Source: Thalia democratica (Eukaryota). From it: a stretch of DNA of 64,000 bases. A program made the position numbers and the translations under genes. Shown here one piece after another: positions 1 to 64,000 of the stretch; the stretch's first letter is position 1, and each line of letters opens with the position of its first letter. The stretch spans positions 36,394,001 to 36,458,000 of the forward strand of contig OZ241828.1 in NCBI GenBank assembly GCA_965202585.1, in the 5' to 3' direction. The notes beneath the pieces were generated by a model, which did not search any database, was not told the origin of the DNA, and saw nothing but the letters and a program-made list of their open reading frames with translations.

Positions 1-634
1 CCTTCTTCGTTTAAAATAAGTTCGATATTGAAGATGTTCGAAAAATCAGAAGTATATATTAAATAACACTGTTTCCTTAGATTTTAAAGTATTGTACTGT
101 TTTTAATCTTACTTTTTGTAACATTTTTTAAAGTCCTTTAGGTCGGCTCAATGAAAATTGATTTAGTTTATTTAATACTTTTAGCTTTTATGTATAATAT
201 AGCTGATAAAGTTTTCAAGAAACTTTAATTATCCATTCGAAATGATATTAACTACAAATAAATTTCGAACAAACTACTAAAAAAGTTTGAAAAGTAATAA
301 TTGTGTAAAAGAAAAACAAAGCTTACACTATACTGTTTATAAAACCTTATAAAATCAATTGTGTGTAAAGTTGAAAAAAAAAGAATGTCTAAAATACACT
401 TTTTGTAAAATACTCATTTTAAAATAAACATTCCTATCGTTTATAGTCAAATAAAAGAAAATTAGAATCTAGATTTTTCAGTTTTTTATTAATCAAAGTG
501 AGTATTCAAAGTATCAATGCTGAAGAATCTAAAAAAACAAATAAACATTAATTTTTTTTTTTTTTAATTAACAGCAAACTAATTATTCGGAAACAATGAC
601 TTCATATAAACGCAGTGGGACCAAATTAATATTG

Positions 635-880
635 TTCTTCTTCAATTATTTAAAAAAGACAAATATCTTTCGAAGCGACAGTCACTTTGAAGTCGTCACA
701 TGAAAGCAAATTGCCACAATTAAGGTATTAATACAACGATAACGACAAGTCGCCTCAAGCTTTAAACAAAGTCAACATCAAAATAGTTGAAAATGAGCGT
801 TTCAAATAATAAACTGCTGCAGTTGATATAATTGGCTTTATCGGAATTTTCCATCAGCTTTGAGCTGTGTGAACGTTTGA
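635..880. promoter_or_regulatory. Paralog-conserved non-coding block, intron 4 (partner ~46378-46635)
   Basis: Shared core GAAAGCAAATTGCCACAATTAAGGTATTAATACAACGATAACGACAAGT. Enhancer role is inferred. Confidence 0.6.
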
Positions 881-1159
881 AGTTTTCTTTTTGTTGTAAA
901 AATAAGTAACTGCTTTATAACAATATTTGTTTTGACTAAAAATTATTTCAAAATTTTCTAAAACAATAAAAAGTCAATATCAAGACTTTATTAGACCTCT
1001 CGTTATTATTGTTTTAAAGAGACTATAAAAGTTATTCTTCTTTGACGACATACTTTAGCTGCCGAACGCCATTTTCTACAACACATATATTGAAAACAAA
1101 CAATGAATATTATAAAAAAAGTCTACCAGTTTTCAAAATCATGTAAATTCAACGAACAG

Positions 1160-1557
1160 ACGCATACACGGGTCAAATAGTTCCAGGACAGAACGTGGAC
1201 CACGGTCGCAGGGGAGGACACAATTCATCGGGGGAGCGCGGCAAGGATCAAGGGGCAAGCAGCAAGAGGAGAGGCAAGACGACGAGACAGAGGACGGTGC
1301 TGAACGAGAAGCAGCTGACGGTGCTGCACACCTTCTACGACAACAACTGCAGGCCCGACGCCATCATGAAGGAGCAGCTGACCGCCATGACCGGCCTCCC
1401 TCAACGAGTCATCAGGGTGTGGTTCCAGAACAAGCGGTGCAAGGACAAGAAGAGATCGATCGCGCTCAAGCAGCAGCAACAGCAGAAGATGGAGCAGCAG
1501 CAGATGAGGAACGGCGAGGGAGGGGAGCAGCAGAATTCCAGGCAGCAAAAGCAGCAG
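1160..1557 (+). CDS. isl: Islet copy A, exon 5: homeodomain (1279-1458) plus Q-rich tail
   Basis: Acceptor AACAG| at 1159 and donor CAG|GTTGGC at 1558. Phases are 1 and 0. Translates (D)AYTGQ...[14 protein letters not shown]...[17 protein letters not shown], the Islet homeodomain signature. The boundaries are the same in copy B. Confidence 0.96.
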
Positions 1558-2517
1558 GTTGGCTGGTTTGATATTAAATAAAAAAAAGTTAAGAACTTGC
1601 TTTTGAAAAAAATAATTTAAGTACTGTAGATTTAGAAGAACTTTTTTTTTTGTTATGCTTTTAGTTTGCTAAAATTAATAAGAATATGCTTTTACTTTTG
1701 CTAAAGTAATTTTATTACGCGTGAATGAAAACGTGTGTCAGAAAAAAAATTATTCATTGCCCTGATTTATTTTTTTGCTTAAAATTCCAAGTTTTTTTTT
1801 GTAGATATTTTAAGACTTTAAAAATGTAGCTAGATACTCAGAAAATTTTTTTAATTCTAAGGTTGTCTTTTATTATACAGTCTTAACATGTTTAACCTTT
1901 ACAAACCATAAAAATCTCTTTAATTTTATTTAGTCTTTCTCTTTAGTCATATAAGTTATTTAATTTGTAGCATTAAACAAGTAATAGCATTTTTTTTTAA
2001 TTTATTTTTTCTACTAGAATTAATAGTTTCAGATATTGTTTTTTACTAGTAAAACAAAAGGTTGATTGATATTGAAAATTTTAAAAAATACACCTGTTAT
2101 AATTAACTAAAAAAGTATTTAAATACCATGCTTTTTTATGAAAAATTAAGAAATTGAATACTTACAATAAGAGCAGACGCAAATTATTTGTTATCGGATT
2201 TATTACTGTTTAGTATCAAATATATTTAAAAAAAAAGTGTACAAATGTTAAAAAATCTTATTTATAAAACAAATAAAACAAGATTAAGTTAAGAAATAAA
2301 TAATTATTGAATTTTTAGTAAATGGCATTTAAAAATAATTAATTAAATACTTGATTTTAAAACATTGTAAAGCATGTTTTGTTACATAATTTTAACAAAA
2401 AACATCGGCGAAAGTCTGCAGAAAAAAAGTCCGGACTTTCGTTTGCCGTGAGACAAGCTCAAATTTAACAAAAGGGTTGATCATGCCAATTCGATCATCA
2501 GACCACAAGTTTCGGTA

Positions 2518-2560
2518 GACTGAGACCGGTTACGTCCTTATTAGGACTCATCAGTCAGTC
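2518..2560 (-). ncRNA. Minimal hammerhead ribozyme, core-mutated copy (GAAA to GTAA)
   Basis: Reverse complement reads GACTGA CTGATGA GTCC TAATAA GGAC GTAAC CG GTC TCAGTC. The single arm mismatch (2532) falls in the conserved GAAA. Confidence 0.8.
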
Positions 2561-2643
2561 ACAACCGAAAAACCTGTAGTCGTCAATCTACAAACGGTTT
2601 ATCATGCTTTCACATGAAGCAACCATTTGCTGGCAATGGTGCT

Positions 2644-2686
2644 GACTGACTGATGAGTCCTAATAAGGACGAAACCGGTCTCAGTC
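2644..2686 (+). ncRNA. Minimal type I hammerhead ribozyme, intact core
   Basis: Stem I GACTGA/TCAGTC; core CTGATGA; stem II GTCC-TAATAA-GGAC; GAAA; palindromic helix III ACCGGT; GTC cleavage triplet ending at 2680. Confidence 0.9.
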
Positions 2687-2984
2687 TACCGAAACTTGTG
2701 GTCTGATGATCGAATTGGCATGATCAACCCTTTTATTACATAATTTTATTTACATATTTTATCTGATACATACACGTTGCACCACTGTTGCTTTTTTAAT
2801 GTAGTATTTGAGACACAGTCAATTAACATTTTAATATTAATGCAGTACATGCTTTCAAAATAGCCTTCAAATATTCATTTCACACACTTATTTCTGTAAT
2901 TAATGTTTATTTAGTTCCCAGTCACTCATAAAACCTTATTTTAAATTTGTCGGTCAATACATTCAATAGCTTATATTGAACTTT

Positions 2985-3235
2985 TACACCGATTAATGCC
3001 GACTCTTGTCCCTTTACCAACTAAAATCTTCTCGCTTGTATTTGAGCTACAGCATGTTGCTTTCGAAAGTTCTTGCCAAATTTCACGCCTATATAGCCAC
3101 CCATTAATCCTCAACACCAGAGTCTTATGACGTCATAATCCAATGCATTTCGCACAGCTGCAGTTTGTAAGAGCTTGCCTTTTATTGTTTTTATTTTAAA
3201 GTTGCTGACCGTCTACGCTTACTTGGTTAATAAAA
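2985..3235. promoter_or_regulatory. Paralog-conserved block, intron 5 (partner ~48300-48545); contains a CRE and a candidate microexon
   Basis: 59 nt identical between copies: GTCTTATGACGTCATAATCCAATGCATTTCGCACAGCTGCAGTTTGTAAGAGCTTGCCT. Confidence 0.65.
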
Positions 3236-3834
3236 AATTGCTCTTTCAACAGATTGAGGTTAAGTGTTATAAGAAGGTTTAAAACTAATAACTACTTGAC
3301 AAATATTTATAAAAACTTTCCACTAAAACCAAATACATCGAAAGAGCTTCAAACACAAAACTAAAACTGATTTAAGTATGTCTTATTTAAAACATAAGTA
3401 TAAAACTGCATCCTTTAGTAATTTATTTTATCGGATTGATCTACTTTTTAAAGTTAAAGCTTAAAAAAATAAATTTTAGTTTCTTTTCTCAGTAAAATTT
3501 TAGATTTTTAAAAACTGTTTTTATTACATGATTTATAGGTTTAACAAAAAAGCTTGTTTTGTTACTTAAAAGAATGATGCAAGTAATCAATTTAAACGTA
3601 CTATTGTTAGTAATTTTTCTCTTTTTCCGTTTAAAAATAATAAAAATACAGTATTTTTTTTAATAAAACCATACAAATTTTTCAATTTTTTAAAAAACTT
3701 ATACATTTAAACTTTATTACCTTTAAACTTACTAACGACGGTTTTGATAATCAATTCTATAATTCGAAGATAATAAAATTTACTAGGTTGACAAAATAAA
3801 AAAAACAAATAATACTCTAGTTGGCGTAACCGAC

Positions 3835-4015
3835 AATTTCGCACTTTTACATCTTAGCACTGGTTAAAGACGTGATTATGATAAACGACACCCATTTGCG
3901 TTGCCCTGACAATGGTTGCCATATGTTTAAAACGCTCATTTAGGAAGTAGTTACCATAGAAGCGTTTGACCATAGAAGCGTTTTAATTTATCGCCCATAA
4001 TGTTGGTTTTATGTT
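3835..4015. promoter_or_regulatory. Paralog-conserved block, intron 5 (partner ~49158-49335)
   Basis: GACGTGATTATGATAAACGACA.CCATTTGCGTTGCCCTGAC.ATGGTTGCCATATGTT is shared. Confidence 0.6.
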
Positions 4016-4549
4016 TGTGAAAAAAATACAACCATTTTTTTATTCCTTATATTCTAAATGTGATATACTACTGATAAGTTTTTTTTAATACAAAATACGC
4101 AAATATAACCAATATAGATTTAAAATTTTTGCTATTTATAGAGATAATGATAGTAAAAAAACACATGTACTTGATTTTACTAGTTTTAGGCTAAAAAATT
4201 ATCCGAATTATTTTACCCCTGTTGTCTAAAGTTATGATTTAGATTTTAGGTAAACCTTCCTGAACATTAAAACTTGACTTTGTTGTGATAAGTGTGTAGC
4301 ATATTTTAAATGGTGAATAAACAGTTTGAAATTAGAAGTGACTGTAACAGGAAAAAAAATGCAACTAAGCCTATTTCAAGTTTAAGTAAGGCTGTAATTT
4401 AAGTAGCTTCTCTGCTAATCTGACTTAGATAATAATCTTTTCTTTCTTTACACCTGCCTAAAAATAAGCTGCTAAGCAAAAAAAAAAAAAAAACTAAAAA
4501 AAATAGATCTACGAAGCAACTCATTTATTTTTAATCATCTTGGGTTTGG

Positions 4550-4720
4550 AAGCGCGTGGCAACTTTTTTAAAAATACACGTTGTTACGTCACAAAGTTCA
4601 GAAAAAGGTCAAAGAAGCCAAACCGCTCTTTTTTGTTGTTGGCGCCACGATGCAGGGACAAAGTATCTAAATATTCATGAGCTCATCGATCAGTGTGATC
4701 AGAGATGATGAATGTCTTCG
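4550..4720. promoter_or_regulatory. Paralog-conserved block, intron 5 (partner ~49633-49785)
   Basis: Shared GAAGCGCGTGG...GTTGTTACGTCA...TTGTTGTTGGCGCC.CGATGCAGGGAC...ATATTCATGAGCTCATCGATCAGTGTGATC. Confidence 0.6.
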
Positions 4721-5318
4721 TCTTATTCGTTTTTATCTAAAAAAGCTGTGAATGACAAGAGTTGACTCTTACATCTTTCTTAACAATGAATCACAATCCA
4801 GTTTTTCGGTAAATAAAAAATGTGGTTTTGAGTAAAACTGTAAATAAATATGAACAAATTTTTTTATGCAAGCATTTTAGCAAGTGATCAATTATTAACT
4901 TGATCTCATCACACGCAATTTCGTTATCTACTTGTGCTTCCAAAGTTTCGATAAAATAAAGTTTATTGACACAAAAATAGAAACATAAACAAATGAAGTA
5001 TCGAAGTTTTTAATGAAAATCACTTGTAAAATACGAATAACTATGAATACTTTTAACCCTTTTACGAGTAATAGTAAGACGACTGTACTAATCTTAAGTG
5101 ACTTTTCAGATAAAGGTTCTCTTAACCTTAATTTTTTACGAAAACCACTTTTACAAGTTTGATTTAGATTTAGTTTGATCAGTTATGACATTATTTTGAC
5201 ATTGTTAATGTAATTTGAGTGCTTGAAGTAAGAAGTTTAAAAGTTCTAAACTCAGATTAAAAAATAACGTTTGTAACAAATGAATTTGTATGAGGAAACT
5301 AAGATAATAAAACTTTTT

Positions 5319-5423
5319 AAAACATACGTTTATAAAACTTCTAAAGATATGCTAAATATCTAAATCATTTCAAAACATACGTTTATAAAATTTCTAAAGA
5401 TATGCTAAATATCTAAATCATTT
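5319..5423. repeat. Two-copy direct tandem duplication, period 53 bp
   Basis: AAAACATACGTTTATAAAAyTTCTAAAGATATGCTAAATATCTAAATCATT occurs twice. Only one diverged copy is present in copy B (~50415-50460). Confidence 0.9.
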
Positions 5424-6498
5424 TCGAATTTCAAATCATGTAAGTTTTTTGGTTTTTAATACTTAATATAAAAACTTTGTGTAAGGAGGGGGTTTTAGAA
5501 CAAAAAATTATGTTAAAGAACATTTTTGTATTAAACGTCTATTTTTTCAATCGGGTTTAAAAAGGTAATTAATGCTCTAAAACAGCTCAAGAAATTAAAA
5601 CTAGTCTTATTTTAGGTTTATGTAAACAATTGACAGCTTATAATTTTTTTAATAAATTAACATCATCAGAAATGCATAAAATATTCATTGAAAACTTTCA
5701 TGACTGTAGTCTTAGTAGTACAACATGCATTTAATTATTTTATTATAAAATCCAATTTTGCCAATTGCATTTCGCTATTGCAAGATTATGGCGTAGTTTG
5801 CTTGGTATAAAAATTGAAATTTTTTTAACTTGGTTCGCAATTTGAATTTTTTTGTGGAAATATAAATAAATTTCATGATGATTTAACTGCTTTTTTTTAG
5901 TATACGTTCTTAATTAAATCATAATTCAAAAAAGATTACGACAAATTTGTCTTATTATTATTATTTTATACATTGCTACGATAATATTTCTATTTATAAT
6001 TTTTAGTCGAACTAGCATTCTATTCTAAAATAAGTACTTAAAACAGTCAAACTAATCTGAAGAAAAAAAAGCATTGCAAATAAATGATAGACTAGCTGTG
6101 CATAAGTTAAAAAAACCCTCAAACCAAGCCTGCACGCAAAAAACCCTCAAATCCCCACCAAGCCTGCATTCTACAGCCACAGTGACGTCATAATCACAAG
6201 TAGCGCGCAAGTGTGCTGAGTGTCTCTCATCAGAAAATCAGTAAAACCATCTTTAGAATAAAAGAAGATAGTTTTTCTTGTATTGATTTGAAAAGTCCTT
6301 CATCGATTATTTATTGTGGCAGTGTAATTGTAATAGACAGTTTTAAGCTTGCTTAATTTTTGATTGGGATTGTTGTTAGTTGTTTTAAATATTAAATACT
6401 TTCTTGCTCACCTTTTTCAAAGAACTTTAAGATGTTGTAATTTAAATTAGTTGTAAAAAAGTAGCCTTATTTTTTTTTAAACGCTGTACTTATTTAAG

Positions 6499-6693
6499 AA
6501 CAAAGCATCCAGCTCAAATAATGGACCTAACCAGTCAGACCAGCCGGTCAGCATTCCAGGACAAAATTCAAACCAGTCCATTGACCAGTCGAGGGGTTAC
6601 CACCATCATCAGAAGCAGCAGCAGCCGGCTTGGAAGGCGCTGAGTGATTTTGCACTGCAGAGCGAAATAGAAAAACCCCCGTTTCAGCAGCTG
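6499..6693 (+). CDS. isl: Islet copy A, exon 6 (C-terminal conserved motif)
   Basis: TTTAAG| acceptor, 65 codons NKASSS...QQQPAWKALSDFALQSEIEKPPFQQL, then |GTTTGT donor, phase 0/0. Matches the Islet PWKxLSDFALQSDIDxPxFQQL motif. Confidence 0.93.
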
Positions 6694-7945
6694 GTTTGTT
6701 TGTATTTTGTTTTGTAAAGAGTATAGTATGATTGTTTTTGATAGAAATATTGTCGTTAAAACAACGTTTTTATATTGTCATATAATCAACTGTATTTATA
6801 TGGAAAATAAATTATTCTGCACATTGAAAAAGCATTTTTTTTAAGTTTGATCAATTAGTTTAAAAAAAAAAAAATAAATGGCTGCCTCTCTTTGATAAAA
6901 AACTGATTTTCATTTAGAAACTTTTTCGCATACATGTAAGATAAAAATGAAGATTTTAGTTATCTTTTAATTGTTGTACTTGGCGTTTTATTTCAAAATC
7001 TGAAGAATTAAAGTTACTCTTCAAACTTTTAAGTTTTTTATAACTTTTTTAATTATTATTTTTTTTTTATTACAGCAAGTTTGAATTATCTGATATCAAA
7101 ATTTTACTAAAATCTTTAACTTTTATCTATTTTGTACGCAATAAGTCACACATAACGTTGTGTACTTTTTAATTTTAAAGTTCAAACTAACCTTGCTAAA
7201 TATTTGATAGTTTTTCGTTAGACCTATTTGTTTTGAAAGCTAGGAAAATATCATAAAAATGTTGTGAAATAAACTAAAACGTTTACTGACGGTATTATAT
7301 CGGGCATTATCTACTTATTTAGTTGTTGAAGTGACTTTGTAAAAATACTGGTATGAAATAGTTTTTAAAAACTTTTGTTTCTTAAAAATACTTTTATTTT
7401 AAAGTTTATATTTAACTTTTACAATCGTAGTTTAAAAGCCAAGTTCGAAAAAAGCAATTGAAAGACAAACTTAAGCATACTTGTTAATTTTGTTAAAATT
7501 TTTAATACAAAATCTGATGTTTATTCATTGTAATTTTTATCAAGAAGATCTTAAACTAAATTTTAAAGAAAACAAAAAGTACAAAGTGTGTAAATATTAC
7601 ATTAAATATAACATTGGTACCAGATATGCATAGGTTTAGACTGTTACATAAGTATTTAATAAAAATAACATTTATTAAATTAAACAAACAAATTCAATTC
7701 AAGACATAAGTTAATTATAGAAGTTACTGATTCAGGATTACATCTGAAAAAACTTTTTAAACTAATATTCAACCAATGTTTTTTTTTAATCAGTGTATTT
7801 TCAGTAACCTGGCATTTCATTAGGATAGTAATTTGACTACTTAGTGACTACTAATTACAAGTTAAGTTTGAACGCATAATCATTTAAAGACAAATTTTAA
7901 ATTTATCAAAATATTAAAAGCGAAAAACACTAAATGGTTTTTCAG

Positions 7946-8075
7946 GTGAGCAACTTCTCAGATCAGGCTCCCTCTTCAATGTCTGATTGTTCGGAGGTTT
8001 GCAGCATCCCCTCCGTATCCTCCCAAAGTTACTCAACTAACTCTTGCGCTACTCCACCACATCTTGTCACAGAAA
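7946..8075 (+). CDS. isl: Islet copy A, exon 7
   Basis: TTTTTCAG| acceptor; VSNFSDQAPSSMSDCSEVCSIP... resembles the Islet V-NFS...SEVxS tail. It ends at donor A|GTAAAT (8076), or reads through to TAA at 8081-8083 if the intron is retained. Confidence 0.85.
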
Positions 8076-8155
8076 GTAAATAATTATAAAACATTTATAT
8101 GAACGTCGCAGTATGCTCCTTTTTGTTAAGATATTTTACTTAACTACGTATACAG

Positions 8156-8181
8156 AGTCAAAGATCGTATTTACTGGCTGA
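8156..8181 (+). CDS. isl: Islet copy A, putative terminal coding exon 8 ((K)SKIVFTG*) followed by a conserved 3' UTR to ~8340
   Basis: 80-nt intron with a CTTAAC branch-like motif and a TATACAG acceptor. Donor position, branch motif, acceptor and peptide are all conserved in copy B. Confidence 0.6.
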
Positions 8182-9909
8182 ACAAAGACATCGAAAGAAA
8201 GCTGCAATCGAACAATTCGATGAAGACGAGACTCAATCAGTTCAATAAGCTGAAGGCGCATGTTCAGATGTTTTCACACTAAAAATTTACCAAGCTGAAG
8301 CAGGTGGTCAAAAGGGAAAACACCAAAACCAAAACATTTTCTAACTTCATTCCGGTTAATAAAGTAAGCAATTTTTTCCAAACGTAAATATTTTTTTTTA
8401 AAACTAAGTACAGTTTACATCAATAAAGATTTTAAACAATGAACATCAATTTTGTTCTTCAAATTTTAAAAGAGTTGCAATATAATTTAAGGTAAGAGTT
8501 CAAACGGCTGAACTAATCCTGCTTAAATGATCCAAGTATTTACCATTTCTTAATTAATTTTATAAAAAATCTCGACTGTTTAAAATCAACAGATTTCTCA
8601 AACTATTTCACAAAGAAATCACAAGAGATCGGTTTGTTCGACCCTAAGTGCAGAAAACTACTGCTGACTTTCATGAAGCCTTTGATATCAGAAGAGAAGT
8701 AATAATGTCACCAGAAAAATCAGAAGAAAAAACAAACTGTTTTTTTAATAAAACAAACAGAAAAGACAAACTGCATTCAAATTAAAGCTACTTTGTTAAC
8801 AAAAAGATTATTTGAAATTATAGCTTGTTTGTAGGCTCTTTTTTTTTCAAGTTCCGCATTTTTATCAAACATCTAAGAAAAAAAAAACTAAAACACGCAC
8901 TTTATCTAAAAATAAAAACAAATTATATACTTAAGCTTCATTCAATATATTAAAGTTGTGTGCTTTTAAATGTCATCAGCTTCAAATAAAACTGTCAACT
9001 TCTACTTTTATAATGTTATATTACTATTTAGTTATTATAAACTAAATATCATTTAATTTAGTACATAACATTTTGATGCTTAAGTGTTCATCGTTATATG
9101 AAATAATTGTGTCAAAAAACTAATTGCCTTCAAAACAGTAAAATTCTTTTATGAAACAAATAATTCTTGTATGAAAATCAGTTTATAACTCTAAATATTA
9201 CACTTAAAAACTTATAGCTTAAATATAAAAGATCTTTTTTTTTATATATTTGCTCATAATAAAGTTTAATTGAAACCCATTATAGCCAATGATATTAAAT
9301 TAGTAAGACAGCAGTTAATGAAGTTTAAATATTTTAAAATAAAAGTACTGATTAAAAACTTAGTAAAAATAACAATGTTTAGGTATTGATTATTTCCCTG
9401 TTTGATTAAATTTTACGGACAATTATGATAAACAAAACCAGTTTAGCTTGAAGAAATTTGTTTGCTGTTTTAAGTTAACAACTTAATGAAATTACATACA
9501 TCAAATATTATTTTAAAATAACTTATTAAACGAGCTACTATTGCAAATAATTAATGATAAATTAATTATAAATACAAAAACTTTAATCTTGTATCCTTGC
9601 AAGAAAAAGCATTTTAAATTTAAGAAAGATTCTTTTTATCGAAAACAAGCTGAATTCAAGTGAGTACTTCTCTTTTTTAAGGTTTAAATTTTTAAGCTTA
9701 AGCTAGAACTATATTCAAATAGTTTTTAATTCAAAACTAGAATGTAAAAACGAATAAATTAAGTTGCCACAAAATTATTTTATACGTAATGATAAAATTT
9801 TAGGTAGGTTTTATTGTATAATTTTTTTTTTAGTATAACTTCTAAGTTAAACATTTAAACTAAAAAAAAAAAAAATTAAAGTAATAAAACTTTAAATAAT
9901 AGAAAACTT

Positions 9910-9975
9910 TATTATTGTTTATTATGCAACGTTGGGCTCATGTATCAAAACCTGAGCCATTAAAACAGAACATAA
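9910..9975 (-). mobile_element. LINE/SINE-like 3' tail fragment
   Basis: Reverse complement matches 43425-43500 (GGCTCAGGTTTTGAT..TGAG.CCAAC.TTGCA.AATAAAC plus TAA repeats) at roughly 80% identity. Confidence 0.5.
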
Positions 9976-10213
9976 ACGAAGGACAAAATACAAAAGTTTA
10001 ATAATAAATTGGCACGTAACTATATCGTTTAAATTTAAAATAGTGATAAAAAATTGAGAAACATAGGTTTTTTTTTTGCTTTAAAGCAAATACGAAAACT
10101 ATCATACAAAAGAGCACAAGCTTTACAGTATATAGATATTTATAAGAAGTACGACTAAAAATGATAATATAATTAAACAAAACAACTTAAAAGTAAATTA
10201 CTAAAAACATAAC

Positions 10214-10398
10214 TTTTAAGAAAGTTTATAGAATGTTCAGAAGTTTTAATGGAATTTTTTTTTTAATACTATTAAAAAATCTCAAAATACAATATATAAT
10301 ATAAATTTTTAAGAAAGTTTATAGAATGTTCAGAAGTTTTAATGGAATTTTTTTTTTAATACTATTAAAAAATCTCAAAATACAATATATAATATAAA
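10214..10398. repeat. Perfect two-copy tandem duplication, period 93 bp
   Basis: TTTTAAGAAAGTTTATAGAATGTTCAG...TACAATATATAATATAAA is repeated identically. Confidence 0.92.
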
Positions 10399-13069
10399 TA
10401 ATTAATATAATTATAAATGGTATTTTTATTAGTTTAGTTATAATTTGATAGCCGTTGAAATTTCAACTGTAAGCTTATTATAATAATCTAAGAAATAAAT
10501 TATCTTGTTTACTTAAGCTTTTGTAAAAGTTTCAACTTTTATCATTAAAGATAACAATAAAAGGTTTCAACTTATTAATAAGGAGAATAAAATAGCTTCC
10601 AATACTTTAAGATTTCAATAAAAAAAGTTATCTTCAATTATTAATGAAATCACTTTTTTGAGTTAAACATTGTTTTGATTTTTTTTTTGAAAGTTAATAA
10701 CTTTTTAAATATTGATAGTTTAAAAATGTATATAACTTCAAGCTATTTGTGCGAGCAAAATTATTTCTCAATTCAAAGTATACTAAATAAATCTATAAGG
10801 TTACATAAAAACATTTAGAAATATTTATTAATTTTGTATGTTAGCAAAATATTTTAATCAGCTTTTCTTAGAAACATAACTATAGCAAAAAGATAGATAT
10901 GTACTAAAAGTACTAATAAAACAATTTATTATATTTAGTTTTATTTAAAAAGTACTATTTTATTTGTCAAGAACAATAAACTATCTCAATGATTGATTAT
11001 AAAATGACGTTTATAATACAGAAATTTCTTTAACAGAATTATGTTAACTCTTATAAACTTTTAAATCAGCTTAACTTAAGTATTATACAGAAGGCTTAAA
11101 TACAAATACTGACTTTTATGTTTGCAAGTAATAACTAAACCAGAAACAAAATTTTAAGTAAAACGCAGCAAGTCTTTATTTAAAAAACGTATCAGTAGTT
11201 ATAATTTAAAAGAAAATATTTTAATTTGTTTAAAACAAAGCTGTTATTTAATTATTATGAAAAACATTAAAAAGAACTTTAAAAGTTCATGTTTGTAAAT
11301 TCTAAATAAACAAAAATAATTTTTCACTCAAAGCCAACACATAAGTGACAAAAAGTGACAAAAACTTTTAAAATTTTTAGAAGCAAGTTTTAACTTAAGT
11401 TTATAAAGATTTTTTAGCAGGTACGCATGAAATTGACGGTTTTGGTAAAAAGTAGAGGTTTCTGCAGCTAAAAACAATATAAAAAATCTTTAACTCAATA
11501 AATATAAACCATAAGTGTTTAGATTACATACGGAATATCGAAAATGTCAGCTTACTTTTTCTTGCAATCCACAAAGTTATAACTACTAACATTAGTATAG
11601 AGATTGTTATCCATTACAGTTTGTTTGTAAATTTAAATTTTTTGTTTAAATTTTTTTTCATTATAAAAAATAATTGTTTAAATAAAAGTCAAGAATATAA
11701 CCTTATATCACTTATAATATAACTGATTGTCTTTTTTGAACTAAAATAATAAAAGTGGAAGTTCTATTTGCACATTATAATAAATTTTACACTGAAACTG
11801 TAATTAGTAGCTGTTCCAAAAGTTGGGTTTCACGACTATACATACTTAATAAAACAAAAAAAAACTCAAGATGCTTTTTAATATTTAACACTATAGTAGT
11901 TTAACTGATTTAACATTAATAGCTTGCTGTATTTTTTATCATGCAAACTAATAGAAATACTCTAATAATTCAACATTATAAAACAATTATTAGTATAAAC
12001 CATACTTTATTTTTTTAAGTTGCTTGTTTTTTAATTTTAAAGTCTTATAATAAAAAAAGCTATAAAGTATAGTTCCAACGTTTTAAAATTGAACTAATTA
12101 TGTTTTCTCGAGGGGTAATAAATCGAATTGTTATGGCTTCAGCACGCATCAGACTAATAATTTTTTCAGAACTTATTATGTTTGACTTTTGGATGATATA
12201 ACATTAGCGTATTTAGTTTTGATGTCACAAAATACCGCACTATTTATTATATGTATACTTTTTGAAAATTTTTATAAAATGTAAATCTAGATTGATAAAA
12301 AATATTTTTTAAGAAGTAATAAACTAAAATAAATTCTTTCAAACAATATAAATAAGACTCAATTTTTCAGAACAAAATATATTTCATGCTTCTTTCGTCA
12401 GTTGTATACTAAGCAATAAAAATAAAAATTCAAATCTAACTTATATAGTGAAGTGCAATCAACGTAATTAATAATAATAAAACAAAGAGTAATCAACAAT
12501 ACATAAGTACTTCTAATTACAATGCAACTAAGAAAATAATAAAACAGAGCAACAACTTATAAAACAATTTATAAAAATTTATTTATTAAAGAAAACAATT
12601 AGTATACAACTGAAGAAAGAAGCATGAAACATATTTTGTTCTGAAAAAAAAAATTGAGTCTTATTTATATTGTTTGAAAGAAGTAATAAACTAACTGTTT
12701 TGAAATTATTAGTATTAACCTTTTTAAGATGCAAAATAATTTAAAGTATATTAAAACATAAACATTTATAACCCATTTGGAGTATTGTACTACTTTATAA
12801 AGTTCTATAATTGCACTTAAATATTTCAAAAACTCATTTAGTATAAATAGGTCTTTTAATGTGTATATATTAAAAAAAAAACGCTAAATAATAAAGTATA
12901 ACCAAATAAAAACATGTCTAATATCAGACTATTAGCACACCTATGTTCTTTAGTTTAGTTATTAAATAGTTTTAGGATAAAACGTTTTTTAGTTTTTTTT
13001 CAGTAAAATATACTTTCTTTCAGTTAACTGCGCAGTCGTTTCCTCGTTAAAGTTAGAAAACAGTACATC

Positions 13070-13114
13070 TTAGAAATGGAGAAAAAATTTACGTCTTTTT
13101 TTCTCCATTTCTAA
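13070..13114. repeat. Perfect 18-bp hairpin
   Basis: TTAGAAATGGAGAAAAAA, a 9-nt loop, then TTTTTTCTCCATTTCTAA. Confidence 0.85.
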
Positions 13115-13693
13115 CGCTTTTAAAGATTTTCTAAACAAAAGTATTATTAAAATGTTTTCAAAGTGCTTTGCATAGTTTAAAGCCTAGTAAAATATAAAAT
13201 GTCTTTTAACGTAAATACTTATAAAATATCAATGATTATTTGAAATACAATTTATATTTTTATTCTTAATCTAAAAGCAATAAAAGTTTCTTTAAGTAAA
13301 CAGTAATAATCAAAAAAAATTAAATGATTACATAAGTACTTTTCTACATTAGACACTTTACAGCTATTTAATAAAAGTTTACTACTAAAATTAGTCTTTT
13401 TTAAAGTAATACCTTTCAGTAACGCTTACAATTATATAATGTATAAGATATAAAAAAAACTTTTAAAGTTTTTTTGGACAGAAACTATACCTTACAGAGT
13501 AATGAAATAATGTTTTTAAAACGATTAAGGTACAACAACTTAGTCGTGTTTTTTTTTTTAGGAAAAACTTCCAAAAATTGAGCTTTATTAAGTATTGATA
13601 TTCTTTATTCTGAAGATAAATTTTTAAGATAGCTTTTTGACCACGCAAAATTACAAAACTTTAACGAATTTTGTTTTTAAATTAAATTTGATT

Positions 13694-13925
13694 TGTTTTT
13701 AACGTTGCAAGCGAAGCGTTTGATTGATATTTCATTGAAAATGTTCGAAATAATCGCCTTGCTAAAAGCGAGCGTGTTGAAGCAATACAAAAGTAACAAC
13801 AAATCCTGTTGGGCTGAAGTTTACACAGAAGAAGCAGAAGCTGCCAAAAACCTCTTAACATTGACCGCCAGTTTTTACAACAAGTTTGTTTTCAATGAAG
13901 AAAATGTTTAATAGGCGGTCGTTGT
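13694..13925. promoter_or_regulatory. Paralog-conserved downstream block (partner ~56103-56325)
   Basis: TTTTAACGTTGCAAGCGAAGCGTTTGA...ATCGCCTTGCTAAAAGCGAGCGTGTTGAA is shared. Confidence 0.55.
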
Positions 13926-16900
13926 TTGTAATCTGTTAATTTTGTTTTGAACAACAAAGCTAACAACTTATGATTAATATTTGAAGAAGCTTTTTGACAT
14001 GTTGTTAATAATTTAAGACTTTAATAAAAGTCTGCACGCGCTAACTAAGATAAAAAAAAAAGTATTTCTAATATTGTAAACTGTACATTATAATTTAATG
14101 TTTCTAAAAATAGTGTTTATTAATCTAGCGCATAGTGTTACAAACTTTGCGCACAGTTTTTAAAATTACTAAATGCTTTTACCAAACATAATAAAAATAG
14201 CTTTTGTTATTAATAGTATTATAATCTTTTAGATGAAGCAGTTTTGCTTGTACAAAAAAATATTTGTTGTACTATCTATTATCGTTCTCGTGGTGAAATT
14301 TTATATGTTTAAAATAATCAATCAGTTAAATTTATATTTAAAATTTATATCAAAAAAACAAATTCTTATAAGCTTTTACTTAAAAAAAACTTAAACTAGT
14401 TGGGTCACCAGTTTATCAAAAATTATAAATGTTTTTTTTTGTATACAACACATGACTTATAAAATAGCTACGTAACTGTTTACATATATCATTTTACGAT
14501 TTTTAAAAACTTATTTTTGTTAAATTAAGTATTTAAATTGAGATATTATAAATTTTTTAACTTTTACTAAACTAAACCTTTTTTTCTTTGGTTAGTTTTT
14601 AAAAACAGTCAACTAAGAATACTTTAAAAGCTTTTGAAAAAACTTAAACCGAGAGTTAACTTATGTTTAAATATTGTAATAAGCTTTTAAATAAACTTAA
14701 ATCTTACCAGAGACCTAAAAAGTTAGCTTTTAAAAGTTTTAACTGGTAATATTTGCCTAAAGTTGAAAAAATCAGTTGATATTATAACCAAAAAAAAGGT
14801 GAGATAACAATAAATTTTGATGGAAATCGGAAGCAACAGTATCTTGCTGCAAATTATTTTATTTTGCATAATAATGATTTATCATCTTAGCTACTAGTTT
14901 CCTTCAATTTTGCCAGTACTTTTGTGCGCTATTCATTACATGCACTGTGATTATATAATTGGAAAGCAGTTTTGATATCTTAATCAGGAATTTAAAGTCA
15001 TAGAGTTGATTTTTATGTTTTTGGCATGCTGGTTAAAGTAAAATTGTTAAGTCTAAATCTAAGTTAAATATAGGTACGTAAAGTGAAACAATAATTAAAT
15101 TGATGCTAGTTATACCGTTAAAAAAAATAACAAGCTAGTTTTGAAAAAGCATTTAGATTTAACAAAGCTTCTACTTAAATCTTTACAAAAATAAAGATTG
15201 TTCTCATTAATATCTCATAATAGTTTAGCAGTTTCTAAAAAATGCATTTACTGTAAAAATTATTATTGATTAAGCCAAATTTATTTTAAAGATACGTATG
15301 AGTAAACGTTTTAACAGTTTTTCAAACTTAAAATATCTACCTACACTCAGACTTTTGGGAGCCTCTAACACCATCTTTAAGTCTTTCAAACAAAGTTTTT
15401 TTATGAATACATGATAAAGTATACAAAAAGTCATAAACTGATAACATATCTTTTGTTAACCGAAGACTCTTCCCTTTAGTGATTGTCCTTAGTGATGACC
15501 AATGAAACTAGGTTTGTTCTTTTTAAAATTAATATTTGTAGAAGGATGTTAGTGTTCATAAGATTTGATCGTTTTAGGGTTTGCGATAAATAACACATCA
15601 ATCAAATTGGGTTTTGTTTTAGTTTTCTTGTAGTCCGAAAACAAAGAATAAGACTACTTAATTTTTCAGTGATTTTAGTGGCCTATAACATTTTAGTTTT
15701 ATAAGTACTTTATCATAAAATATTTTAAAGTGTTATTTATTTCTTAAATAATTTTTTTTCAATATTTTTAAAGCATTTCTGACAAAAATGCATTGTTTTC
15801 TTGCTTAGACAATTTTAACGTTGAAAATAAGTATTAGTTATGTAAAGCATTTTAAATCATGTAGCATTTAATTGTATTTATAAATATGCTCTACATTTCC
15901 GCATTAAATTTGCTTATTTTATCAAACGGTACTTAAATTTTATTATAAACTTAAGGATATAGACAGTTTTATTTAAATATAAACTCTACATTATCATTTG
16001 TACTTTTAACACAGCTAATATTTGATTAGAGATATTGATGTAAAACAATTCTTATTAGATTTAATACTTTAGCTCTTAGAAAAATATATGAATTTAAAAT
16101 GTAAAATATACTTTTAACTTAAATCCTTTAGAAAATAAAATCATACTTTAAGTTTAAATACTCTAAAGTAAGACTAACACTTTCGATTTTAATTTGCTTT
16201 TTTGTTGGATAGTTTTACTTTATTATAACCAATTACACAAATAAACTTAAAATATTGCATAACTTTTATCTATAAAAAAGTTTATGCATCCATAAAATGT
16301 TAAGGTACAACTTAATAGAGCGTTTGCAAAGTAACAAAATACTTTACTTGTCTTTTAAAGTTAGTAAAACAAATGTTTGAAGCAGACTGATCGTGAGTAA
16401 TGCAAGTTTTGGTGAAAACAAAAAAATACTCTCAAGTACATTTACATTTAAAGTTTAATTGAAAAACTTTGAAAAAAGGTACATCGAATTGAAATAACTT
16501 TCGAACCGTTGTGCTAAACAAGAAATCTAGCAAGTTAAGCAATTATAGCAAAACTCAAAAAAAAACAAAGCAAATAGCTAGAAATTTATTCAGCAAAAAT
16601 GCGTAAAATTACTTCCACTTAATGTTGTTTAACATTGTAATTATCCACCAAATACCGACATAAATTTTATTTTAGCATAATTCGATGTTGTCCTGCTACT
16701 CAAGATGCTCATTTAGATGCTCAATTACTTTTTAGTGTCGCTTTTTACGCCAATAACTTCACATTTTGATACATATGAGTGGAAGCGATTTGGTAAATTT
16801 TAAATTTGGCCGCATTTACTGCTTGGCCAGTAAGTTTTTGTTTCCATAGTAACGACCTTGTAATCAACTGCCAAACATACTCGCATACAGTGGCACATTA

Positions 16901-19900
16901 AAATATTTCCAAAAAATATTTACGTACAATTTAAATTTAAAAACAACTACTCGCCGATAAATAATAAGATTACTATAATTGCTAGTAAAAACTGGAAAAT
17001 ATTTATCAGGCTTCTAAAAATGTTGAACAACAAGCTTAAAAATTTAAACGATATTTCATAATGAATAAGGCTTTCTGTCAAAAAAATAATTAGTTAGATT
17101 GTTTAACTCTAAATTAAATTAATATTTTTATTTATAGCTTAACTGACAAATTAAGATTATTAGTAACACAAACTAAAAGTATATATAATTTGTTTTTTTG
17201 TAATTTAATATTTTTGTAAAACTATAGCGTCATTTTTTTTCACTACTGAGACTGTGAATATTTTTTATATAAAATTAAATAAGCTTTTACAAGGTTGCAT
17301 ATGAAACCAGAAATACCTAAACTTGCCTTGGATTCAGTAGTTATCAGCCCGCAAAACGCGCAAGCAGGCTACATTAATGCAATTTCTTACTTTCGAGTCG
17401 TTTTTGCTTGGTGATACGTTGCTAAGCAACCGCGATGCTAGCTAGTTGCCATGCTTACTCGCACTTGCGGCTGTTACCATGAAATTTTTCTTGCCTAGTC
17501 GAGCACTAATGGAACTATTTTTCAAGTCATGCTTGGTTGTTTTATTATTTGGATTGATTCATCCTATTGCTTTTTGTTATATATGCATCAATATGGTTAT
17601 ATATATGTTTTTAAAAAGTCAATTCTGCATTCTTTAGTCTTTAAATAAGCTGTACAACTTTTGTACATTTTTGAAAGTAAAATTTTGGCTTTTTTAATAT
17701 TGCCTTTAGTTTTGTGCAAATGTTTCAAATGTCTACAAAAATATTCATTTCTTTATATAATATGTTTTTTCCCAACTAGTTTTTAATGAATAGTTAGCCA
17801 ATAGGTAAACTAAAGTTAATTTAAGAAGAACAACAATAGTAACATAGCTACGGACATTTCAAGCTTTTTCGAAGACACAAAATCAAAACTTTTGAAAATT
17901 CTTTATTAATACTTAAATTAAAAAAAAAAGTTTACTTTTAGTTATAGAAGAATGAGTTTTTATTTGGATATGTATTTATTAAAAAAAAATTTAATATATA
18001 AATAATCTAAAGTTATTTTTAATTAGATTTTAAAGAACTTGTGTTTGTAGCAGTTCTTTTACACATAGCTAAGATAAATAACATACCTTTTTCTTAAAAC
18101 TAACTTCTTTAAAAATACTTATTATATTTTATTATTTTATAAAGTTAGTTATGTACATTTTTTAGAATATAAAATTTAAGTTTTTTCTTTTGTTTTTGTA
18201 TATCTACATACTTATAAAATAATCCAACTATTATGACTTGTTAAAAACGAAATATAAAAAGGTAATGTGAAAAAATGTATAAACTTTAAATTAACTAATA
18301 TAAATTTTAAATTTAAACTTTAAATTAATTTTTTTTAATTGTTTTTTTGAACTATTAGCAATATTCATTAAATATTTAAACTTTAGAGCTTTTACTTTAA
18401 TATACAACTATCATCAAATGCTAATGCACTAACACATTATTATTTTCACTCCTTACACAATTTTCATAAAGATTTGCTAAAATATTGTTTCTTGCATCTG
18501 GTGCAGCTTCCGGCTTGTGACGTCACATTGACCAGAAAGTTGTGATCTTTAGTCTTACATTTGTGATTATGAAAATACTTGTTTGTACAATCGTGTCAAG
18601 TGGTAGTTTGTTGATTTTGTTTTCCCCTCCCTTGTCCTTGGACCTTCAACCACGAATGAACCGTCTGAAAGTTTTCTTAGCAAAATTATGTTCATTGTGC
18701 AAAGTAAATTGTGTACTAAACTGTGAAAATACGTGTAAAAACTACAAAAAAAGTTCTCACAGATATTTTTCTATTGTATAAATATATTTTTTTATTACAA
18801 CTATCAAGTTTTGCAAACATTTTAAGCCTCCTTATAGTTATTATAAGTTTAACTTTTAACTATAAAACTGTTTTAAAAAATTGTGTTACAATACTTGGTA
18901 AAGTTTTATCTTTTTAATCTTATTAATTTTGTACTTTAATTTACTAAACTGTTGTTATATAGATGTATAATGATATACACCTTAAATAAAACTTTGATTG
19001 ACATTTTTTTAATTGAAATACTTTTTTGATGATATTGTACTGTGTTAAAAAATTGTTATCAATATCAAAAAATAATACTAGAAGTAACAAAGCATAAAAC
19101 AAATCTCAATATAAAAAGTCATTAACCACCTAAATATCATTTTAAAACCAAATTATAACGTCAAAACCGTCATAAGTTTTCTCTTCTCATTATGACGTTA
19201 CAAAAATGGGGGTAAAGAAAATGTGGCGTTAGCGGTTGACAACGACACTCTTCTTCTTTGTCATCTTGATCCTTTTTATTCTACTTCAGACATCCATCTT
19301 CGGAGCACCACAGCGGCAGGGTCTAGAGAGCTGATAATAATTTCTAAAACACCCAATGTGGGTGGCAATAATATGTAAGGATGAGTTTTATTGACTTTAA
19401 GATTTTTATTTGATCTTTATCTCAACAAGAAGCAAAATTGCAGACAGAAATTATGATTGATGTCTTTTTATATATTTGCTAATAACAACTTATGCGTACT
19501 TGAAAAAAACGAATGATTCTTTTATACGAGCATAATTCACATACACTTATATCTTTTGCTTCTGAAATTCTTTACGTAAGGTAAAAATGAAAAGAACTTT
19601 TAAAAATATTTTATAAAACTCATAACTTCGAAGAATAAACTTAAGAGGTTACATACAACAAACGACTTTATCCCAATGAAGTGGTGCAGACATTTTATCA
19701 ACGTTAAATTTAGCTGTAGTAGAAATTATTTAACAATTTAAAACAACATTAAAATTAACTATTAAAATTTAGACTGCTTAATAATGCAGTAATAGTAATA
19801 CTTTAATAAATTGTTTTTAAAAGCTCGTCTTATTTATGAATAACCAACTGCAATTGATGAAGATTAGTCAATAAACTAAAGTTTTTAACAAAAAGTTTTA

Positions 19901-20264
19901 ACATCATTATCGAATAAAAACGGCTGTTCATGTTTACTTATGTAATTTATTTTTTTATTTAGAACAGTTTTTAAATTTAACATTTAAGCACTGAAAAAGT
20001 GTTGAACAAAAGTTAAAAACATTATAATTTAAATAAAGATTACTATTTTAAAAATGTTTCTACTTTATTTTAAAAATATACTCATAAAGTGCACCACTAT
20101 CAGATAAAGCAATAAAAGTAAACTTAGTCATGAACAAAATATAGTTTTTTTTTCGTCGCGCGAAGCTAAAAACATTCGGCAGAATTATATCCTAGAAAAA
20201 ACTTAAAGTCTTATTTCTTTTCTATCACGATGTTCAATTAAATGAGGGTTTTTTTTTCAATTCG

Positions 20265-21125
20265 TTTCTACGAAAGCTTTCTACGCTGACAGCAAAATAA
20301 AGTATTACTTTTAGGCTGAAAAAATAAATCAGATCTCAACGCCATCTGTGTAGCGCGTTTGATTGCAGCCAAATTGAAAACATTTTTGCTAAAATGTGAT
20401 AAAAAAGACTTAGAAAAGTTATTAGTTTGAGATTGCCATCTAGCTTCGATATAAGTTTATCGTTAAAACAAGTACAGTATCAAGTTTCTAAACGACAATC
20501 TGAAGCAACTTTCAACTAAACCATTTGTTGTGATGTGATATCAATCGTCAGAGATGAGATTTTTTGCTTATTGTATCATTATAAAACATTAAATTTACCA
20601 GCTGTCACTTCAAAGGTAAACTTTTAAAACGTATTTATCCGCATTTTCTTTATCGCTGTTTTTTTTTAATGTAAAATGGCTTATTTATTGGGCATTTGAA
20701 GCCAATCGTAAATAACGTTTTACCAGAAACGTGTTCATTGAATTTCCATTTTGAACTTCTCACTTTTCATAATACTTTTTCAAGCACAAGATAGATCATC
20801 AATCATTTTTTTCAGTAGCTCAATTACAATCTCTTAGTCTCATACACAAACACATCAACAAATAGTTTGACGAAAGTCTTTCACGTTCGCGGCTTATCTT
20901 ATCGCTTACTGATCGCACAGCTTTTCTGACGAGGCACGATCAGCAGTCACGAAGTTTTTACAATCGACTGTGAAGAAGTGACAGCTACTTAAGAAGCTGA
21001 AGTAAACTGCTATGTGGCTGTCAGCGAAATTTTTTGAAAACTAAACTGAAAATAAATGATATAAACGCGGCTTGCTGTCAGCAACTGTGAAGTATTAAAA
21101 TTGCAAAAAAGTGTCAGTTACTCAA
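20265..21125. promoter_or_regulatory. Paralog-conserved downstream blocks (partner ~57638-58492) with tandem GATA sites
   Basis: Near-identical TTTGACGAAAGTCTTTCACGTTCGCGGCTTATCTTATCGCTT.CTGATCGCACA.CTTTTCTGACGAGGCACGAT. Confidence 0.62.
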
Positions 21126-21964
21126 TAAAAATTTTGTAAGATAGTTTTTATATAACAGTAGAACGTTTTTTGGTTTAAAAATAACCTTAAACTCAATGGA
21201 CTACAAACGTTTACGAATCCAAAAGGTTTTAGTTAATGGAGCAAAACTGTTATAGTTATTTTACTAAGAAATTAAATATCTACTGTAATTTTTATAGATT
21301 TAAAGTAAGTTCAAATAGAAATGACCTTAAATTTTTTAAATTTAAACTCAAAGTTTTTAAATGTTGTAGCTGTTATACTAGCTAAATAATAACAAGACTG
21401 AAGCTAGCAACTAAGCATAAATTGAAGTTTTAGAAGTGTTCGATTTAATAAAAAATTTTAACAATGGAGTATTTTATTATGTTAAAAATATTTATTATAT
21501 TTAAAATTTTACACATGTGTTACAATAAACGCACACTCTTTTTAAGTTATGTTAACTTAAACAAAGTGACAAACTCTTTTTTTATGAAACTCAAGTAAAC
21601 AAATGTATAACTATTAAGATTGAAACTTCGATAATGTTTGTAAAACTAAGTTTAAATTAAATTGTTTATTAAATGTTGGTCTATTAAATGTAAAGCCTTT
21701 TCTATGAAATTAAAATTTTCTTTTGCTATACTTTTATTAAAAATAAAAGTTATTTAAACCGCCATTAGAAAAAAATTACTAAAACAGTGTACAAAAGGTT
21801 TTTCAAAGATTATGCTTGACAAAATACTTTTTTTTTGTCTAGCAAACAAAGCATATTTATTTAAACTAAAACTAAGCATTAGTAAAACAAACTTTTAAAT
21901 TCTAAATAAAAACAAAATAATTCATCTTTTTTTAGTTGTTTAAAATGCTGGTATATTTTCAACT

Positions 21965-22165
21965 GAAAAGTGAGGCAGCCAGCAAGACTCTTTTGTACAA
22001 ACACGAACCAACATTTCTATTGATGGTATCTCACGTGGAATGTACCATCTTTATAGCGCGGCTACTGATACAACCACACTGCTTATCTTTTGTTTGATTG
22101 AAATAATTCCTTTTGTAAAACTTATGTGTTCTATTATTTGTTTTGCAGATTTAGAAGAAGTGTTT
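21965..22165. promoter_or_regulatory. Paralog-conserved downstream block (partner ~59153-59348)
   Basis: TGGAATGTACCATCTTTATAGCGCGGCTACTGATACAACCACACTGCTTATCTTTTGTTTGATTGAAA is identical in both copies. Confidence 0.62.
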
Positions 22166-23789
22166 AGTTTAAAAAGGTGTTTTATTTTTGTTTACTTTAA
22201 AACTGCAGAGTGTATCAGAAATTTTCGATTTTTTTATATTATTCATTAATCTTTAACGTAAGCTCATTTTTTAAAACAAAACATTACTTCAAGTATATTC
22301 AATTCAATTCAATTTATATTAAGCATAATTTGTTAGACAAACACGTTTAAACGTAAATCAGGTTCATACAAATATTATTTAAATATTTAATTTCTTTTAA
22401 AAAAGTAGTGTTTAACGAAACAAGGTTGAATTAAAAATTAATGCTTTTAGGGGCACTTATTTAGCCATTTAGTAAATCCAAGCAAACCAAGCATAATGTT
22501 TTAAAAAAAGTGAGTTTTTGAAATGAAAAGTTTTAAAATCAGCATATTTTTAAGCTATGTGATTTGTTAAAACCATAAAGTTGTACATTTTGCACTTGTT
22601 AAGCAAAAGCTAGTTAATTTATTTTGCTCATGGACTATTTAGTATTATAGTTAATCTTAAAGTAAATTTTTTCAGCAGATTAGATTATATAAAACGTTTT
22701 CAGCATTGTATATTAAAAAGATGAAAAGCCAAATATATATTATTTAGTATTAAGAAAGAACTACTTAAATTTAGCTCTTTTTAAATGACTATTATTGTTT
22801 AACATATTCGTACAAAAATTAATATTCCATTATATACTAACAACTTTAAGTTTATAAAATCTCAAAGATATATTCTTTTTAACTTAATAATTTATAGTTT
22901 TCTATTACAAAATGTATTTTGAGCTAATCTAACTCAAATACTATTTCCAAGTAAATATAAGTGTAAATAAAAACATAAGTTATCCATGCTACTATAAAGT
23001 ATTCTTTATACCTAAATATAGTGACTTTTGCTACTTTAATTTATTAACAACTATTACAAGTGTGTTATTTTTGCTAAACGTAAAAAAGTTTAACTAAAGC
23101 AAATAAGTAGAAGTAAAGCTTTTAAAAACATGAAGTTGTGTTCTACGACAAATTTTGATATATAATATATCCGTAAACATAACTATATGTTTTTTTTTAA
23201 TCAATTACGACAGTATAAAAATAATTTACTCTAAAATAAGCGAGAAAAAAACATCAATAAAATATTTAAATTAATAAAAGTTTATTTTGAAAACAATAGA
23301 GCGTAACACAGCATTGATTAAAACTGTGTTAGAGTATCTAGCCATCATATTTAGTATACTGAAAAGTTACTACAATAAAAAAAAAAGTACCAACAATATG
23401 AAAACATTTTTGACAAACTTTTGCCAAATTCAATACAAGTTTTCCTAGTTTAAATCAACTTTGACAACTTTTGTCAAAAATTTAAAATTAATGATTTTTA
23501 ATTAGTAGTATTTTATCTTTTTGTCGAGTTTAATGTACAAAAGCAAAATATTTTAATTTATTGGTAGAATATGTTAAATCTTGTTTTTTTACTGATTTGA
23601 ATTTATAAATTTGTAAATCATTTTAATATAAAATATTTCTGTTTAAAAAATATGTTTTAGAAATTAATATTTTATAATATAAACTTATTTTAGATATCAA
23701 AAGGAAAATTGAAAATACGTAAAAGTATATTTTAAAAAGTTGACTTAAATATTTAAAAAAAAACGTTATGAAATCAATAAAAATAAGTT

Positions 23790-24360
23790 TGTACAAATAT
23801 TACATTATGTATTTGTATTATCATACGCAGACAAGTAATGTTGCCATCAACTTAAATGTTGATAAACAAATAGATAAGATTCTTGAGAGGATTCACAACC
23901 CTATATTTACAGCCCCATCATATTATTTACGACTCTAACTTTCTACCTCTATTCACTTATTTTCTCACATAATGCTCGAAAAAAGTTATGTTATATAGTG
24001 ATTAATGTTAAATTTAACGATTTTTCCTATTTTAACAGAAAACTTTGATTTTTATTAGATTCTAAAGTAAACATTTTCAGCAAAAAATGGGTCGTAATTA
24101 TACTTATATTAAGTTAAGTATTATATTATGAAATGCCAAGTTTCGTTTTAAAAGAAGCATTTCTTTGAATGTAAGTTTTTGAAAATAATAAAGGCGTATA
24201 TTACTTATACAAAGTTATTCATTGCATACTAAAAATGCCAGAAGTTGTAAAAGTATGAAGTAAAACAAAACAAATTTACACAGCACTAGAGTGAAAGTGT
24301 TTTTATTCAATCCAGCTGTTAAAATCGTTGTTATTAGCGAGCCAGTGAAAACAGAAAACT
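23790..24360. promoter_or_regulatory. Two paralog-conserved blocks (partners ~60115-60245 and ~60470-60680)
   Basis: Shared ACAAATATTACATTATGTATTT...GACAAGTAATGT.GCCATCAACTTAAAT and TTTTATTCAATCCAGCTGTTAAAATCGTTGTTATTAG. Confidence 0.55.
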
Positions 24361-25393
24361 TTTGCATACAAAAAATCTATCAAAAAAATCATAGTATGTT
24401 GTATTTGCAAAACCATTATGTAAAAAATATTTGTCTTAATAATAATCTTTAGACAACTAGAACTTTAAAGTTTTAAGTTGAAAAACAAAATTATTTACTA
24501 ATTAAAATTTATTTATCATTTTTTAGAAATATTTGTACAAAAAACATTATGACTGACTTCACCCTGATTTTTGATATTGAACAGAAGTTTTATGAGGTGC
24601 AATTAGAATTAAATTTAACATTAAAAAAATATTAGTATGCATGATTTGATGTTACACATTCGAACATAAACAAGGTTAAATTTATTATTCTTTTTTTTGT
24701 GAATTACGTTTAAAAAATTATATAAAGTTCTTCAATGCTTTGTTTGAGATTTTTTAACGTTAAAATAAAAAAGGTTTAAAAATCAAAATAACTTATTACA
24801 ATGTTTTACCAAAGTTAAAGTTATATCTACTTATTTTTACAATAATTTAAAACACTTAAGTTGATTTTAATTTACCTTTTTTACAATTTTAGATAAGAGA
24901 TTTAAGTTTAAAATGTGGAAAAAAGAGAAAAAACAAAGATAACTTAAGATCAATATTAAATTCAAAACATAATGAAGACTTAAGTTTTTTGAATTAAAAT
25001 ATTTGTCTGAATATTCTTAAAAGTGAATCTTGTTTGAAAACTTTTTTTATGTAAAGTAATGACTAGTTTACGATGTTAAATTGGATTTAAATTTTTTTTA
25101 GGATTTTTAAAATAAATAATAATCCTTATTGCACTGATGGACAAGACGTTAAAAGGTATCCGTTGTTTTCTACTTAATAACCGAAAGGTTCTTCGTACAC
25201 CTGGCTCTAGGATCAATTATTCTGAGCGTCTTTTTTTTTTCGTTCAATAAACTATAAATTTGATTTGACAGTTGAAAAATATAATTTTACATTTAATATT
25301 GTATAATAAGTAATAATGTGCATGCTTAAATGCTTCAAAAGTACAAAAATATGTACAACTATTAAAATGTAAGTGCTTACTTAGTGCTTATAA

Positions 25394-25713
25394 CAAGGGT
25401 CGGCATCCTATTGTAACTCGCTAACCAATTTTCTCAGAAAAAAATTCTCGAGGGTCGCAGTTATTTAAAAACAATTATACTAATCAGTAGAAAAATACTA
25501 TTACAAATCAAAAGTACAATAACAAATCAGTAAAATGGCACCTTTAAACAGTATTTATTAAACTAAAAGCCGAATTGTAAGCTTTTATTGCAAAGCTTAT
25601 TATTTTTAAGTTTTTTTCAAAAGTATGCTTTCAGCTAAAAAGTACCTTGCGGGCCGCAGATTTTGGCTTTGAGGGCCGAATTTGGTCCGCAGGCCGCAGT
25701 TTGCCGACCCCTG
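25394..25713. mobile_element. hAT-superfamily non-autonomous MITE (320 bp)
   Basis: TIRs CAAGGGTCGGCATCCT / AGTTTGCCGACCCCTG (13/16). 8-bp target duplication GCTTATAA / GCTTAAAA. Not seen in the corresponding region of copy B. Confidence 0.8.
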
Positions 25714-27004
25714 GCTTAAAATAATCTTTGCATGTATTTTATACTACATTAAAGCATTTATTTAAAGGTTAGTCTTCGTTCAATAATAAATTTGGTCTTT
25801 GTATAAACTGAGCTTTCTATTTGTGAAAATTTTTTATAGTGAAAAATAAAATATTTGTGAAAATGTTATCTTAAAAAAATTATGAGTAATTAAGTGTAAC
25901 AAAAAATTGCTATGTATCGTTTTAAGTTCTTAAATTGTGAACCAGTATAAAAACGTTTAAATACAATATCTAGTTAGTTTATGAATTTTATTAAACAAAA
26001 GCTTGTTTTAAAGTATGATTCAAAATTCATTTGTTACTAAAATTAGATATTTACAAAAAAAAATCATGACTTTAAAACTTATCATAACCGAAAAGTTCTT
26101 TGTACACCAGGTCCTAAAGCAAAATATTTTGTACATCTTTTTTGTCGTTTAATATCCTATTACAATATCTGACACATTAAAAAAAAAACTTAATTTTTAC
26201 TTTGTATAAGAAAAAAAAAACAAAATCGAAAAATATCGACTACGGATTCCTACCTCGATATATATGCACGTTGCAAAGATGAGTAATAAACGTCACAGTG
26301 GAGTCATGAAACATTCATGTCACCAGGAACATACTACAAGCGAGCAAGGGAAAACTCAATACACCGAAAAGACTCATTTTTGTCACATTTTTTTTACACC
26401 TAACATACGGGTTAGAAAAGCGGTAACGATTCCAAATTTATATTGTACTTTTTTGTTTTTTTGTTTTTTCACTTAAGCAGTTGTTGTTAATTTTTTTTCA
26501 TTCTAATTAGTCAATAAAACCACTTAAAGACTGAAGCCTTTAAGCACTTTAAAATTTTGTACAGATAAAAACAGCTGTAATTGTTAAGTTGTAGATTCAG
26601 TTATTTAATTAATATATTTTGTTAATTACACTATTATGATTCATTTAATATATAAAGTACACTTATATTTTAATTGAAAATCTTTGTGGTTGCAAAAAAT
26701 TGAGGAAAAAAACAAAAAACAATTAATAAAAAGACAACCTAAGTGTCTTTATTTATGTTATGCTTTCACTATTGCATCGGTAACTAGTTTATTTCCATGA
26801 AATAATTCATGTTTCGTACAACAAACTAAATAAAATAAACAGTTTTTTGTCTGAAATTATTAGAATTGTTAGATTTTGAAAAGTTATGCAGCCAATTTTT
26901 AAAACCTTAAAATTAAGGAATAAGTGTAACTAAACCCAGTACAGCTAATTCGAAGATTATCTTTGAAGTTTTTCAAAGTTGTACATGATATTTTCGCAGC
27001 TGCG

Positions 27005-27145
27005 GTTTAGTTCAACGCGTCATGTGACATAAAGTTAAAAATTCAGCCTATTGATTTCAATGATTTCCACACAAATGGAATGGCAACATGAATCTTGCTG
27101 CCCGCTGCGGTTTGCTTTTGTAAAACATAAGCTAACTAAAATGTT
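27005..27145. promoter_or_regulatory. Paralog-conserved downstream block (partner ~61693-61832)
   Basis: AGTTCAACGCGTCA.GTGACATAAAGTT.AAAATTC...CAAATGGA.TGGCAACA is shared. Confidence 0.55.
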
Positions 27146-27739
27146 ATCTGCCAAAAAGTTGATTGAACACCTTAAATGCAAGTTAAGATTACAATAAAAA
27201 ATTTAAGCCTGACAGAAACACACTTTTTTTTTGTCTTTATTTAGTAAAACCAAAACAAGGTAGTTTTAGGTAGTTATAAGAAGAAAATATCTTATTTTTG
27301 GAAAATTTTGTAACCTTTTTATAGAAAATTAGCCAAAACTGACTAAAATTATTAAAATACTATGAAAAAAATTAGCAAAACCACAACGGAAATTAAAAAA
27401 ACATTTATTAGTTTTAACAAAGTTTTTAGAACTAGCAACTACTGCACAAACTCTTTTGTTTTATGCAGCTTGTTCCCAATACATATCGTAAAGAAAAAGT
27501 AAACTAGGCAATCAAACTAAGTGTAGTAGTTTTTCTAAAATTAATAAAACTTAAAAACAAATTTAGAAAAAGCAGACGAACAAATAGTAAGCACACAAAA
27601 AACGAAGTAATGCAAATTAAATAGGAATTAGTTTAAATTTTTCAGAAGTTTTATAAATAATAAGATAAACAAATATGACCTATTTGATTAAATTACATTA
27701 ACACATTAACATCTCATTAACGCAACCAATTCAACATCC

Positions 27740-28215
27740 ATTTAAGTTACAAAAGTTCGCTTCAAATTTTCCTTGACTCGAGACTGTCCTGTAGTGTTCG
27801 ATTCAGAAATCATCGACAAGAATTACAATGATGTTGTTGTGAAACAGTCGCAACTAACAGTTTGACAAGTTCTTGAAGTTTGCTGTAGTTCTTATTAAGC
27901 ATACAACTCTTACAGCTTACACGATTCATTACAAATGATACCTGATGTTCTATACGAAAAAACACATACTGCATGTTTTTATGCAACCCGGTAGCTACAA
28001 TTTTACACTTTCCACAATACCTGTGTGAGGTTCATTCCTCATTGTGATATCCTGCGGGAATTTCAACTTTGCGCGCGATCGTAATATTCTGCTCGGTAGC
28101 GAGATTTTATCACCACTAAGCAGACGGCTGCATTGTGAGCGCGTGCGTATGCGGCTGATAAGAGATAAGAAAATTATTTTTGAATCCAAGCCAACAACAT
28201 TTGTGTGTTTGAAGT
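27740..28215. promoter_or_regulatory. Paralog-conserved downstream block (partner ~62305-62680) with tandem GATA sites
   Basis: AGCGCGTGCGTATGCGGCTGATAAGAGATAAGAAA.TATTTTTGAATCCAAGCCAACAAC is shared. Copy B lacks about 55 bp from the middle. Confidence 0.62.
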
Positions 28216-31200
28216 AGTTTGAGCTGGTTGAACTGTTTTAATGCATCTTGAAATTAAAATCATTAGAATACTTTATAAATATATTATTATTATTTTTTTA
28301 AATATTGTTTTGTGACAATTTAATTTTGTAAAAATTATTTAAAATCACCCTAGAGGCTTAAAATTTGAAAAGGGATTCTTTTTTATGTAATAATAACTTT
28401 AACCTTAGTGTAGTTTAAATTATTTTAGTTAAAATAAAAATGTTTAAGCAACTTTTAAAACTTTATTACGGTGTAATTAATCTGTTTTTAAAGCTATAAA
28501 CTTAGAACTTTATATTGTTACATTGGTGCAATGTTAGTTTATATAATTAAACTGCCTTTATTTATTTTAAAATAGATTGAAGCTCTTGCTTTATTAAAAA
28601 ACATAAACGCATTTTTGATAATTAGGTTGTGTACAAAAGCTTACTCGCATTGTCTTTTAATTTGACCAATTCAAATTTAATTGAATCAATCATGTTTACA
28701 CTCTAACTTTAAAGCTTATAGTAAACATAAAAACTGTTTTTATACAACATTAATTAAGAGCAAAAAAAAAAAACTTTAGTTTGTTTAAGTACTGTTATAG
28801 GAAGGTTTTTGAACGTATTTATATACCATTTGCAACTTAATATCAATAGATTATTCATTTTGTTTTATATTTTGTTACACAAAGCTTTTCAAAACTATAC
28901 GAGCTTAACTAAACTTTTAACCTCTAAATCTCTAAATTTTGTATTTATTTAATTTATTCATACGTCATAATTTAAAGTTATTTTTAAGCTGTTCACTTAC
29001 CAAAAAAAAAATTTCAAATTTTATTTCTAATTCATCAATTAACAATTAAACTTGTATTATTTTGAAAAGCTTTGTGCAATAAATTATAAATCAAAATGAA
29101 TAATCTATTGATATTAAATTGCAAATGGTATTAAATTTAGTTTGTTTATTATGTAGTGTTTGTATGATAAAGTCATTAAATATATTGTTTTTTGTACTGT
29201 ATTAAAAGTATATATGTTTAGAGCAGAAAACTTTTTTTTCAAATTACTAATTGTGCGACTTTGTTATTATTTCAATCACGATAGCTTTATAAATAAGCAT
29301 AAAACAGCATTAAAGGAGAAAATATTAGTAAAAAGTACATTAAAAGAATGAGTTTAAAACTGTTTTTATTACAGTCTGAAAACAAAAACAGGGCTACAGA
29401 ATTTTTTGAGATGAAACAAAAGTTCGCTTTGATGATGAGTTGGCAAGTTTACATGCAAATCGGACATTTTAGTCACTTTTTACACGTGTTTTCACCTGAA
29501 TTTCACTCAACATTCGAAAATGACCAGCAACTATCAATCAATATGTTACCTCTTAATAACCAAAAATATAACGCGACTTTGTTACGTCATATAGAGCTTG
29601 GCACATCCGTTGTGGAACTTGCATGCGCTGCATTTTATTTCAGCCTGAATACTTAAGCCACATTTTTCTATTGATTGTATTTATTTTGTCGTGTCGTGAT
29701 TTCATAGACATTATGGAAGCAAAGTTAGCCAGCATTCGTGTCTAGAAACAAGCCACCTGTCTCGATTTAAATTGTATTATTTTTACGCTGCTTCTATTAA
29801 GTAGATTGATGTATTAAGTTTTAAAGGTATTAGAGTAGAAAAAAAAATGTTTTCATACAATCAACTTTTAAAACACTATACAATACATTGATTAATTTTA
29901 TTCTACGAATTTAAGCTTTTGAATAATAAAATTAAGCAAAAACAGTTTTGTAACACTTTAACTTGAATGTAAGTTTTATTAACTTTTTTTTTTATACAAT
30001 CAAAATCATAGCAATAAGCCTTATTGCAAATATAAGCTTCCAACTGCATTTAAAAGTAACAGTTTTAGAATTTTTTTTCATAAAATTATACGGAAGCTAG
30101 TTAAATGACATTTACGATAGTAAAAAGATGATTGTCAGAAGGAAACTTTTATACCGGATATTTGCACACAATAAAATTTAGTTTTTATTTGAAACCCTTT
30201 TTGATGAGTTACTGCTACAACGAAATCACATATTAAAAAGATATAAAAGAAGACTAGATAAATAGACTTTTATTATTTTTTTACAGTTATTCACAATCGT
30301 AATTATTAATTTGATTAGAATTTTAGTATAATCGACAAAATTAAATTAAAACATGTTAAACGAGCAGTTATGAATCATGAAAAAATATAATTTATAATTT
30401 AAGTATGTTTGCTAATGATTGGTACCGTCTAGAACATTTTATAAAAAAAGAACTATTTATTTTGTAAACCTCTAATTAAGCTATAATTCTATACCATATA
30501 TAACCATATAATCCTTTAACAACTTCACAAGAAACTATTTTTTATTCAAATAAGAAAATTACACAACAATGCACTTGCAAAACAAAACTATATAAAACTA
30601 CAACACGATTCAAAAAAATCCAGAGATAATAAATAATATTTGTTTAGTAAACTTATATTATTTGCATTGCTGTCGATCAGTATACAAACACGATCGGTTG
30701 CTAACAGTAACGCGTTTCTATGCAACATTCACGCGTGAGCGATCACAAAACTGGCGCTACTGTTAAGCTCGAATCAAACTTCGAAATTATTTTATTTTAC
30801 CGTGTGACTTTCCACAGCAATTACTACCTTCGCATCATCTGGTCGGGATTTAAAATAAATCCTCTGTCTTGTTGCGACCTGATGAAAGCAAAATAACTTA
30901 AACGGCGATGTTTTCTTATTCTCACACTGTAAATGCAACCGGAATACTTGAAATGAAAACACATGCATAAAAATCAAACAAAGCCTTTGAGCAAATTACG
31001 CTTGTATTTTATCAACCAAATATATTCTTATCTAAGTCTTCAAAAATTCAAAAAGATTTCTACTTCTAGCTGCTAATTCCATTGGCGCGACGGGAAAAGG
31101 GGAATTATTTGCAACTGTGAAATTTAATTAAGGATTAGCAGAGTTGTTGGAACTCTCGTTATCTACAAAGTCTTCACATACGAGAGAGTTGTAGCAACCA

Positions 31201-34200
31201 TCAATCTTTTGTGAAGAATGCACTAATGTGTGTTTGTTGTAAACTTGGTTGATTATATTGCATTAGTTCGTGTGAGGTTTGGTTTTATAAGTTTAGATGA
31301 AGTTATAACTTAATGCATACTGAGCAGCTTAGATTTATTTTTAGTTATTTTTTTTTTCTGTTAACTTATATCTTTTATACACATAAATGCTAAGGTTTTA
31401 ATAACAATGTGCAATTTAAGTTTATAAAAACATTATGTAGTTGTTGAAATACAAAACATGTTACAAACCTACAATTATTTTTCTTCGGCGTTAATTGTTG
31501 TAACCAGAGCTTTTATACTAAATTTTGGTTTATAGTTATAAAGGTAAAACTGCAAACAGAAGCCGCACGATATAAAAGATTAACCGTCATATATAAAAAA
31601 AGTGTAAATATTTTAGTTTTCTAGAACTTATTTGTTAGTAAAAGAAGAGTATTTGACTAATTTATGTTTACCTTAAATACTCTCAGTAGTTCCACAAAGC
31701 ATAGAAAGCTTCAAAAAAAAACTTGTTAAAATAGTTTTTATTTATTTTTAAACAAATCTTTAGTTTGTTTTTTAGATTGACAAGTTTAGCTCATACGTTA
31801 AAATGTTGATATAGTTTGACTGACAAGTACTTTGATGCATGAATTTTTATTGTTTCGTGTCAATTGTTATCAATGCGTTTGCTTCTAAAATTTATACCTT
31901 CCGTGAGAAACAGAAATATTTATATATTTTACAAAACCGACTAGACTTCTGAAATTTAGTTCTTCCGTGAGAGTTATTTAAAATATTAGTTTTACGAAAA
32001 TGACTGAAATTAAACGGATTGTAACGAAATAAAAATGTTTTTACAACTTCTTACAAATTCACTTACAGCTTCCACAGCTGATTTTAACAAATATTAGTTT
32101 AACCATTAAGGTGGCAATAAACTTGGATGATGTTTACGCAGAAGCAACTTTTCCACAACTTGTCTTAAAACGACAGTTACAATTTGAAAACTTGCTTAAT
32201 AGCAGTTCAAACAAAACACTTTTGCGCGCCCCTCGTCAAATCAAAAGTTTTCTTTTGCCAAAACAAAAGCAATCTGGCCTGATTAATATCGAAACATTTT
32301 AACAGCATAATATATTGGCCATGTGACAGAAATGTGCATTAAGACGGAAAAAAAGTAAGCAAAAAGCTTTTAAACTTGAAACATTTTAGTGGCTATTGTA
32401 TCAGCTATGTGGTGAAATATTGTGCATTAAAATGGAAAAAGGAAAATAACAAAAAGCTTTCAATGCTTCAAATTTGTTTGGTTGTATATTTAATAACAGT
32501 AAAACACAGATAGCTAAAACATTTATGAGCAATAAAGATAAAGAAAAACAAATAAGATCCTTTTTGTCGATTTATATAAATAAGACAGTTTTTTTTGCGT
32601 CTTGATGCTAAGATTTTGCTAAAATGAAAGACTGCGAAATTAAAAAAGCTCACTTGTAAGTTAATTTTGTCAAAAATATTACGTCATATTAATTGACATT
32701 AAAAGTATCTTAAACATAAGAGATGGTAAACACTCTGCAACAAGAAAATGCTTCAAGTTATCATTTTTAATAATTAGCTCATTATTCATTTTTGTTCAAG
32801 GATTATAAAAACTGTTTAATAAAACAAAAAATTAGGTCCTGTTAAAACTGCTTAAAATAACCATGTTTGAATAGTCACAAGTCACATTTTGCTGTTTTTG
32901 TTTTATCTGTTTGAAATAGTTGTATTGACAATTTTGAACCGTCAAGTATCTAAACTGTCTCGTGTTCAGTCAAGAATTGTGTTAAAAACATGTCAAGTTT
33001 CTTATCGCATTTTATCATTTGCCATCCTTTACTTTTTGTTGTTTCTAAACCGTGGCGCCAGTAACAAATCCCCATACAAGAAAAAAACATTTCTTCAGAA
33101 AACCAAGAAATAGGTGGTTGTTATGAGAAGTTTGAAGGGCTCACAAAGATGCTGAGTAAGACACATTAGACATTGACTTGCTCATAAAAGTTTGTGCTCA
33201 GAAGTGTTTTGGTTGTGTTATGAAGTTTGTTTATTTGTTTTAAGCTTACGTGAAAGGACTCATAAAGCTACAAGATCTAAACTTTTCATACCTGTCTTAA
33301 GTAAGTTATTTTCTGTTCTTTTTAGAATTAGACTTATAAAGATTTATGAACAATTTAGACCTATTTTTAAGATATGATACTGAACATTGTGACTAAAAAT
33401 ATTCACAACATTTTTAGAAAACTTTGATGAATAATTATCTAAACTTGAGTTTATACTTTAGTCTTAACGAGCAAAACGTAATCTAGTCTTAACTCATGTT
33501 TTTCTAACTATTCAAGGAGTGCTTTATATATTTTATTTTAAATCACTACAAACTTATAAATTTCAAGTTCAAAAGTAAAATATTTGTTTGTTTGCATACG
33601 AACATTAAACTTAAAGTGAAAAAAAGCATGTTTCGTTTATACATAAAACAAAGTTAAACTGAATTGTTATAAATTTTTTTTTGTTAAAAATTAAACTGCT
33701 TAAAAAAATAAAAATTCTTAGAAGCGTATATTTAAGAATTTATCACCAAGATTTTAATTTTAAGTTACCAGGTTTTAGGAAATCAGTTTTCATAGAAAAA
33801 GCAGCTAGTAGTAATTTATTTGCTGCAAACATAAAAATACTTCAACGTTTTTCACAAAAACTGAAAAGTAAACTCTTGGTTGCGTAACAATAAAGTTTTT
33901 TGAGTGATTGAAGAATAACTTATAACCTAGAGAAAAGCGAATTTCAGCTGAATGCCAACTTGAATTTGTAGCGTGTAGATTAACGTGTTAAGTTGTTAAT
34001 CCACGCGTTTCTTTTGTACAAACATAAACCTCAGTCTAATCTTATGTACGGTTTCTCGAATTTCAAAAAACTGTACCAAGCTTAAAAGCATACCAATTTC
34101 AAGCTTATGGCTTTTCAAAAGATTTCAAAGTTAACTTTATCTAAAATCTTTTCAAGAAAATTTACTAAAGCTTAAACTTTCTATGTATAACTGCTCAACC

Positions 34201-35302
34201 ATCTGTTTTACTGCTTAAACTGGCACAAACTTGAACTTCTGACCAGAAATAAAGTGATCCGGTGGGTTGTCTGGATAGCTCAGGGTCAGAACTTTTTTCA
34301 AGGCTACTTGTAGCATTGGTAGCATTTTGTCGGCAGGAAACCGTCGAAATTTTCAAATTTCAGAAGTTTCGTGGGCGGCAGATGTGTAAATAAAAAGTCG
34401 AATTAAGCAACATGTCATTATCGTCTGGCTACCGATTTTAAGTTAAAAACATACAGTTAACAATTGTAAGTTTAAAGAAGTACGAAGAAAAATTTTAACA
34501 CTTACTTAATTTGAAACGATATTGTTTGCACAACACAATTATGCAGTTGAAATTTTGTTTACAGCTAGCGCCTCAAATTTTAAAGTTAGTTTGAAACAGT
34601 AGATAAAGAGTTAAACAAAAAAGTATTTGTTGTCAGTTTACTAAACATGCACAAATTATATTTGGCTTACTGATTACTTTTAAAACAGACTTTTTCATGT
34701 CAGCATATAAGTTATAACATGTAAGTTTTTTAATGTTAAATTAAAATTGCAAAATTTATGTAAAATTAAAACATTTATATGTACAATACTTAATTAACTT
34801 TCAAATATAATATCTTCTTACGAATTGATATTTATATGTTGAGGTTTTTAAATAGCTATAGTTTACTCAAAAAGTAAATGAATTTAGTAAGACATGACTT
34901 TCACCAGCTTATGCTATTGGTAACGTACTGTTTAAGTTAATAATTACGTGTTATAGACGTTGGTATTTTAAAAATTAAAATAATCAAAAGTTTATAATTC
35001 TTTTTTACTGACTCTAAATACACACAATTGTTAGACTTATGTAAATTCAAAACTAAACAACTGCAATTGATAGACTTTTTTACCAACCCAGCGACCTTTT
35101 TTTTTTTTTTGCAATTGTCTTTTTTCCCTTATCTCGTTTTAGAAGATAATATTTTAGAGAAAAAAGTTCACATGTAGTTGTACAAGGCATATGTAGCCAG
35201 CACACTTTAATTTGAATTGTTTTTAGTTTTTTGTAACACCAAGTTAGCTATTAAAAAAATTTTGTTCATAAGCGTCATAAAATTGGCCAATCAGGACATC
35301 AG

Positions 35303-35609
35303 ATGAAAACCTCGCAGGTCGCTCATTTGACAGGAGATTTCAACGTTCCGCCTGAAAGTGGAGAGAACAACTTTGACAGTTTTCATTTGGACGATACGAC
35401 GCCACCTTACGGCTACTACTCGGTGGACAGCACCCAGGAATTCTTCTCACCTGGGCAGAACTATCAAATAGGGGAAAGCTACGGAAGCGAAATTGACTTT
35501 AACTCGAACCAGGGACAAGTTTCGAGCCAGGGGATGACCCCAATGTCGAGCGGGTCAAGTCAGATTGTTTTTTCTCAGAGTGTAGACATCACGCAAAAAA
35601 TTAATAGAG
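35303..35609 (+). CDS. isl: Probable first coding exon of Islet copy B (low-complexity acidic/Ser-rich N-terminus)
   Basis: 102-codon open frame with coding-like GC content. Donor G|GTTAAT is phase 1, matching the phase-1 acceptor of the LIM1 exon. No motif-level proof, and the N-gap separates it from exon 2. Confidence 0.6.
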
Positions 35610-36339
35610 GTTAATAGTCTTGTACTTTGTTAATAAATAAATTTCAGAAAGTTTTATGTAATCGATATATAAATATATTTTAACAAAAGAAATGTATGAA
35701 TAAAAATATTCTTTCTTTTATAGTTATAATAACATTTAAACATTAACGTTAAGTTTTATTTTCTCTTTTTTATTTAAAACAAAAATAGTTTTATTGAGCG
35801 CAGTATTTATCATAATATAATTCGACTAGAAATATTCTTTTTATAAACAACTATCTTATATTTTAACGTCAAAAAGCTACTGAAAGTATTATACACAAGT
35901 ATTTTAAATTGATAAATCTTTATTTTGCATCTTTATTCGAAACAAACAAAATGGCGTTTCACTAAATAGTAGTACGAACAACACAAAGTTGCAACTGTTG
36001 TATAATAAAAAATTTTTTTATTAATAAATAACATTCATAAATAACTATTTTTACTTTGATGTTAAACAATTGTAAGTAACTAAAAATGATAGTAGTATAG
36101 ATAGCTGAAGGGTTTAAAATATAGAAATTTCGTGTTAAGATACTAAAAAAGTTTTGCCGACTAGCAGTAAAACGTTTAGTGGGCTTGAGAAAAGGAATAA
36201 TTTTAAGTGTTTGATTAACAAATTACAAGTTTTGTAGATGCCGGTACAAGCTCGTTGTAAAAAATCACGCAAATTTGCAGCGAATTAAGCGGCCATTATC
36301 CCGGTGAACCAATGTAGCTACCGGACGATAAACCATTGA

Positions 36340-36539
36340 NNNNNNNNNNNNNNNNNNNNNNNNNNNNNNNNNNNNNNNNNNNNNNNNNNNNNNNNNNNNN
36401 NNNNNNNNNNNNNNNNNNNNNNNNNNNNNNNNNNNNNNNNNNNNNNNNNNNNNNNNNNNNNNNNNNNNNNNNNNNNNNNNNNNNNNNNNNNNNNNNNNNN
36501 NNNNNNNNNNNNNNNNNNNNNNNNNNNNNNNNNNNNNNN
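36340..36539. other. Assembly gap (200 N)
   Basis: Run of N. The flanks carry diverged copies of the same ~180-bp sequence (36160-36333 and 36745-36936). Confidence 1.
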
Positions 36540-37323
36540 TTTTTATTAAATAATATTTAAAAACTCAGTTGCAGTTGATAAATCACTAAAGTTCTTATAA
36601 AATAGTAAAAATTACAAAAATCAGCTTTTTAAACTCTGAGATAAAACACTTTTTAGATGATAGAAATGCTACAATTATTGATCACTTAAAACTTAAGAGT
36701 TTCAGATGGTACTTATTTAGCTATTTAAAAAAAAGAAAGCAACCGATTAGCAGTAAAATTTTTGGACCAAATATTGGTATCATTCGGTGAGAAAAGGAAA
36801 ATATTTTTAGGTGTTTGATTAATAAATTACAAGTTTTATAGACGCCGGTACAAGCTCGTTGTAAAAATTTACGCAAATTTGCAGCGAATTAAGCGGCCAT
36901 TATCCCGGTGAACCAATGTAGCTACCGGACTATAAACGGCTAAAATGTAGTTATATTTTTGATAAAAAACGTTTTATTTAACTCACCTTGTCTTCCTTTT
37001 AAGCCGCAATGAGGTGAATTTATGATTCTTTTTCCGGTGGTCGCTTTTACTTAATTGAAATTACGCGAAATGCGAAGTAAAATTTTAATTTTACTTAAAA
37101 CTTCTTGTCGATTTACATAAAATATATTTTTTTAGTATTAATGCGAGATTAATTTTAGCAATTAGTAACAAAGATTTATGTATAGAAGACACAATTAAAT
37201 TACAAAAACGTATATACATTTTTAATTTTTTTTACAACACTTGCTCAGATACAAACAGGAATACTTCAAAGTTCATGACTCAACTTAATTTTATCAAAAG
37301 TTATTCAATTAATATTTTTTCAG

Positions 37324-37504
37324 GTTTTACAAGGAACTGCATGGGGTGCGGGCACCTAATTCACGGCCCCTACATCAGCACGTCACAAGGGGTCGACTGG
37401 CACTCACAGTGTCTCAAGTGCGCCGCATGCGGATGTAACCTGGGAGATATGAGAACCTGTTATATCAGGGACGACAAACCTTACTGCAAAAACGACTACT
37501 TCAA
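37324..37504 (+). CDS. isl: Islet copy B, exon 2: LIM1 domain
   Basis: TTTTTCAG| acceptor; C-x2-C-x17-H-x2-C-x2-C-x2-C-x18-C-x2-D (CMGC...HSQCLKCAAC...CKND); AA|GTTTGT donor, phase 2. Confidence 0.95.
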
Positions 37505-38117
37505 GTTTGTATAAGATTATATATGATACTTTTGTAATACGCTTGATTTTGTTTTAGTGCTCGAAGAATGTATTTAACATGTAATATATCAGAAACTTTA
37601 AAATTAAATAATTACTTGGTAATATGTTAAGTCTATTTTAGATCACTATGAAAGCTATTTTAATATTCATCTATGTAGAAGAGGTTTAAATGAAAATTTA
37701 ATTTTAGAAAACATAACTTTAGAAACATTTGTTTTTCTTAAAACAACTAGTAAGTATACAAACAAGTGGTTACAAAACAATTCAAGTTCAGACAACTAAA
37801 ACTCTTGGAAAAAAATAAAAGGGCCACATCTCAAAATCTAGTAAACATTTTATTTAAATAATAAAAGCGGTCATAGGTCTATATAATACCTAGAAACAGA
37901 TTTTTTGACTTTGCAAAATTTTAAATATTTTTCGAGATATGTCAAATATAAGTTTTAAAGCTTAGAATTTTTAAGAAACTGTTTAACTTCTCTGTAAATA
38001 AATATTTTTTTTGCAAAATAATAGTAGTGTTTTTGGATATTAATTAAACCTACAACTAATTTCTTTTTTTTTAATTTATTACTTTTAGAGTTGTATTGTT
38101 TTAAACCCTTTTTTAAG

Positions 38118-38169
38118 AATTTAAATTGTCGAAATTTAAATTGTCCGAATTTAAATAGTCGTGCACCCC
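38118..38169. repeat. Three ~14-bp AATTTAAATTGTCG repeats ending in GTCGTGCACCC; probable solo terminal repeat of a DNA transposon
   Basis: The tandem subrepeats are seen directly. The TIR interpretation is by analogy with the element at 53377; no partner end was found. Confidence 0.4.
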
Positions 38170-41100
38170 AAACTTACTAATAAGTTGTGTACTTTACATT
38201 CAAATATTTTGAGTTTTATATTACTTATCAATCATATTTTGTTTTTAATTTTTTCTAACTTGTTTAATTATAAATTCATTATTATATTTTAGTTACGTAT
38301 ATAATTGAAAACTTTTAATTAACGTTTTACGTTTAGTTAACTTAGTTGTCATGAAAAAGCGAACAGCAATACTTCAAGTTATGTTAAAAATTAGTTTGTG
38401 AATTATATTTTACAATACTCACACTCTTGTTAGAATATCTTAAAATAAAAAGTTTACATAGTCATAAACTGTATTTATTAGAATTAAACACTTTGACCTT
38501 GAAAAGGACCATGATGCGCTGCAAAAACCTATTCTAAAACTTTAATGCTAAACAGCGATGAACTAAAATTTAACTTGCAAGTGACACGAAATCGATTAAA
38601 GAATATTCAACTGAAGCTTCAAAACCTTTTAACTCTGACGCTGCCGATTGAAAACACCTGTTTTGTTTAAAAACTTCTGAAGTATTTGGCAAAACTTAAA
38701 AAGATTACAAAGCTATTTTCGCATGTGTCAAATTGGTCTTCTGCATAAACTTAAAAGCAAAACTGTCAGTTCAATTAATTCACGTGACAAACATTTATAT
38801 TGAAGCTCTGTGTATTGAATATTGGACTATTTTGTATCGTTAACATTAAAACATTTAAAAAAAAAGTTTTTTGCTGAAATGGATATTTATCGCAAACCAC
38901 ACGAATTTAACTGCTAAATTTGATAATTCAATTAACTAAATAGTAAAAAAATTTGAATTAAAGTTTGAAGAAAGTGCGTGAAGTGGAAATCAAAGCTCAA
39001 ACAAAAAAGTAACTTATATTTTGCTTGTTAAACAATCAAAGCTTAAAAACGAAAATACACAAAAACTACGCGATTAAGCAGAATAACAATATTTTTAAGC
39101 CTCTGTACAAATATGGACAAATATTTTTTTATGATATGTAAGTATTCATACTTTAAACTGTGTAACTGCAAGATAATTTATCTGATTAACTTGTTACGTT
39201 AAATGTTTAAATAATTTTAGTTTCTTAGTTTTTTTAGTTTTTATAAACTTTTTTTTTGTTAACTAAGTTTAAAAAAATAAAAATTAACTATACTTTGTGT
39301 ATTTTTAAATAATCTTAAATTTTGTCACTTATACATAGTTAATCATTTTTTTTAATGAAAAAATTGATTTATGTTTTTAAAACAATTTAAATATAAAACA
39401 CACTGGAATTAATAACACGTAAATATCAACATAAAACTTAAACTTCAAATTAAAAAAAAATGATTTTTTATTTTCTAATTTAGGTTTAAATAATTCAGTT
39501 TTGCTTTTTAAAAGGCCTTAAAACCTGACTCCAAAATTATATAATTGTTTAGTTATCGAGAATTATCAATGTTATTTTTACTTGCTGACTTTCAGTGTTA
39601 ATTGCAAAAACCGATTCTTTTGCCAAATTCGAGTTGATTTTAAAGTTGCGCGCGACGAAATTTATTTTGTTTTGTAAAAAAAAAATCTAAGACATAAAAT
39701 AAAACATTTAAAGTCGTTCGTAAAGTATTTTCTAGGCCGAAGATTTAAATTTGTTTTTTTTTACTTAACTTTTTTTAGCTTGACAGAAGCTAAACAACTT
39801 AGTCTTTAAAATACGTGTTAAATTAAACTCAGCTCTCTGAAAAATTAATATTTTTTTTACAAAGGTTTAGAAAAGGTTATTAAAAGTTTAAATTTTTTAA
39901 AACTATACAAATGTTTTTAAAAGAGTAAAACACACCACGACTAAATAGTTCTAATATATTTAAACATACACTGCATTTTTTATAAATTCAAAATTCAAAA
40001 TATTATTTTCATTTTTGAGTGGTTGATATAAACGTATGAAAACGCAAATATACTAAATTACATTGACGACATATGACACCCGTGTGACTAAAATTCTAAG
40101 TAGGCAGTTAAAAAATTAAGCAAATTTTACAACTGTGTAATTTTCTAAATCCATATCATAATTCACACTTCTCATAAGTAAAACGGTCGTGTGACAGAAA
40201 AGTGTCTGTTTTGTTTTGTTCCATTGTCAGCAGTCTCATAAATATTTCACAAGTCTAAACACGCAAGATTTCATTATCTCTCCTTTATTTTAAAACTGGC
40301 CGTTAAAACTTGATTCAAAACATTGACTTTTTTTTTTGTTTTTAAATTATTTCCGATACAAGCGAGTTTAAGCTTTTCTGCATTTGTAAAGACAAAAACA
40401 AAATCAAACTTTTTACTGTCGAACACAAAACTAAGAGCGGAAGTTTCCTGTCTATTCACTGATTAGTATCTGCGCCTAATACAGTCTCTTATTTACAACT
40501 TGAGCCCCAAAACTTGTTTAATCTTGTGATATTTATTGCTGCTTCTTCAAGCTTCGTCTTGTTTAATGTCACTCAATTTTTTCATGCTCGCCCGTGCATG
40601 ACGTGAAAACGCTGATGTTTTACAAAACAATTTCCCGGTTGAAAAAAAATTCAAGTGCCTTTCACTGAGATCATGTTACGCTTTAGGCAGCTTTTGTTAC
40701 GTAGACAACAGAGCCGGAAATTCGAATAAGAAGCAGAATGCGTCAACCCAACAAGCAAGAATAAGTGATAGAGATTAAACCCCTCTGTTCCTGCTAGGCA
40801 ACATTACTACAAAAAGAAAGAGCAATTAATCAAACGGTTTCTGACTTGCAGCTTGATTTTACAATCTCGAGCCGAAGTTCACTCGATGGCGGCAAGCACT
40901 TAGCCTCTTTCACACCCAGTCGGCCTCTTTTAGCAAACTTAACGAAGTTAGTTATGTTTGTAAATAATTTTTTTAAGATTTTTAAATTTAAAACAAAATT
41001 GTATTGGAATAATCTAAAACTGTGAGCAAAGTTTACATTGGAGTTCGTAATGCCACGTGTTTTAAGTCATCGCTTTATTACCTGCCTCACCGCAACTTTG

Positions 41101-43424
41101 TGACGTCATAGTCAAAACCGATGACGGCTCGAAGACACATCAGCAGTGAAGTGTCACCACTTAACTAGTTAAAATAAATTTACAATCTCTCATGAAATTT
41201 GAGCCGCTTAACTCTCACGTTGCCAACTGCAATTAATTTAAAGCAAATTGTCGCGATAATTGGAAGTTGCTACATTGTCGCTTGCAGTTGTCGTTGTTGG
41301 TGTGAAGCCAAAATATCGATGCCGTAAACATAGAAGTACCCTTACAACAGTAATAAATAATAGATAAAATATTAAGGCTATAATAACTTATAAACTATTA
41401 GTAGTTTTAAAAATTACTTCGTAAAGGACGTTATAATAAATTTTATTTGTTAACATTTTCATCAGTGGGCCGCCATTCAAAAGTTAATGTGATGTTTTTC
41501 CTAAATGACGTAATGTATGTTCGAGGCTTTAAATTTTCGAGTTCCGAGATGCTCGCCTTGCAATAGCGTAATCAATACAAAATATCTACATACGAAAACT
41601 ACTCAATAGTTTTTCCTAAAACTTTATGATGTATAATAAATTTATTTTATTTTGTTAATCCAGTGTTTGCCTGCGGTTTATTGAAGCTTTATGTCGATAA
41701 TTTAATATAGAAAATAACGATTTTGTTAAATTAATTTTTTTTTAATTTTTTTTTACAAAACGTATTACAATTAATCAATTAAACATGAAAAATAAGTTTA
41801 AAAAAGTCTAAACCTTTATTTAGTTAAAAAATATATTAATCATTAATCATCATTAATTCAATTATTAATCATTTAATCGTTAAAAAGCAACAAAAAAAAT
41901 TATCATTTCGAATGGCAATCAATAATTATGCTTGTGTTGCACACAAACACACAAAAGACGCTTCAAGTTGTTTAAACTGACACAACTAATTACCAGTCGG
42001 CTGTGTTTAAACACACAAGCTCAACCCAAAACACTAAAATTCGTTTATTTTCACCAAACACAATAAATTGAACAGTCATCAAACAGATTAGTAGTTGAAA
42101 AGTTGACGTGTTTCCGTTACTTGATCGTGCCTTGCTTTGAGCTTAATTTGCAAAACAAGTAAAAGTTTAAATCTGCAAAAAAACGGTCCGTAAACCAATT
42201 TTTTATAAGCAGTTAGAAACGATACTTTAGATTGTTAGATAATGAATATCCGTTGTATAAGTGCTATCTTCGTAATACCTATGCTAAAATAAAATTCAGT
42301 TGAAAAAAACTAAGATATAGAATGTATAAAAATTTTAGTCTTCATACACTGAATCGTGCCTATATATTATATATATATATAACAATATACTGTTTATAAG
42401 CACTAAAAACTTCTTGTTAGATTTTTTATTACTTACGACAAAACAAACCAGACTTAAGCTTCGAAAAGACTTTGTTTAAAATATTAAAATAAAAAAAGGA
42501 AACAAAGAGTTTACTTGAAATTTCTTTCCAGGTGTATTTTATTTTTCGAAAACATAGAAAGCAAAACTAAATTTATACTGAAAACTAACATGATTAAAAT
42601 AGCAACAAAGACTACAAAATTTAGAGGTCTAACAATCTGCATGATTCGCGACAGTCGACATATGTTATCGGCAGAAAAAATGTTTGTTTAATTATTACTG
42701 ATTCATACGGTTGCCAATTTTCATTGCAGAATTTTTTTATATTTCCATGTTTGCTTTTCAAAATCTCGGTGAACTTACGCTTAGAAAAATAGCATGGTTT
42801 ATCATTTGAATAATTTTAAACTCAAGTATTTAGATTTAAACTTGAATTCGCCGAAAGGATTAAATTGTAGCCAAAATATCAGCTTCATTATGTAAGTTAT
42901 TGTTTTACCGTCTACATATAAGGAAGTTTTAATCAATTATTCGAAAACACCAACGGTCTTAGTTAAATTTCAATGACGTCATAATAGTTTCTGAAGTCAG
43001 TTGCCAAGTTACAATGCAGCTCAGGTAGCTTAGTACGATTGATTAAACAAAAAACTCAATCCGGACTGTCGACTGGAATTGAGGAACAGACACGCAATCA
43101 GACACAGCAAACAGAGAATATTTACAAGTAAACACACAGTGAAAGTCCTACGGGAGCGAATATCATTATCAGGAACCACTGGTATATAATTACGTCATAA
43201 TAGCTAGTTAATGCACACGTAACTCTTAGTTTATGTCTTTTCATCAGTTCCTTTAGCTCATATTAACTTCATATTAATTTTTTGAACTGAATTTTTAATT
43301 TAGTTCATTTGTTTATCATATTGTGTTTAACTTTGTGTTTTCATTTAAATTATGTTTGTATATATATATATATATTTTATCTTAAAGTTTTGAATATAAG
43401 TTTATTTTCTTTTTCTCTTTTTGT

Positions 43425-43500
43425 GTGTCCTGTTTAAGTGGCTCAGGTTTTGATGCCTGAGTCCAACATTGCACAATAAACAAAATAATAATAATAATAT
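43425..43500 (+). mobile_element. LINE/SINE-like 3' tail (stem-loop, AATAAA, (TAA)n)
   Basis: GGCTCAGG-TTTTGATG-CCTGAGTCC hairpin followed by AATAAACAAAATAATAATAATAAT. Second copy at 9910-9975 on the minus strand. Confidence 0.5.
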
Positions 43501-44095
43501 TATTGTTTGTGCAACCGGTAGTCATTTTATCAGTATTATTTTACAAATAATATTTGAATAGTTTGAGCTTAACAGTTAAATTATTGTAAATGATAAAAAG
43601 TTCATAAACAACAAACATTTGATAATATGCGTGAAGATTTAACTTTTGAGTTTATATATAACAAAAAAAAAAATCAAATTAAAACGTTTGTTACTTAAAG
43701 CTTCTATAACAAGATTTTTGATTATCAAAGGTAAACATTTTCCGAAAAACTACTAAAAAGGTAATAAAAAACCTATTAAACTGTTAAAAAACGACTTTAT
43801 CTTTAGAGAATTGATAATTAAATTATTTTTTCAAAATTACATTAAGTTGCTGCCTTTAGAAAACCAATTAGTTTAGTGGTTTAATTTTACTAAGAATAAA
43901 TGTTCTTGAAGATATCAAGTTGTAAATAATCTTTTAAACTTAGTCCCTTTGAAAGAGTTAGAAAAAAAGCTACTTAGAAACTTGTACAACATTTGAAAGC
44001 TTAAGTAAGTTGTTCCTAAAACATTTATTTAAAACACCTCCAACTAAAACAAGTGAACCAATAAGAAACGTAACTAAACTTTGCTTTATTTTCAG

Positions 44096-44194
44096 ATTGT
44101 TTGCGCCAAAATGTGCAAAGTGCACACTTGGACTGGTCAAAGGGGAGTTGATGATGTCTAGCAGAGATAAAAAGTATCATGTTCAGTGTTTTAG
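44096..44194 (+). CDS. isl: Islet copy B, exon 3: first half of LIM2
   Basis: TTTTCAG| acceptor; LFAPKCAKCTLGLVKGELMMSSRDKKYHVQCF(R); AG|GTTAGT donor; phase 2/2. Confidence 0.95.
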
Positions 44195-44521
44195 GTTAGT
44201 ACGTAACATTACAAAAGTTTGTTTGACCCATCTGTTTAGCTTTAAAAATTCTAAACAGCTTCTGGTGCATGAACACTGTAACAATAAATTTGAAAATTTT
44301 CAAAAGCAGTTTACCTAAAACTATTGAGAGTAGTTTGTTTTAATATTAAGCACGTTTTAATAATTACATGTTAATTATGAATTACTTCAATTGATTTGTA
44401 TTACAGATGTTTAAAAGGTCTAATGCATGCATTTTATATAGAGAAAAGTAACAGAATGTTTCTTTATAATTATATGTTTGTTTAATTATGAATATTTGCT
44501 CTAAGTTGATTTGTATTACAG

Positions 44522-44649
44522 ATGTTACGCATGCCACAATCAGCTGATACCTGGAGATTCTTTTGTATGTAACGACGATGGAAGCATCTACTGCTTGCGA
44601 GATTACGAGAGAATCTTTAACAAATCAGTAGAAGACAACAGAGTTGTTG
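44522..44649 (+). CDS. isl: Islet copy B, exon 4: second half of LIM2
   Basis: TTACAG| acceptor; CYACHNQLIPGDSFVCNDDGSIYCLRDYERIFNKSVEDNRVV; G|GTGAGT donor, phase 1, matching exon 5. Absent from the supplied ORF track. Confidence 0.95.
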
Positions 44650-46939
44650 GTGAGTCATTTGACTTTTAAAATGCTGTGGTAAAATTTTGTAATGCTTGAA
44701 GAAGTATCGTCTTATACGAAAAGGTATTTATAAAATTTAAAGCTTAACTTCTAAACAAAGTTTTATGTTCTACTTACATACTGATATTTCAAAAAAAACA
44801 TGTTACTTTTTAAACGTTTACCTTAACTTAAAACTTGATAGGACTTATTCATTGAGCAATCAAGTTTAAAAATGTTTTTGTTAACCGTTTATTATTTTAA
44901 GGTAAACCAAAGTATTTTAAACATGTTAAAAACAGTTTGTTTGAGCTTTTAAGTTTATTAATCATTTTATTTTTTCAATATTCAGTTTTTACTTGTCTTT
45001 TGTTGTTAGTAAATGTTAATACTTATAAAGTGCCCTAATAAAATTTAAAATATTTATAATTTTTATTTACTTTTTAAACTAAAACTTGTTTAAGATTATT
45101 TGAATTGAGAACTGTATTTATATTATAGTAGCATGATAGTTGTCTAATATAAATATTTATTTTCGTTTTCATTTACAATATCAAAAATAAACTGGTTGTG
45201 CAAATCTACCTATAATACCATTGGAAGTACACTTACTAAACAGAGACTTAAAGTTACTACATACAAAATGTAACTTAAACACCCTAAATTAAAGTTTTAA
45301 TCACTTATTAACCTCTAACTTGCTCGAGGTGTCAGAAGCTCAAACAGAAGTCAGTCAACCGTGAATAAAACGTGCTCCCTTGCCAGCGGCTACTATTTAA
45401 TCAGGTAATCCGTGCAAGTTAACCTCGCATAACTTGACCTTCGCACTTTGTAATCTGATCAGATTTGCCGCGGCGAAAGTTTCTACACAATGAAGCTCGT
45501 TGTAGAGTGAAGAGGGAATTACTACTAATCAAAACTTCTTTTGATTGTTGAGACTGAAAAATTTTTGAACTTCTGGCTTTTCCGTTTGTTTTTTTATCAA
45601 TTATCGCCTTAATTTGGCACTAAAGTGTTATTGATCTTACTGGTTTTGGTTTTGCCTTTCTTGCTGCGTAGAGAAACTCTCGCAAGATAAAAACGTCAAA
45701 GCTAATTATTAGTGTGTGATAAAGTTGAAGAAAGCTTAGCAGAAAAAATTATTCGTCCATATTATTATTCTTTTGTGCATTCTTGATACTTTTTTTAACA
45801 AATTAAACATTAAGGATGTTTACAAAGCCATAAGTAATGGTTAAAAATACAAAAATGTACTTTTTCCTTCCATACTTTAAAAAATTATTGTTTTTCTCCA
45901 TTATCTTTACATACATAGTTTCTTAAATTCTCGACTAAAAAAGTAGTTTTTACTTTTGATGCATGATGTACTTGATAAAGTTTAGAAAAAATGTATATTT
46001 CTAGTAATTGTATTCGAGCAAGTTTGTTTAATTGTTTTATCCAATAAACTGAAACCTTAAGCAAAAGAATTTTAATAACTAGTAAAAAGCGAGCTTATGC
46101 ATTAATCAGTAAACTTTGATAAAACAGTGCTGTCTAAAAACAACTTAATATCTATATAAACATTGTAATGTTTAATCAACGTTAAATGACAATTTCAAGA
46201 ACGTTTTTTATGTTTTAAATTAAAATATTTTTCAAAAATTCAATGCTACAAAATCTAAAAAATAATTCAAAAAAAAAGTTTAAACCAAATCAATCAAAAG
46301 CAAACTTATTATGCGGAAACAATGACGTCGACGCAGCAATGTTTATGACCAAACAAAAACTGTTCCCAGCTGACATTCACTTCTTCAAATATTAATAAGT
46401 AGACAAGTGTCCTTCGAAGTTACAGTCACTTTGAAGCTGTCACTCGAAAGCAAATTGCCACAATTAAGGTATTAATACAACGATAACGACAAGTTGCCTC
46501 AAGCTTTAAACAAAGTCACCTGCAAAATAGTTGAAGCTGACTTTCAAATAATAATCTGTTACAGTTGAAATAATTGGCTTTATTGGAATTTTCTATCAGC
46601 TTCGACTTATGTGAACGTTCGAAGTTTTCTTTTTGTTGCTAAAAATGTGCCACTGATTTTTCACACTTTTTGTAAATATGCTTTTTAAACTAATGTAGTT
46701 TTTTGTAACGATGACCAGCCTTTAAATTATTTCATGTTAGTATTGTTAAAAAGACGTTGTCAAAGTACAAAGTTATTAAATGACACGCTTTAAACGCCAG
46801 ACGCCATTTTCTACACATACTTCAAAGATTAACTAAATTAGTTGTTTTTGTTAAATTACTTTGAAAGTAAAAATATTTATAAAAGTTCAAAACAAAAACT
46901 GTAAAAATTACTACAAAATTTTTAAATTTAAACTTGCAG

Positions 46940-47337
46940 ACGCATACACGGGACAAATAGTCCCAAGACAAAACATGAACCACGGTCCCAGGGGAGGACA
47001 CATTTCATCGGGAGAGCGCGGCAGGGATCAAGGGGCAAGCAGCAAGAGGAGAGGCAAGACGACGAGACAGAGGACGGTGCTGAACGAGAAGCAGCTGACG
47101 GTGTTGCACACCTTCTACGACAACAACTGCAGGCCCGACGCCATCATGAAGGAGCAGCTGACCGCCATGACCGGCCTCCCTCAACGAGTCATCAGGGTGT
47201 GGTTCCAGAATAAGCGGTGCAAGGACAAGAAGAGGTCGATCGCGCTCAAGCAGCAGCAACAGCAGAAGATGGAGCAGCAGCAGATGAGGAACGGCGAGGG
47301 AGGGAAGCAGCAGAATTCCGGGCAGCAAAAACAGCAG
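46940..47337 (+). CDS. isl: Islet copy B, exon 5: homeodomain
   Basis: TTGCAG| acceptor and CAG|GTTCGC donor. The homeodomain protein sequence is identical to copy A; 16 nucleotide differences in 398. Confidence 0.96.
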
Positions 47338-50300
47338 GTTCGCTGGTTTGATGTTAAATTTTAAAAAAGTATTAAACTTCTTATCTAAGACTAATCTAAT
47401 GGCTATAGATTTATCATGAAATAATAAATTATTTTTAATTATATTGCTTTTAGTTAGTTCGTAAATTTTTTATTATCTTAAAGTGATTTTTATTAACTTA
47501 CAATAAAAATAAATAACTTTAAAATATTTGAACAATGCCCTGACCTGTATTTTTTAGTTTTAAATTCTAAGTTAATCTATGTGAAATACTTAGAAAAACT
47601 TTTTTTTAGATAGATAAACAAAAATTAGACAGTTTTAAAAGTTCATTTTTGCTACTAGAATAAATAATCTAAAAAACAGTCTAATACTAGCTTATTACAT
47701 GTAAAAAACAAATAGTTACCTAATATTAAAAGTTTTTTAAATGCAGCTATCTTCACAAAGATTAAATAAATAAAAAATTCTTACGACGCTTATTTATGTA
47801 AAATAAAAAATCAAATACTTATGATTGGAGCTGCTAATCGAGCAGATATACATATTTTAAGTGAGATTAGTTTTTTTTTGTGTCAAATAAATTTAAAACA
47901 CATAAATTATGAACATTTAAAACTCTTGATAAAATAGAATGAAATAAGAGTGTTAGTTAAGAAATAAGTGACTTACTAAATTTTTATTTTTTGACAACTT
48001 AACATTGTTTAAAGACTGATTGCTTAAAAGCAACGTAAAGATTTTTTTTTACATTAAATTAGGTATATTCTTATCATATACATGTGCAGGATGCATAGAA
48101 GCACTGTTGCTTATTTTACATAATACTTGACAAAAATTTACTTTTTAAATGAAAAAATAACAATACAAGTTTTGAAAATTGCCTTCAAAGATTTCGTTTA
48201 TACCATTTCGTTCGTAACATTCTACTTAGTTCCCATAAACTAATTAAACTTCATTGAATATCGTCAGTTAATATATTCACTACTTTCTATTGCACTTCCA
48301 CACCGATTAATGCTGACCCCTGACCCTTGACAACTTTAAACTTCTCGGTTGTAGTTGAGGCAGCAGCAGATTACTTTCGAAAGTTCTTGCCAAATTTCAC
48401 GCCTATCGTGCCACCCATTAAGCCTCAACAACAAAGTCTTATGACGTCATAATCCAATGCATTTCGCACAGCTGCAGTTTGTAAGAGCTTGCCTTGTAAT
48501 GCTTCTATCTTGAATTTGCTGACCATCTACGCTTACTTGGCTAACAAAAGTTTTGATCAGTATTAAACTGTTTCTTAAAAGTCTTTTTATTTCAAAATTT
48601 TTGGCAAGACAAATGAAAAACTTTGATACAAAGTCTAAAAATATCAAAATGCTTTAAACTTAAACTTGTTTAAGTTTTTTTTTCAATGTCTAAACATTGT
48701 TACTGTGACCAAATGAAATTTATTTTATATAAAGTGTCTTCTTTTTAAGTTAAAACTTAAAATTATCACATTATAGTACCTTTTATTAATAACTTTTCAT
48801 ATGGTTTTAAGTTACTTATGTTTTTTTGCAGCAACAATTATTTTCATTAATATTATTTACTAGTTAAAAAAACTTCAGCTTTATATTTATAAGTACGATG
48901 CAATTTATCAATTTAAACGTTGTTTTGTTAGTCGTTTTTTTTTTAGAATTTAGACTTATAAAGATAAAGCATATACTTTATAAACATCATAAAGACTTTA
49001 AACCTTATAAAGTTTTCATACATCAAAAAATTATGAGCTTAAAACTTATAAACGACTGTTTTGGTGGTCCATTAGTCAAATTTTACCTTTATAAAGTTTA
49101 CGAGGTAAACAAGCCATAAAAAAAAAATCACCAACATTTTATTTGGCAAGTTCGACAATTTTGCACTTTTACATCTCGAGACCATCTCGGTTAATGACGT
49201 GATTATGATAAACGACATCCATTTGCGTTGCCCTGACGATGGTTGCCATATGTTCAAGATGCTCCTTTGGGAAGTTGTTACCATGGAAGCGTTGTGCCAC
49301 CAATTTAATTACTCGCCCATCATGTTGGTTTTTATATTGGTAAAAAAAAACACAACCGATTTTATTTTCGTTTCTTGACTGTAATAAATTCAACTAACAT
49401 TTTAATAGTGAATAAACAGTTGAAAATTTGAATATAAGACAAAAGGAAAAAGTGTGCAATTAAAGGAATTTTAAGTTGAGTTAAGGCTGTATTTTAAGTA
49501 GAATTTCTACCTATCCGACTTTGAATCATTTTTTTCTTTACACCTGCTTGAAAATAAGCTACTAATCAAAAATAAAATAGAAGAAAACAGAAATACGGAA
49601 ACAACTCATTTATTTTTAATTAACTTGGGTCAGAAGCGCGTGGAAAATTTTAAAAATACAAGTTGTTACGTCATAAAGGTCAGAGAAAAGCCAGAGAGAC
49701 CAAACCGTTCTTTTTTGTTGTTGGCGCCGCGATGCAGGGACGAGTTTTCTGCATATTCATGAGCTCATCGATCAGTGTGATCTAAGATAAGGAATTTTTC
49801 CTTCTTCTTACTTTTCATGGGTTTAAGTTGTGAATGACACTACTTGATACTTTTTCCTTTAACAAGATACAAGCTAATTTGTACGGTGAATATTAAAACA
49901 ACGAGGTTTTAGATTTAAATAACAAAAAATGCAAACAATTGAGCAGGTGATCAATAGTTAATTTAATTTGATGACACGCGTTCTGCTTATCTGCTTGTGC
50001 TTCCGACATTTTATTAAAATAAAGTATAGTGACACATAAATAAAAAAACAAAGAAAATAAGTATCAACATAAGTGAAATATTTTAAAATTCATATGTAAA
50101 ACAAGAATAAGTTTCAGTAGTTTTCTGTAAATTTATTCATAAGTATCAGTAAGATCACTAAAGTGTGTAATTTGTACCTATATTTTGAGTGACCGATCAG
50201 CTACAAATTTCTATCTCTTAAGTTTTTACAGAAATCACTTTTACAAGTTTAATTTAAATTTTGATTAATCTACTAAAGCAGTTTTCGACGTTTTTAAGTT

Positions 50301-51490
50301 AATTTGCGTGCTAAATAAGTAGAATTATTTTATGTCTTTAATGAAAAATTTTAATAATTACGTTTGTAACAGGTAAAAATGTAAAAGTAAACTATAAAAT
50401 ATTTATACTTTTCAAAGTATACGTTTATAAAACTTCCATAAACATGCAAAATATTTCAATCAAAGTTGAATTAAAACACGTTCAAGTTATTTTTCGGCAA
50501 AAACTTAAATAAAACTCTGTGTGAGTAAGAAACTATCAAATTAAAAATATTTTTAAATAATGTTTTTGTAAAAAACTTTTCCTTTTTAATTCGGATGTCC
50601 AAAAAAACAGCTCAAGAATTTTTGCTCATACTATTTTTATTTTTATTTTACCAAGTGCTAGCTTGTAATTTGTTTATTTAATTAACATCATCAGAAACGC
50701 ATAAAATATTCAGCAAACTACTTCAATAAGCTTTCACGATGGTAGTCACAGAAGTAAAACAAATATTTTATTAAACAAATTAAATTGTTTAATTTCCTTG
50801 TTGCATTAAATATGGTGGCGTAGTTTGCTAGTAGAATTTTTTAATAGGATTTGAAATTTACTTTCATCAGTAAGAAATATAAACGAATTGCTACCACAAT
50901 TTAGTTCAATTTATTTTATTTATTTTTTTTAAGATGAAACAAAGTTTGTAAAAAACTAGTTAACATAAGTTTACACATTTCTATGATTATTTTTGTTTAT
51001 AACTTTTATAAAGTTACAAAATTATATTAAAAAAAATCAAAATAGCCAAACTAATCCTTAGAAAAAACCGTATTCTAAATAAATAAAATGCTAGCAGTGT
51101 ATAATTTATTCAAATTAGCTTCAAATTCACATCAAGCCCGCATTGTACAGCTATATAGTGACGTCATAATCACAAGTGGTGCTCAAGTGTGCTGCGTGTC
51201 CCTAATCAGCAAATCAACGAAATCAACTTTCTATAAGGAGAAGATAAATTTTCTGATCGATTTAAATATTTGTTCATTGTTTTTTATTTGTGGCAGCTTA
51301 ATGGGATAAACAGTTTCAAACTTGAATAAGTTTTGATTGGGATCTTTTTATAGAAGGTTTAACAATCAAGATTTTCCTTCTCACTACTTGCAAAAAATTT
51401 TTAAAACGTGTTACATTAGTTTAATATAGAAAAGTATTAGACTTTAATAAAATACTGTTTTTTTCTTTAAAACGCTGAAAATAATTTTAG

Positions 51491-51682
51491 AACGAAGCAC
51501 CCATCTCGAACAAAGGACCTAAACAGTCAGACCAGCCGGTCAGCGTTCCAGGACGAAATTCAAACCAGTCCATTGACCAGTCGATGGGTTACCATCATCA
51601 GAAGCAGCAGCAGCCGGCTTGGAAGGCGCTGAGTGATTTTGCACTGCAGAGCGAGATAGAAAAACCACCGTTTCAGCAGCTG
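51491..51682 (+). CDS. isl: Islet copy B, exon 6
   Basis: TTTTAG| acceptor; NEAPIS...QQQPAWKALSDFALQSEIEKPPFQQL (64 codons, one His fewer than A); |GTTTGT donor. Confidence 0.93.
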
Positions 51683-51729
51683 GTTTGTTTGTAAACTGCT
51701 TTATATTAAATGATGAACTTCACCACAAG

Positions 51730-51875
51730 ACCATCAACAACAGTATCCGAGACATATGCATTTAAGCCCGCTCGGTTTAGATCTCAGCAGCGTCTGATAA
51801 AGACAGGCATAGTCGCGAATAACCTAATAAGGACAAAACTTGTCGTAGGTTGTCTCGGGTACTGTTGTTAATGGT
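51730..51875. mobile_element. 146-bp MITE-like element with 25-bp TIRs, intron 6 of copy B
   Basis: ACCATCAACAACAGTATCCGAGACA / TGTCTCGGGTACTGTTGTTAATGGT (23/25). No clear target duplication. Not seen in intron 6 of copy A. Confidence 0.6.
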
Positions 51876-52067
51876 AAAGTATGGTATAGTTAATTTCAGT
51901 TAATGATGACTTTTAGATATGTATCAAAGCGAGGTCAATACTTATAAATGACTGACCTCACTTTAATACACAAGCTGAAACGTATGTACAACTGTTCAAA
52001 ATAGTTTGTCATGTAAAAAATATAAACTTTTAAACCATGAAAAACAAAAACTAAGTGTTTCTTTCAG

Positions 52068-52197
52068 GTAAGCAACTTCTCGGAGCAGCTTCCTTCTTCA
52101 ATGTCTGATTGCTCGGAGGTTTGCAGCATCCCTTCTGTATCTTCTCACAGTTACTCCACTAACTCTCCTGCTATATCTTCTCCTTATAACACAGAAC
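52068..52197 (+). CDS. isl: Islet copy B, exon 7
   Basis: CTTTCAG| acceptor; VSNFSEQLPSSMSDCSEVCSIPSVSS...; donor C|GTGAGA at 52198, or read-through to TAA at 52248-52250. Confidence 0.85.
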
Positions 52198-52281
52198 GTG
52201 AGACTGTTTGCAAACTTTTAAATGAGCGGCTTTATGCTACTTTTGTTTAAAACTTTTATTAACTTAACTTCAACTATACAG

Positions 52282-52307
52282 AGTCAAAGACTGTATTTAC
52301 TGGCTGA
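52282..52307 (+). CDS. isl: Islet copy B, putative terminal exon 8 ((Q)SKTVFTG*) plus conserved 3' UTR to ~52460
   Basis: 84-nt intron, CTTAAC branch-like motif and TATACAG acceptor, homologous to copy A. Confidence 0.6.
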
Positions 52308-53376
52308 ATAAAAATATCGAATGAAAGCTACAATCGAACAATTCGATGAAGACGAGACTCAAACAGTTCAATAAGCTGAAGGCGCATGTTCTGATGTTCT
52401 CACACTAGAAATTTACCAAGCTGAAGCAGGTGTTCAAAAGGAACAACACCTAAATCAAAACTAACTCAATTTTAAATACAACAAGAGACTATTAAGGATG
52501 TGACCACTTTATGAAGCCAAAACAAAATAAAAAATCCCTGGTGAAGGTAGGACCGCTGGCTATTCTGGGCGAGAAAGTTCAGGATGAAAACTTTCAGGTT
52601 TAAATACAAAAAATACAATTTAGTCGTATTTCAACTTTATTTAAGTTAAATTTTAAATTAGATATTTTGACAATTTGCTTAATTAGTTGATTTCAAAATT
52701 AATTAGATACTTAATATGTTTCTTTTTTTAACAGAAAGTCAAAATGAGACTTAACAAGACAAAACAAAGGATATGGTACAATTTTTTTCATTGCTGTTTG
52801 ACCCTTAATGCAAAAAAGTTGTGTTGAATTTCATGAAGTTTTCTGACTTCAAAACTCAAGTGCCACCAGAAACATTTGAAATTCTACTCTGTGTTCAAAA
52901 ACAAACTGTCTTGTTGTTGAATACTTTTATTTGAACATATTGCCTGTTTGAATGCTCATTTGCAAGTCTTTGGTTATTAGCAAATATTCTACTACTTAAG
53001 ACTTAAATACACGCTGAAACTAAACTAAACATTTATATACTTAAATTCTAATAAACATTTGAAGTTAGGTAATGTCATCAGTTTCTAGTTTAAAACACTT
53101 TCTTTTTACTCAAACTTTTTAAAAGTTGTTTTTAAGATATTATTGTGCATAGTATTTTGATAAATTAGTATTCATCGTTTTGTCAAAACTTTTGTGATTA
53201 CTGTATACCTTTAGATAAGATTATCTAATTTTAAAACAGTAACTTTTTTTTTAAAACTTTAATGTTCAAGTTTAAGTAGAGTATTTTTTAACTTCTAGGT
53301 CTAATAAAGTTTTGATGCTGTAAATTTGCCTAAATTTATCAAAGTAACTACCAATAAAACTTTAATTATTGATGTT

Positions 53377-55049
53377 CGGTAGGTCTTTTTATGTGTACTA
53401 TTTTATGGGCACTATTTTATGTGTAGAATTGCTTCAATCAACTTTATTCAATGGGTAGTATTTAGATGTTGCTACAACTAAATGAAAAATAAAATACTTT
53501 CTAAGCCTTATATAAATATTATGGATAGTTTTTGTAGTTTTAAATTTATAAACAAACAAACAAAATTTAACTTGAATACACATAAACCAATAATTTGATT
53601 TATTTGTACATTTATTTAAATTGTATTTTGTAAACTAACAGAAGTAGTGGATAGACTTATTAAAAGATTATGGATAGTTTTTTTATGTAATATTTAATAA
53701 AAAAAGCTTGAATACACTTAAATCAATTGTTTGATTTAAAAGTAGACAGTATCTTATTTTTAATTAATTGCAGCAATATCTAAATACTACCCATAATTTA
53801 AATGAAACCACATAAGTTAATTGAAGAAATTCTACACATAAAAGAGTGCCTATAAAATAGTACACATAAGGCCAAACCACTACTTCTATAAGTTTACTAA
53901 ATGTAAATTACATATATACAACTATAAATTAAACAATTGGTTTATGTGTGTTAAATTTAAATTTTGTTTATAAAATCTTAAATAAAGAAATATCCAAAAT
54001 ATTTATAATATGCCAAGCCATTACTTCTGGTAGTATAAAAAATATAAATTATATTAATATACTATTAAATCAAATAATTGGTTTAAGTGTAATTAAGTTT
54101 TTTTTTTCTTTATTAAATCTTAAAAAAAAATTATCCATAATCTTTTAATAAGTCTAGCCACTACTTCTGTTAGTTTACAAAATACAATTTAAATAATTGT
54201 TTAACTAAATCAAACTATTGGTTTATGTGTATTCAAGTTTTTTTTTTTTATTTGTTTGTTTATAAATTTAAAACTACTAAAACTATCCATAATATTTATA
54301 TAAGGTCAGGACTGTATTTTATTTTTATTTAATTACAGCAACATCTAAATACTACCCATAATTTAAATGAAGTCATTTAAAACTATGGTCATAATTGATT
54401 GAAGCAATTCTACACATAAAATAGTGCCCATAAAATAGTACACATAAGAGCAAACCACTACTTTTATAAGTTTACTAAATATAAATTACATATATAAAAC
54501 TACAAATCAAACAATTGGTTTATGTGTGTGCAATTTTTATTTTTTTATTTTGTTTATAAAATCTTAAATAATTTTTTTTTTTCAAAATATTTATAATATG
54601 CCAAGCCATTACTTCTGTTAGTATAGAAAATATAAGTTACATAAATATAATTTTATATCAAACAATTGGTTAAAGTGTATTCAAGTTTTTTTTCTTTATT
54701 AATTCTTAAATGAAAAAAATATCCATAATCTTTTAATAAGTCTAGCCTATACTTCTGTTAGTTTAAAAAATATAATTTAAATAAATATACAAATAAATCA
54801 AACTATTGGTTTATGTGTATTCAAGTTATTTTTTATTTGTTTGTTAATAAATTTAAAACTTCAAAAACTATCTATAATATTTATATAAGGCCTGGACAGT
54901 AATTTATTTTTCATTTAATTGCAGCAACTTAATTGCAGCAACATCTAAATACTACACATAATTTTGATGACATCACATCAAAAATTGAATGCAGCAATTC
55001 TACACATAAAATAGTGCCCATAAAATAGTACACATAAAAAGACCTACCC
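53377..55049. mobile_element. Non-autonomous Mutator/Foldback-like DNA transposon (1673 bp)
   Basis: 9-bp target duplication ATTGATGTT (53368-53376 and 55050-55058). Long TIRs begin (C/G)GGTAGGTCTTTTTATGTGTACTATTTTATGGGCAC (~360 bp). Internal ~570-600-bp tandem units start near 53766, 54331 and 54931. No transposase ORF. Confidence 0.85.
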
Positions 55050-58000
55050 ATTGATGTTTACGTATTAATGATACGTAATTTATTTTTTATTAATTAAGTT
55101 TTTTAGTTGATTTTTTTAAATACAATAAATAGTTTATTACATAAGTATATTATATCATTACCACAGCTTTGTATTTCATTTTAGCTAATGAACATTTTCC
55201 GGGTAAAACGTTCTTTAATTACCTTCCTGTTAAGAAAATTTTCTCCTAATAGAGTTATTATGTCGTTTGCTCGTTAAAATTAGCAAAAAGTATGTCATTA
55301 TTGTTTTTTTGTTTCTTCAGCAACGTTTTAAAATACAATTTAAATTAGGATATTTTGAAGTTGACTAACGTTGGTTTATACTTTATAAAAAATAAAATAT
55401 TTTTAGTTTGAGGATTTTAAATATAAAACAAAGTATTTAAAAACCTATCAAGATTGCCTTGTTTTAAAGTTAAAGATAGATAAAAGTTTTTATCCGTAAA
55501 CAATAAAAAAAGTATTATATTGCAATAATATTCAAAACTATTGAGTTTTGCTTTTATCTATATAGCATAATTGTTTTATAATTTAATTTCAACTGCAAAA
55601 AAGTTTATAATTATAATCATACTTATTTACTTCGATTCAAATGTTTAAAAAAGTAGTTATTTACGAAAAAAAATTATATGATTAAATGGCTAAAAATAGA
55701 AACATCAAAAACAAAAAAAAAAGCGGCAAAGTCCAACAGAGCCGAAGCCTGGACTTGTTTGTGTAAACATAAAGTTTTTTCATACTACTTTGATCAACAT
55801 TTTACCGAGGGGTTGAGGTCTAATGGATCTAAGTCGTATGTTCAAAACTTAAAATATATATAAAATAAAACTTTACAAAAATTAACTTTAAAATATTTCT
55901 TAAAACCATGATCTGTTAAAAGATGTAATTGTAATGCTATAAGAATGACAAATGTACAAAACTTTTAATCGTACGTATTGGTTAAATAAAATTACAAAGG
56001 TTGAACATAGTTTTTTTTTTGTGTTTTAAAGCAAGCACAACACAAACCATTAAGATAGCGTTTTAAACACGCAAGCTTACAAAACTTAACTTTAGAAATT
56101 ACTTTTAACGTTGCAAGCGAAGCGTTTGACTGATATTGCATTGAAAATGTTTGAAATAATCGCCTTGCTAAAAGCGAGCGTGTTGAATTAATACAAAAGT
56201 AACAACAAATCCTGTTAGGTTGAGATTTATACAGAAGAAGTAGAAGCTGCCAAAAACATCTTAATTTTGACCGCTAAATTTTAAAACAAGTATGTTATCA
56301 CTAAAGTAAATGTTTAACAGGCTGTCAAAGTTTGAAGTCTTTTAGTTTTGTTTTTTAAAAATATAGGTTCCAGTTTATGATTAAAAGTTTTATAAATAAT
56401 GCAGTTCTCACCAATTAGCTCTTGATTTATATTACTAACATCTTTGTTACCAAAGTTTTAATGAATCTTATGTTTATCAACTACAGTGATCTATATTTGT
56501 TTTGAACTTCATCACTTTTTAATTTCAAATTTAAGTTGATTTTATTGAAAACTCATTATATATTCTTATCAAAAATACGAATTATTTTTTTGGTCGTTTT
56601 AATCTATGCTTACGACATTAAATAAGTTAATTTATATTTTAATTTCAACATATGTAATTTTTTGTACTGCTGGCTAAGCTTAAACCTTTTCAAGTTATAC
56701 AAAGTGAAAGCTCCAATGAAAAATGAATTGAGAATTATTTTAAATGCAAAGTGTAACCGGTTTTGTGTATTTTTATAAGACAGTAAAGTGTTATGTGAAA
56801 CTAATATTTTAATATATTTATGCACCATGAACCCTTGGCATGGTTTCTTCACAAAAACTCAATTATTATTTTGTGGAGAAACTACATGTTGTTAAGTTGA
56901 TGGATCAGCACCCGTCACCCCGATTACTCACGGTACATGATTTCTCCAAAATTTAGAAAGTAATTTTTAGGAAGAAAAATATTAAAATATTTGTTTAAAT
57001 CTGTTTCCAAAAAAAAGTCTGTTATAATTATGAAGGATATCTGGTAACACTTAAAGTAATCAGTAAAAGAAACTGTTTTTAGCCTTTCACCGGCTAAAGT
57101 TATTTTAAGTTCATACAGTCACAATATTGCTAAAAATCAGCTTTATGAAATACAGTTGAGAAGACTGATATTAAAACATAAAAACAGAAACTTATAACTT
57201 AAAACTTTTGTAACTTCAAGCTTCAGTTAGCCAGTAGCGTTTAGATTTCTCAATTAAGCTGTAAAAGTATATATTTAAAATGTTGTATCTAAAAGCTCGT
57301 CTTATATAGAAAATACTAACTATTCATAATATAGATAAGTCAATAAAATTACTTTATGATACTGAATTTTATTTCAGCGCTTGAAAAATCTTGAAGTAAG
57401 GTTAAAAATATTCTAGTTAAACATATAAATTTTTAAAAGTTGTTTCTACTTTATTTTTACAATATGTTCACAAAGTTCACTATTATCGATTAAGGTGGTA
57501 AAAGTAGACAAAATTCATGAATATTTTTGTCGCGTTTTGCTACAAACATTCGGCCGCATGTCATCCTCAAAAATATTTTTTATCTCATTTATTTTATATC
57601 ACAGTCTTTTCCGAAAAGAGGGTTTAATTTCACTCGCTCTACGAAAGCTTTCTGCGTTGACAGCAAAATAAAGAATTTTTCTGAAACTTCAAAAACATAT
57701 GAGATCTCAACGCCGTCGGTGTAGTGCATTTGATTGCAACCGAATCAAGAATATTTTTTCCGAAATAAATCAAAAAGACTTAAAACAATACTTAGTTTGA
57801 GATTACGAGCTCGCTTTGATTAAATTTTATTATGAAAATATTATAATCTCAAACTTCTAAACGATAACCTGAAATAAGTGTCAACCCTGCATCTGTTGTG
57901 ATATCAATTATCTAAAATGTTTTATTTTTGCTTATTCTATCATCAGAAAAACATAAAAATTGCCAGCTGTCACTACAAAGGAAAAATTTTAAAAACGCAT

Positions 58001-61000
58001 TTGACCGTATAATTTATTCTCGCTACTAGTTTTCAAGGTTTTTAAAGTATAAATGGTTTATTTATTTCCCAATTGCGGCCAATCGTAAATCACGTTTTAT
58101 GTGAAACCTGTTCATTAAATTTCCGTTTGTGAAGTTGACATTTTTCTTTTATTTATTCTAGTTGTTATTCAAACCATCAATCCTTTTTTTCAGTAGCTCA
58201 ATTACAATTTTTTAGTCTCATACACAAACACATCAACAAGTAATTTGACGAAAGTCTTTCACGTTCGCGGCTTATCTTATCGCTTGCTGATCGCACAACT
58301 TTTCTGACGAGGCACGATTAGCAGTCACGAACTTTTGACTGTGAAGAAGTGACAGCTACTTAGAAGCTGAAATAAGCTGTTTTGTGGCAGTCAGTGAAAC
58401 TGTTTGAAGTTAACCCGAAAATAAGCGATACAGACGCAGCTTGCTTTTAGCAACTGTGAAGTATTGAAACTGCATTTTAGGTGTCAGTTACTTGCAAAAA
58501 GCTTTGTAAGATAATTTGATTTTACAGTAAATTTTTTTTTTTTAATAAATCAAAATAAGTGTTTTTAATTAGTAATCTAATCCTGTTTAAATGATTACCT
58601 AATTTAAGAAAGATATACTGTCGTTTTGTCATAAATTAAGCAAGTATGAAAAAAATTAATTTTAAGTTTTTGAACGTGGAACTTAAGGTTTTTTAAACCT
58701 TGTATTTGTAATACAAATTTTGATAAAAAATTTGAAGTTAAACAATTTAATAAAATGTTTTGTTTTTTTTCTGCAAAATTAATGTGTGTAACTAATAAGT
58801 ATAATAATTATATTATATTTTTACTACAAATTTTAATAGTACTTACTTGGTTAATTTATAAACTATAAAGCTCAAGCCTTTTCTATAAAATTAAAATTAG
58901 CTTGCGTATCGTTTTCTTAAGAGCTTAATTTGTTGTATTTAATTTTTTTTAATGGCTGCTTTAAACTACCTAGCTAAAAAGTTTTAATGTGTTTGTAAAA
59001 GATTATGCTTCGCAAAACACAAAGTTTCAATTTCTTTTTGTTTTGCAAACGTAATGTTTATACTTTATCAAAACTAAGTATCAGTGAAAACGACTTTGCA
59101 ACTTTATATAAAAACAAAACATTTTTTCAAGTACAGGTATATTGTTTAATGTAAAGTGAGGCAGCCAGCAAGACTCTTTTGTACAAACAGGAAACAATAT
59201 TTTCATTGTCGGCATCTCACTTGGAATGTACCATCTTTATAGCGCGGCTACTGATACAACCACACTGCTTATCTTTTGTTTGATTGAAAAAATTCCTTTT
59301 GTGAAAAATTTGTGTTTTGCTATTTGTTTTGCAGATTTAGAAGAAGTTTTTATATGAGCTTAAAAGATTTGTGAAGAGCTAATTCAAGTGTTTTGTGTTT
59401 TTTTTCAATTTTAGAATGTACCAAAAAAATTTTTGTAATTGTTAGAAAACTTTGACGTAAGTTGATCATTTATAATACAAAAAAGTGTAAAAAGTTCAAA
59501 GTTAATGATTTATAATTACTTGTTTTTGACATTTTGGCAAGTTTTAAAAGGTGTCAAAGTGTTCTAGCTTATTTTTTAAAGAAAATGATTGTTACTTTAT
59601 TTCATAAAATATATTTTGTAAATTATTAAATAATGGTATATTAAAATAATAATATGATAAACTGTAGTTTGAACTACTACATTAGTGATAAAAAAAGATA
59701 TTTATTTTATCTATGTGTTTCACAAATTATTCATATAAACAGTCATAACGTTTATAAACTTATTTTAATCAAAATATGTATTAATTTAAATAGTTTTTTT
59801 TAACTAATATTTAATACTTAAAAACTAGTTTTTCTTTAAATGATCAAAAACACGGGGCTTAAGACCTTATCTAGAACTAATTTGAAAAATCATACTAGGC
59901 AAGATTTTTTTTTATATATTAACACAAACAGTAAACTGCAAAAGACGTTATAAAAATTAATCTTCTGTTATTCTATGATAAACAATTTTGAGGAAAAAAC
60001 TAGATGTTTAAGTTGTAATAGGACTAAAAATCACACCTAAAAAGAAAACCCGATTCAAAACTAATTTAGAATTGTCAAACTTTTCGTTAAGCAAGAGCAA
60101 TCAAAACGCTGAACAAATATTACATTATGTATTTATATTTTCTTACGTAGACAAGTAATGTCGCCATCAACTTAAATATTGATTCAAAAATAGATAAGGT
60201 TCATGCAGACGCCATCACAACCCCATCAGATTATTTACGACCCCAAATATCTTCCTCTATACACACAGCCCCCTAAAAACTTAGTATTTTATATAAATAA
60301 ATCAGGAACTCTTATTACCTTTTTCTAATTAGAACGAAAGTTTCAAATGTTATTTCATGCTTGCGTAAGTACTTTAGTATTCCAGCAAAAAATAAAATAT
60401 TTTGTAATTTTTATCTCAACCAAACTATGTGTTTTTTTTGTTTTGAAATGGTAAAAACTAGTTTAAAAGAAGCATTTTTTTTAAACTAAGTTTTTGAAAA
60501 CTTTTAAACCCTCACTAATTACTTACACAAAATGTTTAAATTGCATACTAAAACTGCTAGAAGTTTTAAAAGTTTAGTGTTTGTAACAAAAACAAGTTTG
60601 CACAGCACTACAGTGAAAGTATTTTTATTCAATCCAGCTGTTAAAATCGTTGTTATTAGTTAACCAGTAAAAGCAGAAAACTTATGCCAACAAAAAAGAT
60701 GTTATAAATAGCATGTCGTACTTGCGAAACTTTGATTATATGTTTGAAACCTAAACTCATTAGCTTAATTAAAAATTATTAAAAGTTTAAATTAATGAAG
60801 TTTATGCGTTTATAAACATTTAAAATAATCTGAAATTACATTGTATCAATCGTTTTATGCGATTTTAAAATAGAGTTTAAAGTTTGTGACGTAGAAAAAA
60901 AAGGTAATTTGAAATCAATAGAAAATATTCAAAATCTATTAAAAATTCAAGTCTTTTAGATTAAGAGCTTGGTCTGAATATTTGTAAAAAGGCAAGCAAT

Positions 61001-64000
61001 CTGGTTTAAACGCTTTTTATATGTAAATAAAGACTATTTTGCGATGTCAAATTGGTTTTAAATTGATGTGTCAGGATTTTTTGGAAATATGTATTAATCA
61101 TTATTACTGAACATCTTCTGTATACATATTTAGCAACATTTATATATCAGCAAATATTTTAAAATACTTAGTTCAAATTTACTTAGGGCAAAATACAATC
61201 TATACATACATGTATTTTGTACTACATTAAAACAGTTGTTTAATGGACTTTATTTTTCTTATAATTTATTTGGTTTTTGTCTTATCTGAGCTTTCTACTT
61301 ATACTTAAAAGTATAGCAAAAGTTAGGCTAAGTAGTAGATTAAAAATACACAGTGAAATATAAAAAACTGAGTGTATCACGAAATAAGTTTAAGTTAGCG
61401 CAGTTATTTACTTAAGTATTCTCGAAATAAAAGGATATTTTACATTTCAAGGTAAGAACACTCTTAAAATATTGAGCGGTTTTGAATAAAGAAAAATATA
61501 AAAGGTAAACCACAATCCATTACTTTGAATAACTTTATAACTAAAAAAACAACAAACAACTTGCTTGGTATCGTTTTAAGTTTTTAAACAGTAACTACTA
61601 AAACAAACATTTAAACTTAGTATTCAGGTACTTTATTAAATTTAGTTGAAATTTTCAATTTTGAGTCTTAATTGAAAATTTTGCAGATGTGATTCAGTTC
61701 AACGCGTCACGTGACATAAAGTTTAAAATTCGGCGTATTGACTTCATTGATTTCTATACAAATGGAGTGGCAACACGACTTTTGCTACCCGCTGCGTTTG
61801 TAGATTTGTAAAATATACGCTAAATAAAATGTTATCTCTCAACATTTAATATGACTTACTTAAATACTTTCAATAAACAAATGCGATTTGTTTTTATGAA
61901 TTTGACCAAAACGACAAAAATACATTAAAATACTATGAACAAATTTCGAAAAATATTATTAGAAATAACAAAACACTTATTAATTTCAACAGAAATTTAA
62001 ACCCTTCTTTAATGCATAAGCTGTTTAATTTCAAACAGCTTATACCTATACCTATCTAAAAAATAAATTTGTATAAAAAAACTAAACAATAAATCATAAT
62101 TTTAGTGGTGTTTTAAAAAGTTTAAAAAACTATAAACTAATTATAAATCAAATAAAAATAGCGTTTTTAGCAGAGGAAAAAGAAGTAGTGCAAACAAAAT
62201 TTGTTTTTTAATTGTTTAGATGTTTCAAAAAAACAAAGTATCACTTTAAACGAACCTGTTTTCAAAACTAATATTCATTATTGCAAGCGTTTTAATTTCA
62301 GTTATTTTGATTCGCTTCAAATTTCACTTAACTCGAGGCTTATCTGTTATGTTCAATGCAGACGTTATTCTCACAAATTACAGCAATATTGCTGACAAAC
62401 CAATAGTTTGAAGAATTCCACAAGTTTCCTGTATTTTCCATAAAACGCAGTGCTCTTACAGTTTTCATGATTCGTTGAAAAAACCAATGGATTTATACGG
62501 GAAAACTGCAAGTTTTTATATAACGCGGTAACAAAAATTTCCATCACACCAGAGAGAGGCGCATTCCTCATTGGAATATCCTGCGTCCTTAACAGACGGC
62601 TCGATTGTTAGCGCGTGCGTATGCGGCTGATAAGAGATAAGAAACTATTTTTGAATCCAAGCCAACAACTTTTGTGTTTGAAAAGTGTGAGACTTGATAA
62701 AGCTTTATTGTAATGCCACTGAGGTATGAAAGTTATTGTTCTGCTATTTTGTGACTGTTTAATTTTGTAACAATTGTGAAAAACAGCACAAATGCTGAAC
62801 AACTATGAACATAACCTTAAAAAATCTAAAATTAACCTATGTAGTTCTGATTGTTTCATGAAAATTTATATTTCTACAACTCAAACTCCTACCACTAACC
62901 CTCTTTTAAAAAATCAAAATATGCTCATGAAGGTCTTAATTATAAAATTATGAAGATTAAAAGAAACATAAAAAAAGTATTTATAAACACAAAATATTGA
63001 TAATTATCAAATATTACTATATTTTAGTAAGTTCCAAAGCTGACTTTAGCCACATCTCAAAAAAAAAAAAGAAAAGCTCATCTATAATTAATAAAATTAT
63101 GATAGTAAAAAAAATAACTTTAATATTGAATAAAAGACATACTTGACAATTACATAAAATTATCAAAATTTTAATTGTCAGAATTTGAAAAGTCGTACAC
63201 CCGTTTTTGATAATGATATCAAACTTATAAAAGTAAAATTTATTTTGGTTGAAAAAAAGAAAGCTTTTGATAAGTTACTCACTACTTTTTCAGCAACAAT
63301 TAAAAACTTTTTTACAGTACAGTTTATCCTATCAAAGTCTATGAAGCTTTACCATGACCTTTTTGATGTTAATATATATCACTAAACTTAGTTAGTTTCC
63401 TTTTGAAATTTTATTTTAAGCATTTGTGTTACATTTCAAAATAATTAGAAACTACATTACACAACATTAGTTCGTAATAATTACCTTAAGCTCAAAAAAC
63501 TTGAGCTGAATCGCATTGTTTTCTATAAATCATTTTTAAAGTGCTTTATAAAAGTTGATTTGTTCAATCAAGCTTACAGTCTAATGTTGAACATTATATT
63601 TAATTTTTTACTGTATTTATACGATACAATTTAGAGCAAACTACAAAAAAAAAGAATAAACAGTAGTTTTTAAATCCTGTATTAATTGCAAAAAAGTGTT
63701 ATTGCTTAGAAATTTTATTTTTAATCCGAGCTAATATAATTTTATTTAAAGAAAAACACAATTCGTTTATCTTTTTTTGTTTTTTTAGTTTTAATTTTTC
63801 TATTGAATTAAGGTTAAAGATTGTGTGTTGTTTAAATTTGATAACTTTCTAACTGAGACAGCATTAAAATATACTTAATAAAACATCACACGGAAAATAT
63901 GTGTTGAAATTTTGTTTTTAATTTTGTTAAAAAAAAAACTCTGTAGCTAAAGCTTTCGAGTTGAAAACAATGAATTGGCATTGATAATGAGTTGGCAGGT

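Follow-up and report, generated by a model that had tools for sequence, protein, structure and literature searches.

Does a hammerhead ribozyme that faces its own antisense copy inside an intron of an Islet gene serve that gene, as a lock or a switch, or is it a passenger of the element that carried it there? The question is raised by positions 2395-2735 of the DNA analysed here, a stretch of 64,000 nucleotides from Thalia democratica (the window), which a sequence-only reading had described as a tolerated insertion or, alternatively, a structural switch.

The host gene and its empty counterpart

The window contains two tandem Islet copies on the plus strand, copy A at ~600-28200 and copy B at ~46380-62690, with 75-94% identity. 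The exons that define the host intron and its surroundings are as follows.

~1147-1557, plus strand: homeodomain exon of Islet copy A (Pfam Homeodomain, 58 bits), the upstream exon of the host intron
~6498-6694, plus strand: next exon of copy A, with the Islet-specific motif WKALSDFALQSEIEKPPFQQLV, which closes the host intron
~7940-8074, plus strand: further C-terminal exon of copy A, with a counterpart in copy B
37089-37511 and 43962-44315: LIM exons of Islet copy B

A CAG/GTTGG donor lies at ~1557, at the end of the copy A homeodomain exon, and the exon at ~6498-6694 encodes ...PAWKALSDFALQSEIEKPPFQQLV; this exon and the one at ~7940-8074 are both conserved in copy B. With the homeodomain exon on one side and C-terminal exons on the other, all on the same strand, 2395-2735 is placed by its context inside a real Islet intron and the ribozyme of its right arm in sense with Islet, in agreement with the sequence-only reading (flanking exons ~1147-1557 and ~6498-6694, both plus). 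Copy B retains a single target site and no element, that is, an empty site. Since one target site without an element is what copy B holds, the insertion and its target duplication are real, and comparison of copy A with copy B bore out the earlier statement that the insertion is missing from the latter.

Anatomy of the inserted element

The element was resolved into two unequal, inverted copies of a 328-nt unit, for which position 1 was set at the first base 3' of the ribozyme cleavage site.

2382-2394: left target-site duplication TTACATAATTTTA, a direct repeat (2377-2394 with one mismatch)
2395-2638, minus strand: primary copy of the 328-nt unit, unit 214-328 then 1-125, antisense to Islet
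2395-2469, minus strand: one-sided tail of 75 nt, unit ~55-125, only on the primary arm and outside the inverted repeat
2470-2561: left arm of the 92-nt inverted repeat (1 mismatch in 92)
2502-2572, minus strand: hammerhead with core CGUAAC, dead through a T-to-A change at 2532 on the plus strand
2562-2642: spacer of 81 nt, in which unit ~214-290 from the primary copy is joined by the inner junction (~2639-2642)
2643-2734, plus strand: secondary, inverted, 5'-truncated copy, unit 291-328 then 1-54/58, in Islet sense and without the tail
2644-2686, plus strand: intact minimal type I hammerhead of 43 nt, predicted cut after C2680
2736-2748: right target-site duplication TTACATAATTTTA, a direct repeat (extends to 2731-2748)

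The 13-bp target duplication reported to bound the insertion was recovered, and it reaches 18 bp if one mismatch is allowed. The inverted repeat as a whole pairs 2463-2566 with 2638-2741 (104 nt, 95% identity). Within it the reverse complement of 2643-2734 is 2470-2561, with a sole mismatch at 2532 and a spacer of 81 nt, so that the near-perfect 92-nt reverse complement noted 81 nt upstream of the ribozyme arm was reproduced to the nucleotide. The primary copy (2395-2638) stops at the canonical 3' end of the repeat family, and the secondary arm (2643-2734) is 100% identical to array units at other genomic sites. As the minus arm is the primary copy with the tail and the plus arm the secondary one, the element integrated antisense to Islet, the sense ribozyme being part of the short secondary arm. 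The predicted folding energy of the whole hairpin is -213.5 kcal/mol (z = -23.9).

Two hammerheads, one with an intact core

The plus-strand hammerhead has helix I GACUGA/UCAGUC (6 bp), helix II GUCC/GGAC (4 bp) with loop UAAUAA, and an intact core at 2650-2680 (CUGAUGAG...CGAAAC...GUC) that contains both CUGANGA...GAAA and an NUH triplet. Alignment to the HH9 structure places the open end at helix I, hence type I topology, and helix III consists of ACCGGU without any loop, the short palindromic helix III of the minimal class. The intact minimal type I hammerhead read at 2644-2686 in the sense direction is thus upheld in its core, in helices I and II and in ACCGGU, and its assignment to the kind found in Penelope-like elements (PLEs) and animal retrozymes matches published descriptions (PMC4209133; PMC7229834). 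The single arm mismatch indeed kills the minus-strand core, as had been seen, with 2532 turning GAAA into GUAA.

An Infernal search with Rfam models, which had been suggested as a check, matched both arms to Hammerhead_HH9 (plus, 2634-2700, 31.8 bits; minus, 2502-2572, 35.6 bits), both under the RF02275 gathering score of 52; the best copies in the repeat family reach 38.9-41.2 bits. These low scores are explained by helix III lacking a loop (the ACCGGU palindrome). At E<=0.001 Rfam gave no match in the 64-kb window apart from the two HH9 arms, and the top genome-wide HH9 match is another copy of the 328-nt family.

A repeat family with a standard insertion architecture

With the 341-nt query, at least 217 scored matches were obtained among 2,395 candidates in the genome. 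The unit has a period of 328 bp, forms arrays in which units are up to 100% identical, and carries one HH9 match each. The exact 31-nt ribozyme core occurs 1,516 times (755+761) in the 802-Mb genome, with no occurrence of the reversed control. In two DNA-like runs, word depth was ~5e5-1.3e6 over the element versus ~100-300 in its flanks, and contigs from the same runs span both element/flank junctions. The unit has a GC content of 43% amid a 24% GC neighbourhood and is non-coding (no ORF; longest stop-free stretch 68 aa); as a circle it is predicted to fold at -102.8 kcal/mol with 69% of its bases paired (z = -5.0). Loose contig ends pointed to a second hammerhead family, which has the same core and a different helix I; only 8 matches to it occur in the genome, and no ORF was found near them.

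Twenty distinct insertions were mapped for architecture. Head-to-head arrangement was observed in 18 of them: a minus-strand array or fragment abuts a plus-strand one, with the ribozymes diverging, and in all 18 one outer end falls at unit 51-71 and the opposite one at 121-139. Inner breakpoints are variable across the mapped insertions, from about unit 160 to 305. Two simple direct copies (L024, L025) end at unit 129-130, which puts the canonical 3' end at ~125-135 and means that the inverted arm is without the last ~70 nt. Flanking duplications of 12-18 bp bound 19/20 insertions (<=9 bp in a mismatched-flank control), and many of these share a few bases of microhomology with the element ends. 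The first 100 exact cores in the genomic listing agree with this: they include 15 close pairs on opposite strands, every one of them in -/+ order. The window copy fits this architecture exactly. By this survey the head-to-head ribozyme pair is the standard architecture of the family, not an Islet-specific device; because 18/20 insertions and 15/15 core pairs share the geometry, no selection at Islet is needed to explain it. More generally, hairpins in which a ribozyme faces its antisense are common in such genomes and are not to be read as gene-specific devices.

We conclude, with a probability of about 0.88, that 2395-2735 is the product of a single retrotransposition of a non-autonomous, hammerhead-bearing 328-nt repeat (a non-LTR retrozyme or Penelope-type short element) and a tolerated passenger of the intron. 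Of the two readings offered earlier, the tolerated insertion is the one supported by the family-wide architecture; the structural switch is disfavoured by the recurrence of the same geometry in 18/20 insertions elsewhere.

A long inverted repeat between direct duplications is also what would be expected of a MITE or foldback DNA transposon, a cut-and-paste element with a merely ribozyme-like motif. The family is built differently: the inverted repeat stops short of the left end, where the 75-nt tail stays unpaired; the arms are unequal, with lengths and inner breakpoints that vary from locus to locus, and consist of 328-bp tandem units; the target duplications are not fixed in size (12-18 bp) and overlap the element ends by microhomology; and the simple, non-inverted copies L024 and L025 exist. 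We rejected this origin on the anatomy of the family and consider it very unlikely.

A second Islet locus carries the same insertion

The insertion had been taken to affect only one paralog, which is contradicted by a locus 213 kb upstream (L002, G000:C4:36183361-36183701) with the same element at the same Islet site. L002 aligns to the window at 94% across all 3.3 kb compared and includes an intact homeodomain exon of its own (98% nucleotide identity). It reads CGAAAC in both arms, that is, both of its ribozyme cores are intact. Since the minus core of L002 is intact, the 2532 mismatch is a point mutation acquired late by the window copy, after the duplication (or haplotype split) yielding L002, and the proposal that this core-killing mismatch is part of a lock fails on the same observation. 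The insertion is shown to postdate the A/B Islet duplication and to predate the duplication (or haplotype split) that gave L002.

Between the window and L002 the arms differ at 3/184 positions (1.6%), the flanking intron at 144/2549 (5.65%), and tail and loop together at 8/156 (Fisher p = 0.016 for arms versus flanking intron, a post hoc value that rests on 3 substitutions). Arms that change less than the flanking intron between two Islet loci are not what passive decay predicts. In a control pair of duplicated insertions (L004/L006), the whole element is 4.8-6% diverged versus 9.35% in its AT-rich flanks. As the L004/L006 control behaves in the same way, the reduced divergence of the arms is not peculiar to Islet; base composition, the alignment or conversion by other copies may account for it.

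These divergences bear on the proposal that the hairpin has been selected as a self-lock or switch, kept as a shield against self-cleavage of the Islet pre-mRNA or as a regulated double-stranded RNA (a Dicer/ADAR substrate). Such a function would be compatible with the intact sense core in an arm 100% identical to active units, with predicted minimum-free-energy (MFE) structures of partial and full transcripts that sequester the ribozyme, and with the 1.6% versus 5.65% divergence between the two Islet loci (p = 0.016). Against it, the p-value is post hoc and depends on 3 substitutions, an element less diverged than its AT-rich flanks is likewise seen in the unrelated duplicated insertion L004/L006, the 2532 mismatch is copy-specific and absent from L002, the same geometry recurs in 18/20 insertions and in 15/15 close core pairs (first 100 listed), and there is little to lock, given that minimal hammerheads on their own have next to no activity (PMC4209133). 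We regard a selected lock or switch as very improbable. Equally little weight is given to the broader view that the 92-bp hairpin is constrained in the Islet loci, where it would act as an endo-siRNA/ADAR substrate or as a ribozyme-silencing, splicing-modulating structure at the homeodomain-to-C-terminal junction; if true, a constrained hairpin would set the insertion-bearing Islet paralogs apart from copy B.

Expected behaviour of the sense ribozyme

Minimal PLE hammerheads have a helix III that is short or absent and palindromic, and they should act as dimers (Cervera & de la Pena 2014, PMC4209133); in the same work a single minimal hammerhead gave no detectable self-cleavage, and dimers and trimers were weakly active. 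The single sense ribozyme of the Islet pre-mRNA would accordingly form helix III only in a dimer, and it would pair with the upstream arm once it is made. In the predicted MFE structure of a partial transcript ending at 2690, the entire ribozyme is paired with the upstream arm; the MFE and cofold runs fail to reproduce the catalytic fold and were used only for sequestration by the upstream arm, not for activity. Pairing of the ribozyme with the arm upstream of it, as expected earlier, is supported by this structure and by the -213.5 kcal/mol hairpin. With no helix III in cis and with pairing to an already transcribed arm, cleavage of the Islet pre-mRNA is not expected: in this model the sense ribozyme would be inactive in the pre-mRNA and the intron would be spliced out with the long hairpin inside. 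That the lock shields the pre-mRNA from self-cleavage, as had been suggested, is not supported, as a lone minimal hammerhead shows no detectable cleavage (PMC4209133) and no lock is needed. The hairpin could feed double-stranded RNA pathways, like any inverted repeat.

Could the sense hammerhead nevertheless lower expression of this paralog by cutting its pre-mRNA after 2680, perhaps through a dimer formed in trans with family RNA? The catalytic core is intact, as are the 6 bp of helix I and the 4 bp of helix II, and family RNA may be abundant: two marine metatranscriptome runs contained contigs over the element only, which carry neither strand nor end information and which DNA carry-over from thousands of copies would equally produce. 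However, helix III is impossible in cis, each transcript has one sense copy only, the 92-bp intramolecular duplex competes, and published minimal hammerheads are poor cleavers even as dimers (PMC4209133). Moreover, one duplication has passed without loss of the insertion or damage to the exon. An active intronic ribozyme is, by these observations, very improbable.

Relation to Penelope-like elements

According to Craig et al. 2021 (PMC8557442), PLEs insert as partial tandems truncated at the 5' end; in many cases they carry, at that end, a 5'-truncated copy in inverted orientation and, at one end only, a tail of 30-40 bp. The 328-bp family shows this signature in its partial tandems, in the inverted truncated copy and in the one-sided extension, which measures ~70 nt versus 30-40 bp in PLEs (PMC8557442). 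With the minimal hammerheads of PLEs it shares the short palindromic helix III that needs dimerisation (PMC4209133). An autonomous PLE has an RT/GIY-YIG ORF, whereas the 328-bp unit has none.

A GIY-YIG search showed that the genome contains an abundant canonical PLE family (RT + GIY-YIG) plus two minor ones, and the genome's own RT+GIY-YIG copies are also head-to-head and 5'-truncated. A Pfam search with the entire 918-aa PLE frame gave no match; searched by sub-region, the frame gave RVT_1 under the cut-off in the RT part and GIY-YIG above the cut-off in the EN part. It had been suggested that copies of the arm be sought beside GIY-YIG/RT ORFs, and here no physical or sequence link to a PLE ORF was found: no hammerhead was detected at ~31 PLE loci (±1.5 kb; 2.8 kb downstream in L073), no PLE ORF in 30 family loci (tblastn with the genome's PLE protein), and no shared sequence between the unit and the one abundant and two minor PLE families compared. 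We infer the PLE attribution of the 328-bp family from architecture only.

On this attribution, a PLE reverse transcriptase/GIY-YIG endonuclease supplied in trans, acting on a multimeric or circular RNA template, probably made the element. The primary copy ends at the canonical 3' end, and an inverted, 5'-truncated second copy without the last ~70 nt abuts it head-to-head. The 92-bp hairpin and the pairing of the ribozyme with its antisense would be by-products of this insertion architecture.

Comparison with other hammerhead-bearing repeats and with L1

Animal non-LTR retrozymes, as defined by Cervera & de la Pena 2020 (PMC7229834), are tandem repeats of ~170-400 nt that are low in GC, carry type I hammerheads, have target-site duplications >4 bp and occur as circular RNAs. 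The sequence-level features of a retrozyme were all found in the 328-bp family (a non-coding tandem repeat of ~150-450 bp, GC <50%, dispersed with target-site duplications >4 bp). The likeness extends to the 43% GC of the non-coding 328-bp unit with one type I hammerhead each, to tandem arrays together with dispersed monomers in thousands of copies with target-site duplications >4 bp, and to a compact unit fold. Intronic copies are likewise frequent among retrozymes, which have been proposed as PLE derivatives, with 42-44% of Xenopus copies overlapping introns (Li, Clavereau & Pollet 2026 preprint, 10.64898/2026.07.22.740005). Circular RNAs are part of the animal retrozyme description (PMC7229834), whereas the 328-bp family is known here by DNA sequence criteria. 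The systematic head-to-head arrangement and the ~70-nt one-sided tail of the 328-bp family do not appear in either retrozyme account (PMC7229834; 10.64898/2026.07.22.740005).

Newt satellite 2 and Schistosoma SM-alpha resemble the family in their repeat length of ~330 bp and in a type I hammerhead whose helix III is weak, and there too activity is expected only on pairing of two ribozymes. In contrast to both, helix III of the 328-bp family has no loop at all (ACCGGU), and, unlike a classical satellite, its copies are dispersed insertions with target-site duplications. Twin priming of L1 offers a parallel for the geometry, with two cDNAs from both target strands lying head-to-head, their 5' ends meeting mid-element and target-site duplications outside. 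However, twin priming is an occasional variant in L1 whereas head-to-head is the rule here, the two priming points of the 328-bp family are fixed at two unit positions, and in place of L1 ORF2p the enzyme is presumably a PLE RT/GIY-YIG.

Implications for the Islet gene and for the repeat family

For the Islet gene itself the insertion is of little consequence, as a passenger that outlived one duplication with the exon undamaged. The family is of more use than the locus: it offers very young arrays (100% identical units) and many independent, clean-edged insertions. The retrozyme literature (PMC7229834; 10.64898/2026.07.22.740005) infers mobilisation by PLEs from co-occurrence and pLTR similarity, without the architecture described here. 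Because this architecture is absent from those accounts, the 328-bp family gives direct structural evidence on, and a tractable model for, the integration of animal retrozymes.

A third Islet-like locus carries the same insertion

A third Islet-like locus (L002, G000:C4:36181861-36185201) lies 213 kb upstream of the window. Its homeodomain exon is intact, with 98% nucleotide identity to that of copy A, the introns of the two loci are 94% identical, and the same retrozyme insertion is present in both. L002 could be either a genuine paralog or a haplotype that was not collapsed. Divergence between the window and L002 was 1.6% in the hairpin arms (2470-2561 and 2643-2734) and 5.65% in the flanking intron (p = 0.016). 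Because a control duplicated insertion showed a similar element-versus-flank difference, the lower arm divergence at Islet is probably generic.

The two Islet copies within the window share three block pairs downstream of the coding exons, 87–90% conserved and without open reading frames; they are candidates for conserved non-coding elements or UTR elements. Repeats within the internally repeated stretch are ~75–87% identical.

13697-13948 and 56103-56354, first conserved block pair
21950-22166 and 59136-59352, second conserved block pair
28117-28223 and 62590-62691, third conserved block pair
53378-55048, internally repeated stretch, direct and inverted orientation, copy B side only
36340-36539, assembly gap (200 N) just upstream of copy B's first LIM exon

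Penelope-like elements and a second hammerhead family

L073:2873-5626, minus strand, canonical Penelope-like element
L061:1470-1530, minus strand, copy of a second hammerhead family (G000:C4:26979804 region)

The Penelope-like element is abundant in this genome (L073 and loci L032-L060), with a 918-aa frame comprising a YIDD RT motif, a CxxC linker and, at the C terminus, a GIY-YIG domain. Many of these copies are 97–99% identical, and copies are 5'-truncated and arranged head-to-head; no hammerhead was detectable within 1.5–2.8 kb of their ORF. The second hammerhead family (…GACUAUGC|CUGAUGAG…GGUC|GUAGGUUG) has the core and helix II region in common with the 328-nt retrozyme family but differs in helix I. 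It was often seen as loose ends in read contigs, yet gave only 8 matches in the assembly; the core of the L061 copy is AGAAAC.

Insertions of the 328-nt family

Among insertions of the 328-nt family (L003-L030; for example L014, G000:C6:41748327-41751680), every head-to-head one had its outer ends at unit positions 51–71 on one side and 121–139 on the other, the gap between these two end points being the one-sided tail of ~70 nt. Target site duplications were 12–18 bp, with microhomology to the element ends.

Diverging core pairs, contig 1:
G000:C1:7203438/7203567
G000:C1:7212582/7212711
G000:C1:8506129/8506258
G000:C1:8849624/8849753

All four pairs have the same 129-nt spacing, suggesting either that composite copies were re-mobilised or duplicated or that one inner breakpoint is preferred. 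Identity among array units reaches 100%, which suggests that the family has been active very recently.
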